Assembly: GCF_964204865.1 (NCBI RefSeq)
Contig: NC_135250.1
Location: forward strand, 10,974,001 to 11,038,000
DNA length: 64,000 bases
DNA from: Styela clava
Taxonomy: Eukaryota
Direction: 5' to 3'
A program made the position numbers and the translations under genes. Of the stretch, positions 1 to 64,000 are shown one piece after another. A model generated the notes under the pieces. It was not told the origin of the DNA. It saw only the letters and a program-made list of their open reading frames with translations, and did not search any database. How positions within the stretch are numbered: position 1 is the first letter of the stretch; each line of letters opens with the position of its first letter.

Positions 1-2019
1 CCCGCGATCCGCATTTGTCAAAATTTGTAGAATTTAAGCAGACGAATGCAATATAATGCATGCTGACAAACAAAAATATTGGATTGAAAAATAAAGACAG
101 TTACTTAAGCAATTTCGTCGTCAAAGCTAACAAGAGAGCAATTTTTTCACAATAACAACAAGAAGAACAACAAAAATACAAAGGAGAATATTAACAACAA
201 GAACAATTTAACAAAACGAATCGTCTGTCCACTTTGCTTCCAATGATTGCTGATGCGTTTTAACCTCGGATGCAAAATTAAATCGGTACATCTTGAAATA
301 CAGCTTATTTCACTGGACACGATATATAAAGTGTAGCTATGGATTGTTTTTCTGAATTCTCATTGTTATTGTGAAAATACTCTTATTCTCAATTAATGGA
401 GCGATCGATCTCAAATAAACGATAGTCACTGTTCCTTTGTGTTCATATATTTGACCACTGCTCTCCCTTTTTAACCATATTTTCTCAAACTTCAATACAG
501 AAATTGAATAGAAATATATTGTTAATGAGGCAAAAAACCGATGCGCCAAACTGGAAAGACCAAGCTTATTTCGCAACTTTGTGGCTACGCCTGGCGGCTG
601 TTTATGCAGGGATGGGTTAGTTTTCTTGTTCGGTAAAAAAATAACATTTAAAGTTTGAAATAAACTATTTTTTGTAGGTTGGTCTGGGAAATCCGGTGAC
701 ACGATTCAGCCATCGATACCATATGGATATGCACATTCCAGAAAAGATATATCCTCTGTTATCCTGATATTTTATCGCTGAATGCAGTCCTTTTCAATGT
801 ATAGTTCTGCTTGATGCTTTTGGGAATGAATATATAATTGCATATATTTCTCGGCAAGGTTTTTATTTTTGTTTGTTTGTTTTATTTACAATGTTTATGT
901 TTACGAAATCGAAGATTGCAATATCCATTATTTTATTTAAACTATTGAGACCTTCATCTTGTTTTGCGTATACATGTAGTGAAAACTATTCTAAAAATTT
1001 TGTTTTTGTGATATTTTAAATTTATTTATATATATATATATATATATAACTTGTATTTGCACTGGGAAAGAGTTATTTATGCAACGTCTATTAAAAGTGG
1101 TGATATACCCAAACCTCCACTGTACACACACTCTCACACTGAAAATTGAAATTGAAAAGCACTGTGATATTTATCCTCCCGTATCTAGTCAAAAACATGT
1201 TTGAATTGGTCAGCTTTTATTTCAAAGTCATGTTTGCAAAATAACTTACAAATAACTGCAGATTGATTGATTATCGATTTTTACCAAATTTGAGACACAG
1301 GAGGGTAATTACTATATTTTCTGACATAAAGGCAGCATTTTTTGTATTACAGTTCAGGCTGGTTGCAAAAAAACACCCGGCAGGAAATATGTTGGTCGGT
1401 TTTAGATCATTGGCTCCACTTTTGAAGTTTTCTTTTCTAAAATCACTTTTATAAATTTAAATATATATGAAAAGAATTATAACGCCATAATAAACAATCT
1501 TGCGTAGCTACTAATCAATAGTAGGCCGAGGAAGTGCGTGTTTAAAGATGCCGAAATATAATTTCTGGTAAGACCGGACCCAAATATTTTCAAACTTTTG
1601 TATGCGGATATTCGGTAAAATAGTTGAGTAGCCCTGCCCTAGTCTACCGACGATTTTTTACTTTCTTATTATTGAAACAAAACTGAAATTCCTCGGAAGA
1701 CAAAATGACTACTAGGTTATTTGTTTTATACCTGAATATCGGGAACTAAAAACTATCAAAAATAGCAAAGCCACGAAAACGTGCTAACGTTTACAACCAA
1801 GTCTTTGAACCACTCATAAAATTCCAATTGTGACGTCACACAATAAACAACGGAATCTATGATCGAGATCGCTCGTTCTTCCGATGAGAGATGTCAAGAA
1901 AAAGTGTGAAACAGACTTCATTACAATCTTTTGTATTTGGAGCAGATTGCCAAATAGCCTGTTTCGCAGCATTAGAATTCCAGTGAACACGTATGCTCAC
2001 TTTTGAATCGTTCTAAGTC

Positions 2020-2130
2020 GGGTTGGGATTTCGGACCAGTTTTTGAAATCCCGGTATCGGGATATCCCGGGATTGAGTCGTATAATCCCGGGATTGAGCC
2101 GTATAATCCCGGGATTTTTCGGGATTAAGT
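2020..2130. mobile_element. Transposon terminus fragment with palindromic aatcccgggatt subterminal repeats
   Basis: Three to four atcccgggatt palindromes at 21-bp spacing. The partner end was not identified. Confidence 0.5.
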
Positions 2131-3694
2131 AAAAGATTGAAACAACTTGCATTATAATAAAATCACGTATTTATTTCATGTAATATCGACGCAGAAGTAT
2201 TAGGGCATCTAGGGCAGTGGTTCCCAACCTTTTTTTTTATATCGCGGCACACTATTTAGCTCTTTGAATATTCGCGGTACACCTATCACAAAACACGAAC
2301 ATTTACTGCCCATTAAGAGTGCGATAGTCGAACGCGAACAAATGGTCAATAGTTAGACTACCAATATTAGAACTGTTTTCTTACATTAAATTAAACGAGA
2401 GCGTCTTCGGAGCACCTCACATTATTGTAAAAGTTGCGCGGCCGCTCGTTTAATACGTGCTCTTCTAACGCACCGCTGATAACGCGCTTCGGTTTTGATT
2501 GCCCTTCCACGTCGCGCCCTTATTATCATCGCATGTATTCTCACGTTTTCACAGCCTAATTCATTTTTGTTACAATTCAATGTTTCTCCCATTGCCAAAA
2601 TCATTCAATAATGTTATTGTCGGTAGTTGCGAGAGAAATTAGAGTGGCAAACTGTATTTCTTTAGAACAATTAATTATTATCGATTGAAACACTAAATAG
2701 GTTTAAAGTTTTTAAAACAATTTTCGCTGGACGTGTCTTTTCACGTTATGAATTTCGTGCAAGGCCCGAGCATAATTTGATGGCAAAGACTATAGCATTT
2801 ACTACGTCGAAACGCTTATTCGGTTTTTCAGACCGCAGAAACTATCCAAAAAGATAACCGTTTTTGTGTTCGAGATATGAAGTAATCGTCAATTCCACCA
2901 TGCTTTCGTGAAGTAGTGCAATTTACTAAATTCATGAAGGTTTTATTAAATTTCATTGCATCAGTGTTTGGACTACCACGCGTTTCGCCAGATTACTGGG
3001 ATATTTATGAATACGGTAGTTGACCTTGACTTTACTTTTCAAAAGTGTGACTGTTTTATTTTCGTATTTTAAGTAGTGAATAAAACCCTGCAAAGTCGTT
3101 GTGTGAATCCTGAATGCTATTTTGAGTTCAAATTATAATTAAATAAGTCGGCAATAATGACAATTCTACTAGTCAAATATTAATTCCTTGGTACAATTTG
3201 AGAAAAATTTCGCACAATAATTCCACTTCCACTCAAACTGTAAGCGTAAATGACTTTGTTGTTGGAAATTTCAATGGGACGACCCACTTACTAGGTGTCT
3301 TGGGGAAATGGGAATATTGGCTATCTAAATTACATTCACTAAAGGGACTCTCTCTTATATTTTTCGATATACCATATACCTACAAATGTAATCTCTCTTG
3401 CTCCCTTCAGCCCATGGTATTATAAAGACGCCATATATATATATATATATATACATGTAGCATCTAATCTAGCAACACGAGAGTATGATAGTCAATGGTG
3501 TTATCTGTCGAAAGCGCGCCGATTTCTCGATTTCTTTTGTTCATGCCTCGCCGATTCTCCTTTGTGTTTCTCCCATGTAACCAGAAAGGCGGCCGTTGTG
3601 CTAACAAAACTATTATTCCTTACCGTTACTCAACTATTTTAATTGAAGACCTAGGTACTGAATTCAATGGATATGAGTGTTCGTAGACGTAGAT

Positions 3695-5137
3695 CAGGGC
3701 TGGGCAATTATTTTTGGTATCGGGCCACATTGAATACCGGTATTCAAAATGCAGAGGCGGGCCGGACTAATTTCGCGTTTTTATTGTATTTTATTACATA
3801 TTTAAATACGTACTTTATATAAGTAAGTATATAAATGAGTACTATATCACTTTGTTAGCGGTCTTACTACTTACTGAAAACACCGCAAAGAGAGCGAAAC
3901 AGCGCAAAACAGTGGGGAAAGAGCGCAAAACAGAGAGAAACAGTGTGAAGCAGAAAAAAAATTTGCAATGAGTTCGGGGCACCTCGTTTTGAGTTGGAGT
4001 ACCACGGCAGCAAAATAGCACATACTTCTGGAGCACCAAAGAGGTAGATAAAATTTCGCATGATGACCTATAATCCGGTACATAACCTTGTAAATATACC
4101 GGAAATAGCGCCATAAAACCATGGCGAGAGGCGCCGTGGTTCTTTCGTGGCAGGAGGTGGTAATGACTGCGTCTCCTGTGTTCCGCTGTTTCCCTCCGTT
4201 TTGCGCTGGTTTCCTTCTGTTTCGCGCTGTTTTCCTCTGTTTTGCGCTCTTTGCGGTGTTTCGCGCTGTATTCAGTAAGTAGTAAGACCCCTTTGTTAGA
4301 ATTTTTATTCAAAGCGCAATTAATAAAACTCGTTTAAAACGTAAATCTGACGATTTCGAGACAATACATTGGATCAGAGAAACGGAACGCTCGTGTTTTG
4401 CGATTTTGTGAATTCGACAAATCTGATCTGTTCCTGCAACACTGACTTAGCTCTGCTTTAAAGATTTTACCACCATGCGATAAAAGTAAAATTCTTTTTA
4501 GTTACATAAAAATCGATTGAGTTTACCTTACATTAATTATCTTATAAATCAGGCCCCGTCGGTAGTTTTAGAATTGATCAAAAGGTACATCGCGCCCACG
4601 ATAGCTACGCAATTAACATGTGTGCCGTGGGCACCAAAAATATTTCTAGTTTCCGTTTTCAAAAAAAGCGTTTTTAATTTGTCGCGAGCCGTTTGAATCG
4701 TAACTTGTTTCTGTTCAATTTTTAGTATTTTGTATTGCCGCTCTAAATCTAGATTTAGGTTGCTTGCAGATTCACTCCTTTATTTATCTTTAGCATTTCG
4801 TCGCCGATGGTTATATAATAACTCTTTTTTTTCAATGGTTTCACAGTTCCGTATACAAGACATACATATGTTAAGGAAAATTTGTGACTTGAGGAGACTA
4901 ATCGCCGACGTAAAGGTGTTTACGTTCTAAAATCTGAATAACACCTCGAGATGGCGAAAACAATCGGCGATTTAAGGGAAATTTAGTCGAATGTCGTTAT
5001 CGACTTTTTCATTGTCCTAAAAATTCTTTTGTTCGCAATCAAATTATATTTTATATGTAAATGGAAAAAAGTGTCTAAATCTAGATACTTGCTCGCGGAC
5101 CGCATGTGGCCCGCGGGTCGCAACTTGCCCAGGCCTG
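3695..5137. mobile_element. Non-autonomous Charlie-type hAT element
   Basis: TIRs cagggctgggcaa / ttgcccaggcctg, subterminal ggcccgcggg motifs and a perfect 8-bp TSD acgtagat (3687-3694, 5138-5145). Confidence 0.88.
3859..4290. mobile_element. Foldback/Mutator-like element nested in the hAT element
   Basis: TIR (c/g)ggtcttactacttactgaa followed by inverted arrays of ~10-bp subrepeats (cagcgcaaaa); perfect 9-bp TSD ctttgttag. Confidence 0.82.
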
Positions 5138-7256
5138 ACGTAGATGGTACTTGCAAATACCGATGGGAGAGGGTAGCAAACGTTTAACTACTTTTATAAC
5201 GACAATTCTACTAGTCAAATAATAATTCCTTGGTACAACTTGAGAAAAATTTCGCACAATAATTCCACTTCCACTCAAACTGTAAGTGTAAATGACTTTG
5301 TTGTTGGAAATTTCAATGGGACGACCCACTTACTAGGTGTCTTGGGGAAATGGAAAGATTGGCTATCTAAATTACATTTATTAAAGGGACTCTCTCCTAT
5401 ATTTTTCGATATAACATATACCTACAAATGTAATCTCTCTTGCTCCCTTCAGCCCATGGTATTATAAAGACGCCATATATATATATATACATGTAGCATC
5501 TAATCTAGCAAACGTTTAACTACTTTTATAACGTATGAAGTTTGTTTCACTTTTGTTTTTATAACGTATGGAGTTTTTTCAGTATCAAAGATATCCGATA
5601 TAGCTTATCCTCAGCACCACGATGCTACCAGAAGTTAATAGTCAGTTGCTAATTCCGCCATTTTAACGAATATTCCTATTTGTGTCAAAATTTTGGACGT
5701 CAGATCTATTCATGCATCTATTCGGCTTCTTGATGAAAATGTAGTTGAATTCGTGGGCAATCGACTTAGTGGTGATAGGGTAAAACCGTTAATATCCCAT
5801 TTGACGACAATTTCGAATTCAACAATTCCTATATGTACTAAAATAAACAAATCGCTTCGCTTGTCGGAAGTGCAAATTGACTTTGTGCTTGACATGCCAA
5901 TATTGAAGAACACAAAACAATCTATTAAGAGCTGATGCTGAATTTTTAAATGAGCGTCCGATGTACAGATGAATTTTGATAAACTAAAACGAAAACTGGT
6001 CGGTACACTGCCAAGTAATACAGGACCGAGAGAAATCTGTCGTCTTGTACGTCAAATACGGCGCTGTTCTTTGTAGATGGAATGCTATATCCAGGTCTTC
6101 AACTAAAATCGCGCACTGGTTCACATTCGTGCTCATTGAAGTGTGGTGGTTTCAATATTGATCCCTTTATTTATTTTGGGTTTTTATACGCTACGGCAGT
6201 AATTCCCAAACTGTGGTGGAATATAGGTGGTACGCAAGCAGCTCGCAAAGTCCGTCCAGAATAGAGAAAGGTCAGTAGTCTTTTCAAGAAGTACAAGTTA
6301 TGTTTTACACATTATTTAGAAATATTGCAAAACCGATATTGCGGTAGCGTAGATACAGCTTGTTGTTTATCGGTCTCGCATGCTGCGGTCAAAGTTTCCA
6401 AATCAGGGTCATGAATGTTATAATATGGAGAAAAATTTAAACTTTATTAATTTCACATAATGAAAAAAGATGCTATTGAGGTTTGATTTTTGATTTTAAC
6501 TGCCCAAGTCAGTTATGTACGAGATTATCCTTACCTAGGGTGCTTGTCTCTTATTTGAGTGGTAACGGTTTTTAATTTGAATGTGGAATTGTTGTTTAGT
6601 GATGTTTAATTGAGCGGCACATTTTTACGATGAAACATTATTTGAAGTTATTATATATCATACCGTGCGCTAATTTTTTCGCTTGGTAACTTCACACGCA
6701 TATTAGTTACCATAAATATTGAGGTTCGAAGCTCGCGAAGGACAAGTTGCAACTAGCTTCGCAGTAGTTTGAGTAATATAAAGGAGTGCTTCAGATACGT
6801 TATAGTTAAATGAAGTTAATTTTGGCTGGTACACATATACATTTAGGTATGAATATGGGAAATTTCCGGCAAAATACTCTCTTCTCACTGCCATAGGTGT
6901 AATGGTTTAATCATATTCAACAACAGTCAGCCCCGGAATAAATTCATAAATGATGTAGTCAGTTAGTTGGTGCCTAATATTTATTAAAATAACAGTGTAG
7001 AACGAAAGGTCTCGCGTGTGATCTACGTACATTTGAACAGCATTTAAAGTAAATAGATCTTTCGAATATTCTGGTTATAATGTTTGCATACCCAGGATTG
7101 TGTCAACAATGCTCACAGTCAGACCTACATGATCTTAAAATTACAGAAAGTACTTGGTAATATGTAAAATACAGTTGAAACTAAAGCTAAACCGTCGACG
7201 TGACTGTTTTGTATGCTTATTTTTACAGATATTAACCAGTTACTGAGCTCGACATC

Positions 7257-9169
7257 ATGCAAATTTACTGCCGATGTCCGACACGGGTGAAATTCACTTA
7301 TTTATTTTGCTTTTCCTTGACTCTATGCCTTGTTCTCAAGATAGCAATTTTTATGTCTTCCCCTCCCGTAACCAAACAAAACATCGCAAAATATTTCGAG
7401 GCAACTTCAAACAAACTGACATTGCTTGCACACAAATACAACTGCGAAGCAATTGACGAGTTTCTCAAAAACGGCACAACCCCTAGAGAGCATTTGGAAT
7501 TTCTTGCGAAACCCTGGAGAATAAATGTATCTGCTTCTCCAGCTAGTTTATTTCACAACAATAACGTTGGTAAGTTGTTCATTTTGTCACGATTGTCTTT
7601 TACTGTATATTTGATAACATATAAAGAGGCACTTATTTGTATTTACAGTTGAATTATGGTCATCTATCGCTGTAGTCAAATCAAGTATTATGAACGAAAA
7701 TCGCAGGTTTGCTATTCGTGAAACATGGGGGAAATTCAAATTTATTGATGGAGTTAGACTCGAAACTGTATTTATCTTGGGAACTACTGATGATATTCAG
7801 CTACAAAAAGAAATAATAGAAGAAAATGGAATATACGGTGATATACTTCAGGTTGATCTACCAGACACCAAAGAGTAAGTATGAACACTGGGTATTCTAA
7901 TCGAATAAAAGCAAGTGTGTCTCAACGGAGCCATACAGAATAGTTGCAGTTAATCAATCATAATATTGATGTACATTACTAATTCACAAGCAATGACGTA
8001 TGGTAATAATCATTCGGTATAGAAAATTTGCAGCCGATGGTTTAGGACTTAATGGAATCATTTGCACATGGGTTGTATTATTGAATCAAGTATTGGCGAA
8101 GTCATACAATGATAACTCGTAACTTGAGAATCTTGAAACATATTTCAAGAGAGAAAACAAATAGCAAAGCGTCCTAGATTACTGAAACATTTGAGTCATA
8201 CACAATCATACACAAACAGAAGTTTAGGCTTTAAATAAATTTATTTTATTTTTAAGTTGTGTTTTTAGTCTTTAGCTTAATTAACTCTTTATGTTAAAAA
8301 AAAAACGTAATTAAGGCGGCTTCGGAGAAAAGGTTGTAGCATACAAACCAAACTAGGTGCTTATTTATTGGGTGAAGATTCGAAGAAATATTAAAAATAG
8401 GCTTGGCAACTGCAATCTTCTTCAATAACATATTTTTGAACATCCGTGCGCTCTGACAATGTGTGTACTCTGAAGACGTTAATGATATCATGCTTCCTAT
8501 CATTTTCTTAGAAATGTTCCTGCAAAGACGTTGGCGGGAATGAGATGGATTTCTCAAAATATCCCGGACACCTGGCTTTACTCTTCAGTAGACGATGACT
8601 TCATCCTACATCCACCAAATTTCATCCGATACGTTGAAAGCGTGAAACGAGATAGAATTTCCAAAACTCTACCAATCATGTGTATTTACGCTTACAGAAA
8701 AGCCGAGGAGATTAATAGAAAAAGAGGCAGTCCTTGGTATATTTCACCAGAGCAGTATGCAGCAAAGAATTGGCCCCCGTACTGTCGCGGTGGTTGGTAT
8801 ACAATGCCAACGGAAACCGCTTCAAAATTGTATGAAATATCAAGAACCACTCCGTTTCTAAAACTTGATGATGTTTGGATAACAGGTATAATAAGGCTTA
8901 TCATGAACGATCGTGAAAATAAACCGGTTCCTCCAGGTAGCCATGTCTCCGAGTACGGTATTACTTTTGCTCCCCTGGCGGATAGAACAAACAATCAATT
9001 GTATTATAATCAATATGAGAATGATTTAGGCAAGGTGATAGTCAGCCATACTTGGTCCGGTAATTATGGCCTGTTTGCACATAGTATTGAAAATGATATA
9101 GAAAATATTTGGAGTAAGTGGGAGACAGCGGTATTGGAGAGAATGAAATATTATATTCAAGCGATTTAA
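7257..9169 (+). CDS. GT31 beta-1,3-galactosyltransferase-like protein, paralog 1 (3 coding exons, ~398 aa)
   Basis: Exons 7257-7569, 7649-7874 and 8512-9169 are joined by GT-AG introns in phase (1197 nt). N-terminal type II TM helix; motifs 'RRFAIRETWG', 'VFILG', 'EENGIYGDILQ', DxD 'SSVDDDF', 'WPPYCRGGWY' and 'LDDVWITG' are typical of the Galactosyl_T/B3GALT family. Exact orthologue and donor sugar are not assignable. Confidence 0.93.
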
Positions 9170-9759
9170 ATTAAGAATGAAGCGGTAACTTTAATTTACC
9201 AAGTTACAGTGATGGGAAAAAAGGCCTAATGGCCTATATATGATAATAATGGTTTATATCTTGGTTGCTAGCTGAGACATTCCCAAATGGCATAAGCATC
9301 TTAAAGATGCTTCCACTAATAGGAAGGTGTTGTCAAAATCCCTACGACGTCGAATTTTATTGTTTGCTCAATTTTATTTATTTGAATTGCTGTGATAATT
9401 TGTGCAACCCTCTTGTTTGTAGTGCATGTGATTATGTATGTTTATAAGACGTTGCCCATATATGGAACTTTTTTTTGATTCTTACTTGCATATCTTGTAC
9501 ATGTTTTTCCTTTTACTGAGACAAAATTTGTGCGGATTTTCAAATTACACAAACAAATAAAAAAGATTGTTTATCTGACTGGTCGAATAATGCACTACTG
9601 TTCGATTAATATATGGACCGGTGTACTTTTCCTAATAACACATTAAGCATCGCATACTTGATGACCATAATATGGTTGAATTTTATATTTATAACCGACG
9701 AAAAAAACATTTTCGCAGCGAAAAATCGATGTATTTGTCGTTGATTGAAAACTTATTTC

Positions 9760-9994
9760 GGTACTCCCGTAGTATATGCAACAAGATGGCGGACACCGGA
9801 ACGTGGTATGTGTATCAGGTTGGGGTTAGACCATAATTTCAGGATCAAATACTACGGGAGTCACTTGGCTAGTCCCCGACTCGAAATATAACTAAAATAA
9901 GAAAAATTGGAATAAAATTATGGCCTAAACCTAACCTGGTACACATACTATGTTCAGGTGTCCGCCATCTTGTTGCACATACTACGGGAGCGCC
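9760..9994. mobile_element. Merlin-like MITE with long TIRs
   Basis: ~80-bp imperfect TIRs ggtactcccgtagta..caagatggcggacacc / ggtgtccgccatcttg..tactacgggagcgcc; flanks cttatttc/actatttc. Confidence 0.85.
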
Positions 9995-10514
9995 ACTATT
10001 TCAGCAATACAATATAACTCTTTCCTAATACTTTGTGCACAACGAAGCAAAATGAGCGTTTATTTAACCTTGTTAACGATTTCATGTTCAGCATACTAAC
10101 GCTTTTCGCATTTGTACACGCAGATACCTTTTGTTAACTGTCTAATATATAATACAGTGCATGATGTAGCGTGATACGACGTAAACCGCACTGGGTACTT
10201 ATCTGTTGGAGTTTATTTATTAGTGGTCTCTGCTGTTTAATTTTTAACCACATTTTAGAGTTACTAATGTTAATTAAAGTGAATAGTAACATATGTATGT
10301 CACCCTTTATTCTCGCATAACTGATATTGTTGCATCATATATATAAGCTTAATTTCAACCAAACTGTATCTAAAATTATGCATTCGAAGGTTTAAATCAG
10401 ACCGAAAGACCTTTAGCAACGTAAATCATTCTAATAGCGACCTGCGATTACCTGCTATGCATAATGAATGGCGTTACATTACGTAAAACTGTGTTTTTTT
10501 ATTTTAACCCCAAA

Positions 10515-10535
10515 CCAATTGGCTATATAAAAAGC
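10515..10535 (+). promoter_or_regulatory. Candidate CCAAT + TATA core promoter, possibly for the collectin gene
   Basis: ccaattggcTATATAAAAAG lies ~2 kb upstream of the collectin ATG, which is itself preceded by an acceptor-like cttcaccag at 12510. The link to the gene is inference. Confidence 0.3.
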
Positions 10536-12515
10536 AGTGCTCAACTTGGTATTACTCTTGAACATTCGTGCGATTATATAGCATGGTGATGTAATTACTT
10601 AACAATTGAATATCGTTGTTTGCGGTATATTATTGGATATTAAATACATTTTTTGGATATCCCTATTTTGCGGAATAGTAGAAACACTGACATGGTTACA
10701 AACGGGCAGCATAGAGGCGATGTGCGAATATAAATGTAAGGCGGTTGCAATGTGAGAAGAAAAAATAGTTCTTGCGTCATTTTACTTCGTAATACACAGC
10801 GATATTAGAATTGCACGGATTCACTGCCACATATGGGGGATAACCAAAAAATCAAAAATTGCTGTGATAAGACAATTAGATAGATGAATTCATGATATCA
10901 ACCCTCATCTGATTGAACCAGAAGTGTTTTATTACCATCAATATATTTTATATCCTGATTGAAATTTAAATTATAAGGATGTTTTCGTTGTTTTGCTTGA
11001 AATGGAAATTCTCAAAACTTAAAGCTATATATATTTGGTTGTCATTATTCGAAATTGATAATATCGATAGATAAATGCTAAATTTTGGTTTGATCATAAA
11101 TGTTTTTTTTTCTCCCAAGGGTGTATTAATAACATTATTTGGGATCTTTAACTTGCCAAATATGATTCATAAGTAGAATTCAAGAATCAATGTGTGATCA
11201 TACTTGGTTGTTAATACATTATCAATTAACGAATAGTACATCATCTGCGTAAACGATGCTGTCGTTCACACGTTTCTCGTCCTAATTTAGAGGAATAGGG
11301 AAACGATATCGCGTTAAGCATGTTGTATTTACATGAAAACGATTTTTGGATTTCTCTTTTGAATCTCAGAGAAATTGCTTTTACTGCATCGTGCGATAGG
11401 ATATCGTGCAACCATATTGAAACAAAGTTCAAAACACCAAATACAGTGGGGTAGATCCAGAACTTAGTTATATATATATATTTATATATCAGACAGTAAA
11501 AGGCAGAGGCAGGTACCCATGGAAACAAGAAAAAATTGCTAGTTATATCAGAGAAATATTAGTCACACGAAGTAGCAACACGTCACTTTTATTCTCAAAC
11601 TGTATCAAGCCGTCGGAATAATTCATCTATCGGTTAAAATTCTTATTGTATCATTCGGTAAAATGGAAAGTGAGGACTATTATTGCTGCTAGGTTTGATC
11701 AAACGTCAATGCTAAAATATTTCAAATTTAAGCTAGGTTTTTACAGGCTAAGGGAGGAGTGGGTGCCAACTAACGTATGGTTGCCTTGAGGTATATGCGT
11801 GTTGAGAATATGTAGAGCACAGTCATTAAAAAGGTCTAGAAACCCCAAAAATAAGCACCAACAAAACAAATTGCTGAGCGGATAAATTCGGAAGACGGGT
11901 CCGTGTGTTTTTGATAGAACTCAGTATATATTGGCTAAATAGTAGGATTTTAGAAAACGAAACGTACTACAGAAAATGATCATTTTTGGTATCATATAAA
12001 CTAAGATAAGAATTCGATGAATGAAAAGAAAAAGATGGTGTTCCACTCGTGTCTAATTTGTAATCTAATAATAATACCATGACATGAAGTTTTTCCTCAA
12101 TCCTCAACATTTACGTTAAGATTTTGCGACCGTTTTTAAGTGGAATTCGCTGCAAAATATGACCATAGGAAAATATCTAGCATGTATAGAAGATTATTAG
12201 GCGTACGAAAGATTACAGTTTGGAAGCGAACGAACGCTAGTTAAAATAGGTTAAAGGTGACAGGCGTTTCTCACATTACTGGCACAGGCCCACATTGGCT
12301 GGGCCATTTCGCAACAATTATCAATAATGTAAAATGAAATAATAAATAACAGGCCAATAGAATATCTGGGGCTTTAACTTTCTGTTTTTGGATTTAATAA
12401 TTTCTCCAAATGGTGGTTCAAATAATCCCCACTGTGAATTGCTGATTTAAATTTTGTACAATAGTTAGACAAATAAAGATCACCAAACAACGTTTTCACA
12501 TCTTCACCAGATTGA

Positions 12516-13870
<1,355 letters not shown>

Positions 13871-14917
13871 TTCTGAGATATTAATGGTACGGTATAAATT
13901 GAGCAAATGTGCCAATATAATTTGATTCTTGAACATTGGTCTATTGGGTGGGAATTTAGAACAAAACAATTTTGTTGGGAACTAAATTGACGATAAAACT
14001 TACATGCGATTCCAGGAGAAATTATATGTTCTCAATATATTATAAAGCCTGATTTTTGCTATGTTTTACAGTCATTTAATCTGATTGTTCATATTATTCG
14101 GGTATGGAAATTGATTAATTGTGAGCCATCCATAAACGTCTTCTATCATATGCCCCAGCAGTAACTCAGTCCCATGTCATCATGTGTGTTATTTAAATGG
14201 ATGAAAACCGATATTAGTCGTGTTCCAACGACCCCACCACATTTATTGTGCTTGACTATTTACTGCTATTCATTTAACAAAACATATCAGTACAAAATTT
14301 GCCAAAATTGTTTTCACTTTTTTAATATGAAAAATATTATTATGATTATGTTGCCATTATTCTATTTTCTTTATTACTAATACCTATCTGTCATGCATGC
14401 AGGTGTTAATCAAGACTATTGCTCGTATTGTTATTGTAAATAAATTTAAAAAAAACTAGTGAGTTCTAGGAGTTAGATGGCAGATAGAAATAAAAATATG
14501 ACAAAGATTATAAAACAAAAATGATGGAATAAATTTGTAAGGTTGGAATCATTCTATTCATACGGGATTGGGAAAATACTTTGTCAATTAACATGAAAAA
14601 CGAGAATACCTACATTTGAGAATTTTAAAAAATTGATTTGGACAGGCGTTCGTTGAGAAATTTGTTCTGGTTTCATCTTAACTGTTATGCCGAGAAAAGG
14701 CAGGACGAATAAAACATCGTTACTATATTATGAAAGGTATTTTTTGAAAGAAAATTTTATTTCAAATTTCATACCATAAAACGTAGTGCCAATTTTCGTA
14801 GAATGATAATATGATCTATATGCATTTCACGAGAATTTGATACAATCAAAATCACATGCGCTCACTTGGAAAACTATACAATCTGCTTACAGTGAAGAAA
14901 CGAGAAATCCTAAATCA

Positions 14918-15160
14918 AATACAGGAGAGCAATGCTCAATTATAATGACATGGAATCCAAATGAAATATTTTACCAACAACAAAAGCAACAATTTTTATC
15001 CACCGAGAATTTCAAAGCAATTGGTTCAGTAGTCGGAGAAAAAAACGATTTTTTCACAACAACAAGTCTATAGAATACCAGCAACAACACCAGAACGATC
15101 CATAGGTCTATGTCGTGTCCAACAAGCGAGCAATGCTTAGGTTCATTTCGTGTCCAATAA
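14918..15160 (+). mobile_element. Helentron/DINE-like non-autonomous element(s); related pieces at ~128-245, 18349-18860, 19325-19382 + 23535-23755, 23901-23952 (-) and 31380-31530
   Basis: One end is caag(a/c)gagcNatgctc (a small hairpin), the core is 'aatttcaaagc(g/a)attgg(t)ccagta..gatttttcacaa' followed by an (aac)n-rich tract, and the other end is 'aacgatccataggtc..tcgtgtccaa'. No TSD is evident. The superfamily is inferred from structure. Confidence 0.55.
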
Positions 15161-16487
15161 TATCTATGCGAAATACTAAAGAATGGAATCACGTTATCAT
15201 CAAGTTATCGTCAATGAGGGTTTTACCGGCACAAGTGCCACCAACTAACAACGAACAATTCAAGGTATGCTATCAATTTAGTTGGTTTGAAACTAATCTT
15301 TTTTCTATGACCTTTCACTGTTGGATTCCAATGCGAATGATGCAGGGCTGCTGTTGTAGTGAATGTAGTCGATTATCAATTATGTTAGTTGGAATAATTT
15401 TGACATCAGTCAGATCGAAGGCTACAGAGATTCGTTTGTGTTAGTATGCAGCAAGACTTTTGAATCAATTAGCTCGAAAATTCAACGTAGCCTATTATAT
15501 AAATGCAAAAAACATACATAAAATGTTAACATTTTATGTAGGCTATTTTAACATGCAAATAAACTCCAGATATAATTTACTCACTCACGCACTGACAGTT
15601 TTAGTCAAGATTTATGCAGTTCACATTCAAAATACAAATATTAATATGATTAAGTACAAATGTGAAAATTAGAAACTCTGTAGTAACTCGTAAATTATGA
15701 ACACGACACAAGCACATATTACACAGGTATATGCATTGCATAGTCAATAGTATAGGTTTCTGATACTATTACTTACGAATTACGATTGGCGTAAGATCGT
15801 TTTATTAACACCGGAATTTAGTTAAGATTTTATGAGACATGCTAAATAAATAAATAAGAGGTTACAAATATGAAATCATATACAATCCACGATATGTCGA
15901 AGTGGTATTTCATATTCAATGGAAGGAAGGAAGCATGTGTCATGCCTGATATTTAGCAAATAATATAAACAACTGTATGAATTTCGAGTATAATAGTTAG
16001 ATGTTTTCAATCGGACATTTAATTTGACTGCGTCCTTATACTGTAACAACCCGTATGCATCGAAGTTTATTTTCTACAAGACCTTTCGCTATAGTGAGTT
16101 ACAGGTTTAGGTTGAATCTCGAATGCTACATCGTCTATTAAAACAGCAAAGAAATATTTACAAGAGTTGAATGTCTATACTGTATACCTTATTTATGAAT
16201 GGTTAATTACTAACACTTTAATCCAGGTTATAGATTTGAAATCATACTTTAGTTAAACGATGCTAATCTAAGGATATTACTTAACCTGCCCTTCAGCTTC
16301 ACGTTAATGAAGATTCTTTAGAAAACTCACCATCAAACAAAATTTTAGTTATAGCTTACGAACTTCAGTTAAGTTGGTAGCATAGAAATTGTGCCCTTTC
16401 TTTGTGATAACCAGCGTTGCCATCAAACAGTGTTGTTGTAAATCTCTAATAAAATATGTTTCAGAGTATAAAAATATTCATAAAAGT

Positions 16488-17630
16488 ATGTATCGCATCA
16501 ATGTCGTCCGTTCTCGGATTTTTGGTTGCCATGGTCGGATTTATGCACGAGGTCAGTCTAACTAAATGAGGTCATTACCAAAGTCATTTTAAGCCCAGAA
16601 TTATACCAAAACGTTGTAAAAGCCTACATAATTAAAATCGCGTGTGATATGGTCCAAAAAATCAAGCAGAATCTGACCTGAGAAGTGTTTAAAAAAAAAC
16701 TGACCCGATTTACAACTTTGCGATGCATAAGATACAATAACTGGACATAATTTATGCGCTGATTTCAAGTCATTTAACTTGAGTTTAATAATATTGTAAT
16801 AACTAAAATTTATATCATTTTATCCTACAATTGGCGCAGTTTTCAAGATTACAAAATGTTGTCGACTTATTTGAAGAGCCAAATATTAGTATGAAATATA
16901 CAATATATATGTTATCATAAAGTTATAAATAATAATAATATAATGACCAAAATAAATGATGATACGCGACATAGGCAAATATTTTCAGCTGATAACCTTA
17001 AATGTGTTTCATAGTTGTTAAATACGTGAGTGTAGCATGGAGATAGATTAGTAGATATGACGTTTGCTTTTCTTTTTCAAAGCACTGACGATTGCAACGA
17101 ACCAACCAACAATTACAGCGAATAAACCAACGTTTGCTGCGCATAAACCAGAGTTTGCTTCATATCTACCAACGTTTGCTTCATATCAACCAACAGTCGC
17201 TTCAAATCTACCGAAGTTTGCCTCACATCAACCAAAGTTTGAACCAAATCTACCAAAGTTTGCTTCACATCAACCAAAGTTTGAACCAAATCAACCAAAG
17301 TTTGCTTCACATCAACCAAAGTTTGAACCAAATCAACCAAAGTTTGCTTCATATCAACCAAAGTTTGAATCGAATTTACCAGAGTTTGCTTCACATCAAC
17401 CAAAGTTTGAACCAAATCCACCAAAATTTGCTTCACATCAACCAAAGTTTGAACCAAATCAACCAAAGTTTGCTTCAAATCAACCGACGTTTGCTTCAAA
17501 TCAACCAATAGTTTCCCAAAATCTACCAACGATTGCTCAACATAAACCAAAGTTTGCTTCAAATCAACCAACAGTTGCTCAAAATCAACCAACGTTCGCT
17601 CAAAATCAACCAAAGTTTTCTCAGAATTAA
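16488..17630 (+). CDS. Heptad-repeat protein copy A (diverged; ~203 aa, 25 heptads such as ASHQPKF/EPNQPKF); possibly decaying
   Basis: Exon 1 16488-16551 (MYRINVVRSRIFGCHGRIYAR, donor cgag|gtcagt) and exon 2 17083-17630 (acceptor tctttttcaaag|ca) join through a phase-1 intron, homologous to copy C. The ancestral ATG is lost and the signal core is polar. The stop is a CAA>TAA change 13 codons before the ancestral stop at 17667-17669. Confidence 0.6.
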
Positions 17631-17669
17631 CCAATATTTGCACCAGACCAACCAACGCTTAAACCATAA
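17090..17669 (+). repeat. 21-bp coding tandem repeat with a 42-bp higher-order unit in the centre
   Basis: Alternating 'gcttcacatcaaccaaagttt' and 'gaaccaaatcaaccaaagttt' units. Confidence 0.95.
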
Positions 17670-18861
17670 CAAGGATAACATAAATAACATGACATAAATA
17701 TTCCAGATTGTATGATAAAAGATTCCAGAGCACCATGTTTAAACTATATCGATATACTTTATTCGTGGTCACGTAAAATCTGTTATTTTACAAAGTGACT
17801 ATTATTATCCAGGAATATATATCAAGGAATTTGATATTAATCGAAATTGTTGTGGTTACATTATATTTTTTATCTGTAAGCATAAGTTAGAGTTAAACTA
17901 AAGGTATCAAACTCATTGAAATGTATTCCCGAGTTCATGAATATTATACTACTCGAAGCACAGTCAAGTCACAATCAGACACATTTATGTTTTTCATCAA
18001 ATATATTGGAGGTTGAATCGGATTTAATCAGATTACAGTACTAATCAGAATTTGGCTTGTAATGCGTTCGTTAAAATATACAGCTATACGATATGTATGT
18101 GGAATCAGGTTATGTGCGTGTCTTGACTTTTATCAGTCAGAAGTATAAGATTTCAGAAAAAAAAATCGCCACCACCTTTCTTGTGCTAATTTTTTTGCTG
18201 CTGTTTATTTGACAAAACATTTCAGACCAAAATTTGTTTTACGTTTTCAATATGATTATTACCAATATATTATAATCAAGTTAATATTGTATCTGTCATG
18301 TATGCAGGATTAATCAAGACTATTGAGCTTATTATAAAAATAAATTTAAGCAAGAGAGCCATGCTCGAATATGTCGACAAGGTGGGCAACACAAAATATT
18401 TTATCTCATCAATTCCCTGAAAATCATACACGGTAAATTACCAGTAGCCGTATCGGGAGGCGAAGAATTCGACTACCCAGACAACTCATCAGAAACAACT
18501 CGACTACTCAGGGTACTGACGAAAATCCATTCTTCATGATTAGGTTTCAACGTGAATTAAAACACCAACTGATCCGAGTCACTTATGTATCATCAGACCA
18601 GATCCCACAGTCTACCGTTCCTAATAAAAAGTTCCCACTTTCGCTAAGCACGAGATTCGCCGACTTTCGCACAGCATAATGTCCGCTGATAAATTCCAAT
18701 GACGTCATAGCACACAAAGAAAAAATATATATCTTTCACCACTGGAAATTTCAAAGCGATTGGTCCAGTAATTAGAAATAAAAGTGATTTTTCCTAACGA
18801 TAGAAACAAAAATATCATGAACAACAACTTAATAACAAAACGAGGACCTCCTGTCCCGAAG

Positions 18862-18984
18862 AAGTGGGACACGTGGTACAAGTGGGACACGTGGTACAAG
18901 TGGCACACGTGGTACAAGTGGGAAACGGGGTACAAGTGGTACACGTGGGACAAGTGGGGCACGTGGTACAAGTGGGACACGTGG
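18862..18984. repeat. 18-bp minisatellite (aagtgggacacgtggtac) x ~7
   Basis: Directly visible, with 9-bp substructure. Confidence 0.93.
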
Positions 18985-19842
18985 AATACGACATTTTGAA
19001 GACACCGCCAAAAACAACTGATGAGTTGTGGAAATTAGGTGATAGAAGGGAAGTAAGGGGAAGATAAAATTCCGAAACAAAAATGAAAGTACAAATTTTG
19101 CACGGGATGGATAAATTCTGTTATAAAAAGCATGCGTTTGTAAAACAATTACTGAATACAATTTATACGCAGATTTCATTTCATTGGTTTTGAGTTTATT
19201 TACGGATTTAATAATATTACAACAACTAAAATCTATATCATCTTTTTACAATTTACGCAGTTCTGAAGATTGCAAAAAGTTAACTTATCGACTTATTTGA
19301 AGAGCCACATTTTAATGTTATCATACAAGCGAGCGATGCTCAAATATATGGATACGAACATCAAAACGAAGTAGAACCACAGAGATATATAAATAGAGTG
19401 CGCTTCTTTCTCGTTTCCGCGAGATTATTTGAAGGCTCTCTCGTTTTGACGATAGATTTCCAACTTTTCCGAAGCGCGTAATGCATTTCTTATGGGATTT
19501 GGCAGAAATCAATCATTTGCGTCGATTTTTCTCACATATTCGCCTGATCTTGATTCGTTTCTCATTATGTATCAAACGCTAGTATATCCCAGCTCACCAT
19601 ACGGTGCTAATTTTGGCAGTTTTATAAATTTGTGAAAGTCGTGGTTAATAATATGGCCAACGTATCAGTCAAAGGCGAACAAAAACGACCACAAAACATT
19701 AGTCAAGATGGCTTATTCGAATCGCTTCCCCATTTGTATATGGCCTTATTTTATCGCCTTACGCATTTTGCGTAACGATCTCAATATCATTGCGTGGCCT
19801 GGTTCCATAACACCCTAGCTGTACATGTAAATAGAACTAAAG

Positions 19843-20899
19843 AGCGCTCCTCAAGTGTATGTACTAATATGGAGGTAACTAATATTGTTCGCCTACTCTA
19901 CACCAATTTGTGTAAAGCAGGGATGCACGACCTTTTTGCTATTGGAGGCCACATTGCATTTATTTGTATTCGATACGGCCGCAAGGGGGCTGAAGAGCAC
20001 GCAGAACGCGCGCGATTTTTTTTTGGCTTTTATGACGCCATAACCGCGTATTTGAACCATGCGAGGTGCAGTCTGCCCACCTATAAAGTATGTAGGACTA
20101 CTTGGAAGTATAATATTCGCATTTTAAACGGATTTTTTTTCGGTGGACCTATTCTTGAGCAGATATATTGCAACAAGTTGCATAATGGTTGCACAATTTT
20201 GAAAAAAATTGAAAGTCGGGGATGGGAAGATGGGCGGTCGCTCCCATTTTCTTGTCCCCAAAAGTATAATAAAATGTCAAATATTTTAATGAATTTTTTC
20301 TATGAAAGTGTGCAAAGCACTGTAGCAATTCAATGACTCCCTTGGTCTTGCACGTGGACAGATAAACTTGCAAAGTCAGGTAACTGGCTGGATACCATCA
20401 ACCTTAGTTTAGACTCCAGCTTGACGTCTAACAATCTGGTTCGGTACTCATTTATCAGGTACGTCATTCTTGAAACGTTGCTTCGCATGTGTAAGTACTT
20501 CCAAAAAGAACGAGAGTTTTTCTTGCCAATTCTTGTAGCACTGGATATTCAACTGTGCTTTTAACGTGTCCAGCAGATTTTTCTCGTCTTTAAACTTCTG
20601 CACATGCTGTCCATCATGCTTTTTGCACCAGCATTGTCGCCAAATCCTATATTTTGAACTTTTTTTTTTCATTGAATTTTGTGTATGGAAGGCCGCATTA
20701 TTTTGTCACGACGGCCGCATACGGCCGTGCGCCGCAGGTTGTGCACCGTTGGTGTAAACGGAAGGAAACCATGGGCACAGGATATATTCACTTGGCTAAC
20801 ACACACACAATTCCCGAACTCGTAAAAGAACTAGGATAAAGAAAGTCGGAATAAAGTTATGGCCTAACCTCAATCTGGAACACAGACTACGGGAGTACC
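19843..20899 (-). mobile_element. Merlin-like MITE interrupted by a Buster/Charlie hAT element
   Basis: Ends agcgctcc...gggagtacc with 8-bp TSD aactaaag/aactaaat. Both halves are homologous to the intact copy at 25631-25853. Confidence 0.8.
19918..20751 (-). mobile_element. Non-autonomous Buster/Charlie-type hAT element carrying a transposase C-terminal remnant
   Basis: TIRs cagggatgcacgacc / ggttgtgcaccgttg and TSD gtgtaaag/gtgtaaac. Minus strand ~20570-20330 reads EYPVLQELARKTLVLFGSTYTCEATF/RMTYLINEYRTRLLD..LRL..DQGSH* (GTF2IRD2-like dimerisation domain, one frameshift). Confidence 0.85.
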
Positions 20900-21048
20900 A
20901 ACTAAATTGCGTTTCGCCCTCTGTCGAAGACTTGGGGATGAAATCTTCCCCGTGGAGGTTATTGCATTTTTATGATATTATTTGAAAACAATTGTTTCCA
21001 CTTTCTCACTTCTTTCCGGCTTCGCATTTCTTAGCCTTAGACCTCATA

Positions 21049-23121
21049 ATGAATAAGGTTGATGCACTACTCGCAGCTGCCGCTGGAACAAAAATTAGAG
21101 GTACAACGTCTTGGGCCTTATCAACCAAAAAATTGTTCACTGAAACAGTCCCATGACGGAGGAAAGCGTCGGCGTACATTCTGCGCAGAAACTTGGTATA
21201 AAAAACACGAATGGTTGTGTTACAGCGAGGACAAAAATGCACTTTTTTGTTTTTATTGCCTACTTTTTGCTATCGCCCGTGACTCACGTTGGTGTAAATT
21301 TGGTTTTAGAGATCTTAAACATCTTTCCGAGCGTGCCAGGGATCATCAATCTTCTATGGAGCATCTGGACAATGCAGTAAAATACCGAACATTCGGAAAT
21401 GTTAATATTGCAGCACAGTTGGATGAAGGACGCGCGGTTTCTATTCGTCGGCACAACCAAAACGTCGAGAAAAACCGCCATGTTCTCGGTCGATTGATAG
21501 ATGTTTTGAAGTTCATTGGTTGTCACGAGCTGTCCCTCCGTGGGCACGATGAACGGGCTGGCTCTTCTAATAGAGGGGTATTTTTGGATATGGTGGAATA
21601 CATCGCATCCCTAGATACAGTATTGAGAGATCATCTTGATGCCGAAACTGTTTCGAAAGGGACATCTAAGGATATCCAAAATGATTTGCTCGACTCAATG
21701 TATAAAATTTATTTACAAGACTTGGCTCTGGAAATTGAGAATTGCCAGTTCCTTTCGATTCAGTCTGACGAGACAACTGACATCACGTGCGTTTCCCAAC
21801 TGGCTGTGATTTTTCGGTTTGTGAAAGATGGTAAACCTACCGAGAGATTTCACAGCTTTGTACCAATCGTTGATCGCACGGCTTGCGGGATATCGGCTGT
21901 ACTGAAAGAAGTGTTACAGCCTTACAACGCGAAGTCAAAATTGATAGCCCAAACTTATGACGGCGCGGCAGTCATGAGTGGGTCGAAACAAGGTGTTCAA
22001 GTTTATATAAAAGAGGATTTTCCTCATGCGCATTTTTTACATTGTTATGCACACCAATTTAACCTCGTTATCAAAAATATGTGTCTTGATACCCCTCTTG
22101 TCCGTATATTTTTTGCAAATGTTTCGGGGTTTTCTTCATTTTTTTCCGTTTCGCCGAAGCGCTCTGACCTCCTTCGCCAGATATGTAGCCGCCGTCTCCC
22201 AGCTTGTGCACCAACACGTTGGAACTTCCTATCACGCGTGGTGCAGGGCGTGTCCGAAATTAGGTCTGAGCTCATTGAGAGTTTCAATGGCATTCAGAGC
22301 TCTCCGGTTTGGGACGAACGCTCTGTGAGGGAGGCGGCAGGTCTAAAGCGTCTGCTAGAAGATGGTGAGTTTTCATTTTTTCTCGCTTTTTTCTCCACAA
22401 TATTCTATCACGTGGATGTATTATACGGCGCATTGCAGTCAAGGCTAATGGATGGAGCGTCTGTGCAGTCGTGTATTTCAGACTTCTGCGATGCTGTATC
22501 TCGTATCCGGGAAACATAAAAATACGACGACACATGGAGTGCTTCTTTACGCCGCGGGCAAACAACGCAGCTTTTGATTTTGTCTGCAAAGGAATGCTGT
22601 GACATTCTGGTGAATCAGATATGCGATCGTCTGCGCACTGAACACCTTGCCGCGTTCTCTTTGATAAACCCAAAAATTTTTCAAAATTTGCACGTCAATT
22701 TCCCATCCATTTGTTGGCTACTGTCTCCAAATTTTACCCCATGATAAACGTGGGTAAATTGGAAAATGAATTGCGATGTATATACACCAATCAAACTTTT
22801 TTAAAAATCACATCAACTTGCGCGCTCTATGAGTTCCTCATAGATAACACTCTAGTAACTACCTTTGCGGCGTCTGCAAAATTTCTGGACATCATTTTGA
22901 CGACGCCTATTTCTTCCGCCGACGCAGAGCGAACATTCAGCACGCTGAAGCGTATTAAAACGTATCTCAGAAACACAATGAAGCAAGATAGATTAAATTC
23001 CTTGGCTGTTTTATCCATTCACAAAGACGTTATTTCTGGGATGAATGACTTTAATCAGCGCGTTATTGAGCATTTTGCTTCCAAGAAACCGCGGCGTGTT
23101 GGATATATGTTCAAGCAGTAG
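21049..23121 (+). pseudogene. hAT transposase (ZMYM1-like, TTF zinc finger + DUF4371-type), disrupted
   Basis: Motifs 'WLCYS..LFCFYC', 'SDETTD', 'QTYDGAAVMSG', 'HCYAH', 'TRW' and 'AERTFSTLKRIKTYLRNTM'. In-frame TAA at 22517-22519, a frameshift near 22672 and a probable further frameshift just after the ATG at 21049. Confidence 0.92.
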
Positions 23122-23954
23122 AAGTCTAGCAGCATATATATCTATGAATGAGCGACGCATGTCCTTATCTTTGCATTAACTTTCCTTTCTTCATAGTAAC
23201 GTTTTAAACCTTATTTTAGGTTTTGTCTGCTTTCCCGAAGTTTCTGTTAATATGTCATTGTATTTATATGGGTAAATATTGCTTTCCTTTTGAAAGAGGT
23301 CCCAAAATAAACTATGTCTATATCTATTAATCCCTTGACTTGGACTGGTTTTAAAGACACTTTCTTATCGTTAAAAATTGTCGCTTTTGCCGATTGGTTG
23401 TTACCGATGGAATGGTTTTTATACTCATAAAATGATGGGAGAACTCACAGCGCTCATCCTGTCTCCGTAGATGGGGGTGACTTGGTCCCGCAGTAGCTTG
23501 CCCCGGTTGTCAAAATGACCACGCGCCGCCACTGGGTCACAGTACACTATCGAAACCGCAGTCCCGCACGACTAACGCAAACCAAGAACTGCCACAATGT
23601 ACGCACTTTTTAAGGACAGCACACAAAAAACGATCTCTATAGTCCAGTGATTGGAGAGGAAAGAGACTTTTTCACAATAATAAGAAGAAAAATACTAACA
23701 ACAAAAATAAGAACAATAACATAATAACAAAACGACGCATGTGTACACTTCCTGTTAAATAATAATATAATAACCATAATAAGTGACGGTACACAACACA
23801 GGAAAATGCTGTTAGATAATTGGCTTGAATGTGCTCAATAGATGTTTAACTCGTGAATGTAGCGCTATGATAGAGTAGTAAACATGCATCACGTTTACTT
23901 TATTGACACGAAATGGACCTATGGATCGTTTTGTTGTTATGTTGTTGTTGTTCA

Positions 23955-24040
23955 AATTCAATCAATCAAATTTTGCACGAAATCAATCAACGTTTGCTCC
24001 AAATTACCCACAGTTTGCTTTAAATCAAACAACGTTTGTT
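23955..24040 (+). pseudogene. Heptad-repeat gene copy B remnant (~4 degenerate heptads)
   Basis: Translates FNQSNFARNQSTFAPNYPQFALNQTTFV. Intron-homologous sequence lies at 19140-19320 and 23757-23900, split by an insertion. The splice acceptor is replaced by a repeat fragment at 23901-23952. Confidence 0.75.
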
Positions 24041-25630
24041 GATGTTAACAGTTTTGTTCTTGTGTCTTCTGAATTGACAGCTAGATCAATGGCATGAATA
24101 GGATAATATTATAATTATGCTTATTATAATCAATATTTTATTATAATTTGTTATATTATAATAAAAATTGAGCTTGATATTTTTCGAAGAAAATTCAATT
24201 TGAAAAATATTCAATTTTTTTTATATTTGTACATATTTATACCACAAAAAGTATTTCCCATTTTCGTAGAATTATAATATGGTACATATGTATTTCATCT
24301 TTCATGAGAAATCTGCTTCAATCAAAATCACATGCGATCACATAGAAAACCACAAAATTTACAGTGAAGTAACGAGCAATTCTTGTAACCTTGAATCCAT
24401 TCAATAAATTTTGTAAAAAGTCAGGTTAACGAGCAAGTAACCTTGTCTTCCAAAAAGACAATAGTGAAATCTGGTAACTGGTAACTAACTGGACTTGGCG
24501 CGCGGTGACATCGATCCCGAAATTGTACGCACGAAAATTGTGAACGAAACTCATTATCTGATCACTCGCCTGCGACAGCAGTCTGGGTCCGAGGAGCATA
24601 TTTAATTACAGTTGCCTTGCCCTACTTACCTTTTTGTAGACGGAGCTTCCGAATCAGCGTAAAATTTGTATTGTATAACAATAATCGATTGCACATTTGT
24701 TTGGGTATCATGAAACATGTGATGAACAGGCAATGGCCCACAAAATTTCACGTCGCTATGAGGTAATAGTACGTCAAGATGTATCGTACATCGTGCATAT
24801 ACATAATTGTCTTCCAGTCCCCACTGCTCTAGCTTAAAGTAGGCACAGCTTGATTGATACTTTCACGATCTTTTTTTGTAGCGCACAAATTGTGTGTAAG
24901 TTATAGAATAAAAAAAACAATATAAAAAAATTTCTATAAAATATTTCAATACAATGAAATTGAAGATCCCCACGTTGAAAGCTGCCCAACACAGTATATA
25001 TATTCCATTCGATATGCCTTCATGGCCCCTAATAAGAACGCCGAAGGTTGGTGAAATTGCCCCGCAGATCATTGAAAACACAAAGTTTATATTTATGTAT
25101 GGTGAAGAGTTGAAGATATTATTATTGAGTACAAACGGAAAAGAGGAAACTCTGTACGCTAGGAACTCCGGGCACGAAAAATGCACATACATATTACATA
25201 ATATGCCTATATGTATAGTTAAAATTATGGGTTTTTGATAAAAATTCATTTTATTACCGCGGTATGCTTTAAATAAAAGGTTAAAAACATGAAGTCTAAT
25301 AAGTCCACATCATGTCAAAGTCCACCATCAAATACCCAATATAGAAGGAAGGAAGCACATAAGCCAGTATCCACATAATGCATTCCAATAAAATCACTGT
25401 GTTATGCCCGACCTTTAGCACTTAGTAGAAACAACTGAAATGAATTTCATAAAATATATATAAATAGACGTTTTTAATCGGGCATTGACTTAGATTGTCT
25501 GCGTCCTTATGCTGCAACATCTTACATTTATAGGTATGTATATATATTTGATAGATCTTAGGCTATAGTGGGTTTCAGATATAGATTTCAACTCGAATGC
25601 TTTATTTTCCACAAAATTAGCAGTTAAATC

Positions 25631-25853
25631 GGTACTCCCGTAGTCTGTGTACCAGGTTAGGGTTAGGGCATAATTTTTTCCCGATTTTCCTTATTTTAGT
25701 TCTATTACGTCTTACGAAGTTTGAGTATTGTCTGTGTTAGCCAAGTGAATATACCCCTGCTCATAAGTTTCAGTCCCTTTACACAACTTGATGAAAGGTA
25801 TAGGCGAACAAAATTAGTTACCTTCATATTGGTACACACACTTCTGGAGCGCC
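25631..25853 (+). mobile_element. Merlin-like MITE
   Basis: Ends ggtactcc/ggagcgcc with TSD gttaaatc/gttgaatc. Absent from the paralogous site in unit D (~29255). Confidence 0.85.
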
Positions 25854-26121
25854 GTTGAATCTTTACAAAAATTCGGTGAATATATATTTTGTTTTTATAA
25901 AGAGTTAATCGCTAACATTCTAATCGGTGTCGTTTATTTAATGGAATCATAATTTATATGGACGCGACTTATTTAAAAATATTTTGCATTAAAACTTGTG
26001 ACCTTAACTCAAGTTAGTAGTATGAAAACTGAGTTTCTTCCTCGTGATACCCAGCATTGCGAGTAAATCTGTGGTTAAATGTGTTACAGCTAACAAAGAT
26101 ATTCAGAAACAAGCAACTACC

Positions 26122-26970
26122 ATGAAAAGTATATATTACATCAACGCCGTTTGCTTGCTGATTCTCAGTTACTCTGGTCAGATTAACGGACGAGGTGAGA
26201 GTAATTGAGTAGGAGCCATTATGTATTTGAAGTTATCCCCAAACCCAAAGTATTTCAAAACGTTGCAAATTTCGAACGGATTAAATTTTAAAGTGAGGTG
26301 ATCTGAAAAAATTCCAGCCTAATTCGGATCGAGATGTGTAAGAGAACTGGTACCTAGCTTATAACTTTACGATTATCCATTGACAATTACTGATATTATT
26401 TCACGCGCTGTTTTCAATCCATGTCTTTGTTATTTTTATGGCAACTAAATTTTTTTTTAACTGATGAGGTAAAAAGTAAAGAGCCAAATTAGGGAATACG
26501 TTATGATATGTCACTTTTTTAGCCTAATAGGATACAATTAAATTAATATCTGTTTAATACCTGAGCGTACCGTGAAGCAATGAGTTCTCATTGCGTGAAG
26601 AGAGCGAAAATATAACCTTTGTTTTTTTCTTTTCAAAGCACTATTCGCACCAAATCAACCAATCTATGCACCAAATCAACCAACATTCACACCTAATCAG
26701 CCAACGTTCACACCAATTCAACCAACATTTGCACGAAATCAACCAACCTTTGCATCAAATCAACCAACATTCGCACCAAATCAGCCACCGTTTACACCAA
26801 TTCAACTAACATTTGCACCAAATCAGCCAACCTTTGTACCAAATCAAACAACATTCGCACCAAATCAACCAACGTTTACACCAAATCAACCAACATTTGC
26901 ACCAAATCAACCAACCTTTGCACCAAATCAACCAACATTCGGACCAAATCAACCAACATTTGCTCCATAA
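26122..26970 (+). CDS. Secreted heptad-repeat protein copy C (intact; 134 aa = signal peptide + 15x APNQPTF)
   Basis: Exon 1 26122-26194 encodes MKSIYYINAVCLLILSYSGQINGR (signal-peptide-like; donor cgag|gtgaga). Exon 2 26639-26970 (acceptor tttttttcttttcaaag|ca) is in phase and open to TAA. Much of the unit-to-unit variation is synonymous in this frame (aca/acg/acc, ttt/ttc, caa/cag, cca/cct). Confidence 0.8.
26647..26967 (+). repeat. 21-bp tandem repeat, 15 units (gcaccaaatcaaccaacattt)
   Basis: Directly visible periodicity. Confidence 0.95.
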
Positions 26971-29549
26971 CAAGGAAGATTTAGACAACATGATATATCA
27001 TTCGAGGGCATCATATTTATCCTATAAAAATATGTTTTCTGTGTCACCCCAAATATGTATTTTTCTTCAGTGACTATTATTATTCAAGAATATCAAAGAA
27101 AATGGGCGCTGATACATACTATTTCAACAGTTAGCTCCATATTTTTTGGTTACATTGTATTTCTTCGCCGCCATCATAAATCAGTGTTAAATTTATATAT
27201 ATATCATAAGTTCTGCAAACTCATATTGATAATTTATTTCCGTTGGTTCTTGTTCAGACAATAATGCGTCGTAGTTGGGATTATATTGTCAAAATAGTGA
27301 AAATTTTATAACTTGGAACGAAGCCAATAAAAATGTTAACCAGAATTGTACACTATAATCGTTAATCGAACTTCCTATGGGATTCCCATTGGAATACAAT
27401 TTTTTATTAAATTTTTTAAAATTTAGGTTCAGTGGCCATTAACTAGCACTCTATGTACAAAGAGACATGTCAAGTTTCATCCGAATCCGAAAGGTGGAAT
27501 TATGCTCGCGCTCTAGAAACTAAACGCAGTAGTCCACTTTGCCCAAGGGAAATACAAATATGTGCTCCCAATTGCCTTGCGTTTCCCGCTTGTCCCATGC
27601 GTCCACTTGTACCGTGGAAAATGCGAATGTGTTCTGTCCTATCCCATCACATGATACGTTTCCCATGGTTTAGCCTGGTTACCTGGATATCAAGTTGGAA
27701 TCGTGTCAACTTGAGAGTGCTTGGGAAATAGAAATGATGCGTTTGCCGGAAGTATTTTATATTTGAGCTTAGCCGAGTGGGTGACGGGTATTAGCATCTT
27801 CAATTAATTAATTCATGCTAAAGAATTTGCGATTGATATTTTTCGAAGAAAATTCAATTTGAAAAATATTCAAATTTTCATATACATATACCACAAGAAG
27901 TATTCCCCATTTTGTAGAATAATAATATGGTATATATATACATGTGTAATTCACGAAAAATTTGCTCCAACCAAATTTACATAGAAAACCACAAAATTTA
28001 CAGCAAAGAAACGTGCGATTCTTGTAACCAGGAATTCATTCAACAAACCAAACCAAGTCTCCCAAAAACACAATAGTGAAATCTCGTGAATCTCATTCAC
28101 AAAGGATTTATCGTAAAGACTTGGCGTGCGGTCACATGCGGTCCCCGTAATCGTACGCACGAAGGTTGTGAACGAAACTCATTATCTGGTCACTCATTCG
28201 TATCACTCGCCTGCGTCAGTAGTCTGGGGCCGAGGAGCATATTTAACTACAGTTGCCTTGCCCTACTTAATTTTTTGTAGTTGGAGCTTTCGAATCAGCG
28301 TAAAATTAGTATTGTATACCAATAACCGATTGCGCATTTGTTTAAGTATCATGAAACATGTGATTAACAGGCAATGGCACCGCAAAGTTGTCAAATTTCA
28401 TGTCGCTATGATATAATAGTACGTTAAGATGCATCGTGCTGCATATTCATAATTGTCTTCAAGTTCCCACTGCTCTAGCTCAGAGTAGGCACGACTGGGT
28501 TGACACTTCGACGATATTTTTTTGTAGCGCGCAAATTGTGTGTAAGTCATGGAATCAAAAACAATATAAAGAAAATTTCTAACAAATATTTCACTACAAT
28601 GAAATCGAAGATCCCCACGTTGAGAGCTGCCCAACACAGTAAATATATATATTCCATTTGATATGCCTCCATGGCCCCCTAATAAGAACGCCGAAGGTTG
28701 GTGAAATTGCCCCGCAGATCATTGAAAACACAAAATTTATATTTATGTATGGTGAAGAGTTGAAGTTATTGTTATTGAGTACAAATGGGAAAAATTGGAA
28801 ACTATGTATGCTAGGAACTCCGGGCACGGCAAATGCACACACATGTTACATAATATGCCTATATATATGTATAGTTGAAATTATGGGTTATTTATATAAA
28901 ATCATTTTATTTACGAGGTATGCTTTAATAGGTTAAAAACATGATATTTCATATAGTCGACATCATGTCAAAGTCCACCATCAAATATCCAATACAGAAG
29001 GAAGGAAAGCCATTATCCACATAATGCATTCCAATAAAATCACAGTGTTATGCCCGACCTTTAGCACTCAGTAGGAACAACTGACATGAATTTCACAAAA
29101 TATAAATAGACGTTTTTGATCAGGCATGACTCGGATTGTCCGCGTCCTCATGCTGTAACATCTCACATTCGTGGGTCTATGTATGACAACTTTTAGGCTA
29201 TTGTGGGTTTCACATTTAGATTTGAACTCGAATGCTGTATTTTCTACAAAATTAGCAATCTTTAAAAGAATTCAGTGATTAAATATATTTCATATTTATG
29301 AGGAATAATCAGTAAAACTCTAATGTCTCTATGTCGTATGACAACTAAATTTTTTAACCGATGAAGCAAAAAGTTGCCAATTTATTTAAAGAGCCAAATT
29401 AGGGTATGAAATAAATCATGATATGTCACTTTTTTAGCCTAATAGGATGAAATTAAGTTAATATCTGTTCAATACCTGAGCTTACCTTGAGGCAATGAAT
29501 CCGCATTGCGTGAAGAGAGCGAATATATGACTTTTTTTTCTTTTCAAAG

Positions 29550-29965
29550 CACTATTTGCACCAAATCAACCAACGTTAGCACCAAATCAACCAACGTTTG
29601 CTCCAAATCAACCAACGTTTGCACCAAATCAACCAACGTTTGCTCCAAATCAACCAACGTTTGCACCAAATCAACCAACGTTTGCTCCAAATCAATTAAC
29701 GTTTGCTCCAAATCAACCAACGTTTGCACCAAATCAACCAACGTTTGCAACAAATAAACCAACGTTTGCACCAAATCAACCAACGTTTGCGCCAAATCAA
29801 CCAATGTTTGCACCAAATCAACCAACGTTTGCACCAAATCAACCAACGTTTGCACCAATTCAACCAACGTTTACACCAATTCAACCAACATTTGCACCAA
29901 ATCAACCAACCTTTGCACCAAATCAACCAACATTCGGACCAAATCAACCAACATTTGCTCCATAA
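29550..29965 (+). pseudogene. Heptad-repeat gene copy D: intact repeat exon (19x APNQPTF) whose own signal exon is deleted; pseudogene or alternative terminal exon
   Basis: The acceptor, open frame, stop and 3' flank are conserved with copy C. About 500 bp corresponding to ~25925-26420 (including exon 1) is absent at ~29325. Confidence 0.65.
29558..29962 (+). repeat. 21-bp tandem repeat, 19 units (gcaccaaatcaaccaacgttt)
   Basis: Directly visible and very homogeneous. Confidence 0.95.
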
Positions 29966-32446
29966 CAAGGAAGATTTAGACAACATAATATATCGTTCGA
30001 GAGCATTATATCTATCCTATAAAAATATGTTTTCTGTGTCACGCCAAATATGTATTTTTTTTTTCAGTGACTACTTATATTCAAGAATATCAAAAAAATG
30101 GGCACTAATACATACTTTTCAACAGTTAGCTTCATGTTCTTTTGGTCACATTGTATTTCTTTGCCGCCATCGTAAATCAGTGTTAAACCTTTACCATAAG
30201 TTCTGCAAACTTATATGGATAATTTACTTCTGTTGGTTCTTGTTCAGACAATAATGCGTCGTTGTTAAGATTATATTGTCAAAATAATACAAATTTTATT
30301 ACTTGGAACGAAGTCAATAAAAATGTTAACCAGAGCTGTACGCTATAATCGTTTTTCGATTTTTTTTTAGATTAGGCGTTCGCTGAACTATTCAATTTGA
30401 CTTGTAAAACCGTCGTTGGTGTCTAATAATTCAGCGGGTTCTACACGAAATTCTTTGAATGAGTCCCAACTCCCAATTACTTATAGTCCCAGGGAGTTGG
30501 ATCAAACGGACGTTTCCCATGGTTCAGCCTGGTTATCCGGATATCAAGTTGGAATCGTGACAACTTAAAGAGTGCTTGGGAAATAGAAATTATGTGTTAG
30601 GTTGTCGGAAGTCTTTCATATTTGAGCTTAGCCGAGTGGGTGACGGGTCTTAAATCTTCAATTGATACAAATTTGGTAAATGAACGAGAAATGAGAATCC
30701 TCTGCATTTAGTCGAAGATTTCGTTTATAACTGAACGATCTTAAAGACGCTAATTCAATCACGCCCAATAAATTGCAAAAGTAGTCGTTTTTTTTGTAGA
30801 TTACACTAGCATGATATATTCACGAACGCTGTCTGCCTAGATATAGCAAAATAAAATAGAGAAACACAACTTAATTGTATTCTATCTTAATTGTATTCTA
30901 AGATACTACTGGATGATAAAGCAAAAGAAGAAAAACTGAATATATATGGAAATTCTCATGATAGAAAGAATAAACAGTGTAGAAGCAAATAAAAATTTGA
31001 AGATCTGTTCACAATCTCATTGGAAACCGAAACGGAACAAAAAATATTTATATAATCGTTTGCACATTTTCAGCAGTATAGTGCTTCCGCCGAAGAAATA
31101 GAAGCTTAATTAAGTTTGCGATGATCACAGCCCTGAAACAGGAGATCTGAAAACGGGCTATGTATCAGATTATTAGTTTGCCTATCTGACTTAAGGGAAC
31201 ATTCAAAATAATAAGAAGACGAGCTACTACGCTTGCAAGTTAACTAAACACGAATGAACATATTGAATTCGACATTAGAATAATTAGAAAGAATTCTACG
31301 AATCCTGTTGGTGAAAATTTTTTTTTTTTTACAAAGCATTCCAACGAAGTAAAGGTCCCATAATATATTCATATGCTGCTTTCGTATTAGGTACATCCAT
31401 ATTTCAGGTACAAAAAATCTGAAATGGATCATTACTCTCGGAGAAAAGAGATGTTTTTAACAGCAAAAAACTTCATCCTAACGACAACAATAACTTAGCA
31501 AAAGGATCATAGGTTCGTGTCCATCAATACAGCAGAACGTTAGTAGCCCGTTATCACAGTGCTTTAAAGTTGTGCTTATTGAGATAACTAAAGTAGAATA
31601 TTCATTGTGTAAAATAATAAAAAGCCTGTGCAGTATAACAAAATGCCATTACCTATAAAATAGTAAAAAATACAATCGTTGACTTCACAAATTGAATGAA
31701 TGCAAGTATAAGTCTCGTTAAATGAGTTTATCACACCACAGTGTCAAAATGATGTTTTATAGTCAAAATTATATGCTTGCAAAAGAGTGTAGATCGGAGT
31801 AAATTCAAATTGTTAAGGCATGTTTGAATGGGCATTATTTCGGTAAGATTACCCAGCACAAGTTTTTTAAACGAAATACGAAACTATAAAATCTATAGAT
31901 TGTGTTGTAATCTAGCTAAGCTATAAATCCAGAAATATGAGTTGGGATGCAATTGTGCAATGTTGCCTTGTAACAACTGAAGGAAATCCAGCAGCATGCC
32001 CAGATTGTAAAAACAAACGGCTACAGGAAGCATTGAATGATTCAAGCTGTAATCAAGACAGGAGAACAAAGCAGGGAAATGACGAATACGAGACTAGAAT
32101 GAAATTACTACGAAACTAACTTACCTAGAACAATAGCAAACCAATCTGGGATACATGATATAGAAAATAACAGATAAAATTATCCCGCATTATTTTAGAA
32201 ACTAAATTCCACAGACGCATATTACTAATACTAGTTAATCTGTTTCACATGAATGATTCAATTTTTTTTTCTTAAATCACGTATATTGAACGAGCGATTT
32301 CAAAAATATTTTCTTAAAAATGATCAAATTTGCATATCGAAGTTTTAAAAACAAATTACAAATAAACAGATATATGATTATACAGTATTTTCAAACGAAA
32401 TATTTTGAACAAATCGAATCTCATATGCGACAAGAATAATAGAATT

Positions 32447-34695
32447 TCAATCAGAACTACCAAATGTAACAAAATACTTCATTCTTTCCATGAAAGAGTT
32501 CTCCCATTTGCTCCATATATTGCGAATATCATCATCAATATTATGCCGAAGCCAGCCGTAATTTCCAGACCAGGTGTGAGTGACAATAACTTTGTTTAAA
32601 TCGTCTTCAAATTTATTCCAGTATAACTCATGGTTCGTTCTGTTCGCAAGAGGAGCATAAGTAATACCCTCTTCTGAAAGAAGACTACCGGGAGGAATAC
32701 TTTTGCCTTCTTGGTTGTTCACCATAACTCTCATTATCCCGGTAACCCAGACATCGTCAAGATATAAAAAGGGAGTTGTTCTCGATACTTCATACAACTT
32801 TGACGTTGTTGCAATTGGCATTGTGTACCAACCGCCACGGCAATATGGGGGCCAATATTTTGCGGGATATTGTTCAAGCGAAACGAACCAAGGACTCTCG
32901 GGTTGTCTATCGGGTTCTTCAGCTTGTCTATAACCATAGATACACATGATAGGAAGTGGATGAGAAGGTATTCTACGTCGCATTGTCTCTATATATCTAA
33001 GGAAATTTGGGAGGTGAATCGCAAAGTCGTCATCTGCTGATGAATATAACCAATTTTGCGGTAAATAAGTCGAGGCCCATCTCATTCCAGCCAGAAGTTT
33101 GAGAGGAACGTTTCTGTGTTGAAAAACATTGAAAGTTTTACCTAGTTTGAGGATAATAAATATTTAATTGAATTATTAGAAAAGGTTAATACTACTTTTT
33201 TAACATAAAATGAAAGAATTTGGCGCCTTCAGTAAAACATTTAATTTACAATTTAGAATCTTACGAATATCATAAACTTAAGATCTGAGGCTTCGACTGA
33301 AATAGAAATAAAAAAGCTCCATTCGATATACATTTATTCTATGTTAATTGCTTTACTTTCTTTACAAACTACTGAAGACCATTTTCATTAATTAAATACA
33401 ACTTACTCTTTGGTGTCAGGTAGATCAACCTGAAGTATATCGCCATATATTTGATTTTCTTCCTTTATATCACTTTGCAGATGAATATTATTAGTAGTTC
33501 CCAAGATAAAAACAGTTTCAAGTCTGACTCCATCAATAAATTTGAATTTACCCCACGTTTCACGGATGACATTTCGTCGTTTTTTATTCAATAAACTCGA
33601 CTTTACTACGGTGATAGATGACCAGCTTTCAACTGCAATAAAACAGAGAAGTCCATATAAATGCAGTCTGGAAATGATCTCTAAATATGATAAAACTGCT
33701 AAATATCAGTTGGTATACAGCAGCTTATTATTCGAACGATAATATTTATTGTATGTAAAACATAAGTTAGCGATATAAATTCAGTTAAGCATGCCAATTG
33801 TCAGTACAATAACTAGATAACTCTTAGAATACATTATACTAAATTCAAAAGCTAATTTAATCTACAAATGACCAGAGAAATTGAATAGTATGATAAGGTT
33901 TTATTTTGTATTCCACAAAAATACTTTTAATTTTAAACGGTACTCTTGAGGATATTACATCACTCAGAAATTATGTATATAATAGCGAACGAAACGCCAA
34001 ATAGGCTTCAAAGCATCAGCATTTTAAGATAAAGGATTGTATGTAATAAATGGTATTTGTGACAAATCTGTACAACACTCTATTTATAAAAACATTGTTT
34101 CAAAAAGATATTTACGCAAATTCTACATAACATGCGTGGTGATATTACCATTATACAAATATTTGTAATAGATTTTGCATATTCAAAACGGAATTATGTG
34201 GTTTTACTTCTATAAACTGCACATTTACATAAAGTTCTTTTTTTGATTTTGTCTCAATTTTTAAAAACTCAATTTCCGATAGCATATATTTCAAATTTTC
34301 ATTTCAAGCTAAATCACGTTGTATAAAACCGATATATTTTTCTCACCATTGATTTTGTCTTTAAATAAACCTGCTCTAGACGATGAAATATTTACATTCC
34401 AAGGTGAAACAAGAATTTTAATGTGTTTTCTTTGTGTCGTTCCATTTTTAATAAATCCATCAATTTCATTGTATTTCTTATGGTGTGCTACTAATCTGGG
34501 ATGTTCATATTGAAGCTTCATAAGTTTTCTTCCATTTGTGCCATTCGAATGCAAATGGAGCACCACAAACGCTAACTTAAACATAACACAGGCAATTATG
34601 AATATGCACATTAATATAATACTCCGCCTTTTGTTCCCATCGCGATACCATTTTAAAGACTTCACAAAGGTTATGCACTTATTCCTAACTTGCAT
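32447..34695 (-). CDS. GT31 beta-1,3-galactosyltransferase-like protein, paralog 2 (3 coding exons, ~413 aa)
   Basis: Exons 34695-34347, 33632-33407 and 33113-32447 are in phase (1242 nt), with the same intron positions/phases and 226-nt middle exon as paralog 1. Motifs 'SSADDDF', 'WPPYCRGGWY' and 'LDDVWVTG'. Confidence 0.93.
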
Positions 34696-34892
34696 CTTCA
34701 CTGATCCTGTAAAAAAGAAATGCCAAGCATTAAGTCGTCTTTTTAAACGGAAGTTTTCTGCTGACACACCAGCATGATTGAGTCTCGACTGCCAATGTGT
34801 ACAAATGTAGTATTACAAAAATATTTTACCATTGCAAACTTCTGATGATTCTTAATCTGTACTAAAAAGTCTTCAAACGGTATTATACACTA

Positions 34893-35094
34893 CAGGGTGT
34901 CCAAAAAGTTCCGCCCGATTTCATAGCATTACCAATTGCATTTTTGAATAAATTTTGTTGTATGATAAATGGGGACTACAACATTCAACATCTATAACAT
35001 CCAATTAGAAACAGGTTGACTATAAATCTTTTATTTTAATTAAAAATTTGATTATAAAGACTTTATAATCGGGCGAAACTTTTTGGACACCCTG
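34893..35094. mobile_element. Tc1/mariner-type MITE
   Basis: TIR cagggtgtccaaaaagtt(c/t)cgcccgatt flanked by TA on both sides. Confidence 0.88.
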
Positions 35095-38000
35095 TATATC
35101 GCTGTTGATACGGTTCACTTATTGCGACTCCAAACCAGTCGTTTTTTTAATTACGCCGAATGGATTAAATTAAATTAGATGGGTTGATTATAATAACACT
35201 TACATAGATGACCGGCGACTGTATTTTTCGACCAACCGCCTGGCCTGTCAAATCTCTTCAGTAATGACTAATTCCGGTGTTGCGGTTTCAAATGCATACA
35301 TCACCCAATGGGAACTATCGTTTATAACGAACCCGACTACCCTACCCTATCTCAGTGGTTGACTTGACTGACAAATCCATTCCTCAATGTCAGTCCAACT
35401 ACAAGCCTAACGAATCATATCCAGGTTTCGCGCGTAGGAGTTATACGCAAATGTAATGCTTCTCTAGAGGTACAGGATGGCAACGATTTTGACAACACAA
35501 TGCGATTGTATTGAGCTGGACCTATCAAAATCCCATTTCACAAAAAGTTTTTTGAATGGGGCGCCCGCTGTGAACCATCAACTGATTTAGAACGAGATTG
35601 TTCCCATGTCAATAAAAGTACCGAATCGTGTGCGCTAAATACTACGATTGCCAGTCACAACAAAAAAATTACCAACACTGTATACACGGATGATATTGAT
35701 TGGGTTATTCATAAACACCTTTAAAATAGAATCTCGGTGTACATATATATAGCACAATGTAAATATAATGCTGCCAAAAACAAGGGGTTCACAATCTACC
35801 GAAAATGCTGGTTAATCATTAAGTTGATACACTGTACACAATACCGCTTTTCTCGCACACCTGCCATTTCCGCAATCAAAACGTCAGAGAAATTTTCCTT
35901 GTTTTGATAACTTACTAAACTGACGTCTACAATGTAAACAAAAACTTGTGCATATTTAAAATAGGCCTGACCAATCCTCCCTGCTACTGATGTTGCAGGC
36001 TTCTTTCGCCGCGCTTAAATCACGCTAGACTCGACTGAAGTAGTTTGGGTATAGCGATTAGCGGTATGGTGCGCTCTAACGAATGGAATCAAATCGTTAA
36101 GAGTCCCCTTCAAACACAATGTATATAGCTTTTCGATTGTATAACTAAAATGTTGAATGAGTACCGATTCCCCGCAATGTAAGATATAGCTATTAAACGT
36201 GCTACCCATTTGCGGCCAATAAAAAGCGAATACGACTAATCTATCTAAATTGGCGACTATTAAAATATACATATGCTGGCAATTGAATTAACTTATACAA
36301 AACGTTAAGTTGTCTACGATTTTGACAAAGCCTGGCAAGTGACTTAACGCGAGTGTGAAATAGACATATTAAATGACCAATGCTCGATGCGATTCTGGTA
36401 TCATTCAGCGGCTTCCTAGGCAAGTAAATTCACATACAGAATCAATATTTTATGCGAAAGGTTACAAATACAATCAATGAATACCGTCATTTCATGACGC
36501 CATAACCACCCTAACAGGTAATCGCGTATGCCTTTAGAAATATGGTTGTGCAAAACATTCAAAACAGTGATTTTTTTACCATAAATAGTAAACTAATGGC
36601 AGGCAAATTCAATTGGAATTCAGTAAAAGTAACTATTAAACGTGTTTCATTTTGCTTACTTCGCTGCACGCACTAACGACATAAAATTAGAGAAAGGCAA
36701 TAACAGTTTAGAGACCAAAAATATAAGAAAAACACAAACGTTGTCTTTTGAAGTCTGAAATCCAATATTTACAGTCGCAAAATTGGTTTATTTCATTGCG
36801 TATTACAAACACAAAATGTTCGACGATCACAAGTGAAGTGAAATAATATAAAGTACATTTTGCTAAAAAAACTTCTGCATTGTTTCAACATCATGATCTG
36901 CTCTAAATTAATTTTGCTCATTTACTTTCATTGACTATTGACAAGGTCGCGAATTCGTTTAGCCCAGGCAAATTGCCATATGGGATTGAATGAACTAACC
37001 ATAGCAATTAACAAAGGGCGCTCTCTACTGATTACTGCATCCTGGCTTAGTGACTCGCAGTTAGAATATCAACCTTAATTAACGCCGATCTATTTATATT
37101 GCGAGTGCGACAACGCGTTATAGTACAACACTTGCCAATCAGCACCGGATATTATCAACATGCACTGTGATAGTCACTTGCCAAGATTACTCGTATTCTG
37201 GTGTTACTGAACTTAGCGCAAAACGTGTTTTACATTCAAGAAAAATAACTTGGTATAAAACTTTTAATTCCGTGCTGAATATTACGGGCGCTACTGAATT
37301 ACTATAGCGACCATATAAAATATATGACAGCGATACAGCTACAGTTTTATCAACTATATTGCAACTTGAAGCGCCTCAAGCCATCTTGCTGCGGCATCAG
37401 CGTAGCCTCAGACAGAAAATGTATTGATCTTTGTGGTTTAAATTATTCATTCATACTACAATGGCATTGCCAGGCTGCATCACAACCACAACTTTGGTCA
37501 TTTTATAGGTTTCTGGAGTATTAATTCCATTCCTGTCGACTGAATATCTGAAAATTTGTATGTTTTTTAGTACCTTCTAAATACGATGATGGCTTAAATT
37601 TTGCGTGGTTTCAAAAAACTAATCCTTTGCTGAGTTTTTGCATGAACTGTAGACATCACGCAGTTAAAGTTCGTCGGCTTGATGAAACTACAGCTATCTC
37701 CAAGCAGAGGGCATGGTACTACCTTACAGCTTAATTTTAGTAGCACTTGTACAGCCATATCACTGGGAATTGGTAACACGTAAGGCCGGAACTGAACTAT
37801 TCGCCACAACGCTTGTCTGCAGGTCACGGTTTCGTTAAATCCCACTGATATGATACATGCGTAGAGTAGACGCTGCCAACAATTTCAAAAATACTTGCGT
37901 ATTTTGAAGGTATTTGGGGTGCGATTTTTGGGGTTGGCCTATTTCCATAAATGATGGAATATTTCGAGACTGTCTGGCACGCAATCAGGTTTGTTATCGA

Positions 38001-38758
38001 TAAATCAGAATATCTTGAAATATTCATATAACGTTGATAAATAAAAGACAATTGCCATTTCCACCAAAGTTCAATACTAGATTGCATTCTGCAAACAGCT
38101 TCTACTCCCAGCACACATCTATTTGACACCAATAGTGTTACATCATAAATACAAGTTCGTACCCCAATGAACTGCAATTGGCGTGTGAGCTCCGCATTCT
38201 ATTCCGGTTTTACGCTTTTTTGGTTCCTGTAAACGTTATGTAGATCACGACTTATAGCAATCGATATCTTTGAACGTATGACACGAATCTTACCACTGGT
38301 GTAAAAGATTTTTGATCTTTCCCTAACTAACCAATAATTCTGATTCTCAAAACACGCTCATTTGCGTTTATGAACACACCATATGGTTTATTACTCCATT
38401 GTTATTGACAAATTGGTTACATTAGGAAGGAAATGAATTGTTCCGTGAGACAATTAACGCGCAACTATAGTTGAGCAAGGATACGAAAAGTTGCTCTTAT
38501 CATCATGATAAGTGCACCCTATTAAATTGCAGCTTAATAACCAGTAAACTAAATAATCGCTCGATCAACAAATGCTTTTGAAATTGATTTCCTATTCCCC
38601 AATTGCGACATGTTAAATGAAATGCACAGTATTTGAAGCAATATGTACCATATTTGTGTCGTCGTTCTTGTTTGTCACATATGGTGGCCGTTGGTTAATT
38701 ATATATTAGTACGACGGCATCAATTATTATGTAATCTTCATTTTAATATAGAAAATTT

Positions 38759-38868
38759 GAACCTCCTGAAGTATGCGCACCAAGATGGCGCACAAACTGA
38801 ACTCGGGTTGGGTACCAGGTTAGGGTTTAGGTTATGCGACATCTTGGTGCGCATACTTCAGGAGTACC
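38759..38868. mobile_element. Merlin-like mini-MITE (110 bp)
   Basis: TIR ctcctgaagtatgcgcaccaagatg and perfect TSD gaaaattt. Confidence 0.88.
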
Positions 38869-40495
38869 GAAAATTTATTGTCGAACATCAGTTAGTATTT
38901 TGTAGTGGCCTAACTCGCGTATGAGCTTCAGAAACGCACATCGGACAAAGCGCTCTGAATATGCGTATGAAATATTCCGTTACATTTATTAAATGCTGCT
39001 GTCTCAATTTTTCACGAATGGAATAGTGTTTATAAAACGGCCAGGCAACGTCTGATGAAATTGTGCAAATGAAATTACAAGCCACCTCTGGTACGATAAC
39101 TCAAAAAATAATTTTCTGTAATTCTCTAGTAATTGTTTCGGGTTAATTAGGTAATTTAAACTTTCTGGATCGACACAAATAGTACGTCATAACTTTCATT
39201 ATATTCCTCCTGATGACGCGACAACGTCGCCATCGTTCGATGGCATCAATTACAACGACGCTAGCCAATCTCTCCGTCAAAACTTTAATTCGTAAATAAC
39301 TCTTTGGGGAGAAGAATGAGATTGTGTAGAAACTCGACGAAAAGGGAATTATTTTTTAATACTATGCGAATCAAAAGATTTTTTATAGACTGCACAATTT
39401 GCCGTACTTTGCTCTGTCTCAGCGCCATCGCTGCCGCGGGCCATACAGCTAGTGTAAAAGCAGTCTGCCTTCCTAATATTCTCGGGAAATGGTGGGCCAA
39501 TTTTAACAGTAATTAGCGTCCCCGTAATTTACTTAAAATATAAACTGATTTAGACATTTCTGTTCGAAAATATCCCAAGGTTTAATATACAACGCAAATA
39601 TACGAATGCTTGACGAATTAATAACGTTAGTATAGAACAGGTGAGTAGGTATGGCAATTGGCAATCCTTTTTTAATGAATGGGTCACATATTCATTGTAT
39701 TTTTATCATGAAAAATCGATTAATCAATGTCTGTTTCGTTTAAATGCATTATTCCTCAACTGTTATTTATAAACCTGTGTAGTTATTTATGGTACTCGAT
39801 TTCATGAAATTCTAGCGTGAAAAAGATAGATTTGATGAATACGAAGAACTAAATCGCACTTACACAAAAAAATTAACTCAATTTTGTGATCTTTAAAGTG
39901 TACTTTATGCCTTTTAAAGTTTGTAAAAATGTAGGCATGAAGAAGAAAGGCAAAGGTTTTTCAAGTCAACTTTTACATATCTCTCTGATTTTCTTTTGAA
40001 ATACTAAAAAATAAATAAACCGCCGCTCGCGAAATTGCCGTCTATTATTACGTAACAATGAAGGCATACACTACGTTACAGAAAGTAAACGACATAGAGA
40101 GGCAAAGGGAATTTCTTGATTTATATACACATCATTTAAATTTTAAAATAGGAAACAATAAAACATTTATAATAGATACAATATGTAAAATACTCACTCA
40201 TATAGTAGTTATGTTTAACACAATTCTGTTAATTTTCGGGGCGCACTTAGCAAGTACCTTTGGGAACCTCTGAGCTAGACTGTATTGTATTCCAGGAACA
40301 TAAAGGTCCTAACAGCATTGTTATAAGTAGCTGCGCCACTATAGTTGTTTACCTATTATCACTTTGAACTGAGTACTCACTACAAATATCTTTATCACTG
40401 AAAAGTTGGTACGTTTATGATTACACATACTACGTTCCGTTGTCCGGCATCGGGAGTACCGAATGTTGAATATAACGATTTGTACTTCTTTAGGT

Positions 40496-40604
40496 CAGTG
40501 GTTCCCAACTTTTTTTTCAATCGACCCAGACATTGTAAAATTATAATTTTTTAAAAAGCTTGCAAATGAGAATTTCTCGGCGACCTATAAGTTGGGAAAC
40601 ACTG
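40496..40604. mobile_element. Charlie-type hAT MITE
   Basis: cagtggttcccaactt ... aagttgggaaacactg with flanks ctttaggt/cactaggt. Related single ends occur at 2215 and 63865. Confidence 0.7.
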
Positions 40605-40859
40605 CACTAGGTAACAATCACGAAAACCACTCAGTTTTCTACGGGCAAAATATAAGTCTTTGTGGACGTAATATTTGGAAAATGGGGTGTAACTGTAATT
40701 GGAATGTTATGGGGAAAGTCGATAAGACGACCTAATCATATCGCGAACCACGGGCTCTCGTGAGGTTATCAGTTCATGTCGGGTTTGGGATTTGTTGGTC
40801 AGCATTGCATAGGAATATTTTTATCGGAGATGACTTCTCCCCATCTCTGGCCTCTGAAC

Positions 40860-41375
40860 GTCCGCCTCCAGATGAAGTTGCCGTAGAGAACCAAGAGTGA
40901 TCGCAAGTCGAGTCTGAGACCAATGTGACTCCAGAGCTGGTTCGGTCATTCACAAAACCTAAGCTACAGGAGCGAAAGAAACTAGAAAAAAATCCTGTAT
41001 TTTGACTCGAACTTCTGAGAATGACTTGGCTTTAGCTAGATATATGAAAAAGAACGCATCCAGTACACAATCTATACAACGCAAGATCCCCAGGAAAAAT
41101 GGTCAATGATGAATCGACCTCATATGAGGAAGATGTTATGCCTATTCACGACACCACTGACGACAGCGAGGAAGACATGTAGAAAAAGGTGGAATCATTC
41201 GAGCAGGGTGATTTTGTTACGGTCAGATTCCGAGGCTTTCGATCCATTGGGCACTATGTCGAAAAATTTTTGGAAGTTTCTGGTACGAGCGACGCAGAAA
41301 CCATAGAGATGAAAACAAAATTTTTGAGACGAGTGGATATGAGAAGAACCAATGCCAAGGTGAAGAAGTAATGGC
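40860..41375 (+). pseudogene. Degenerate C-terminal fragment resembling a pogo-like transposase
   Basis: Fragments VTPELVRSFTKPKLQERKKTRKKSCILT and FEQGDFVTVRF..HYV resemble C-terminal regions I recall from invertebrate pogo/DDE_1 transposases. Multiple frameshifts and no catalytic core seen. Confidence 0.45.
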
Positions 41376-42359
41376 ATAATATTTCAAGAATTCGAAACCT
41401 TACAGTCCTTACTTCGAACAATGTTCAAATGTGTGGTGATAGGATTTATAAGAGTTATGAATGAGTTAATAAAAGAGCAAATGTTAGGAGATGAGAAGAT
41501 TGAAATTCTTTTAGAAAAATCTGTGACGCTGTGAAGTTTTCATATCCATCAACTAAAATTTATTTACATAGTTATATATAATAAAATTGTATGTTTATTG
41601 TGATAAAATGAAAATTATGATTTACTAGATGAAATTGTTGTTGTATTGTATTCATGTCTATTGCTGTTTTTTTTTTCTTTCTTTTTTGAAAGAGAAAAAG
41701 AGTTACTTAAGTAACGGTGCCGGTACAGTGGCTGGTCCGTCTGAACGCGCGTGTGTCGTTGTCAAACACTGTGGGACAACGTTTGCGATGTGTTCAATAC
41801 AAAACGAAGTCTTCGTTGTGCGAGAGGGCGTTTTACTAAATATGTAAATCCCATCCTATTTCAAAAATCAAACCAAGGGTTTTAATTATCTACCATTGCA
41901 TGATCTATGACAAATACCATTCAGCACACCAGTTTCGAAATTGATTTGTGCATGTTTTATTTCATTTTATGAAGCAGATAACAAATGTATAGAACGGAGA
42001 ACGAAATATAGGCTACTATAGAAATTAGCACGCTTATGACCGATATAAGATATTATGGACAAAGCTGAACATATAACTTGCAACAACGAAAGAAAAGAGA
42101 AAAAAATTCAATTGGTTATGATTCAACAGGACGGCACTAAAGACTTTTAGAGCACCATTAACATTCTAAAAAATAAGAAAGCCAGAGTTTCTCAACAAAT
42201 CAAGGGTTCTACAAACGCTGGACAATGACTGACCAATCATCCATAGATTATAGTCTTCAATTGCAAAGTGAGCAAAACAAAAAAAAGAAGAACAAAACGA
42301 ATAAGAAACTGTCAGTCTGTAAATATTAAGCTCAATATTATTTTTGCAACATAATAAAA

Positions 42360-42469
42360 GGTGCTCCAGAAGTATGCACACCAAGATGTCACACAACCTG
42401 ATGCCTAACCGGTACAACATACTATGTTCAGGTTGTGCGCCATCTTGGTGCGCATACTTCTGGAGGTCC
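42360..42469. mobile_element. Merlin-like mini-MITE (110 bp)
   Basis: TIR ctccagaagtatgc(a/g)caccaagatg and perfect TSD taataaaa. Confidence 0.88.
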
Positions 42470-44793
42470 TAATAAAACTTAAAACTTGATAATACACAAA
42501 TCTTCAGAGAAAAAAATAGTATGCAGTGACAGAAATTTAGCAGTTCAGCAATTTATTATTACAGGGGTCAGCCATGATCAATATCCAACACATAAGAAAA
42601 CGACCTGCTCAATTTTCAAAACTTATTTGCATTAACAACTCCAAAGTAATACTATATTAGAGAAGGCAGTTAAATAATGTACAAGGAGGCCTGGTACTTA
42701 AGGTTGACTGTGGAACTGAATCCTATACAGTGAAAGCAAAAGCCACGAACAAACAAAAGGAATATTTAAACACGATTTCAGCTCATGGACGTTACAGATA
42801 CATGTGTAATGCACACGATCAAGTTCACAGTTACATACAAATCACAATGAAAAAAAAATATGACAAAAGCTTACTTATACTCTCTCAAACATTAACAGAC
42901 AGGGCTTTCAATTTTTTTTATAAATTCATTCCCAAATTGTGAAGTGAAGTTCGCATCATATTTTAGCATCATTTTGTATTTGACATGGACCAATAGTATA
43001 TATAATTATAAGTTTATACTTGGATGCATGCGAATGAAAAAAACTGGGATTAGAAAGGTGTTAGCAATGCATCATATCTGAATATTAATTATAATTTATT
43101 TAATTACAACTTCCTCCAATGGCATGAACCATCTTCGAAGAACAGCAGTTGCTATACTTTAACGTCAAGACACAACTTACAGAGGTAACATCAAATTCAA
43201 CAACAACTATGATTGACTATGAAACATATACATACATATAATTTTTCTTTTGACACATGTAACCAGTTTAACTCTCATATCTTGCATAATATTGACAACA
43301 AGAATGAATACTGTAATTTAGTGTAATCTTGAAACACGTCATTTTATAAAGCTGTCTAATTCATTATTTTTTCTTGGTAGAATGAGTAGTATACAGTGAG
43401 GATAGGACAAATGAAATTTAGATGAAAATAACTCGAAAAGAATTGCAGTTTAGAATACTCAATGATATGCTAGGTACGGTACTTGATAACACAAATATTC
43501 ATTCTTGCAATAATTATTGAAACTTCTTTTCAAGTTTTATTAAAGATGAATCATAAGTGAACAACCCCAAGCTTCAAAACTATTTCTAGTAAACATGGAT
43601 TTGATCCCAAACTAACTTAACCTGTACGGTGAAAAGATTCGCTTATAGGCCGAGGCAAACTAAAGCATACCTCACAGTTGCAAAACTTTTCAAATTAATT
43701 CGTTTACAATTGAAAAAAATAAAAATATTTAACAAAGTATAAGCCGATTGATATAAACAGAAAACAAAAAAAAAATACATTTGATTTGTTATTTTTATCC
43801 CATTAAATTTGTCGATTTTATAACAAGATCCTGCAGTGTAAATAACGTTAAAAAAAATTAAAAATGACCAGTACCATAAAAAAGGACACCCAACATTGTA
43901 AAACACTCTTGAAATCGCCAAAATCGCAAATATGAAAGTGTTAAAATGGGACTACAAAGGGTGGCCGAATTTAAAATGAGTAGGGAAAAAACAGTCTGAA
44001 TGAAGTCCCATTTTAGGCACCATCATAGGCAGTAAACCCATTTTTATCAATCTAAAAACAATAGGATTCTTTGCTTTATAAGTAGCCCGGCCACCCTTAA
44101 AATCACACACCACCAAAATGGCCCACCACCCTGATATTCAAAAGTAATCAAGAGCACAAAACAAGTCATCAGTAAAATTCCTCGACTAGAAACAATCTTT
44201 TAAAAGCTTTTTATATGAGGTTTCTTCCAAGACAACATTTTCACAAAGAAAATTTGCACATGAAATAGATTGCTTCAAGTATAATAATCATGGCACAGTT
44301 TCAATTCGAGTAAAAATTGTGTAAAAATCCTGTAAGAGCTCGACGATAAATGCCACAGAGAAAATGTCATTTAGTAGAAAACCAGTAAAACAAAAACTAA
44401 ATATATTCAAAAACTGAGAACTAAAAAAATATCTGGCATGAAAACAAGCAAAAACATTGAAAGCGATAACCAATTTTTCAGAATTCATACATTTCCGTTT
44501 TTCCAAGGAACATAATGAGAAAAGTATTTAACAAATGATTGAAGGTCTATAATACAGTATGAGAAAATTGCCATCAAATATGACTGTTTGACAGGAAAGA
44601 TAGTATGTATAATACAGTGTTGTAATTTTTTTCAACAGCACAGTAGCATCCCAAGTCAAGGACAAGTCAGCATAATAATAAAGCTATATTTCCGGAGCGT
44701 CCAACTGGTAACTAACTATTCAAATATCGGTTCCACAGTGGCTCAGCAAGAGGGAACACTGTTCAGGCAGTCGTGCAAGGTAATAAATAGTAC

Positions 44794-46554
44794 TCAGAAG
44801 TGCGGATTGCGATGCCCAATGCCTTCACATTCAATAATGTAACTTTCAGTGGATGGGGGAGCTGCTTGAACCAAACTGAATTGAGCCTGTGTCATCATTT
44901 GCGCTATGTGCATTGCGGTTTGGGTGTGAAGAGTTATTGGGCCAGTCTTGAGCCTGGATCGACCAGCTGCGAGTGCCATGTATATGATAAGCTGATCTTG
45001 TAGGTACTCATCCACACAACACCCATAGGAAAGGTTACGAAGTAACATTTCAGCAGCATCAGCACCAACCTGCTCAGCCTGAATTCCTTTCCTTCCCAGT
45101 GAGGACCCTGATAATCTGCAACCTGTCGTTGTTTCAGCAACCACAATTATTCCTGTGCCATTTCCCACTACAGCATTTTTAGGCTCCTGGAATTAAGATA
45201 CAAATACAAAAAACACATATTTTTGAGCTGAATATGAAAAGTCAAAGACAGGAGAATAAAAACTTACCTGTACAGCTTGAATATTAATAGGCACCTCCCG
45301 ATATGTCCTCCACAAAACCGAAGTTGCACTTTTTGCCATTTGTTGAGCTATCTTGAAAGGAATGACACCAGCAACAAAAGCCCGACCTTCAACAGATATG
45401 AATGTATTATTATTTTTGAAAATATTATCACTCAAAAATAACTGGAATTTAATTGTTATCCCGCACTTGAATTAACTAACAGTTAACAACCTTGTGGACC
45501 AAGCTGGAGATAATGGAAACAACTTGAAATGACATAGCAATTGTTCGGTGTCTTAGTAAAATACACATCAGTAAAATATTCTCTTCCTATTTATACCTGT
45601 TATCCTCTTGATTGTGCCAAAATTTGTCAAATCAACCGCTCTCAATTGTCTTACAGGTGAACTTTGAACTGTTACTTCTCCACCACCTCTCGGAAAATAA
45701 CCTCTGGTGACAATTCTGTAGAAACAAAATATTTTGTGCAAAATATGCAGAATATAAACTTGCAAATTGAAGGTAATGAGCCCATACCTGCAATCCATAC
45801 GAACACCAAAAAGCTCTAGCATTGGCTTAAGCACACAAGTGGTATAATCAATTTGAGGAGCCATTTCCGCATTTGTACCTCCTCTCAAAGTCAGATGTGA
45901 TGTACCAGGTGTAAACATAAGACAAGGAAGTGCTACCTATAAAAATATTAAAATGAGTAGTAAGAGTTAGGAGATATGAGAAAAAAAATTACACAAAGAT
46001 CATTTTCGGTTGCGTAATAAAAAAATGAAGAGATTTGTTAATTAACAATGTCTTTTGCAATCAAATCCATATGAAGCATAAAGCCTCTATACAGTATTTA
46101 ATAGAAACTTGGAACCAGGTGGGACTTGATTGAAAGAATGTAACAATACCTGCAATAAAAGACTGACTGCACCAGCAGTTCCAGTGTCAGCAAGAAAAGT
46201 TCCACTTTGCAACATTCCTGGAATGAATGTGACATGCTGTGCTCCTACTTGATCGCCAGTCAACTGTCCAGAGCATAGATCTCTAACTAGTTGCATTCCA
46301 GTCATATGCTGTGGTCGAAGCCCAGGATTGGTACGATTTGCTCTAATCCTACTTATTGATATAGGCTTATGCTGAATGGAGCACAAAGCAATAGCAATGC
46401 GTAAGATCTGACCGCCTCCTTCCATGATACCACCATCAATCTCAGTAACCTCCATAGATTCTGCTTCATCAGAGTTTGTTGTCCACTTGTTGTAACCGTT
46501 AGTGAAACCCATTGTTGGAGTGACTGCCATTCCACCACCATAATTTCGATTCAT
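44794..46554 (-). CDS. RTCA: RNA 3'-terminal phosphate cyclase
   Basis: Exons 46554-46150, 45936-45788, 45715-45597, 45386-45268 and 45186-44794 (1185 nt). Motifs 'EGGGQILR', 'PGLRPQH', 'GGTNAEMAP', 'RGYFPRGGG', 'DEYLQDQL' and catalytic His in 'LHTQT'. The CDS may extend to an upstream exon starting at 47181. Confidence 0.96.
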
Positions 46555-49500
46555 ATTTCCTCCCTGTCATTAGATGAAATGGAGTAATGATAATGCCATT
46601 GATGAAAAACGGATCTAAGAAAGTTTTCAGTCTTTTCGGAACCCAGGATGGCATAAGACAAATTGAATTTAGTTTTTGGATTTTCGAACCTTTCAGGAAT
46701 TGTTTAAAATAATACTATATAAATACATGTGGATACATCTGTCGACCGAAACGTCTGGATGAAATATCTGTGAAACATGTAAAAATCAGGGCATTCTTGG
46801 AATGAAAGACCCCAAAACACAATACATTGGTTATCTATTGGGGGTTATTAATATTAGGCATAAAATCTGTGGCTGTATGGAGGCGCATATATTGGTGAAT
46901 TAAAATAATTTTAGCTTCATAACTTACAGGTATTGCCTAATATTACTAAAGTAAGAATCTCAAAAAAGCTATAATGAAATTTGTACCACTGCTCCAAGTG
47001 CGGACATATTCATTCCTGTATTGCAATTTATATCTGAGGAGCTTCCTTGACCAAACTTGGAAATATCCAATCCAACCGTGTGACTCATATTAACCTTGCT
47101 TTTATCATCATGTTGCTGATTTTCCATGTAGCCATTGAATTGATGAGAGTTGATGTTCATATGGCCTTGGTTTGAAGCCATCTTACCTATCAAGCGAATG
47201 CTTGATAATATTAGTCTGGTTTTGATTTTTAAGGTAAAGCATTGATGCCAAAGAAAATGCCTAGGAGTAGTAAATAGTATAATTTAACAAGGTAATGGGT
47301 GAAAAGAGCCCTGATTACTAGGTAGGCCTATGTTTGGCTTTGGTATCATCAATGAGAAGCATCTCTGATCTTTCCTTGGAACTGTGATATCATTATAAAA
47401 TTTGTGTATTATTTGTTCATAGGTCCATGTCAAAAAAAATAGATTTATAAGATATATAGTTAATTTGTATGGAACACGACAAATAAAAACCCATTCAATT
47501 AGTGAATTACCAAAAAAAATTCAATTATGTGAATCGTTCCAATTTTAAATCATTTCTAAAGAGGATAAAAGTTGTAGCTTAACACCGAAACGGCAAATAC
47601 AGAAACGTGGTAATAAGAGTGAGAGAGATCTGCATTTCAGCATTTTTATCACAGTATCAATATGTAAGAACTCATTAAAATTGAATACTTGAATTGAATG
47701 TTAATAAAGGTTGAAAGGAAACATATACTATTGTCTCAGGAAGAACATTAATAAAGCTGAGTCTATGTGGTATCTTTATCTACATCGATTACTGCAGTAC
47801 TGGTAACTTCCAAGTTTATTTAACTAGAACAAATCTAACATTTTCATCTCCTTATCCAGGTGGTAGCCTAACTGAAATAAACAAACTTTTCCTGTGTTCA
47901 CTACTTTTGTCCCAAATACAGAAATATGGAAATAGTAGTCCCAAATGCAAATCCATGAATCCCTACAAATACTGAAATAACAGAATTACTACAGTACTAA
48001 CTTAGAAAAATAACGTTATGCCAATAAACAAAGAAATACCACTGTAATACTATAATGCTGTTATCTATCAGAATATTGGAATATGAAGGAACTGGCAAAG
48101 AAATACAGAAATCCAAACCAAATTCCGAATATATCAACCGGTCTTGCAAGTAGGCTAAAACGTATAACAGTATAATGGTGTGAACTATTTATATGCTTCC
48201 AAAATTTTGAATTTTTCCTGACGTTTTGTCCGTTTGTGGGGCCGTAGGCTGGTAGGTAGCAGCAGTCGATCGACGCAATGAGTATAACCCATGTCAGCAT
48301 GTTATTAACTTATGTAATGCGGTAACTTAGTACGGTACACGCATTACGGATTTTATGTTACAGATATAGGCTAGACAACCAGCTAAATTAACGTTTAACT
48401 CCCTATTGCAGTAGCCTATTGCTACTCATCGTACAACTTCTACTAAATATAATTTACAACATTAATGCTCACAACTAAAGTTAAATTATAGAAATAGTCA
48501 TCGACAAACGTTCGCCATGGGGGAGGCAGCACTCACATCACAGAGCCACGCTTAGAAATGCAAAACAACGTGTTTCGTTCGTCGCATATCTCTTGTTTGT
48601 TTAACCAGAAATATGATGACTTATTTGTTTCGCCATTTGTGTGAAATCTTGCTTCTTATAAACTTCGACTATAACGTACAATTCTATCAAAAATAATATA
48701 AAAAGTAATATGAATAAGCTTACCTTATTTTTGCTTGATTACGTAAACACAGAAAACTGATTGATGACAAGTTCAATGCTAATTGTGACGTAACAATTAT
48801 CAACTAAATTGTAAACACGCTGTAAAATACTTTAACCACGCGGGTTTGTGGAACACCAAAGATGCTTTTTCCGAACGTTGACGAGCTCCGCAAGAATGCA
48901 AATGAAAATACTTTCATTATTACACGAATTCCAACCCCGACTGTTTCGAAGTAATAATTACTAAAGTGATGTTTACCTGTTTTCGCGACCACTGAATCGC
49001 TAGACGAGTAATCAAAACATTGTGCAATACGACGTGTTTCAATCAACCAGGGTGCTTCCAATCTATAGTAAATGAGTGAGTGACCTTTGTACAAAATTCT
49101 CTGTTCATCACACCCATTGCGATCAATTTTATAATCGCATGAGGTGGCAGAATGATGCAAAATATTTTTTAGATTTTCGCGGTTCATTCTACAAACGTCT
49201 TCTCTTGAGAGGAGAGCTGGAGACAATAAAGATCATATGTAAACCGTACTGGTATTGTATGCGCTCATTTTAAGCCAGACGAACCCAATCCCAAATCATT
49301 TTGTATTTACATTTTCAGAAGTATTTTAAATGGTAGTCTATCTATGAGACGTGTTCCAGTGTGTCGCAGTTCGTCTTTGGATTATATTGGATAATGCTGA
49401 AGTTTAATCTATGCATTACTGATTGCATAAAAATATATTGGAGCTACGAAAACTGCCGTGGAGTGAACTTTATTGGATTATACAAGTCGCGAGATAGTTC

Positions 49501-49673
49501 TCGCGGAGATTTATTTGTATGCCTCCGACTTCGTAACGCCATCTAGCGAATGAATGCGTGGAGTGAAAAACTGCAGGTGCACGTTCAGCAATGTTGAAAA
49601 GCCGACGAAATACGATCGCTACCTTATGTTGCAGTATTAGGGCGGTTTTATTTTGATTGTGCATGTCTTTGGT

Positions 49674-52600
49674 ATGCGTTCTCCCGGTATTTTTGGTGGA
49701 TTCAGATTGCTGAGCGAGAACTGCAAGTTGATTAATACTGGAAAATCCCTTTATTCGAGTGAAGCTCAGAACGAAAGAGGTAAAATCAAATTAGTGTTGG
49801 AATCTCAAAAAACTGCTCTGTTGCGACGTCTACAAAATTTTAATGACAAGTACGAAGAATATGTCGGACTTGCGGACGTCCAAGCAGCGCAAAAGAAAGT
49901 TAAAGAGGTAAGTTGTCAATCCCAAAATCTTTTGAAATACTCTATTTCTGTCTTCATCAATGCACACTCTCGTCTCGGCAGTGGATGGGATAGGATAGGA
50001 TTTACATAGGATAGTGTGGCTCATCATGCCAAGTGTTAGAAATTCGGTTATTGCTAAGGGATTTTCTTTGATTCTGTTCATTTTATTGTCTTAACTAACT
50101 GTTCCTATATTGAGCTGACTTGGATCCCTCCCGTCTTTATCAAAAACAGTGGTCCATTTCAGCATTTGGTTATCAAAAGCTTTAAACAACATAAAGTAAA
50201 CAACGATGAGTCAATCTAACATATCAGGATTTTCATGTGAACTTTTCATTTTAAGGCTGAATTAATCTTTCTGGGTGCTCGCTCGAAGGAGAGAACGATT
50301 CTACGACAGATGGTTGCTACAAGAGAGAAACTAAAGAATGTCAGAGAAAGATTAAGTCATGTTGATTACTCGAACACAATGTATTTACAACTTGCTTCTG
50401 AGCAACATGAACTTGTCAATATAGAAGAAAGGTTAGTTTTATATATTTGTATAGGTAAAACCCAACCTTTTGCTCTGAACAAGGCCCTGTACAGGCCCAT
50501 TATTCACTCCGAACAAGACACAAAAATTCACTGATATCTAAAAAGGTACTATTTACCGGAATCTTTCCTGTTAGGCATTGCCTACACAGATTACACCCAA
50601 GATGAGGCGGGAAGTATGGTATTTGAACCTAAGATGTGTAATCTGCAATGTCAACACAGTTAAGTTTAACACTTCAATCACTAAGCCATCAAAACAAATT
50701 GTAAAACCTATATCGGGAAGTGAATGCACACACATAAAAATGTAGTGTACAAATATTTGGGGTTAGGATATATTTATAAATAATAAGAAAAAGATTTTTC
50801 AAATTTTATATAAAAAGAAAAACAACAAGATACAGTATACTGTATTATAATCATGTCTATTAAGACGAGATAAATTTCTCATCAAGAAGGTTATTGTTAA
50901 ATAGGATCTGTCGCATTCCTCCCTATTACACTTCACATAACTAATATGAAGGATAACATTATTCTATCCATTGTGAAATTTGTGTATATATATTGACAAT
51001 ATGCTGCCTGGCTTATGACAAAGGTATCTGAAGACATTTATCCATATTTCAATTACATTTAACTGATGCATTTCAGTCAGAAAAGGGAACTTGAGGAAGC
51101 TGAAGATTTGGAGAGAGATTCTTTTATCGATTTGTCGAATGCAATGAGAGAAAGTTATGAACATGAGAGAGCAAGAGTTGAAAGAACAAAGTATTGGTCG
51201 ATTATTGGAACTGTGATTGGCACATTAATAGGTTAGTGTATAAAATATGAGAATTCAGTTGTCACTATAATCTTGAATCTCTTCTTAAATTATATTCATC
51301 GAGCTTTGCTAGAAACAGCTTTTATTGGCTTTCACATCTAGTCTTATGGTTCTCAACCGTTGTTGATAAATTTCTCTTTGAATCTTTTCTCTCTGTTCTT
51401 CCCTCGACAATATCAGTAAAACTACACCAAGGGTCTGGAAAAATGCACTTTATCCTGTTTGGCTGTTAAATGATTAGAGAAATCTGAAAAAACTCAGATA
51501 AACTTTTAAGGCATGATGGGATCAATTTACGTGAACAGAGTTAGAACTAAGGATTTGATGAAAGCTGTGAAAGAATCTGGAAATAAAAATGACCTTGCTG
51601 CTAAGATTGATACAGTGAGTTGAACTTTGCTTTCATTCAGGAATTTGATCTCTGTCGTGTTCAACAACTCCTTATACCTTAAAGTAACCTTCATATTTTA
51701 AGTTAAAAAATAGTTGCACATGCATTAGATCAACTTATTCCGCCATCATTATCTGTCCTATAATTGTGAAGTTTATTTATACTTAAATTTGATAGATTCA
51801 ACCAGTCTCGCTGCCAGGATTTCCCAAAGGGTGGGAGGGTGTTAGGATTTAAATATTTGAAATTCCAATGCAATGTTTATTATACCTCGTTTAAGAACAG
51901 ACTTTTTCAGCAGATAATGATTTTTATGTTGTGTAAACCTTTCGTGGCCGATAAAAGCATTTAAAATGGACTGCCAATTGCATATTGGAATGAAAGTAAC
52001 CCTTGCATGTAATTACGGGGCCCCAACCCTCACTACCATAATCTTATCTAGGCTTATCATGATGCTACTGATTAAATTTTATTGTAGCTGTCTGCATCTA
52101 ATGAGGAGCAAAGAGTTGCTTTCACATCTGCCTTGAATATCATAGCGGAAAATATCGTGGAAATGGGCAATGCTCTTCAAGTTCAAAACTTACAAGCTAT
52201 GGCCGGTTTTGTCAATGAATCACTGACTGACCAACAAACAAGAGCCATACATCCAAGCCAACCGGATAAAAAATCAACGCATGTACCCCTGACAGCACTT
52301 ACACATGAATTGTCTAATTATAATGTAGCTTTGACTTCACTCGCAAATGCAGTAACCGCTCTTTCAAATGCCGGGGCACTGTTAGATAGCAGTTCCTCGA
52401 TGAAGATAGAAGTTTTGTTACAAAAACAAATTGAAACTACAAACCTTCTTCAAAACAGATTAGATGAAATGATAACATCGGCAAATGAGCTTGGCTTATC
52501 TGATATAAACAGTCAATTAAAAGAGATCAAGTCCAAATTATCATCCATTACATTTTCAAATTCCATTGAGTCAGAGTTTGACGATTCTGGTCCCATTATT

Positions 52601-52720
52601 CGTGAATTACACGGTGAGGATGAGACACCGCCGAAAGAACCAAACTGGGGTGTTGGGGTTAAAGATGTTGTACTCTGGGGTTCAGTACTGTGTTGTTTAT
52701 ACATGTTTATTAAATTTTGA
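49674..52720 (+). CDS. CCDC51: Coiled-coil domain protein 51 / mitochondrial potassium channel MITOK (~433 aa)
   Basis: Exons 49674-49907, 50256-50431, 51077-51231, 51511-51614 and 52088-52720 are in phase (1302 nt). Motifs '[17 protein letters not shown]', 'YLQLASEQH' and '[37 protein letters not shown]'; N-terminal presequence-like region and C-terminal TM. Confidence 0.9.
50460..50690 (-). mobile_element. tRNA-derived SINE in a CCDC51 intron
   Basis: Minus strand begins gatggcttagtga (A box) ... ggttcaaatacc (B box). Homologous to 62372-62568. Confidence 0.6.
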
Positions 52721-53656
52721 TTATGCTGCCTGCAATAAATACACTGTCTCTTTGGTCTTAATTCGAAATGTCTGCAGGAATGACTGTTCTTTCATATGGA
52801 ATATCACATAAATCTTGTGATTGAGATCCCATCTACAGTGTTTGAAACAAACCCCAGTAGATGGGATTTTTTGCGAGGATGTGAAGCTAATTAAAAATAT
52901 TCATTAGATTTGATCTTGCCTGCCTTATTTGGGATATTTTTTTGTTTAGACTAGAGATTGTGAGAGTAAAACATACTTTCGCCTAACTATCTGTTATTGT
53001 TAGCTGGTTATTTTTGAGGTGGGGCGCAGGTCTTAAAAAATTCTAAAAAGGAGGCTTAAACAGTTTTTAGAACTGTTTAAATATGTAATATGAGAAAAGA
53101 TCGAAAAATCTAGATGTGTAGCACTAACTGTTTCAAATTTACCCATCGGGGATTATTGAGTTTCAGAAAGTTTTTAGTGCATATGCATAACATAAATCTC
53201 CCTAGTCTCGTTTACATTTAGTGATGCCTGCAACTATTCATTCAACAGAATATTTTAATTTGAAAAACCATAAATTAACAACGAAAGTCTCTAGGATTAA
53301 GATATCAGATTAATAAGGATAGATGCAGTATTGCAGAAATCCTGTCCAAAATTTGCGAGTTGAAATGTTTCTACCCATATATAATTCTACGACAACGTTC
53401 TAAATTACTATGTTTTTTGTAAATCAAATGAAAAATTATTACGGTAAGTTATATATTTGCGAAATCATGATTTACAGTGGACATAAAATTCAGATTAAAA
53501 GTAGAGCAGTGGAATATAATGCTATGCATAAGTGCATGAAATAAAATTGTATAAAAGATTGCGAGATGTTTCACCATTGTGTGCCATATTGAATTGAGCC
53601 ATTTGCGGTACTGCTGTTGACAATGTGTAAATATCAATATATGATCTGATAAGCAT

Positions 53657-56093
53657 TCAACAAATGCTGCAAGTATCTTTTTGCACTGGATAATCAAAGT
53701 GGTCATCATCTTCAAGCTTTGGTGTGCCATCTAAAGCTTCAAGTGTGGGTAGCTTCTTGAAGATGCTAAATAATAAAGAATATCATTTTTAGTATAATAG
53801 ACTTATTGCATTTGGCAAGGTTGTAGGTTACCATGAGACTTGCTTGAGCAGTGCTACTTACAATATTTGAAAATATCAACAGTCTAACTAACCTACTAAT
53901 AGATTTTTGGCCTGTGAGCTGCAGTTGACCCATCCCTGTACTAGTGGATACGCCATCACCTTGCATCATGAGTGCTAAGTCTTTACATTTAAATATGGTC
54001 ACCAAGTAGAAGAATGTGTGCCCTCAAGAAAGATATAACAAGCTGAGAAGAACCTACTGTGGTCTGTAGTCAAATGAGTAAGAGATCGGATTCCTGGTGA
54101 GATGAAGTGTCTTGAGACGTTTCAATTTTTCTAGTCCATCATTCGTCTTTATATTATTTTCTGTCATATTGAGGCGTTGTAGAACTTTGGTGGACGGTAG
54201 ATCCTATGGAATTATTAATTAAAATCCATTATAATCAATGAAAAATAATAAAAAACATCGCTAAATGTTGTAAAACATAAACGTACCTTCAATGACGTCA
54301 AGTGATTTGAAGTCAAGTTCAGAACTTTACACATGGGCAATGAAATCCTGCTCAAGTCTCTCAGTTCATCAGAAACAAGATGTAGCTCTACGCATGTCCG
54401 CAGCATTCCGATAACTCTCATGAAATTATTGATTTGAAAGCTGTCCCCAAGATTTTGATATGACAAATTTACAATCTACCAGAATAAAAAAATTGTCACA
54501 TTAAAAATATGTTACTTCTCAAAGAGATGCTTTGGTATTGCTCCGATGTGCTGTCAGGTCCAAAATATGGATGGAACAAAACCATGTTATATTTCAAGGA
54601 CTCACAACAGATATAAGAGTAAAACAAAAAGGGACTTAAAACACAGACAGAATAATCATTTAGTAACTTTTGTTTCTTAAAAAATAATTTTTACTTTGGC
54701 TTCTTCCCAATTTTCATGCTCATCTCTGTGATTTCTCCGGAATTTCAACCAATTTCTATCCATTTTCCTTTTTTTCTTGACACTCTCTTCATCATCACTT
54801 TCACTATCGCTGCTGCTGCTAGATGAAGATGAATTTTCGTCATCTCTATCCGAGGGATACGGTCCTAAATTATATTATTGAAAAATCTGTTAAAATTTCA
54901 AACTCTTTGGTTTATTTATTAGTATACAGGGTATAGCAGAAACTGAATTTTATAACAACGGTTCCTATACTCCCAAAAAACTCATATCTTGTTTGCATTC
55001 AAAAAATGCTTGTAAAATAGTAAAAATAAATAAATTAATGATAGTGTAACAGATGGTATCGCACATTCAGCCGTGTTATAATCATGAATGTGCACAAAAA
55101 CTGGCTCACATATTCAATTGATGTGCATATATTATAAAAATTTCGTCATAATTTACTGTCAATAATATCAATTTTTTATTCCAGCGTGTCATGATTTGTA
55201 TTACAAAAAATAAATGCACTCTCTCTAAAAGTCTACCATATATCAGTGTTGAAATGAATGAATTGAATTATTATAAATTTGAATTATTTGACATATTTGT
55301 AAGTTACCCTTTCTGATTCTAGGATTTTTCAACTCATCAGCATCAATTGTATTGTTCTTTATATCATGCCATACATCATATTTGAATTTTGCACTTGGTA
55401 ACTAAAACATGCGAAAGTGATGAAACACAATGAAAAACAGTTTACCAGATTCAGATATTCATTTTTCGCCACGCAAAAACATTGTACATTTAAACAAATA
55501 GTAAAAATTAAAAAAGATCATTGAAAGAAACAACAAACAATATTTGAACTGCAATAGACGAGGGGCCGCGAAAAGACTATCAAAAGTCATCATGTCAGCG
55601 ACACCAGACCAGTTATACTGAATTGCATTGAAACAATTATAACCGTATAAGGTTCATATTCTAATTCTTTTCAAGTTCTGAAATTCAACCAGTAATAAAA
55701 GTGCCAAAATCAAGCAAGTATTCTTACATCACTGGGTTTTATAAATGCATCTGATCCTTCTCTGTGTTGAGATAAAACTAATGTAGGCACAGCAATTGTC
55801 CCTCTGAAAAACAAAATGTTGAATTAAAGCTTGGAAGGCCTGAGGTGACAAAAAGGCAGTACCGGTATAGAAGATGCATATAGACTAGTAAGTTTAGTTT
55901 AGACTTCGTTTTGGAGGAACCAATTCTAATTGCTGAATTGTCCAACTACCGGTAGTGCCAGAATGCCTAAAGTTTGTTTATTTCACTTTTTATGAAAAAC
56001 ATACCCAAATGAGAAGTATTTTTTCTATTACTGTATTAAAAGTAATCTATGATACATCTAAATTCATGTAATTTCTTACCCTTCTCTTGTCAT
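53657..56093 (-). CDS. Uncharacterised leucine-rich-repeat protein with LRRcap and C-terminal CaaX (~265 aa, 7 exons)
   Basis: Exons 56093-56080, 55803-55728, 55401-55308, 54864-54695, 54475-54287, 54203-54058 and 53765-53657 are all GT-AG and in phase (798 nt). LRRs 'KVLNLTSNHL', 'LQRLNMTENNI' and 'LKTLHLTRNPI'; cap 'YRPHIFKKLPTLEALDG'; ends DTCSIC*. Confidence 0.82.
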
Positions 56094-56787
56094 GTCTTCA
56101 CCGTTTTGTTTCTTTACATATATAGTTTAGTCGAGCAGGATCTGGCCAAACGACAGAAGAACGACGTACGAAGATGAAGATCGACTTGTTTATTTTGGCG
56201 TCCTTTGTCGCCATCGTTTTTATGACATGCATGGCTGCACAAGGGAATACAGGGATGTGATGAAAAATATTGGTTACCTTGGTATGTTAGTCGTTGGTTA
56301 CCTTCATAATTGAAAGTACAAAAAATGGGAATAATGTTGATATTTTTATTTTAACTTCTGAGGTTGAATATAACTGGCGTGCATTTAGTGTTGATAAGAT
56401 AAGTAACCATCGGTCCCATTTACTTACTCTATAAAGTAAACAATGCATACATGTAACGTAAATAGGATAGGATTTACATGAGCCACACCGCACATTCCTG
56501 GATAAGTAAAATTATACTCAATAATGATTAAATATTTTCTGTAGTTAGTCGATAAACATACGGTACTTTTAGCGAGCGTTCGTGGCCTGTGTTAAAAAAA
56601 TTAAACATAAATTACCACCGGATAGCGCTCTCAAATTAAACCCAAAACAGCAGGAAACCGACGTGTTCTTCATTTACGTCATAAACAATATTGCCCCATT
56701 TCTTATGCTGCGTTGGTCGGGTCAGCAGCGTTTCAGGAACAAGTTTTCGCAGGGAAATTTGGTACTAAACAATTACTATTCTGAGGT

Positions 56788-59301
56788 ATGGAAGACGATA
56801 CTAACGGTAGGGGAGAATATAATAATGGAGGGCAACCCAGTGAAATGTCCATGGAGGCGTACGTGTCGACGGTAGGTGCTGGAAGAAACATGTCTTACGA
56901 CAACATGGGTGCACAGAGCGAGTTTGGGGATGATTCAGGAGATCGCAAGAGTTGGTGGGCCGGTTTGAAGAAAGGTGTCCGTGGCCTATGGGGTACTCGT
57001 CACACAGAGGATACCACAAATGATCGTGAATTATACATTCGTACAACCCTTCGTGAATTGATTATTTACGTTTTCTTCTTGGTAACTCTTTGCATCTTAA
57101 CTTTTGGAATGACTAGTTCGACTCATTTTTACTATACAAAAGTGATGCAAGAGCTATTCCTTGACACCCAATTCACAGAAACAACCAACAATTTCCGAGG
57201 TATCACAACAATGCAAGATTTTTGGCGATTTGCAGAAGGGCCATTGATGAATGGATTATATTGGGAAAAATGGTATAACAATCAAAACGTCTCAGAAGAA
57301 GATCTTGGTTATATTTATTATGAGAATAAGCTACTTGGAGTTCCTCGAATGAGACAACTGAAAATTCAAAATGGATCTTGTCAAGTTCACCCAGATTTTC
57401 AGAATGAAATAACTGCATGCTTCGATTCCTATCATGCAGATAAGGAAGATACGACCCCATTCGGAAAAGAAAATGGTACTGCCTGGACTTATCAAACAGA
57501 AGAAGAATTGGATGGATCCTCTCATTGGGGTTTACTTGATGTGACCTATTCTGGAGCAGGATATGTTCAAGATTTGTTTTCAACAAAAGCAGCGTCGTTG
57601 CCCCTCATTGAAGATCTGAAAACTAACTTATGGCTTGATCGTGGAACTCGTGTTGTATTCATTGATTTTTCGGTATACAACGCTAACATCAATCTTTTCT
57701 GTGTCGTTCGCTTGGTTGTTGAATTTCCTGCTACTGGAGGAGCATTGCCATCTTGGCAATTTCGTACTGTAAAATTGATTCGATATGTTTCTACTTACGA
57801 TTATTTCCTCATGGCTTGTGAAATTTTGTATGTGCTATTCATTGTGTACTACATTGTGGAAGAGATTTTGGAAATCAAGCGTCACAAGTGCAAGTACTTT
57901 GGAAGTTTCTGGAATTGTTTGGACATTCTTGTAATTGTCCTTTCCATTATTGCTTTTGCATTCAACATCTATCGGACTGTGAAAGTTGATAGCCTGCTAA
58001 ATGGCCTCCTGGATAATCCTCATATTTATGCTGATTTTGAATTTCTCGCTTTCTGGCAAATGCAATACAACAACATGGTGGCCGTTGTTGTATTTTTTGC
58101 TTGGATCAAGATTTTCAAGTACATCAGTTTTAATCGAACGATGACACAATTGCAATCGACACTTTCACGCTGCTCTAAAGATATTGCTGGATTTGCGATA
58201 ATGTTTTTTATCATATTTTTTGCTTATGCTCAGCTCGGCTATTTGGTTTTCGGAACTCAAGTCAAAGATTTCAGCACTTTTGAGGAAAGTATTTATACTC
58301 AATTTAGAATTGTTCTGGGAGATTTTGATTTCCACGAGCTGGAATCTGCGAATCGTCTTCTTGGGCCAATCTTTTTCCTCACCTATGTCTTCTTTGTATT
58401 CTTCGTTCTGCTCAATATGTTCTTGGCCATCATTAATGATACTTATTCTGAGGTCAAAGCTGAAATATCTGTCCAAAAAAGCGAGTTTGAGATCTCTGAT
58501 TACATCAAGCGTGGATACAACAAAGTTCTGGAAAAGCTTTCATTGAAAAAAGACCGAATTCGTGACATTCAAGACGCCATACAATCTGCTGATTTGAATC
58601 ATGACAGACAACTGGACTGGGAAGAATGGCGATTAGATTTAAAAATGCGTGGAATACCTGACGCCGAAATTGAAGCTGTTTTTGCAAAATACGATCAAGA
58701 TGGTGACATGATACTGAATGAGGATGAACAGAAACGAATGCATGCTGATTTAGAGAAAGAAAAAGCGGATTTGAGTAATGAATTAGATGAAATTGAACGT
58801 GAGAAAACCGCAGCTGGAGGTACTGGAAGTTCATCTTCGCATCGACCACCTTCTGCAAGATCCAAAGTTTCACACGTCAGCGCTGCGGAGTCGGGGGCAG
58901 ACAGTGATGACGACGATGATGATGATGACAACCGCCGTATTGATTCTAAAAATCTCGTTTCTCAAGATGATTTCCAGATATTGACTCGTCGTGTAGACAG
59001 AATGGAACACAGCATCGGATCAATTGTCTCTAAAATCGACGCCGTAATTGTGAAATTGGAAGCAATGGAACGAGCGAAACTGAAACGCAGAGAAACGATG
59101 GGAAAACTTCTTGATAGCATAAACGAAGACAAACCAATGGAACGATATGTGAAAGAAGAATTTGACCAACTCGTATTGGAAACATCACCAAATGAAGAAC
59201 GTCACATGGGACGACCCCAATCTGGTAGATCTACAGCATCAGCGGGTCGTGGGTTAGGCCTTGGCCTTAACCTGGGTGTCAACGACCAAAGTCACGCATG
59301 A
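56788..59301 (+). CDS. PKD2: Polycystin-2 (TRPP channel), single coding exon, 837 aa
   Basis: 'TTLRELIIY', TOP domain '[14 protein letters not shown]', 'WLDRGTR', six TM helices, pore 'VLGDFDF', '[17 protein letters not shown]', EF-hands, acidic cluster and coiled coil '[20 protein letters not shown]'. Confidence 0.97.
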
Positions 59302-61700
59302 AGATTCTCGAGGAAAAAATTTCTTTTGTATATATTTTTTTGTATTTTTCAGTATTGTAACTTTCAGTATTTTGAAAATTTTGTTGTAATCATCAGTATC
59401 CCTCCCTACACGCGAATGATCTTACAAATTTTGTAATGCTTGCATGGCTAACATAAGTTAATACCTGTTGTTAGAAAAATCATTGGATGTTTTCAAATGC
59501 TGATAAACTTAGTTTCCTTTCATTCCTTTCATTAAACCATTCCTGAGTGCAGTTTTTAAGAATTAGTCTCAGTGCAAGACTATTATGATATATTTTTTTT
59601 GTTTTGAGTTTTCTTATAGTTCCAATAGCTAGCTGCTTTTGACAAGTTTCACAAAGAAGAATTTGTTTTCAAATTTTCTGTATATATCTATGTTTATTTG
59701 TTATATGTTTATTAAAATGTAGATCACGTAGACAAAATTATCAAAGTATTTTAAACTTTGTATGAATAAAATTGGAATTTTTTTAAAGTTGCTCATCATG
59801 CAAAGTCTATCACTTGTGATGGAGGATACAAGTTATATTCATAGGTATAAAGAGGATTGTTATAAATTTTACTGTGATAATTTTGTTTATGTGATCTTAA
59901 GTTTTTATCTGTGTTTTCTATTGTTCTAGTATGTGAAAAAATCTGGTTATTGGTAGAATGCTTCAACCAGTCAAGCACTGAAACTTAAATTTCATTTGCG
60001 GCTATGATTAATATATCAAGTTTAGTTTAAAATCCGTTGTTCAGGTTATCTTAATATCCATTCTATTTGTATTGAAAACCTTTTGCATGTGGTGCAGATA
60101 TGTTGTCATACAGTATTTTTTTTTCTGGCTTCCTATATTTCTTTTCAATTTACAAAGGGTAATATTTAGTTTTCATGAATCCTGAATGGCTAAAAGTATT
60201 TGAAATGCGGTTTTAATTAGTTAATTTGCTGACAGCTTCGATATTTCCTAATCCCAATAATATTTTTAAATATTAATTACTAGTGCGGCAAAATCATGAT
60301 AAATGTTTTGTATAAAATTCAATATATATTGTGATTTCATTCATAATCGATTGACACTTTTCAGTTTTTTAATTCCTTGCCCCAAATTCCAACAATTTCT
60401 TTTTCACTGTTTTACATTCGATATCTACCGAATAATTGTGATACAAATTTAATAATTAGAGTTACGGTACATTTTATATTCTTATTGTTTGAAGGTGCTT
60501 TTTTTCTATAGGAGATCATATTTACTTGGTTTAATGGTTCTATTATTTGCCATTACTGACACCTTATTCAATCTTGCACTTGTGCTCCTATTAACCAAAC
60601 TCTGTATATTCTCTAAGGCCCACTGTGAGTTTCCCTATTGTATTATACAAAAATGGTGTAATTTTAGTAAACATTTTGTTTTTTCTTAAACATATCGGGT
60701 TCTAAACATATCGGCTTTGGATCAAAGATGAATGCATCTTATTTAAAACATAACCCATGCTTAGTCAAACTCGTTTTTTTTCATTCTGCATGACCGATAT
60801 ATAACAAAATGTAATTTGAAATGAATGTCTATGTAATTGCGATGTACAATCGATCTGTTTGTAATTGGACTTGTATATTGTACTACTTGTTACTGGCTGC
60901 CATTTTGGTTATTTTTATTTTACCTATGTTTTCAATTTAGCAATAAACTGAAATTTCATTCATTACAATTTTAATATAAGAAATAATTGATCCCTATTTT
61001 TCGTTTTAGAATTATCTCCAAAACAAACATGGTTGCTTCATATTGAATTGTGAAAAGAATTTGACAATAAAATATTTGGTACTGGTCTTTCAGCCTAATC
61101 TTATTCACACTGGCATGCGTACTATTATCTTTTGTTTTGTCTATTTTTGCCTTATTTCTATTTGAAACGAAGATTTTCTGGTCTGAAAATTTCCATATTA
61201 TGGCTATATATATATACATATACTTCTCTAGCACCCCAGTTATAATTTTCTTTTCATGGATTTTGAGCTAAAGCTAGTATGTACTGTGTCTGATTGATAG
61301 CTAATAATCCATTATCAATTTATATAATATATAAACAAAAGAATTTTATAACTGGGTTTATTATATCTCGTTTTTGACATTGCAAATTATTAGAAACTAC
61401 TCGTTGAAATATTTGGTCAAGGATTGCGAACATTAAAATTTATTAATTTTGTTTCTCTCAGTTACAATTATATTTTCTCCATTCATGGCAATAGGATAAT
61501 TAAAACTTTAAGTAGTTTCAATTATCACTTTATCATGTTTGGTACAATAATAAAAGTTTACCCATTACCACAATGGATATTGTCATAATAAGATTTACGG
61601 TCTTATTTGCATTCATTCTTGTAATATATGTGTTTATTTTTCTATGTTGTAGAATTTATTTATTGTCAGTATAAAACGAAAAGATTATTGAGATCAGAGA

Positions 61701-62759
61701 ATGTTAACGAAGTTTGAGACAAAGTCCGCAAGGGTAAAAGGTGAGTAATAATTTTTTTTAAGCGATTGGCTCTTGAAATTATTTAATAGTAGCATTTGAT
61801 TGTATTAGTTAAAACTAATGGACCATGTTTATCTTAGTTTGGGTTCAAAGGTGAAGCAATATCCTAACCCATTTTGTCCCAACGTAACTTAAAACAGAAT
61901 GAAAGAAAACATATCATAAAATTTCTGGCGGGGACTGTTATCTCTTTTTTTGTTCAAAGACTTAAAAAATATTTGTTTTATTATTCTTTAAAAATTGGAT
62001 ATGAAATTGAAATCTTACACTTAAAAGCATGGCTGCATATTTAAAATGTTTTTTTTTTCCTTTCAGGGCTTTCCTTTCACCCGAAACGTCCATGGGTTCT
62101 TGCTTCTCTGCACAGTGGTGTAATTCAACTATGGGACTATCGTATGTGCACGTTGATCGATAAATTTGAAGAGCATGATGGTAAGCATTGAATTTTTTTA
62201 TGCTATTAGGTTAATAATATCTCATTCAGATGGTTGAAAATATTTTTTTGGATATAATTTAATTATTGGTAATGATAAATGTCAAAATATTATTCTTGAC
62301 CAATTTTGTTTTGTTACAATTGAATCAAGCTGAAGATGCTAGTTTTAAACATTTTTCGTACAACCTATCTATATACCTTTTGCTCTGAATAAGGCTTTGC
62401 ACAAGCAGCCACTGTTTGGTAAGGAGTTACTATAGTTTGGAATGACCGAAATCTTTTCAGGACGACATTGCCTACCAAACTTATTCCCCCCTCGGGTGAG
62501 GGAGTGGGAGCATGTTTACGATGCCAACTCAGTTAAGTCTAAGGCTTTAATCATTAGGCCATCACACTCTTACATAGTAAAAATTCTGTCTCATATTACA
62601 AGCAAAAGGCTCGAATGTGCTCAAGGAAAAGATTTCTTTCTTTCATAAAATAGGCTATACTATTATGATTTTGTTTGCTTTACAGGCCCTGTTCGTGGTG
62701 TATGTTTTCATAACCAACAGCCTTTGTTTGTATCTGGCGGAGATGACTATAAAATCAAG
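61701..62759 (+). CDS. COPA: Coatomer subunit alpha, first three coding exons (gene continues beyond the window)
   Basis: Exons 61701-61740, 62067-62180 and 62686-62759 translate to [76 protein letters not shown]. Confidence 0.97.
62372..62568 (-). mobile_element. tRNA-derived SINE in a COPA intron (further fragment ~63135-63180)
   Basis: Shares 'cctttgctctgaa(c/t)aaggc' and 'cagttaagt..aatca(c/t)ta(a/g)gccatc' with the 50460 copy. Confidence 0.55.
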
Positions 62760-63494
62760 GTCATTTTGTTATTTTTTTAATAGTACATTCACAGCTAAAG
62801 ATTATCTGAAAATAGAACTTTAGTTGGAAAACCAATTTTTATCAGTGGCCCAAGGATCCATTGATGATGATCAATCTACAAAATTTAAGTGTTGTAGTCA
62901 AGTACCATATCGGACCTTATGAGGGGCTAAAACTTTTCAACGTTCCATGTTGTATAAAAACATGTTTTTAACATTCAATAGTTTCAGATCTCGAGTAGGC
63001 CTATTTCAAAGTGTCTGTTTTTTTTATTTTTGAAGTATAAAAAATACATAAGGTATGTTATACAATTTTTTTTTCATGTCCAATTCATATAACATGAAAT
63101 TCTTTCACACAACTCTTCTCCCACTCTTTTTTGTACCTATCACTCTGACCAAGGCTTCGTATAAGCAGCCACTGATATCTAATTGCTAAGGAATCAAATG
63201 TTCGTCAAGTGCATAAATGCTTTCTTCAGCTACCGAGATCAAAACATCCTTTATCTTCATACATTTTTCATGTTGTCATCATCTATTCATTGTTATTTAA
63301 TATTGAAATTGGCATTGACGTCACAGGTGCAGACGTGTCCTTTTTTCAATTACGTTCTGAAACTGTTAAATTATTAATATTTTATATTGTTATTATTCAC
63401 AAAATGGACAGAAATTTTTGTTCACTACTTAGACTGACCATTATACCAATTGAATATCCGCGTTCTTTGTATTGAAACATGGGAAGCTTGTAAT

Positions 63495-63815
63495 TTCCAT
63501 GTCACAATACATTATTTATAAACGATAAAAAGTTGTTATAGGAACTGATGAACTTTGTACTACTCTAGTTCGTATTCATACGTAACCATCTTAATTATTC
63601 AAATGAAAAGATATCTCAAAATTATTATTTATTTTTGATTAAGTTCCAACATTCCACCATGTTGCAATACATTATTTATAAAATGTAAAAAGTTGTTATA
63701 GATGCTGATAAACTTCTGACTACCATATTTCTCATCCATACGCAATTATTTTAATTATTCATAAAAAACACATTACAAAATAAATATTAATTAATCTTCG
63801 ATTGAGATCCACCCA
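63495..63815 (+). repeat. Diverged ~160-bp tandem dimer in a COPA intron
   Basis: 'ccatgt..caatacattatttataaa..aaaaagttgttatag' at 63497 and 63657. Confidence 0.75.
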
Positions 63816-64000
63816 CCCCTTTGTAATAATTATTGTTATTGCCTTTCTCCCTAACCATTAGTCCAGTGGTTTCCAAACTTATGGCATTATGAAGCCCGTG
63901 AACAATCTGACTATTATTTGCGGAGCCCCACAACCAATTTATAAAAATTAAAATTATCTATTGAAACTTATAGATTGTGTCATATTTAAATTACTGCCTT

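Follow-up and report, generated by a model that had tools for sequence, protein, structure and literature searches.

How should the 21-bp minisatellites that recur along this window (the whole 64,000-nucleotide stretch of Styela clava DNA analyzed here) be read: as satellite DNA or, as the original prediction held, as the repeat exons of a tandem family of secreted heptad-repeat proteins? The answer that we favor, at a probability of roughly 60%, is that they would belong to a young, apparently lineage-restricted ascidian gene cluster, centered on a unit with alternative terminal exons and yielding a secreted matrix or mucus product.

Tandem Repeats Finder called four 21-bp arrays, all on the plus strand: A (17118-17641; 25 units with a 42-bp superperiod), the remnant B (23960-24038; 3.8 units), C (26643-26967; 15.5 units), and D (29555-29962; 19.4 units). 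As had been claimed, arrays A, C, and D share a common acceptor at their start and a common stop at their end. Within the window, the acceptor context TTTCAAAG|CACT is found at exactly three positions (17075, 26631, and 29542), and so is the stop landmark CCATAACAAGGA (17664, 26965, and 29960), always on the plus strand and never on the minus strand; both are absent from copy B. The family had also been described as hidden from the ORF track, which does not hold for copy A, present as a 188-aa ORF in the plain ORF list. Genome-wide occurrence inside a transposon had been named as grounds for refutation; across the 377-Mb genome, the array DNA and its protein match at 4 places of this window only, and the arrays are thus not a genome-wide transposon satellite. 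Exon 1, compared as DNA, is unique in the genome. The other, weak matches to the repeat within this genome are the RNA polymerase II C-terminal domain (Pol II CTD; C8) and another 21-bp satellite (C6 and C66), which has an unrelated unit and unrelated flanks and lies inside a dispersed repeat.

Transcription of the locus could be read from sequencing runs seen as contigs over 24800-30700, a form in which isoform ratios, strand, and true ends are not readable. X1, X2, and X5, from two studies, are probable RNA runs (their type being guessed), whereas X6, from a different sample, is taken as a DNA run, its contigs covering 30 of the 30 bins in the pattern of such a run. The contigs of X1, X2, and X5 lie on exons, at 26088-26194, 26637-27334, and 29548-30333, with none in the intron of the C isoform (26195..26638, plus strand), whose interior bin 26376-26572 is empty in all three and covered in X6. 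The exon 1 shared by C and D (26088..26194, plus strand), delineated by RNA contigs, frame, and hydropathy, codes from the ATG at 26122 to the donor 26194|GT (GT at 26195), i.e., over 73 nt (24 codons and 1 nt), ending in phase 1. Terminal exon 2C (26639..27345, plus strand) carries 15 heptads, a TAA at 26968-26970, and a 3' UTR about 365 nt long with an AATAAA at 27326-27331; RNA contigs overlie it over 26637-27334. Terminal exon 2D (29550..30335, plus strand) carries 19 heptads, a TAA at 29963-29965, and an AATAAA at 30316-30321, with RNA contigs over 29548-30333. The contig ends at 27334 and 30333 are near the AATAAA motifs at 27326 and 30316, respectively.

The joint 26194|29550, found in X1, X2, and X5 and absent from X6, is of the GT..AG type, stays in frame, skips 3355 nt, and links the exon 1 of C to the repeat exon of D; record 21 of X5 crosses it with 105 + 70 matching letters and no mismatches. 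Reads across 26194/26639 had been put forward as the check for the C isoform. That joint is missing among those listed, and only record 4 of X1, with 21 unplaced letters ahead of 26637, suggests an exon 1-2C junction; the splice found is the one to D. Computed joining of exon 1 to 26639 gives 402 nt, in agreement with the predicted 73-nt, phase-1 exon and 134-aa product. Collectively, these data establish transcription, the exon boundaries, and the exon 1-2D junction, and bear out the prediction of a spliced protein-coding locus. As an exon 1 is missing from D, C and D form a single transcription unit with two alternative terminal exons, with products of 134 and 162 aa. Low-depth RNA contigs in the spacer between C and D (27614-27809 and 27814-28062) fit a primary transcript continuing from C into D.

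We propose that the active core would be one plus-strand unit extending from 26088 to about 30335, in which a single 5' exon, supplying the ATG and a signal-peptide-like stretch of 24 residues, would be spliced in phase 1 to either 2C or 2D. Each of these alternative terminal exons would consist of a 21-bp coding minisatellite and carry a separate stop and poly(A) signal; the 2C product would be about 134 aa long, with 15 heptads, and the 2D product about 162 aa, with 19. Exon 2D would be reached by read-through beyond the poly(A) site of C. Alternative 3'-terminal exons created by tandem duplication are a close parallel: there, a downstream duplicate without a first exon provides a second 3' end and poly(A) signal, which is reached by read-through as splicing competes with polyadenylation. 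The present case differs in that the duplicated exon is a hypervariable coding minisatellite, so that only the number of repeats and the variants of the unit set the isoforms apart.

All exon-1 contigs start to align at 26088/26089, directly 3' of ttacAG; past this point each has a further 17, 27, or 50 letters that are unplaced, and the acceptor is conserved in copy A. An mRNA made by spliced-leader trans-splicing would have its 5' end at an unpaired AG acceptor of this kind and carry the leader of the species. In Ciona, about half of the genes receive a 16-nt spliced leader (SL) at unpaired acceptors (PMC1488885). The Ciona SL 16-mer followed by GT is absent from the assembly, which contains two exact 16-mers without GT and no convincing SL RNA gene; a large tandem array with a one-mismatch SL 16-mer was rejected, as tRNA genes follow it and a GT donor is lacking. 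No Rfam family reached the gathering threshold anywhere in the window.

The remaining copies agree with the predicted history of duplication and decay and reduce the supposed four gene units: D is reached by a splice from the exon 1 of C, the exon 1 of A is damaged, and B is a fragment. By alignment, the block upstream of array D (27824..29337, plus strand), which is intronic in the D isoform, is 89% identical to 24165-25622, after which about 80 bp replace 815 bp of C. It is because of this replacement that D lacks exon 1, given that in C the segment of about 815 bp (25622-26437) contains exon 1 together with the promoter region and the 5' portion of the intron. D would thus be a tandem duplicate of C that afterwards lost its own exon 1. 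Copy A would be an older, Lys-rich paralogue with flanks only about 70-77% identical to those of C and D. Its exon-1 homologue (16465..16551, plus strand), defined by alignment, frame walk, and hydropathy, conserves an acceptor-like TTTCAG and the donor ACGAG|GT; an 18-bp deletion takes out the ATG of C, and the next in-frame ATG (16488) opens a 21-aa peptide with no hydrophobic core (hydropathy maximum 0.89 versus 2.82 in C). The repeat exon of A (17083..17669, plus strand) contains 26 heptads, which are a Lys-rich variant organized in a superunit of 14 aa, ASHQPKF-EPNQPKF. The predicted conservation of the family stop holds for A, C, and D, but A has an earlier in-frame TAA (17628-17630), 13 codons 5' of the conserved one (17667-17669). 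Copy B (23960..24038, plus strand), a dead fragment, is preceded by a segment (23758-23901) homologous to the 3' end of the intron of A.

Selection on the peptide was assessed among the repeat units. Among the six frames, that of the heptads alone is stop-free in C, D, and a variant allele, as the original prediction had stated for the plus-strand frames, and pN/pS among units is 0.32-0.37 in this frame versus 0.95-1.85 in the other plus-strand frames, the value of 0.32 standing against 1.1 or more. The further claim that differences between units are synonymous in this frame only stands when variants are weighted by frequency, but not on a count of distinct variants, of which 7 out of 22 are synonymous against 24% expected (P = 0.26). 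These comparisons hint at purifying selection on the repeats, less strongly than was first stated. A transcribed but functionless proto-gene, in which a minisatellite and a fortuitous signal-like exon yield an unselected peptide that may not accumulate, is the alternative to be weighed here. The nonsignificant excess of synonymous changes among distinct variants would suit it, as would the similar identity of C and D in coding and noncoding sequence (92% in the array and 90-91% in the intron or UTR), the lack of relatives in any library searched, the fast decay seen in the exons 1 of A and D and in the B remnant, and an array composition that apparently differs between individuals. Against it, A and C/D still agree in acceptor, phase, register of the heptads, and context of the stop despite their diverged flanks; neither a frameshift nor a stop interrupts the heptad frame in 34 units and the variant allele; most nonsynonymous variants are singletons whereas synonymous ones are common among units; and expression is seen in two independent studies. 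We therefore consider a proto-gene unlikely, albeit a plausible contender.

The joint between exon 1 and 2D could also stem from ordinary splicing on a haplotype in which unequal exchange between C and D had placed exon 1 before D. X5 lacks any 2C contigs, as such a structural variant would have it, and its D-type transcript combines a block of C-like units, in the order of C, with the 3' UTR of D, which points to the two arrays having exchanged sequence or being polymorphic. Yet X1 and X2 each contain 2C contigs together with the exon 1-2D joint, the start of the D array in X5 is D-type with no mismatches (record 21), and the spacer contigs at 27614-28062 are as read-through predicts; nor does the X6 DNA run, albeit from a different sample, contain such a deletion joint. 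A rearranged haplotype is thus quite improbable as the source of the joint, and alternative splicing of one unit is the reading that we retain.

The peptide encoded by exon 1 begins with MKS and has a hydrophobic core and a small-residue c-region; with a 9-residue Kyte-Doolittle maximum of 2.82, Lys2, and Ser at -3 and -1 (S-Y-S|G), it is probably a signal peptide, and the protein would enter the secretory pathway. After its removal, the product would be almost pure (APNQPTF)n, the consensus unit containing one Thr, no Ser, and two Pro per 7 residues (Ser+Thr 14%). As predicted, neither Cys nor dibasic processing sites occur in the mature parts of C and D, and their repeats are almost uncharged. 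AlphaFold2 modeling of the D repeat exon (pLDDT 57, pTM 0.13, no secondary structure) predicts a disordered repeat protein, and with Pro at i and i+3 of each heptad, the chain would be intrinsically extended or disordered. Each repeat Thr has Pro at -1 and +3, a setting that would favor mucin-type O-GalNAc addition. From these features, we infer that the product is likely a secreted, extended, and possibly O-glycosylated matrix or mucus protein, which may serve as a Cys-free, non-cross-linked extracellular component of, e.g., the tunic, endostyle mucus, egg coat, or larval adhesive.

Searches for relatives, in which the repeat exons were used for protein comparison and folding and exon 1 was compared as DNA and scored for hydropathy, agree with the earlier statement that no known family is recognizable. 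Pfam gave no family match for the repeat exons of A, C, and D (E ≤ 0.01), and word-indexed searches of 5.8 billion proteins with those of D and A gave none either. Exhaustive phmmer comparison with 1.84 billion representatives returned 1489 matches, all unrelated period-7 repeats, including the Pol II CTD and PT linkers; the closest unit, (PTFALNV)n, belongs to a metagenome protein whose termini are unrelated (P0195, named by its source "affecting Mg2+/Co2+ transport"). A sequence search of the PDB returned the RPB1 CTD only, the ESM Atlas gave no match at ≥0.9, a literature search for the heptad strings found no mention of them, and a general one on ascidian tunic and repeats found nothing relevant. 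Together with the genome comparison above, they show the sequence to be unique in its genome and to have no detectable relatives.

Several likenesses are nevertheless instructive, although the role first suggested (structural, adhesive, or immune) and the likeness to prolamin or glue repeats remain analogies, with no Pfam match. With mucin-type and PTS proteins (e.g., insect salivary glue Sgs), the product would share a signal peptide, short Pro/Thr repeats, disorder, the Pro setting of Thr, and repeats encoded as a minisatellite within one exon, variable in number and arranged in tandem clusters. It differs from them in having one Thr per heptad and almost no Ser, with Asn, Gln, and Phe equal to Thr, no Cys-rich terminal domains, and no sequence relationship; membership among clustered-O-glycan PTS domains was rejected, Ser+Thr being well below that of classical ones. 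Cereal prolamins (PQQPF gliadins) likewise combine a signal peptide with Pro/Gln/Phe repeats of about 7 residues, duplicated clusters, and pseudogenes, but they are plant seed storage proteins with Cys domains in most classes, whereas here Asn and Thr are prominent, Gln is one in seven, and mature C and D have no Cys; membership was rejected. The Pol II CTD (YSPTSPS), the best score in every HMMER search, is disordered with an aromatic-x-P-x-x-P-x period of 7, but it is the nuclear C-terminal domain of a subunit of about 1,700-2,000 residues rather than a small signal-peptide-like protein. Its 23-30% identity reflects periodicity, and RPB1 of this genome, with its CTD, is encoded on another contig (C8); a relationship was rejected.

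Small secreted Pro-rich repeats with copy-number turnover and allelic variation are typical of effector classes, and a soluble effector, be it an immune or antimicrobial Pro-rich peptide or a gamete-recognition protein shaped by arms-race repeat turnover, would account for the turnover and allelic array variation found here and for the Lys and His gained by copy A. Proline-rich antimicrobial peptides are Arg/Lys-rich, whereas the C and D repeats are nearly uncharged and devoid of dibasic sites, which makes an effector role very doubtful. Finally, a noncoding minisatellite carried by a transposon, to which a high-copy element just upstream and the hAT transposon between A and B might point, is hardly tenable, given that the array matches this locus only, exon 1 is unique, the other 21-bp satellite is unrelated in unit and flanks, and spliced, polyadenylated transcripts exist. 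The upstream element (25625..25860, no strand assigned; SINE or MITE-like, with a summed depth in the 10^5 range and 4404 candidate copies) spans about 230 bp and is an insertion some 230 bp ahead of exon 1, outside the coding unit; A has no such element at this position. A neighboring PKD2-like gene is 75-78% identical to those of Phallusia, Ciona, and Clavelina, which marks the genome as that of an ascidian.

For the secreted matrix or mucus protein that we favor, one highly speculative role can be conjectured from geometry. To our knowledge, tunicates are the only animals that make cellulose. With a polyproline-II rise of ~3.1 Å per residue and a cellobiose repeat of ~10.3 Å, the one Phe per heptad would recur every ~22 Å in the extended chain, near two cellobiose repeats, and flanking Asn, Gln, and Thr could hydrogen-bond the glucan. 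(APNQPTF)n might then be a tunicate-specific, fold-less linear partner coating tunic cellulose, and repeat number would tune coverage.

The locus alone does not open a long-standing question, but it presents an expressed gene apparently missed by standard gene and protein collections: the PKD2-like protein of the same genome is present in the collection of 5.8 billion proteins, whereas the repeat protein is absent. For annotation, this argues for searching for coding minisatellites beside signal-peptide mini-exons. The locus also captures birth-and-death evolution midway, with a duplicate surviving through the first exon of its neighbor, whereby duplication becomes isoform diversity. If the product resides in tunic, feeding mucus, or larval glue, it would be a new low-complexity building block of tunicate extracellular materials.

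Four arrays of a 21-bp unit, all on the plus strand, were delimited with Tandem Repeats Finder: A (17118-17641; 25 units with a 42-bp superperiod), B (23960-24038; 3.8 units), C (26643-26967; 15.5 units) and D (29555-29962; 19.4 units). The 64-kb window contains no N runs. In it, the acceptor context TTTCAAAG/CACT is found at exactly 3 positions (17075, 26631 and 29542), as is the terminal CCATAACAAGGA (17664, 26965 and 29960), all on the plus strand, and both landmarks are absent from B. Collectively, these positions agree with the original prediction of three arrays and a remnant, the arrays lying behind a conserved acceptor and ending at a conserved stop, with the qualification that A, which shares the stop context with C and D, carries an earlier in-frame TAA (17628-17630), 13 codons upstream of the family stop. 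In register, C and D are made up of the heptad APNQPTF and near variants; in A, ASHQPKF and EPNQPKF alternate, with degenerate units at either end.

A real gene is expressed from this locus. Among 12 runs from one organism, 15-21% of the words of 26000-30400 are present in X1-X5 and 68-83% in X6-X9, and contigs of X1 and X2 (study P1), X5 (P2) and X6 (P3) were aligned to 24800-30700. X6 covers all 30 bins, as DNA would. X1, X2 and X5, by contrast, cover almost only 26088-26194, 26637-27334 and 29548-30333, setting aside a high-copy repeat at 25.6-25.9 kb, and all three are empty in the intron interior (bin 26376-26572); these runs, entered as RNA in the run record as a guess, behave as RNA. 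They also share a joint that X6 lacks, from 26192 to 29548 (26194/29550 with the cut moved by +2), which has GT..AG ends and skips 3355 nt; in X5 record 21, it joins 105 letters of exon 1 to 70 letters of the D exon with 0 mismatches. The junction is in phase 1, G plus CA giving Ala, followed by LFAPNQ. Thus, the predicted splice of a signal-like exon to a repeat exon is seen in phase, at the D exon; the junction originally proposed, 26194/26639 to the C exon, is likely. It is not among the joints listed and X5 has no contig on the C exon, but the 21 unplaced letters ahead of 26637 in X1 record 4 equal the 21-letter exon-1 side of the joint to D in X1 and X2.

Because exon 1 (26088-26194; ATG at 26122, 73 coding nt) is common to two alternative terminal exons, C and D form one transcription unit on the plus strand. 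Exon 2C runs from 26639 to approximately 27345 and gives a product of 134 aa, and exon 2D from 29550 to approximately 30335, giving 162 aa; the run data are contigs, in which depth, strand and exact ends are not readable, so the two isoforms are left unranked. A conserved AATAAA closes both terminal exons (27326-27331 and 30316-30321), with contigs ending at 27334 and 30333. Low-depth RNA contigs in the C-D spacer (27614-27809 in X5 and 27814-28062 in X1) are as expected for a read-through primary transcript.

At the 5' end, all three exon-1 contigs lose alignment at 26088/26089, immediately after ttacAG, leaving 17 (record 21), 27 (record 3) and 50 (record 13) unplaced letters, and the acceptor-like motif ahead of exon 1 is conserved in A. 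In Ciona, a 16-nt spliced leader is added at unpaired acceptors to the transcripts of about half of the genes (PMC1488885). A trans-spliced leader is thus a natural reading, and a cis-spliced 5' non-coding exon is equally possible. No Ciona leader with GT behind it occurs in the assembly, and neither of its two exact 16-mers there has a GT donor. At G000:C3:24847565-24961794 (sampled at locus L039), 70 or more units stand in tandem, spaced 0.5-1.9 kb apart, and each contains a 16-mer that differs from the Ciona leader at one position; this large array lies upstream of tRNA genes, has no GT donor and was rejected as evidence for a spliced leader. The 16-mer sits inside a small hairpin approximately 45 nt upstream of a tRNA-like start, as read by eye, and is not an obvious spliced-leader RNA gene.

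Self-comparison and realignment show how C and D are related. They are 89% identical over an upstream block (C 24165-25622, D 27824-29257), 90% over the 3' part of the intron (C 26437-26638, D 29337-29549), 92% over the last 8 array units and 91% over the 3' UTR up to the poly(A) site. The 815 bp that separate the first two blocks in C (25622-26437) contain a dispersed element of about 230 bp, along with sequence immediately 5' of exon 1, the exon and the opening ~240 bp of the intron; only ~80 unrelated bases take their place in D, which is thereby left without exon 1. Presumably, the D exon lost its own first exon and survived as a second terminal exon of the C unit. The dispersed element (25625-25860) resembles a SINE or MITE, has at least 4404 candidate genome copies at 84-89% identity and is hugely over-represented in DNA and RNA contigs alike; a partial inverted copy lies at 19844-20910. 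Between A and B, a hAT-type transposon (19794-23121) carries DUF4371 and hAT dimerisation domains (21059-23121), its transposase frame being split into ORFs of 486 aa and 136 aa, respectively; no clear terminal inverted repeats were found for it.

Copy A, whose flanks are ~70-77% identical to those of C and which retains an exon-1 homologue at the matching position, is older than the C/D pair. An 18-bp deletion takes out the ATG used in C, and the next in-frame ATG (16488) opens 21 residues with Arg-Ser-Arg where the hydrophobic core would be, with a hydropathy maximum of 0.89 versus 2.82 in C. A hydrophobic peptide in another frame of A has no way to join the repeat frame. Given the lost ATG, the missing core and the early TAA, A would be a pseudogene or else a paralogue that has diverged and is not secreted. 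The four gene units originally envisaged are therefore better described as one active unit (C plus D), a decaying older paralogue (A) and a fossil (B). Directly downstream of A lies an 18-bp minisatellite (18862-18984; unit AAGTGGGACACGTGGTAC, 6.8 copies, 88% matches).

The heptad frame is the sole stop-free frame of six in both C and D. Among units, the pooled pN/pS is 0.32 (0.37 for C, 0.33 for D), compared with 0.95-1.85 in the other two plus-strand frames, and 32 of 56 minor variants fall at third positions. However, since repeat units are copies of one another, distinct variants have to be counted once, and the synonymous excess is not independent evidence: 7 of 22 are then synonymous versus 24% expected (P=0.26). 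Many units share the synonymous variants and most replacement variants occur only once, so that the signal is one of frequency and its support for coding suggestive. The original claim that unit differences are synonymous in this frame only thus stands for pN/pS and fails for distinct variants. C-D divergence is ~10% everywhere, too recent for any extra conservation of the coding part to be visible. Stronger arguments are the in-phase splice, the register kept over 34 units, the acceptor, phase and stop context that A still shares with C/D although their flanks have diverged, and an X5 variant allele whose heptad frame is still open. The latter (record 23, 29621-30333) combines the 3' UTR of D with units in the order of C (TPIQPTF, ARNQPTF, ASNQPTF, APNQPPF, TPIQLTF and so on), which points either to exchange between the arrays or to a recent homogenising expansion of the reference D array; gene conversion, an ancestral allele, or a chimeric contig or other assembly artefact would each be possible.

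In the 377-Mb assembly (380 contigs), array DNA matches only four places, all in the window, and the D and A repeat proteins have real matches only at the same four. An occurrence of the 21-mer genome-wide inside a transposon was looked for, and DNA and protein alike proved confined to the window; C's exon 1 has no second genomic DNA match in the assembly. Among the remaining weak matches, that on contig C8 is the RNA polymerase II CTD. A 21-bp satellite with a FAPDTRK heptad (unit AAAATTTGCACCCGACACCCG; G000:C6:23275408-23319705 and C66:5680-5865; loci L013, L017 and L018) is embedded in a dispersed repeat with conserved flanks; it is unrelated, as its unit differs and none of its flanks are common to the APNQPTF locus.

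Searches and folding used the repeat exons. These have no Pfam match, and a word-indexed search of 5.8 billion proteins with the D and A exons gave none either. The same collection holds a neighbour from this genome (P0001), an 837-aa polycystin-2-like channel with PKD_channel, Polycystin_dom and EF-hand domains, encoded by an intronless ORF (56788-59301, plus strand); gene callers thus seem to have missed the repeat gene. The channel's identity to proteins of Phallusia mammillata (78%), Ciona intestinalis (76%) and Clavelina lepadiformis (75%) marks the host genome as ascidian. An exhaustive HMMER search returned 1489 hits, which on inspection proved to be period-7 repeats such as CTD heptads and PT linkers; the APNQPTF unit or architecture was in none of them, and the most similar unit, (PTFALNV)n, comes from a metagenome protein whose termini are unrelated. 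A PDB sequence search yielded only the RPB1 CTD, the ESM Atlas nothing usable, and no paper containing the heptad strings was found. As predicted, then, no known family is recognisable in Pfam, the protein collection or PDB, and 'orphan' would here mean without detectable relative in protein libraries, with no implication of absence from sister species.

Exon 1, compared as DNA and scored for hydropathy, encodes Lys2, a hydrophobic core of 13-15 residues and small residues ahead of a plausible cleavage site. The mature C and D parts have almost no charge and, in line with the original prediction, no Cys and no dibasic sites. Each heptad contains about 2 Pro and one each of Ala, Asn, Gln, Thr and Phe, and the spacing of Pro at i and i+3 would favour an extended, polyproline-II-rich chain; AlphaFold2 gave the D repeat exon no secondary structure (pLDDT 57, pTM 0.13). 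Every heptad Thr is flanked by Pro at -1 and +3, a setting that mucin-type O-GalNAc transferases favour. Two 212-aa Galactosyl_T (beta-1,3-galactosyltransferase) ORFs flank the repeat cluster (8531-9169, plus; 32447-33085, minus), and any role for them in glycosylating the repeat protein is purely speculative. Elsewhere in the neighbourhood, at 12525-13524 (plus), an ORF begins in signal-like fashion and contains a collagen triple-helix repeat (Pfam Collagen); the ORF that follows it is C-type-lectin-like by eye, with no Pfam match, and the two may form a collectin-like gene. An exon at 46087-46554 (minus) encodes a portion of an RNA 3'-terminal phosphate cyclase (Pfam RTC).

On our best reading, the product would be secreted and extended, possibly O-glycosylated, and would contribute to an extracellular material without being cross-linked; candidate materials in ascidians are the tunic, endostyle mucus, egg coat and larval adhesive. 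In kind, it joins the lineage-restricted secreted tandem-repeat proteins, with a repeat unit that is new and an instructive architecture of exon sharing.
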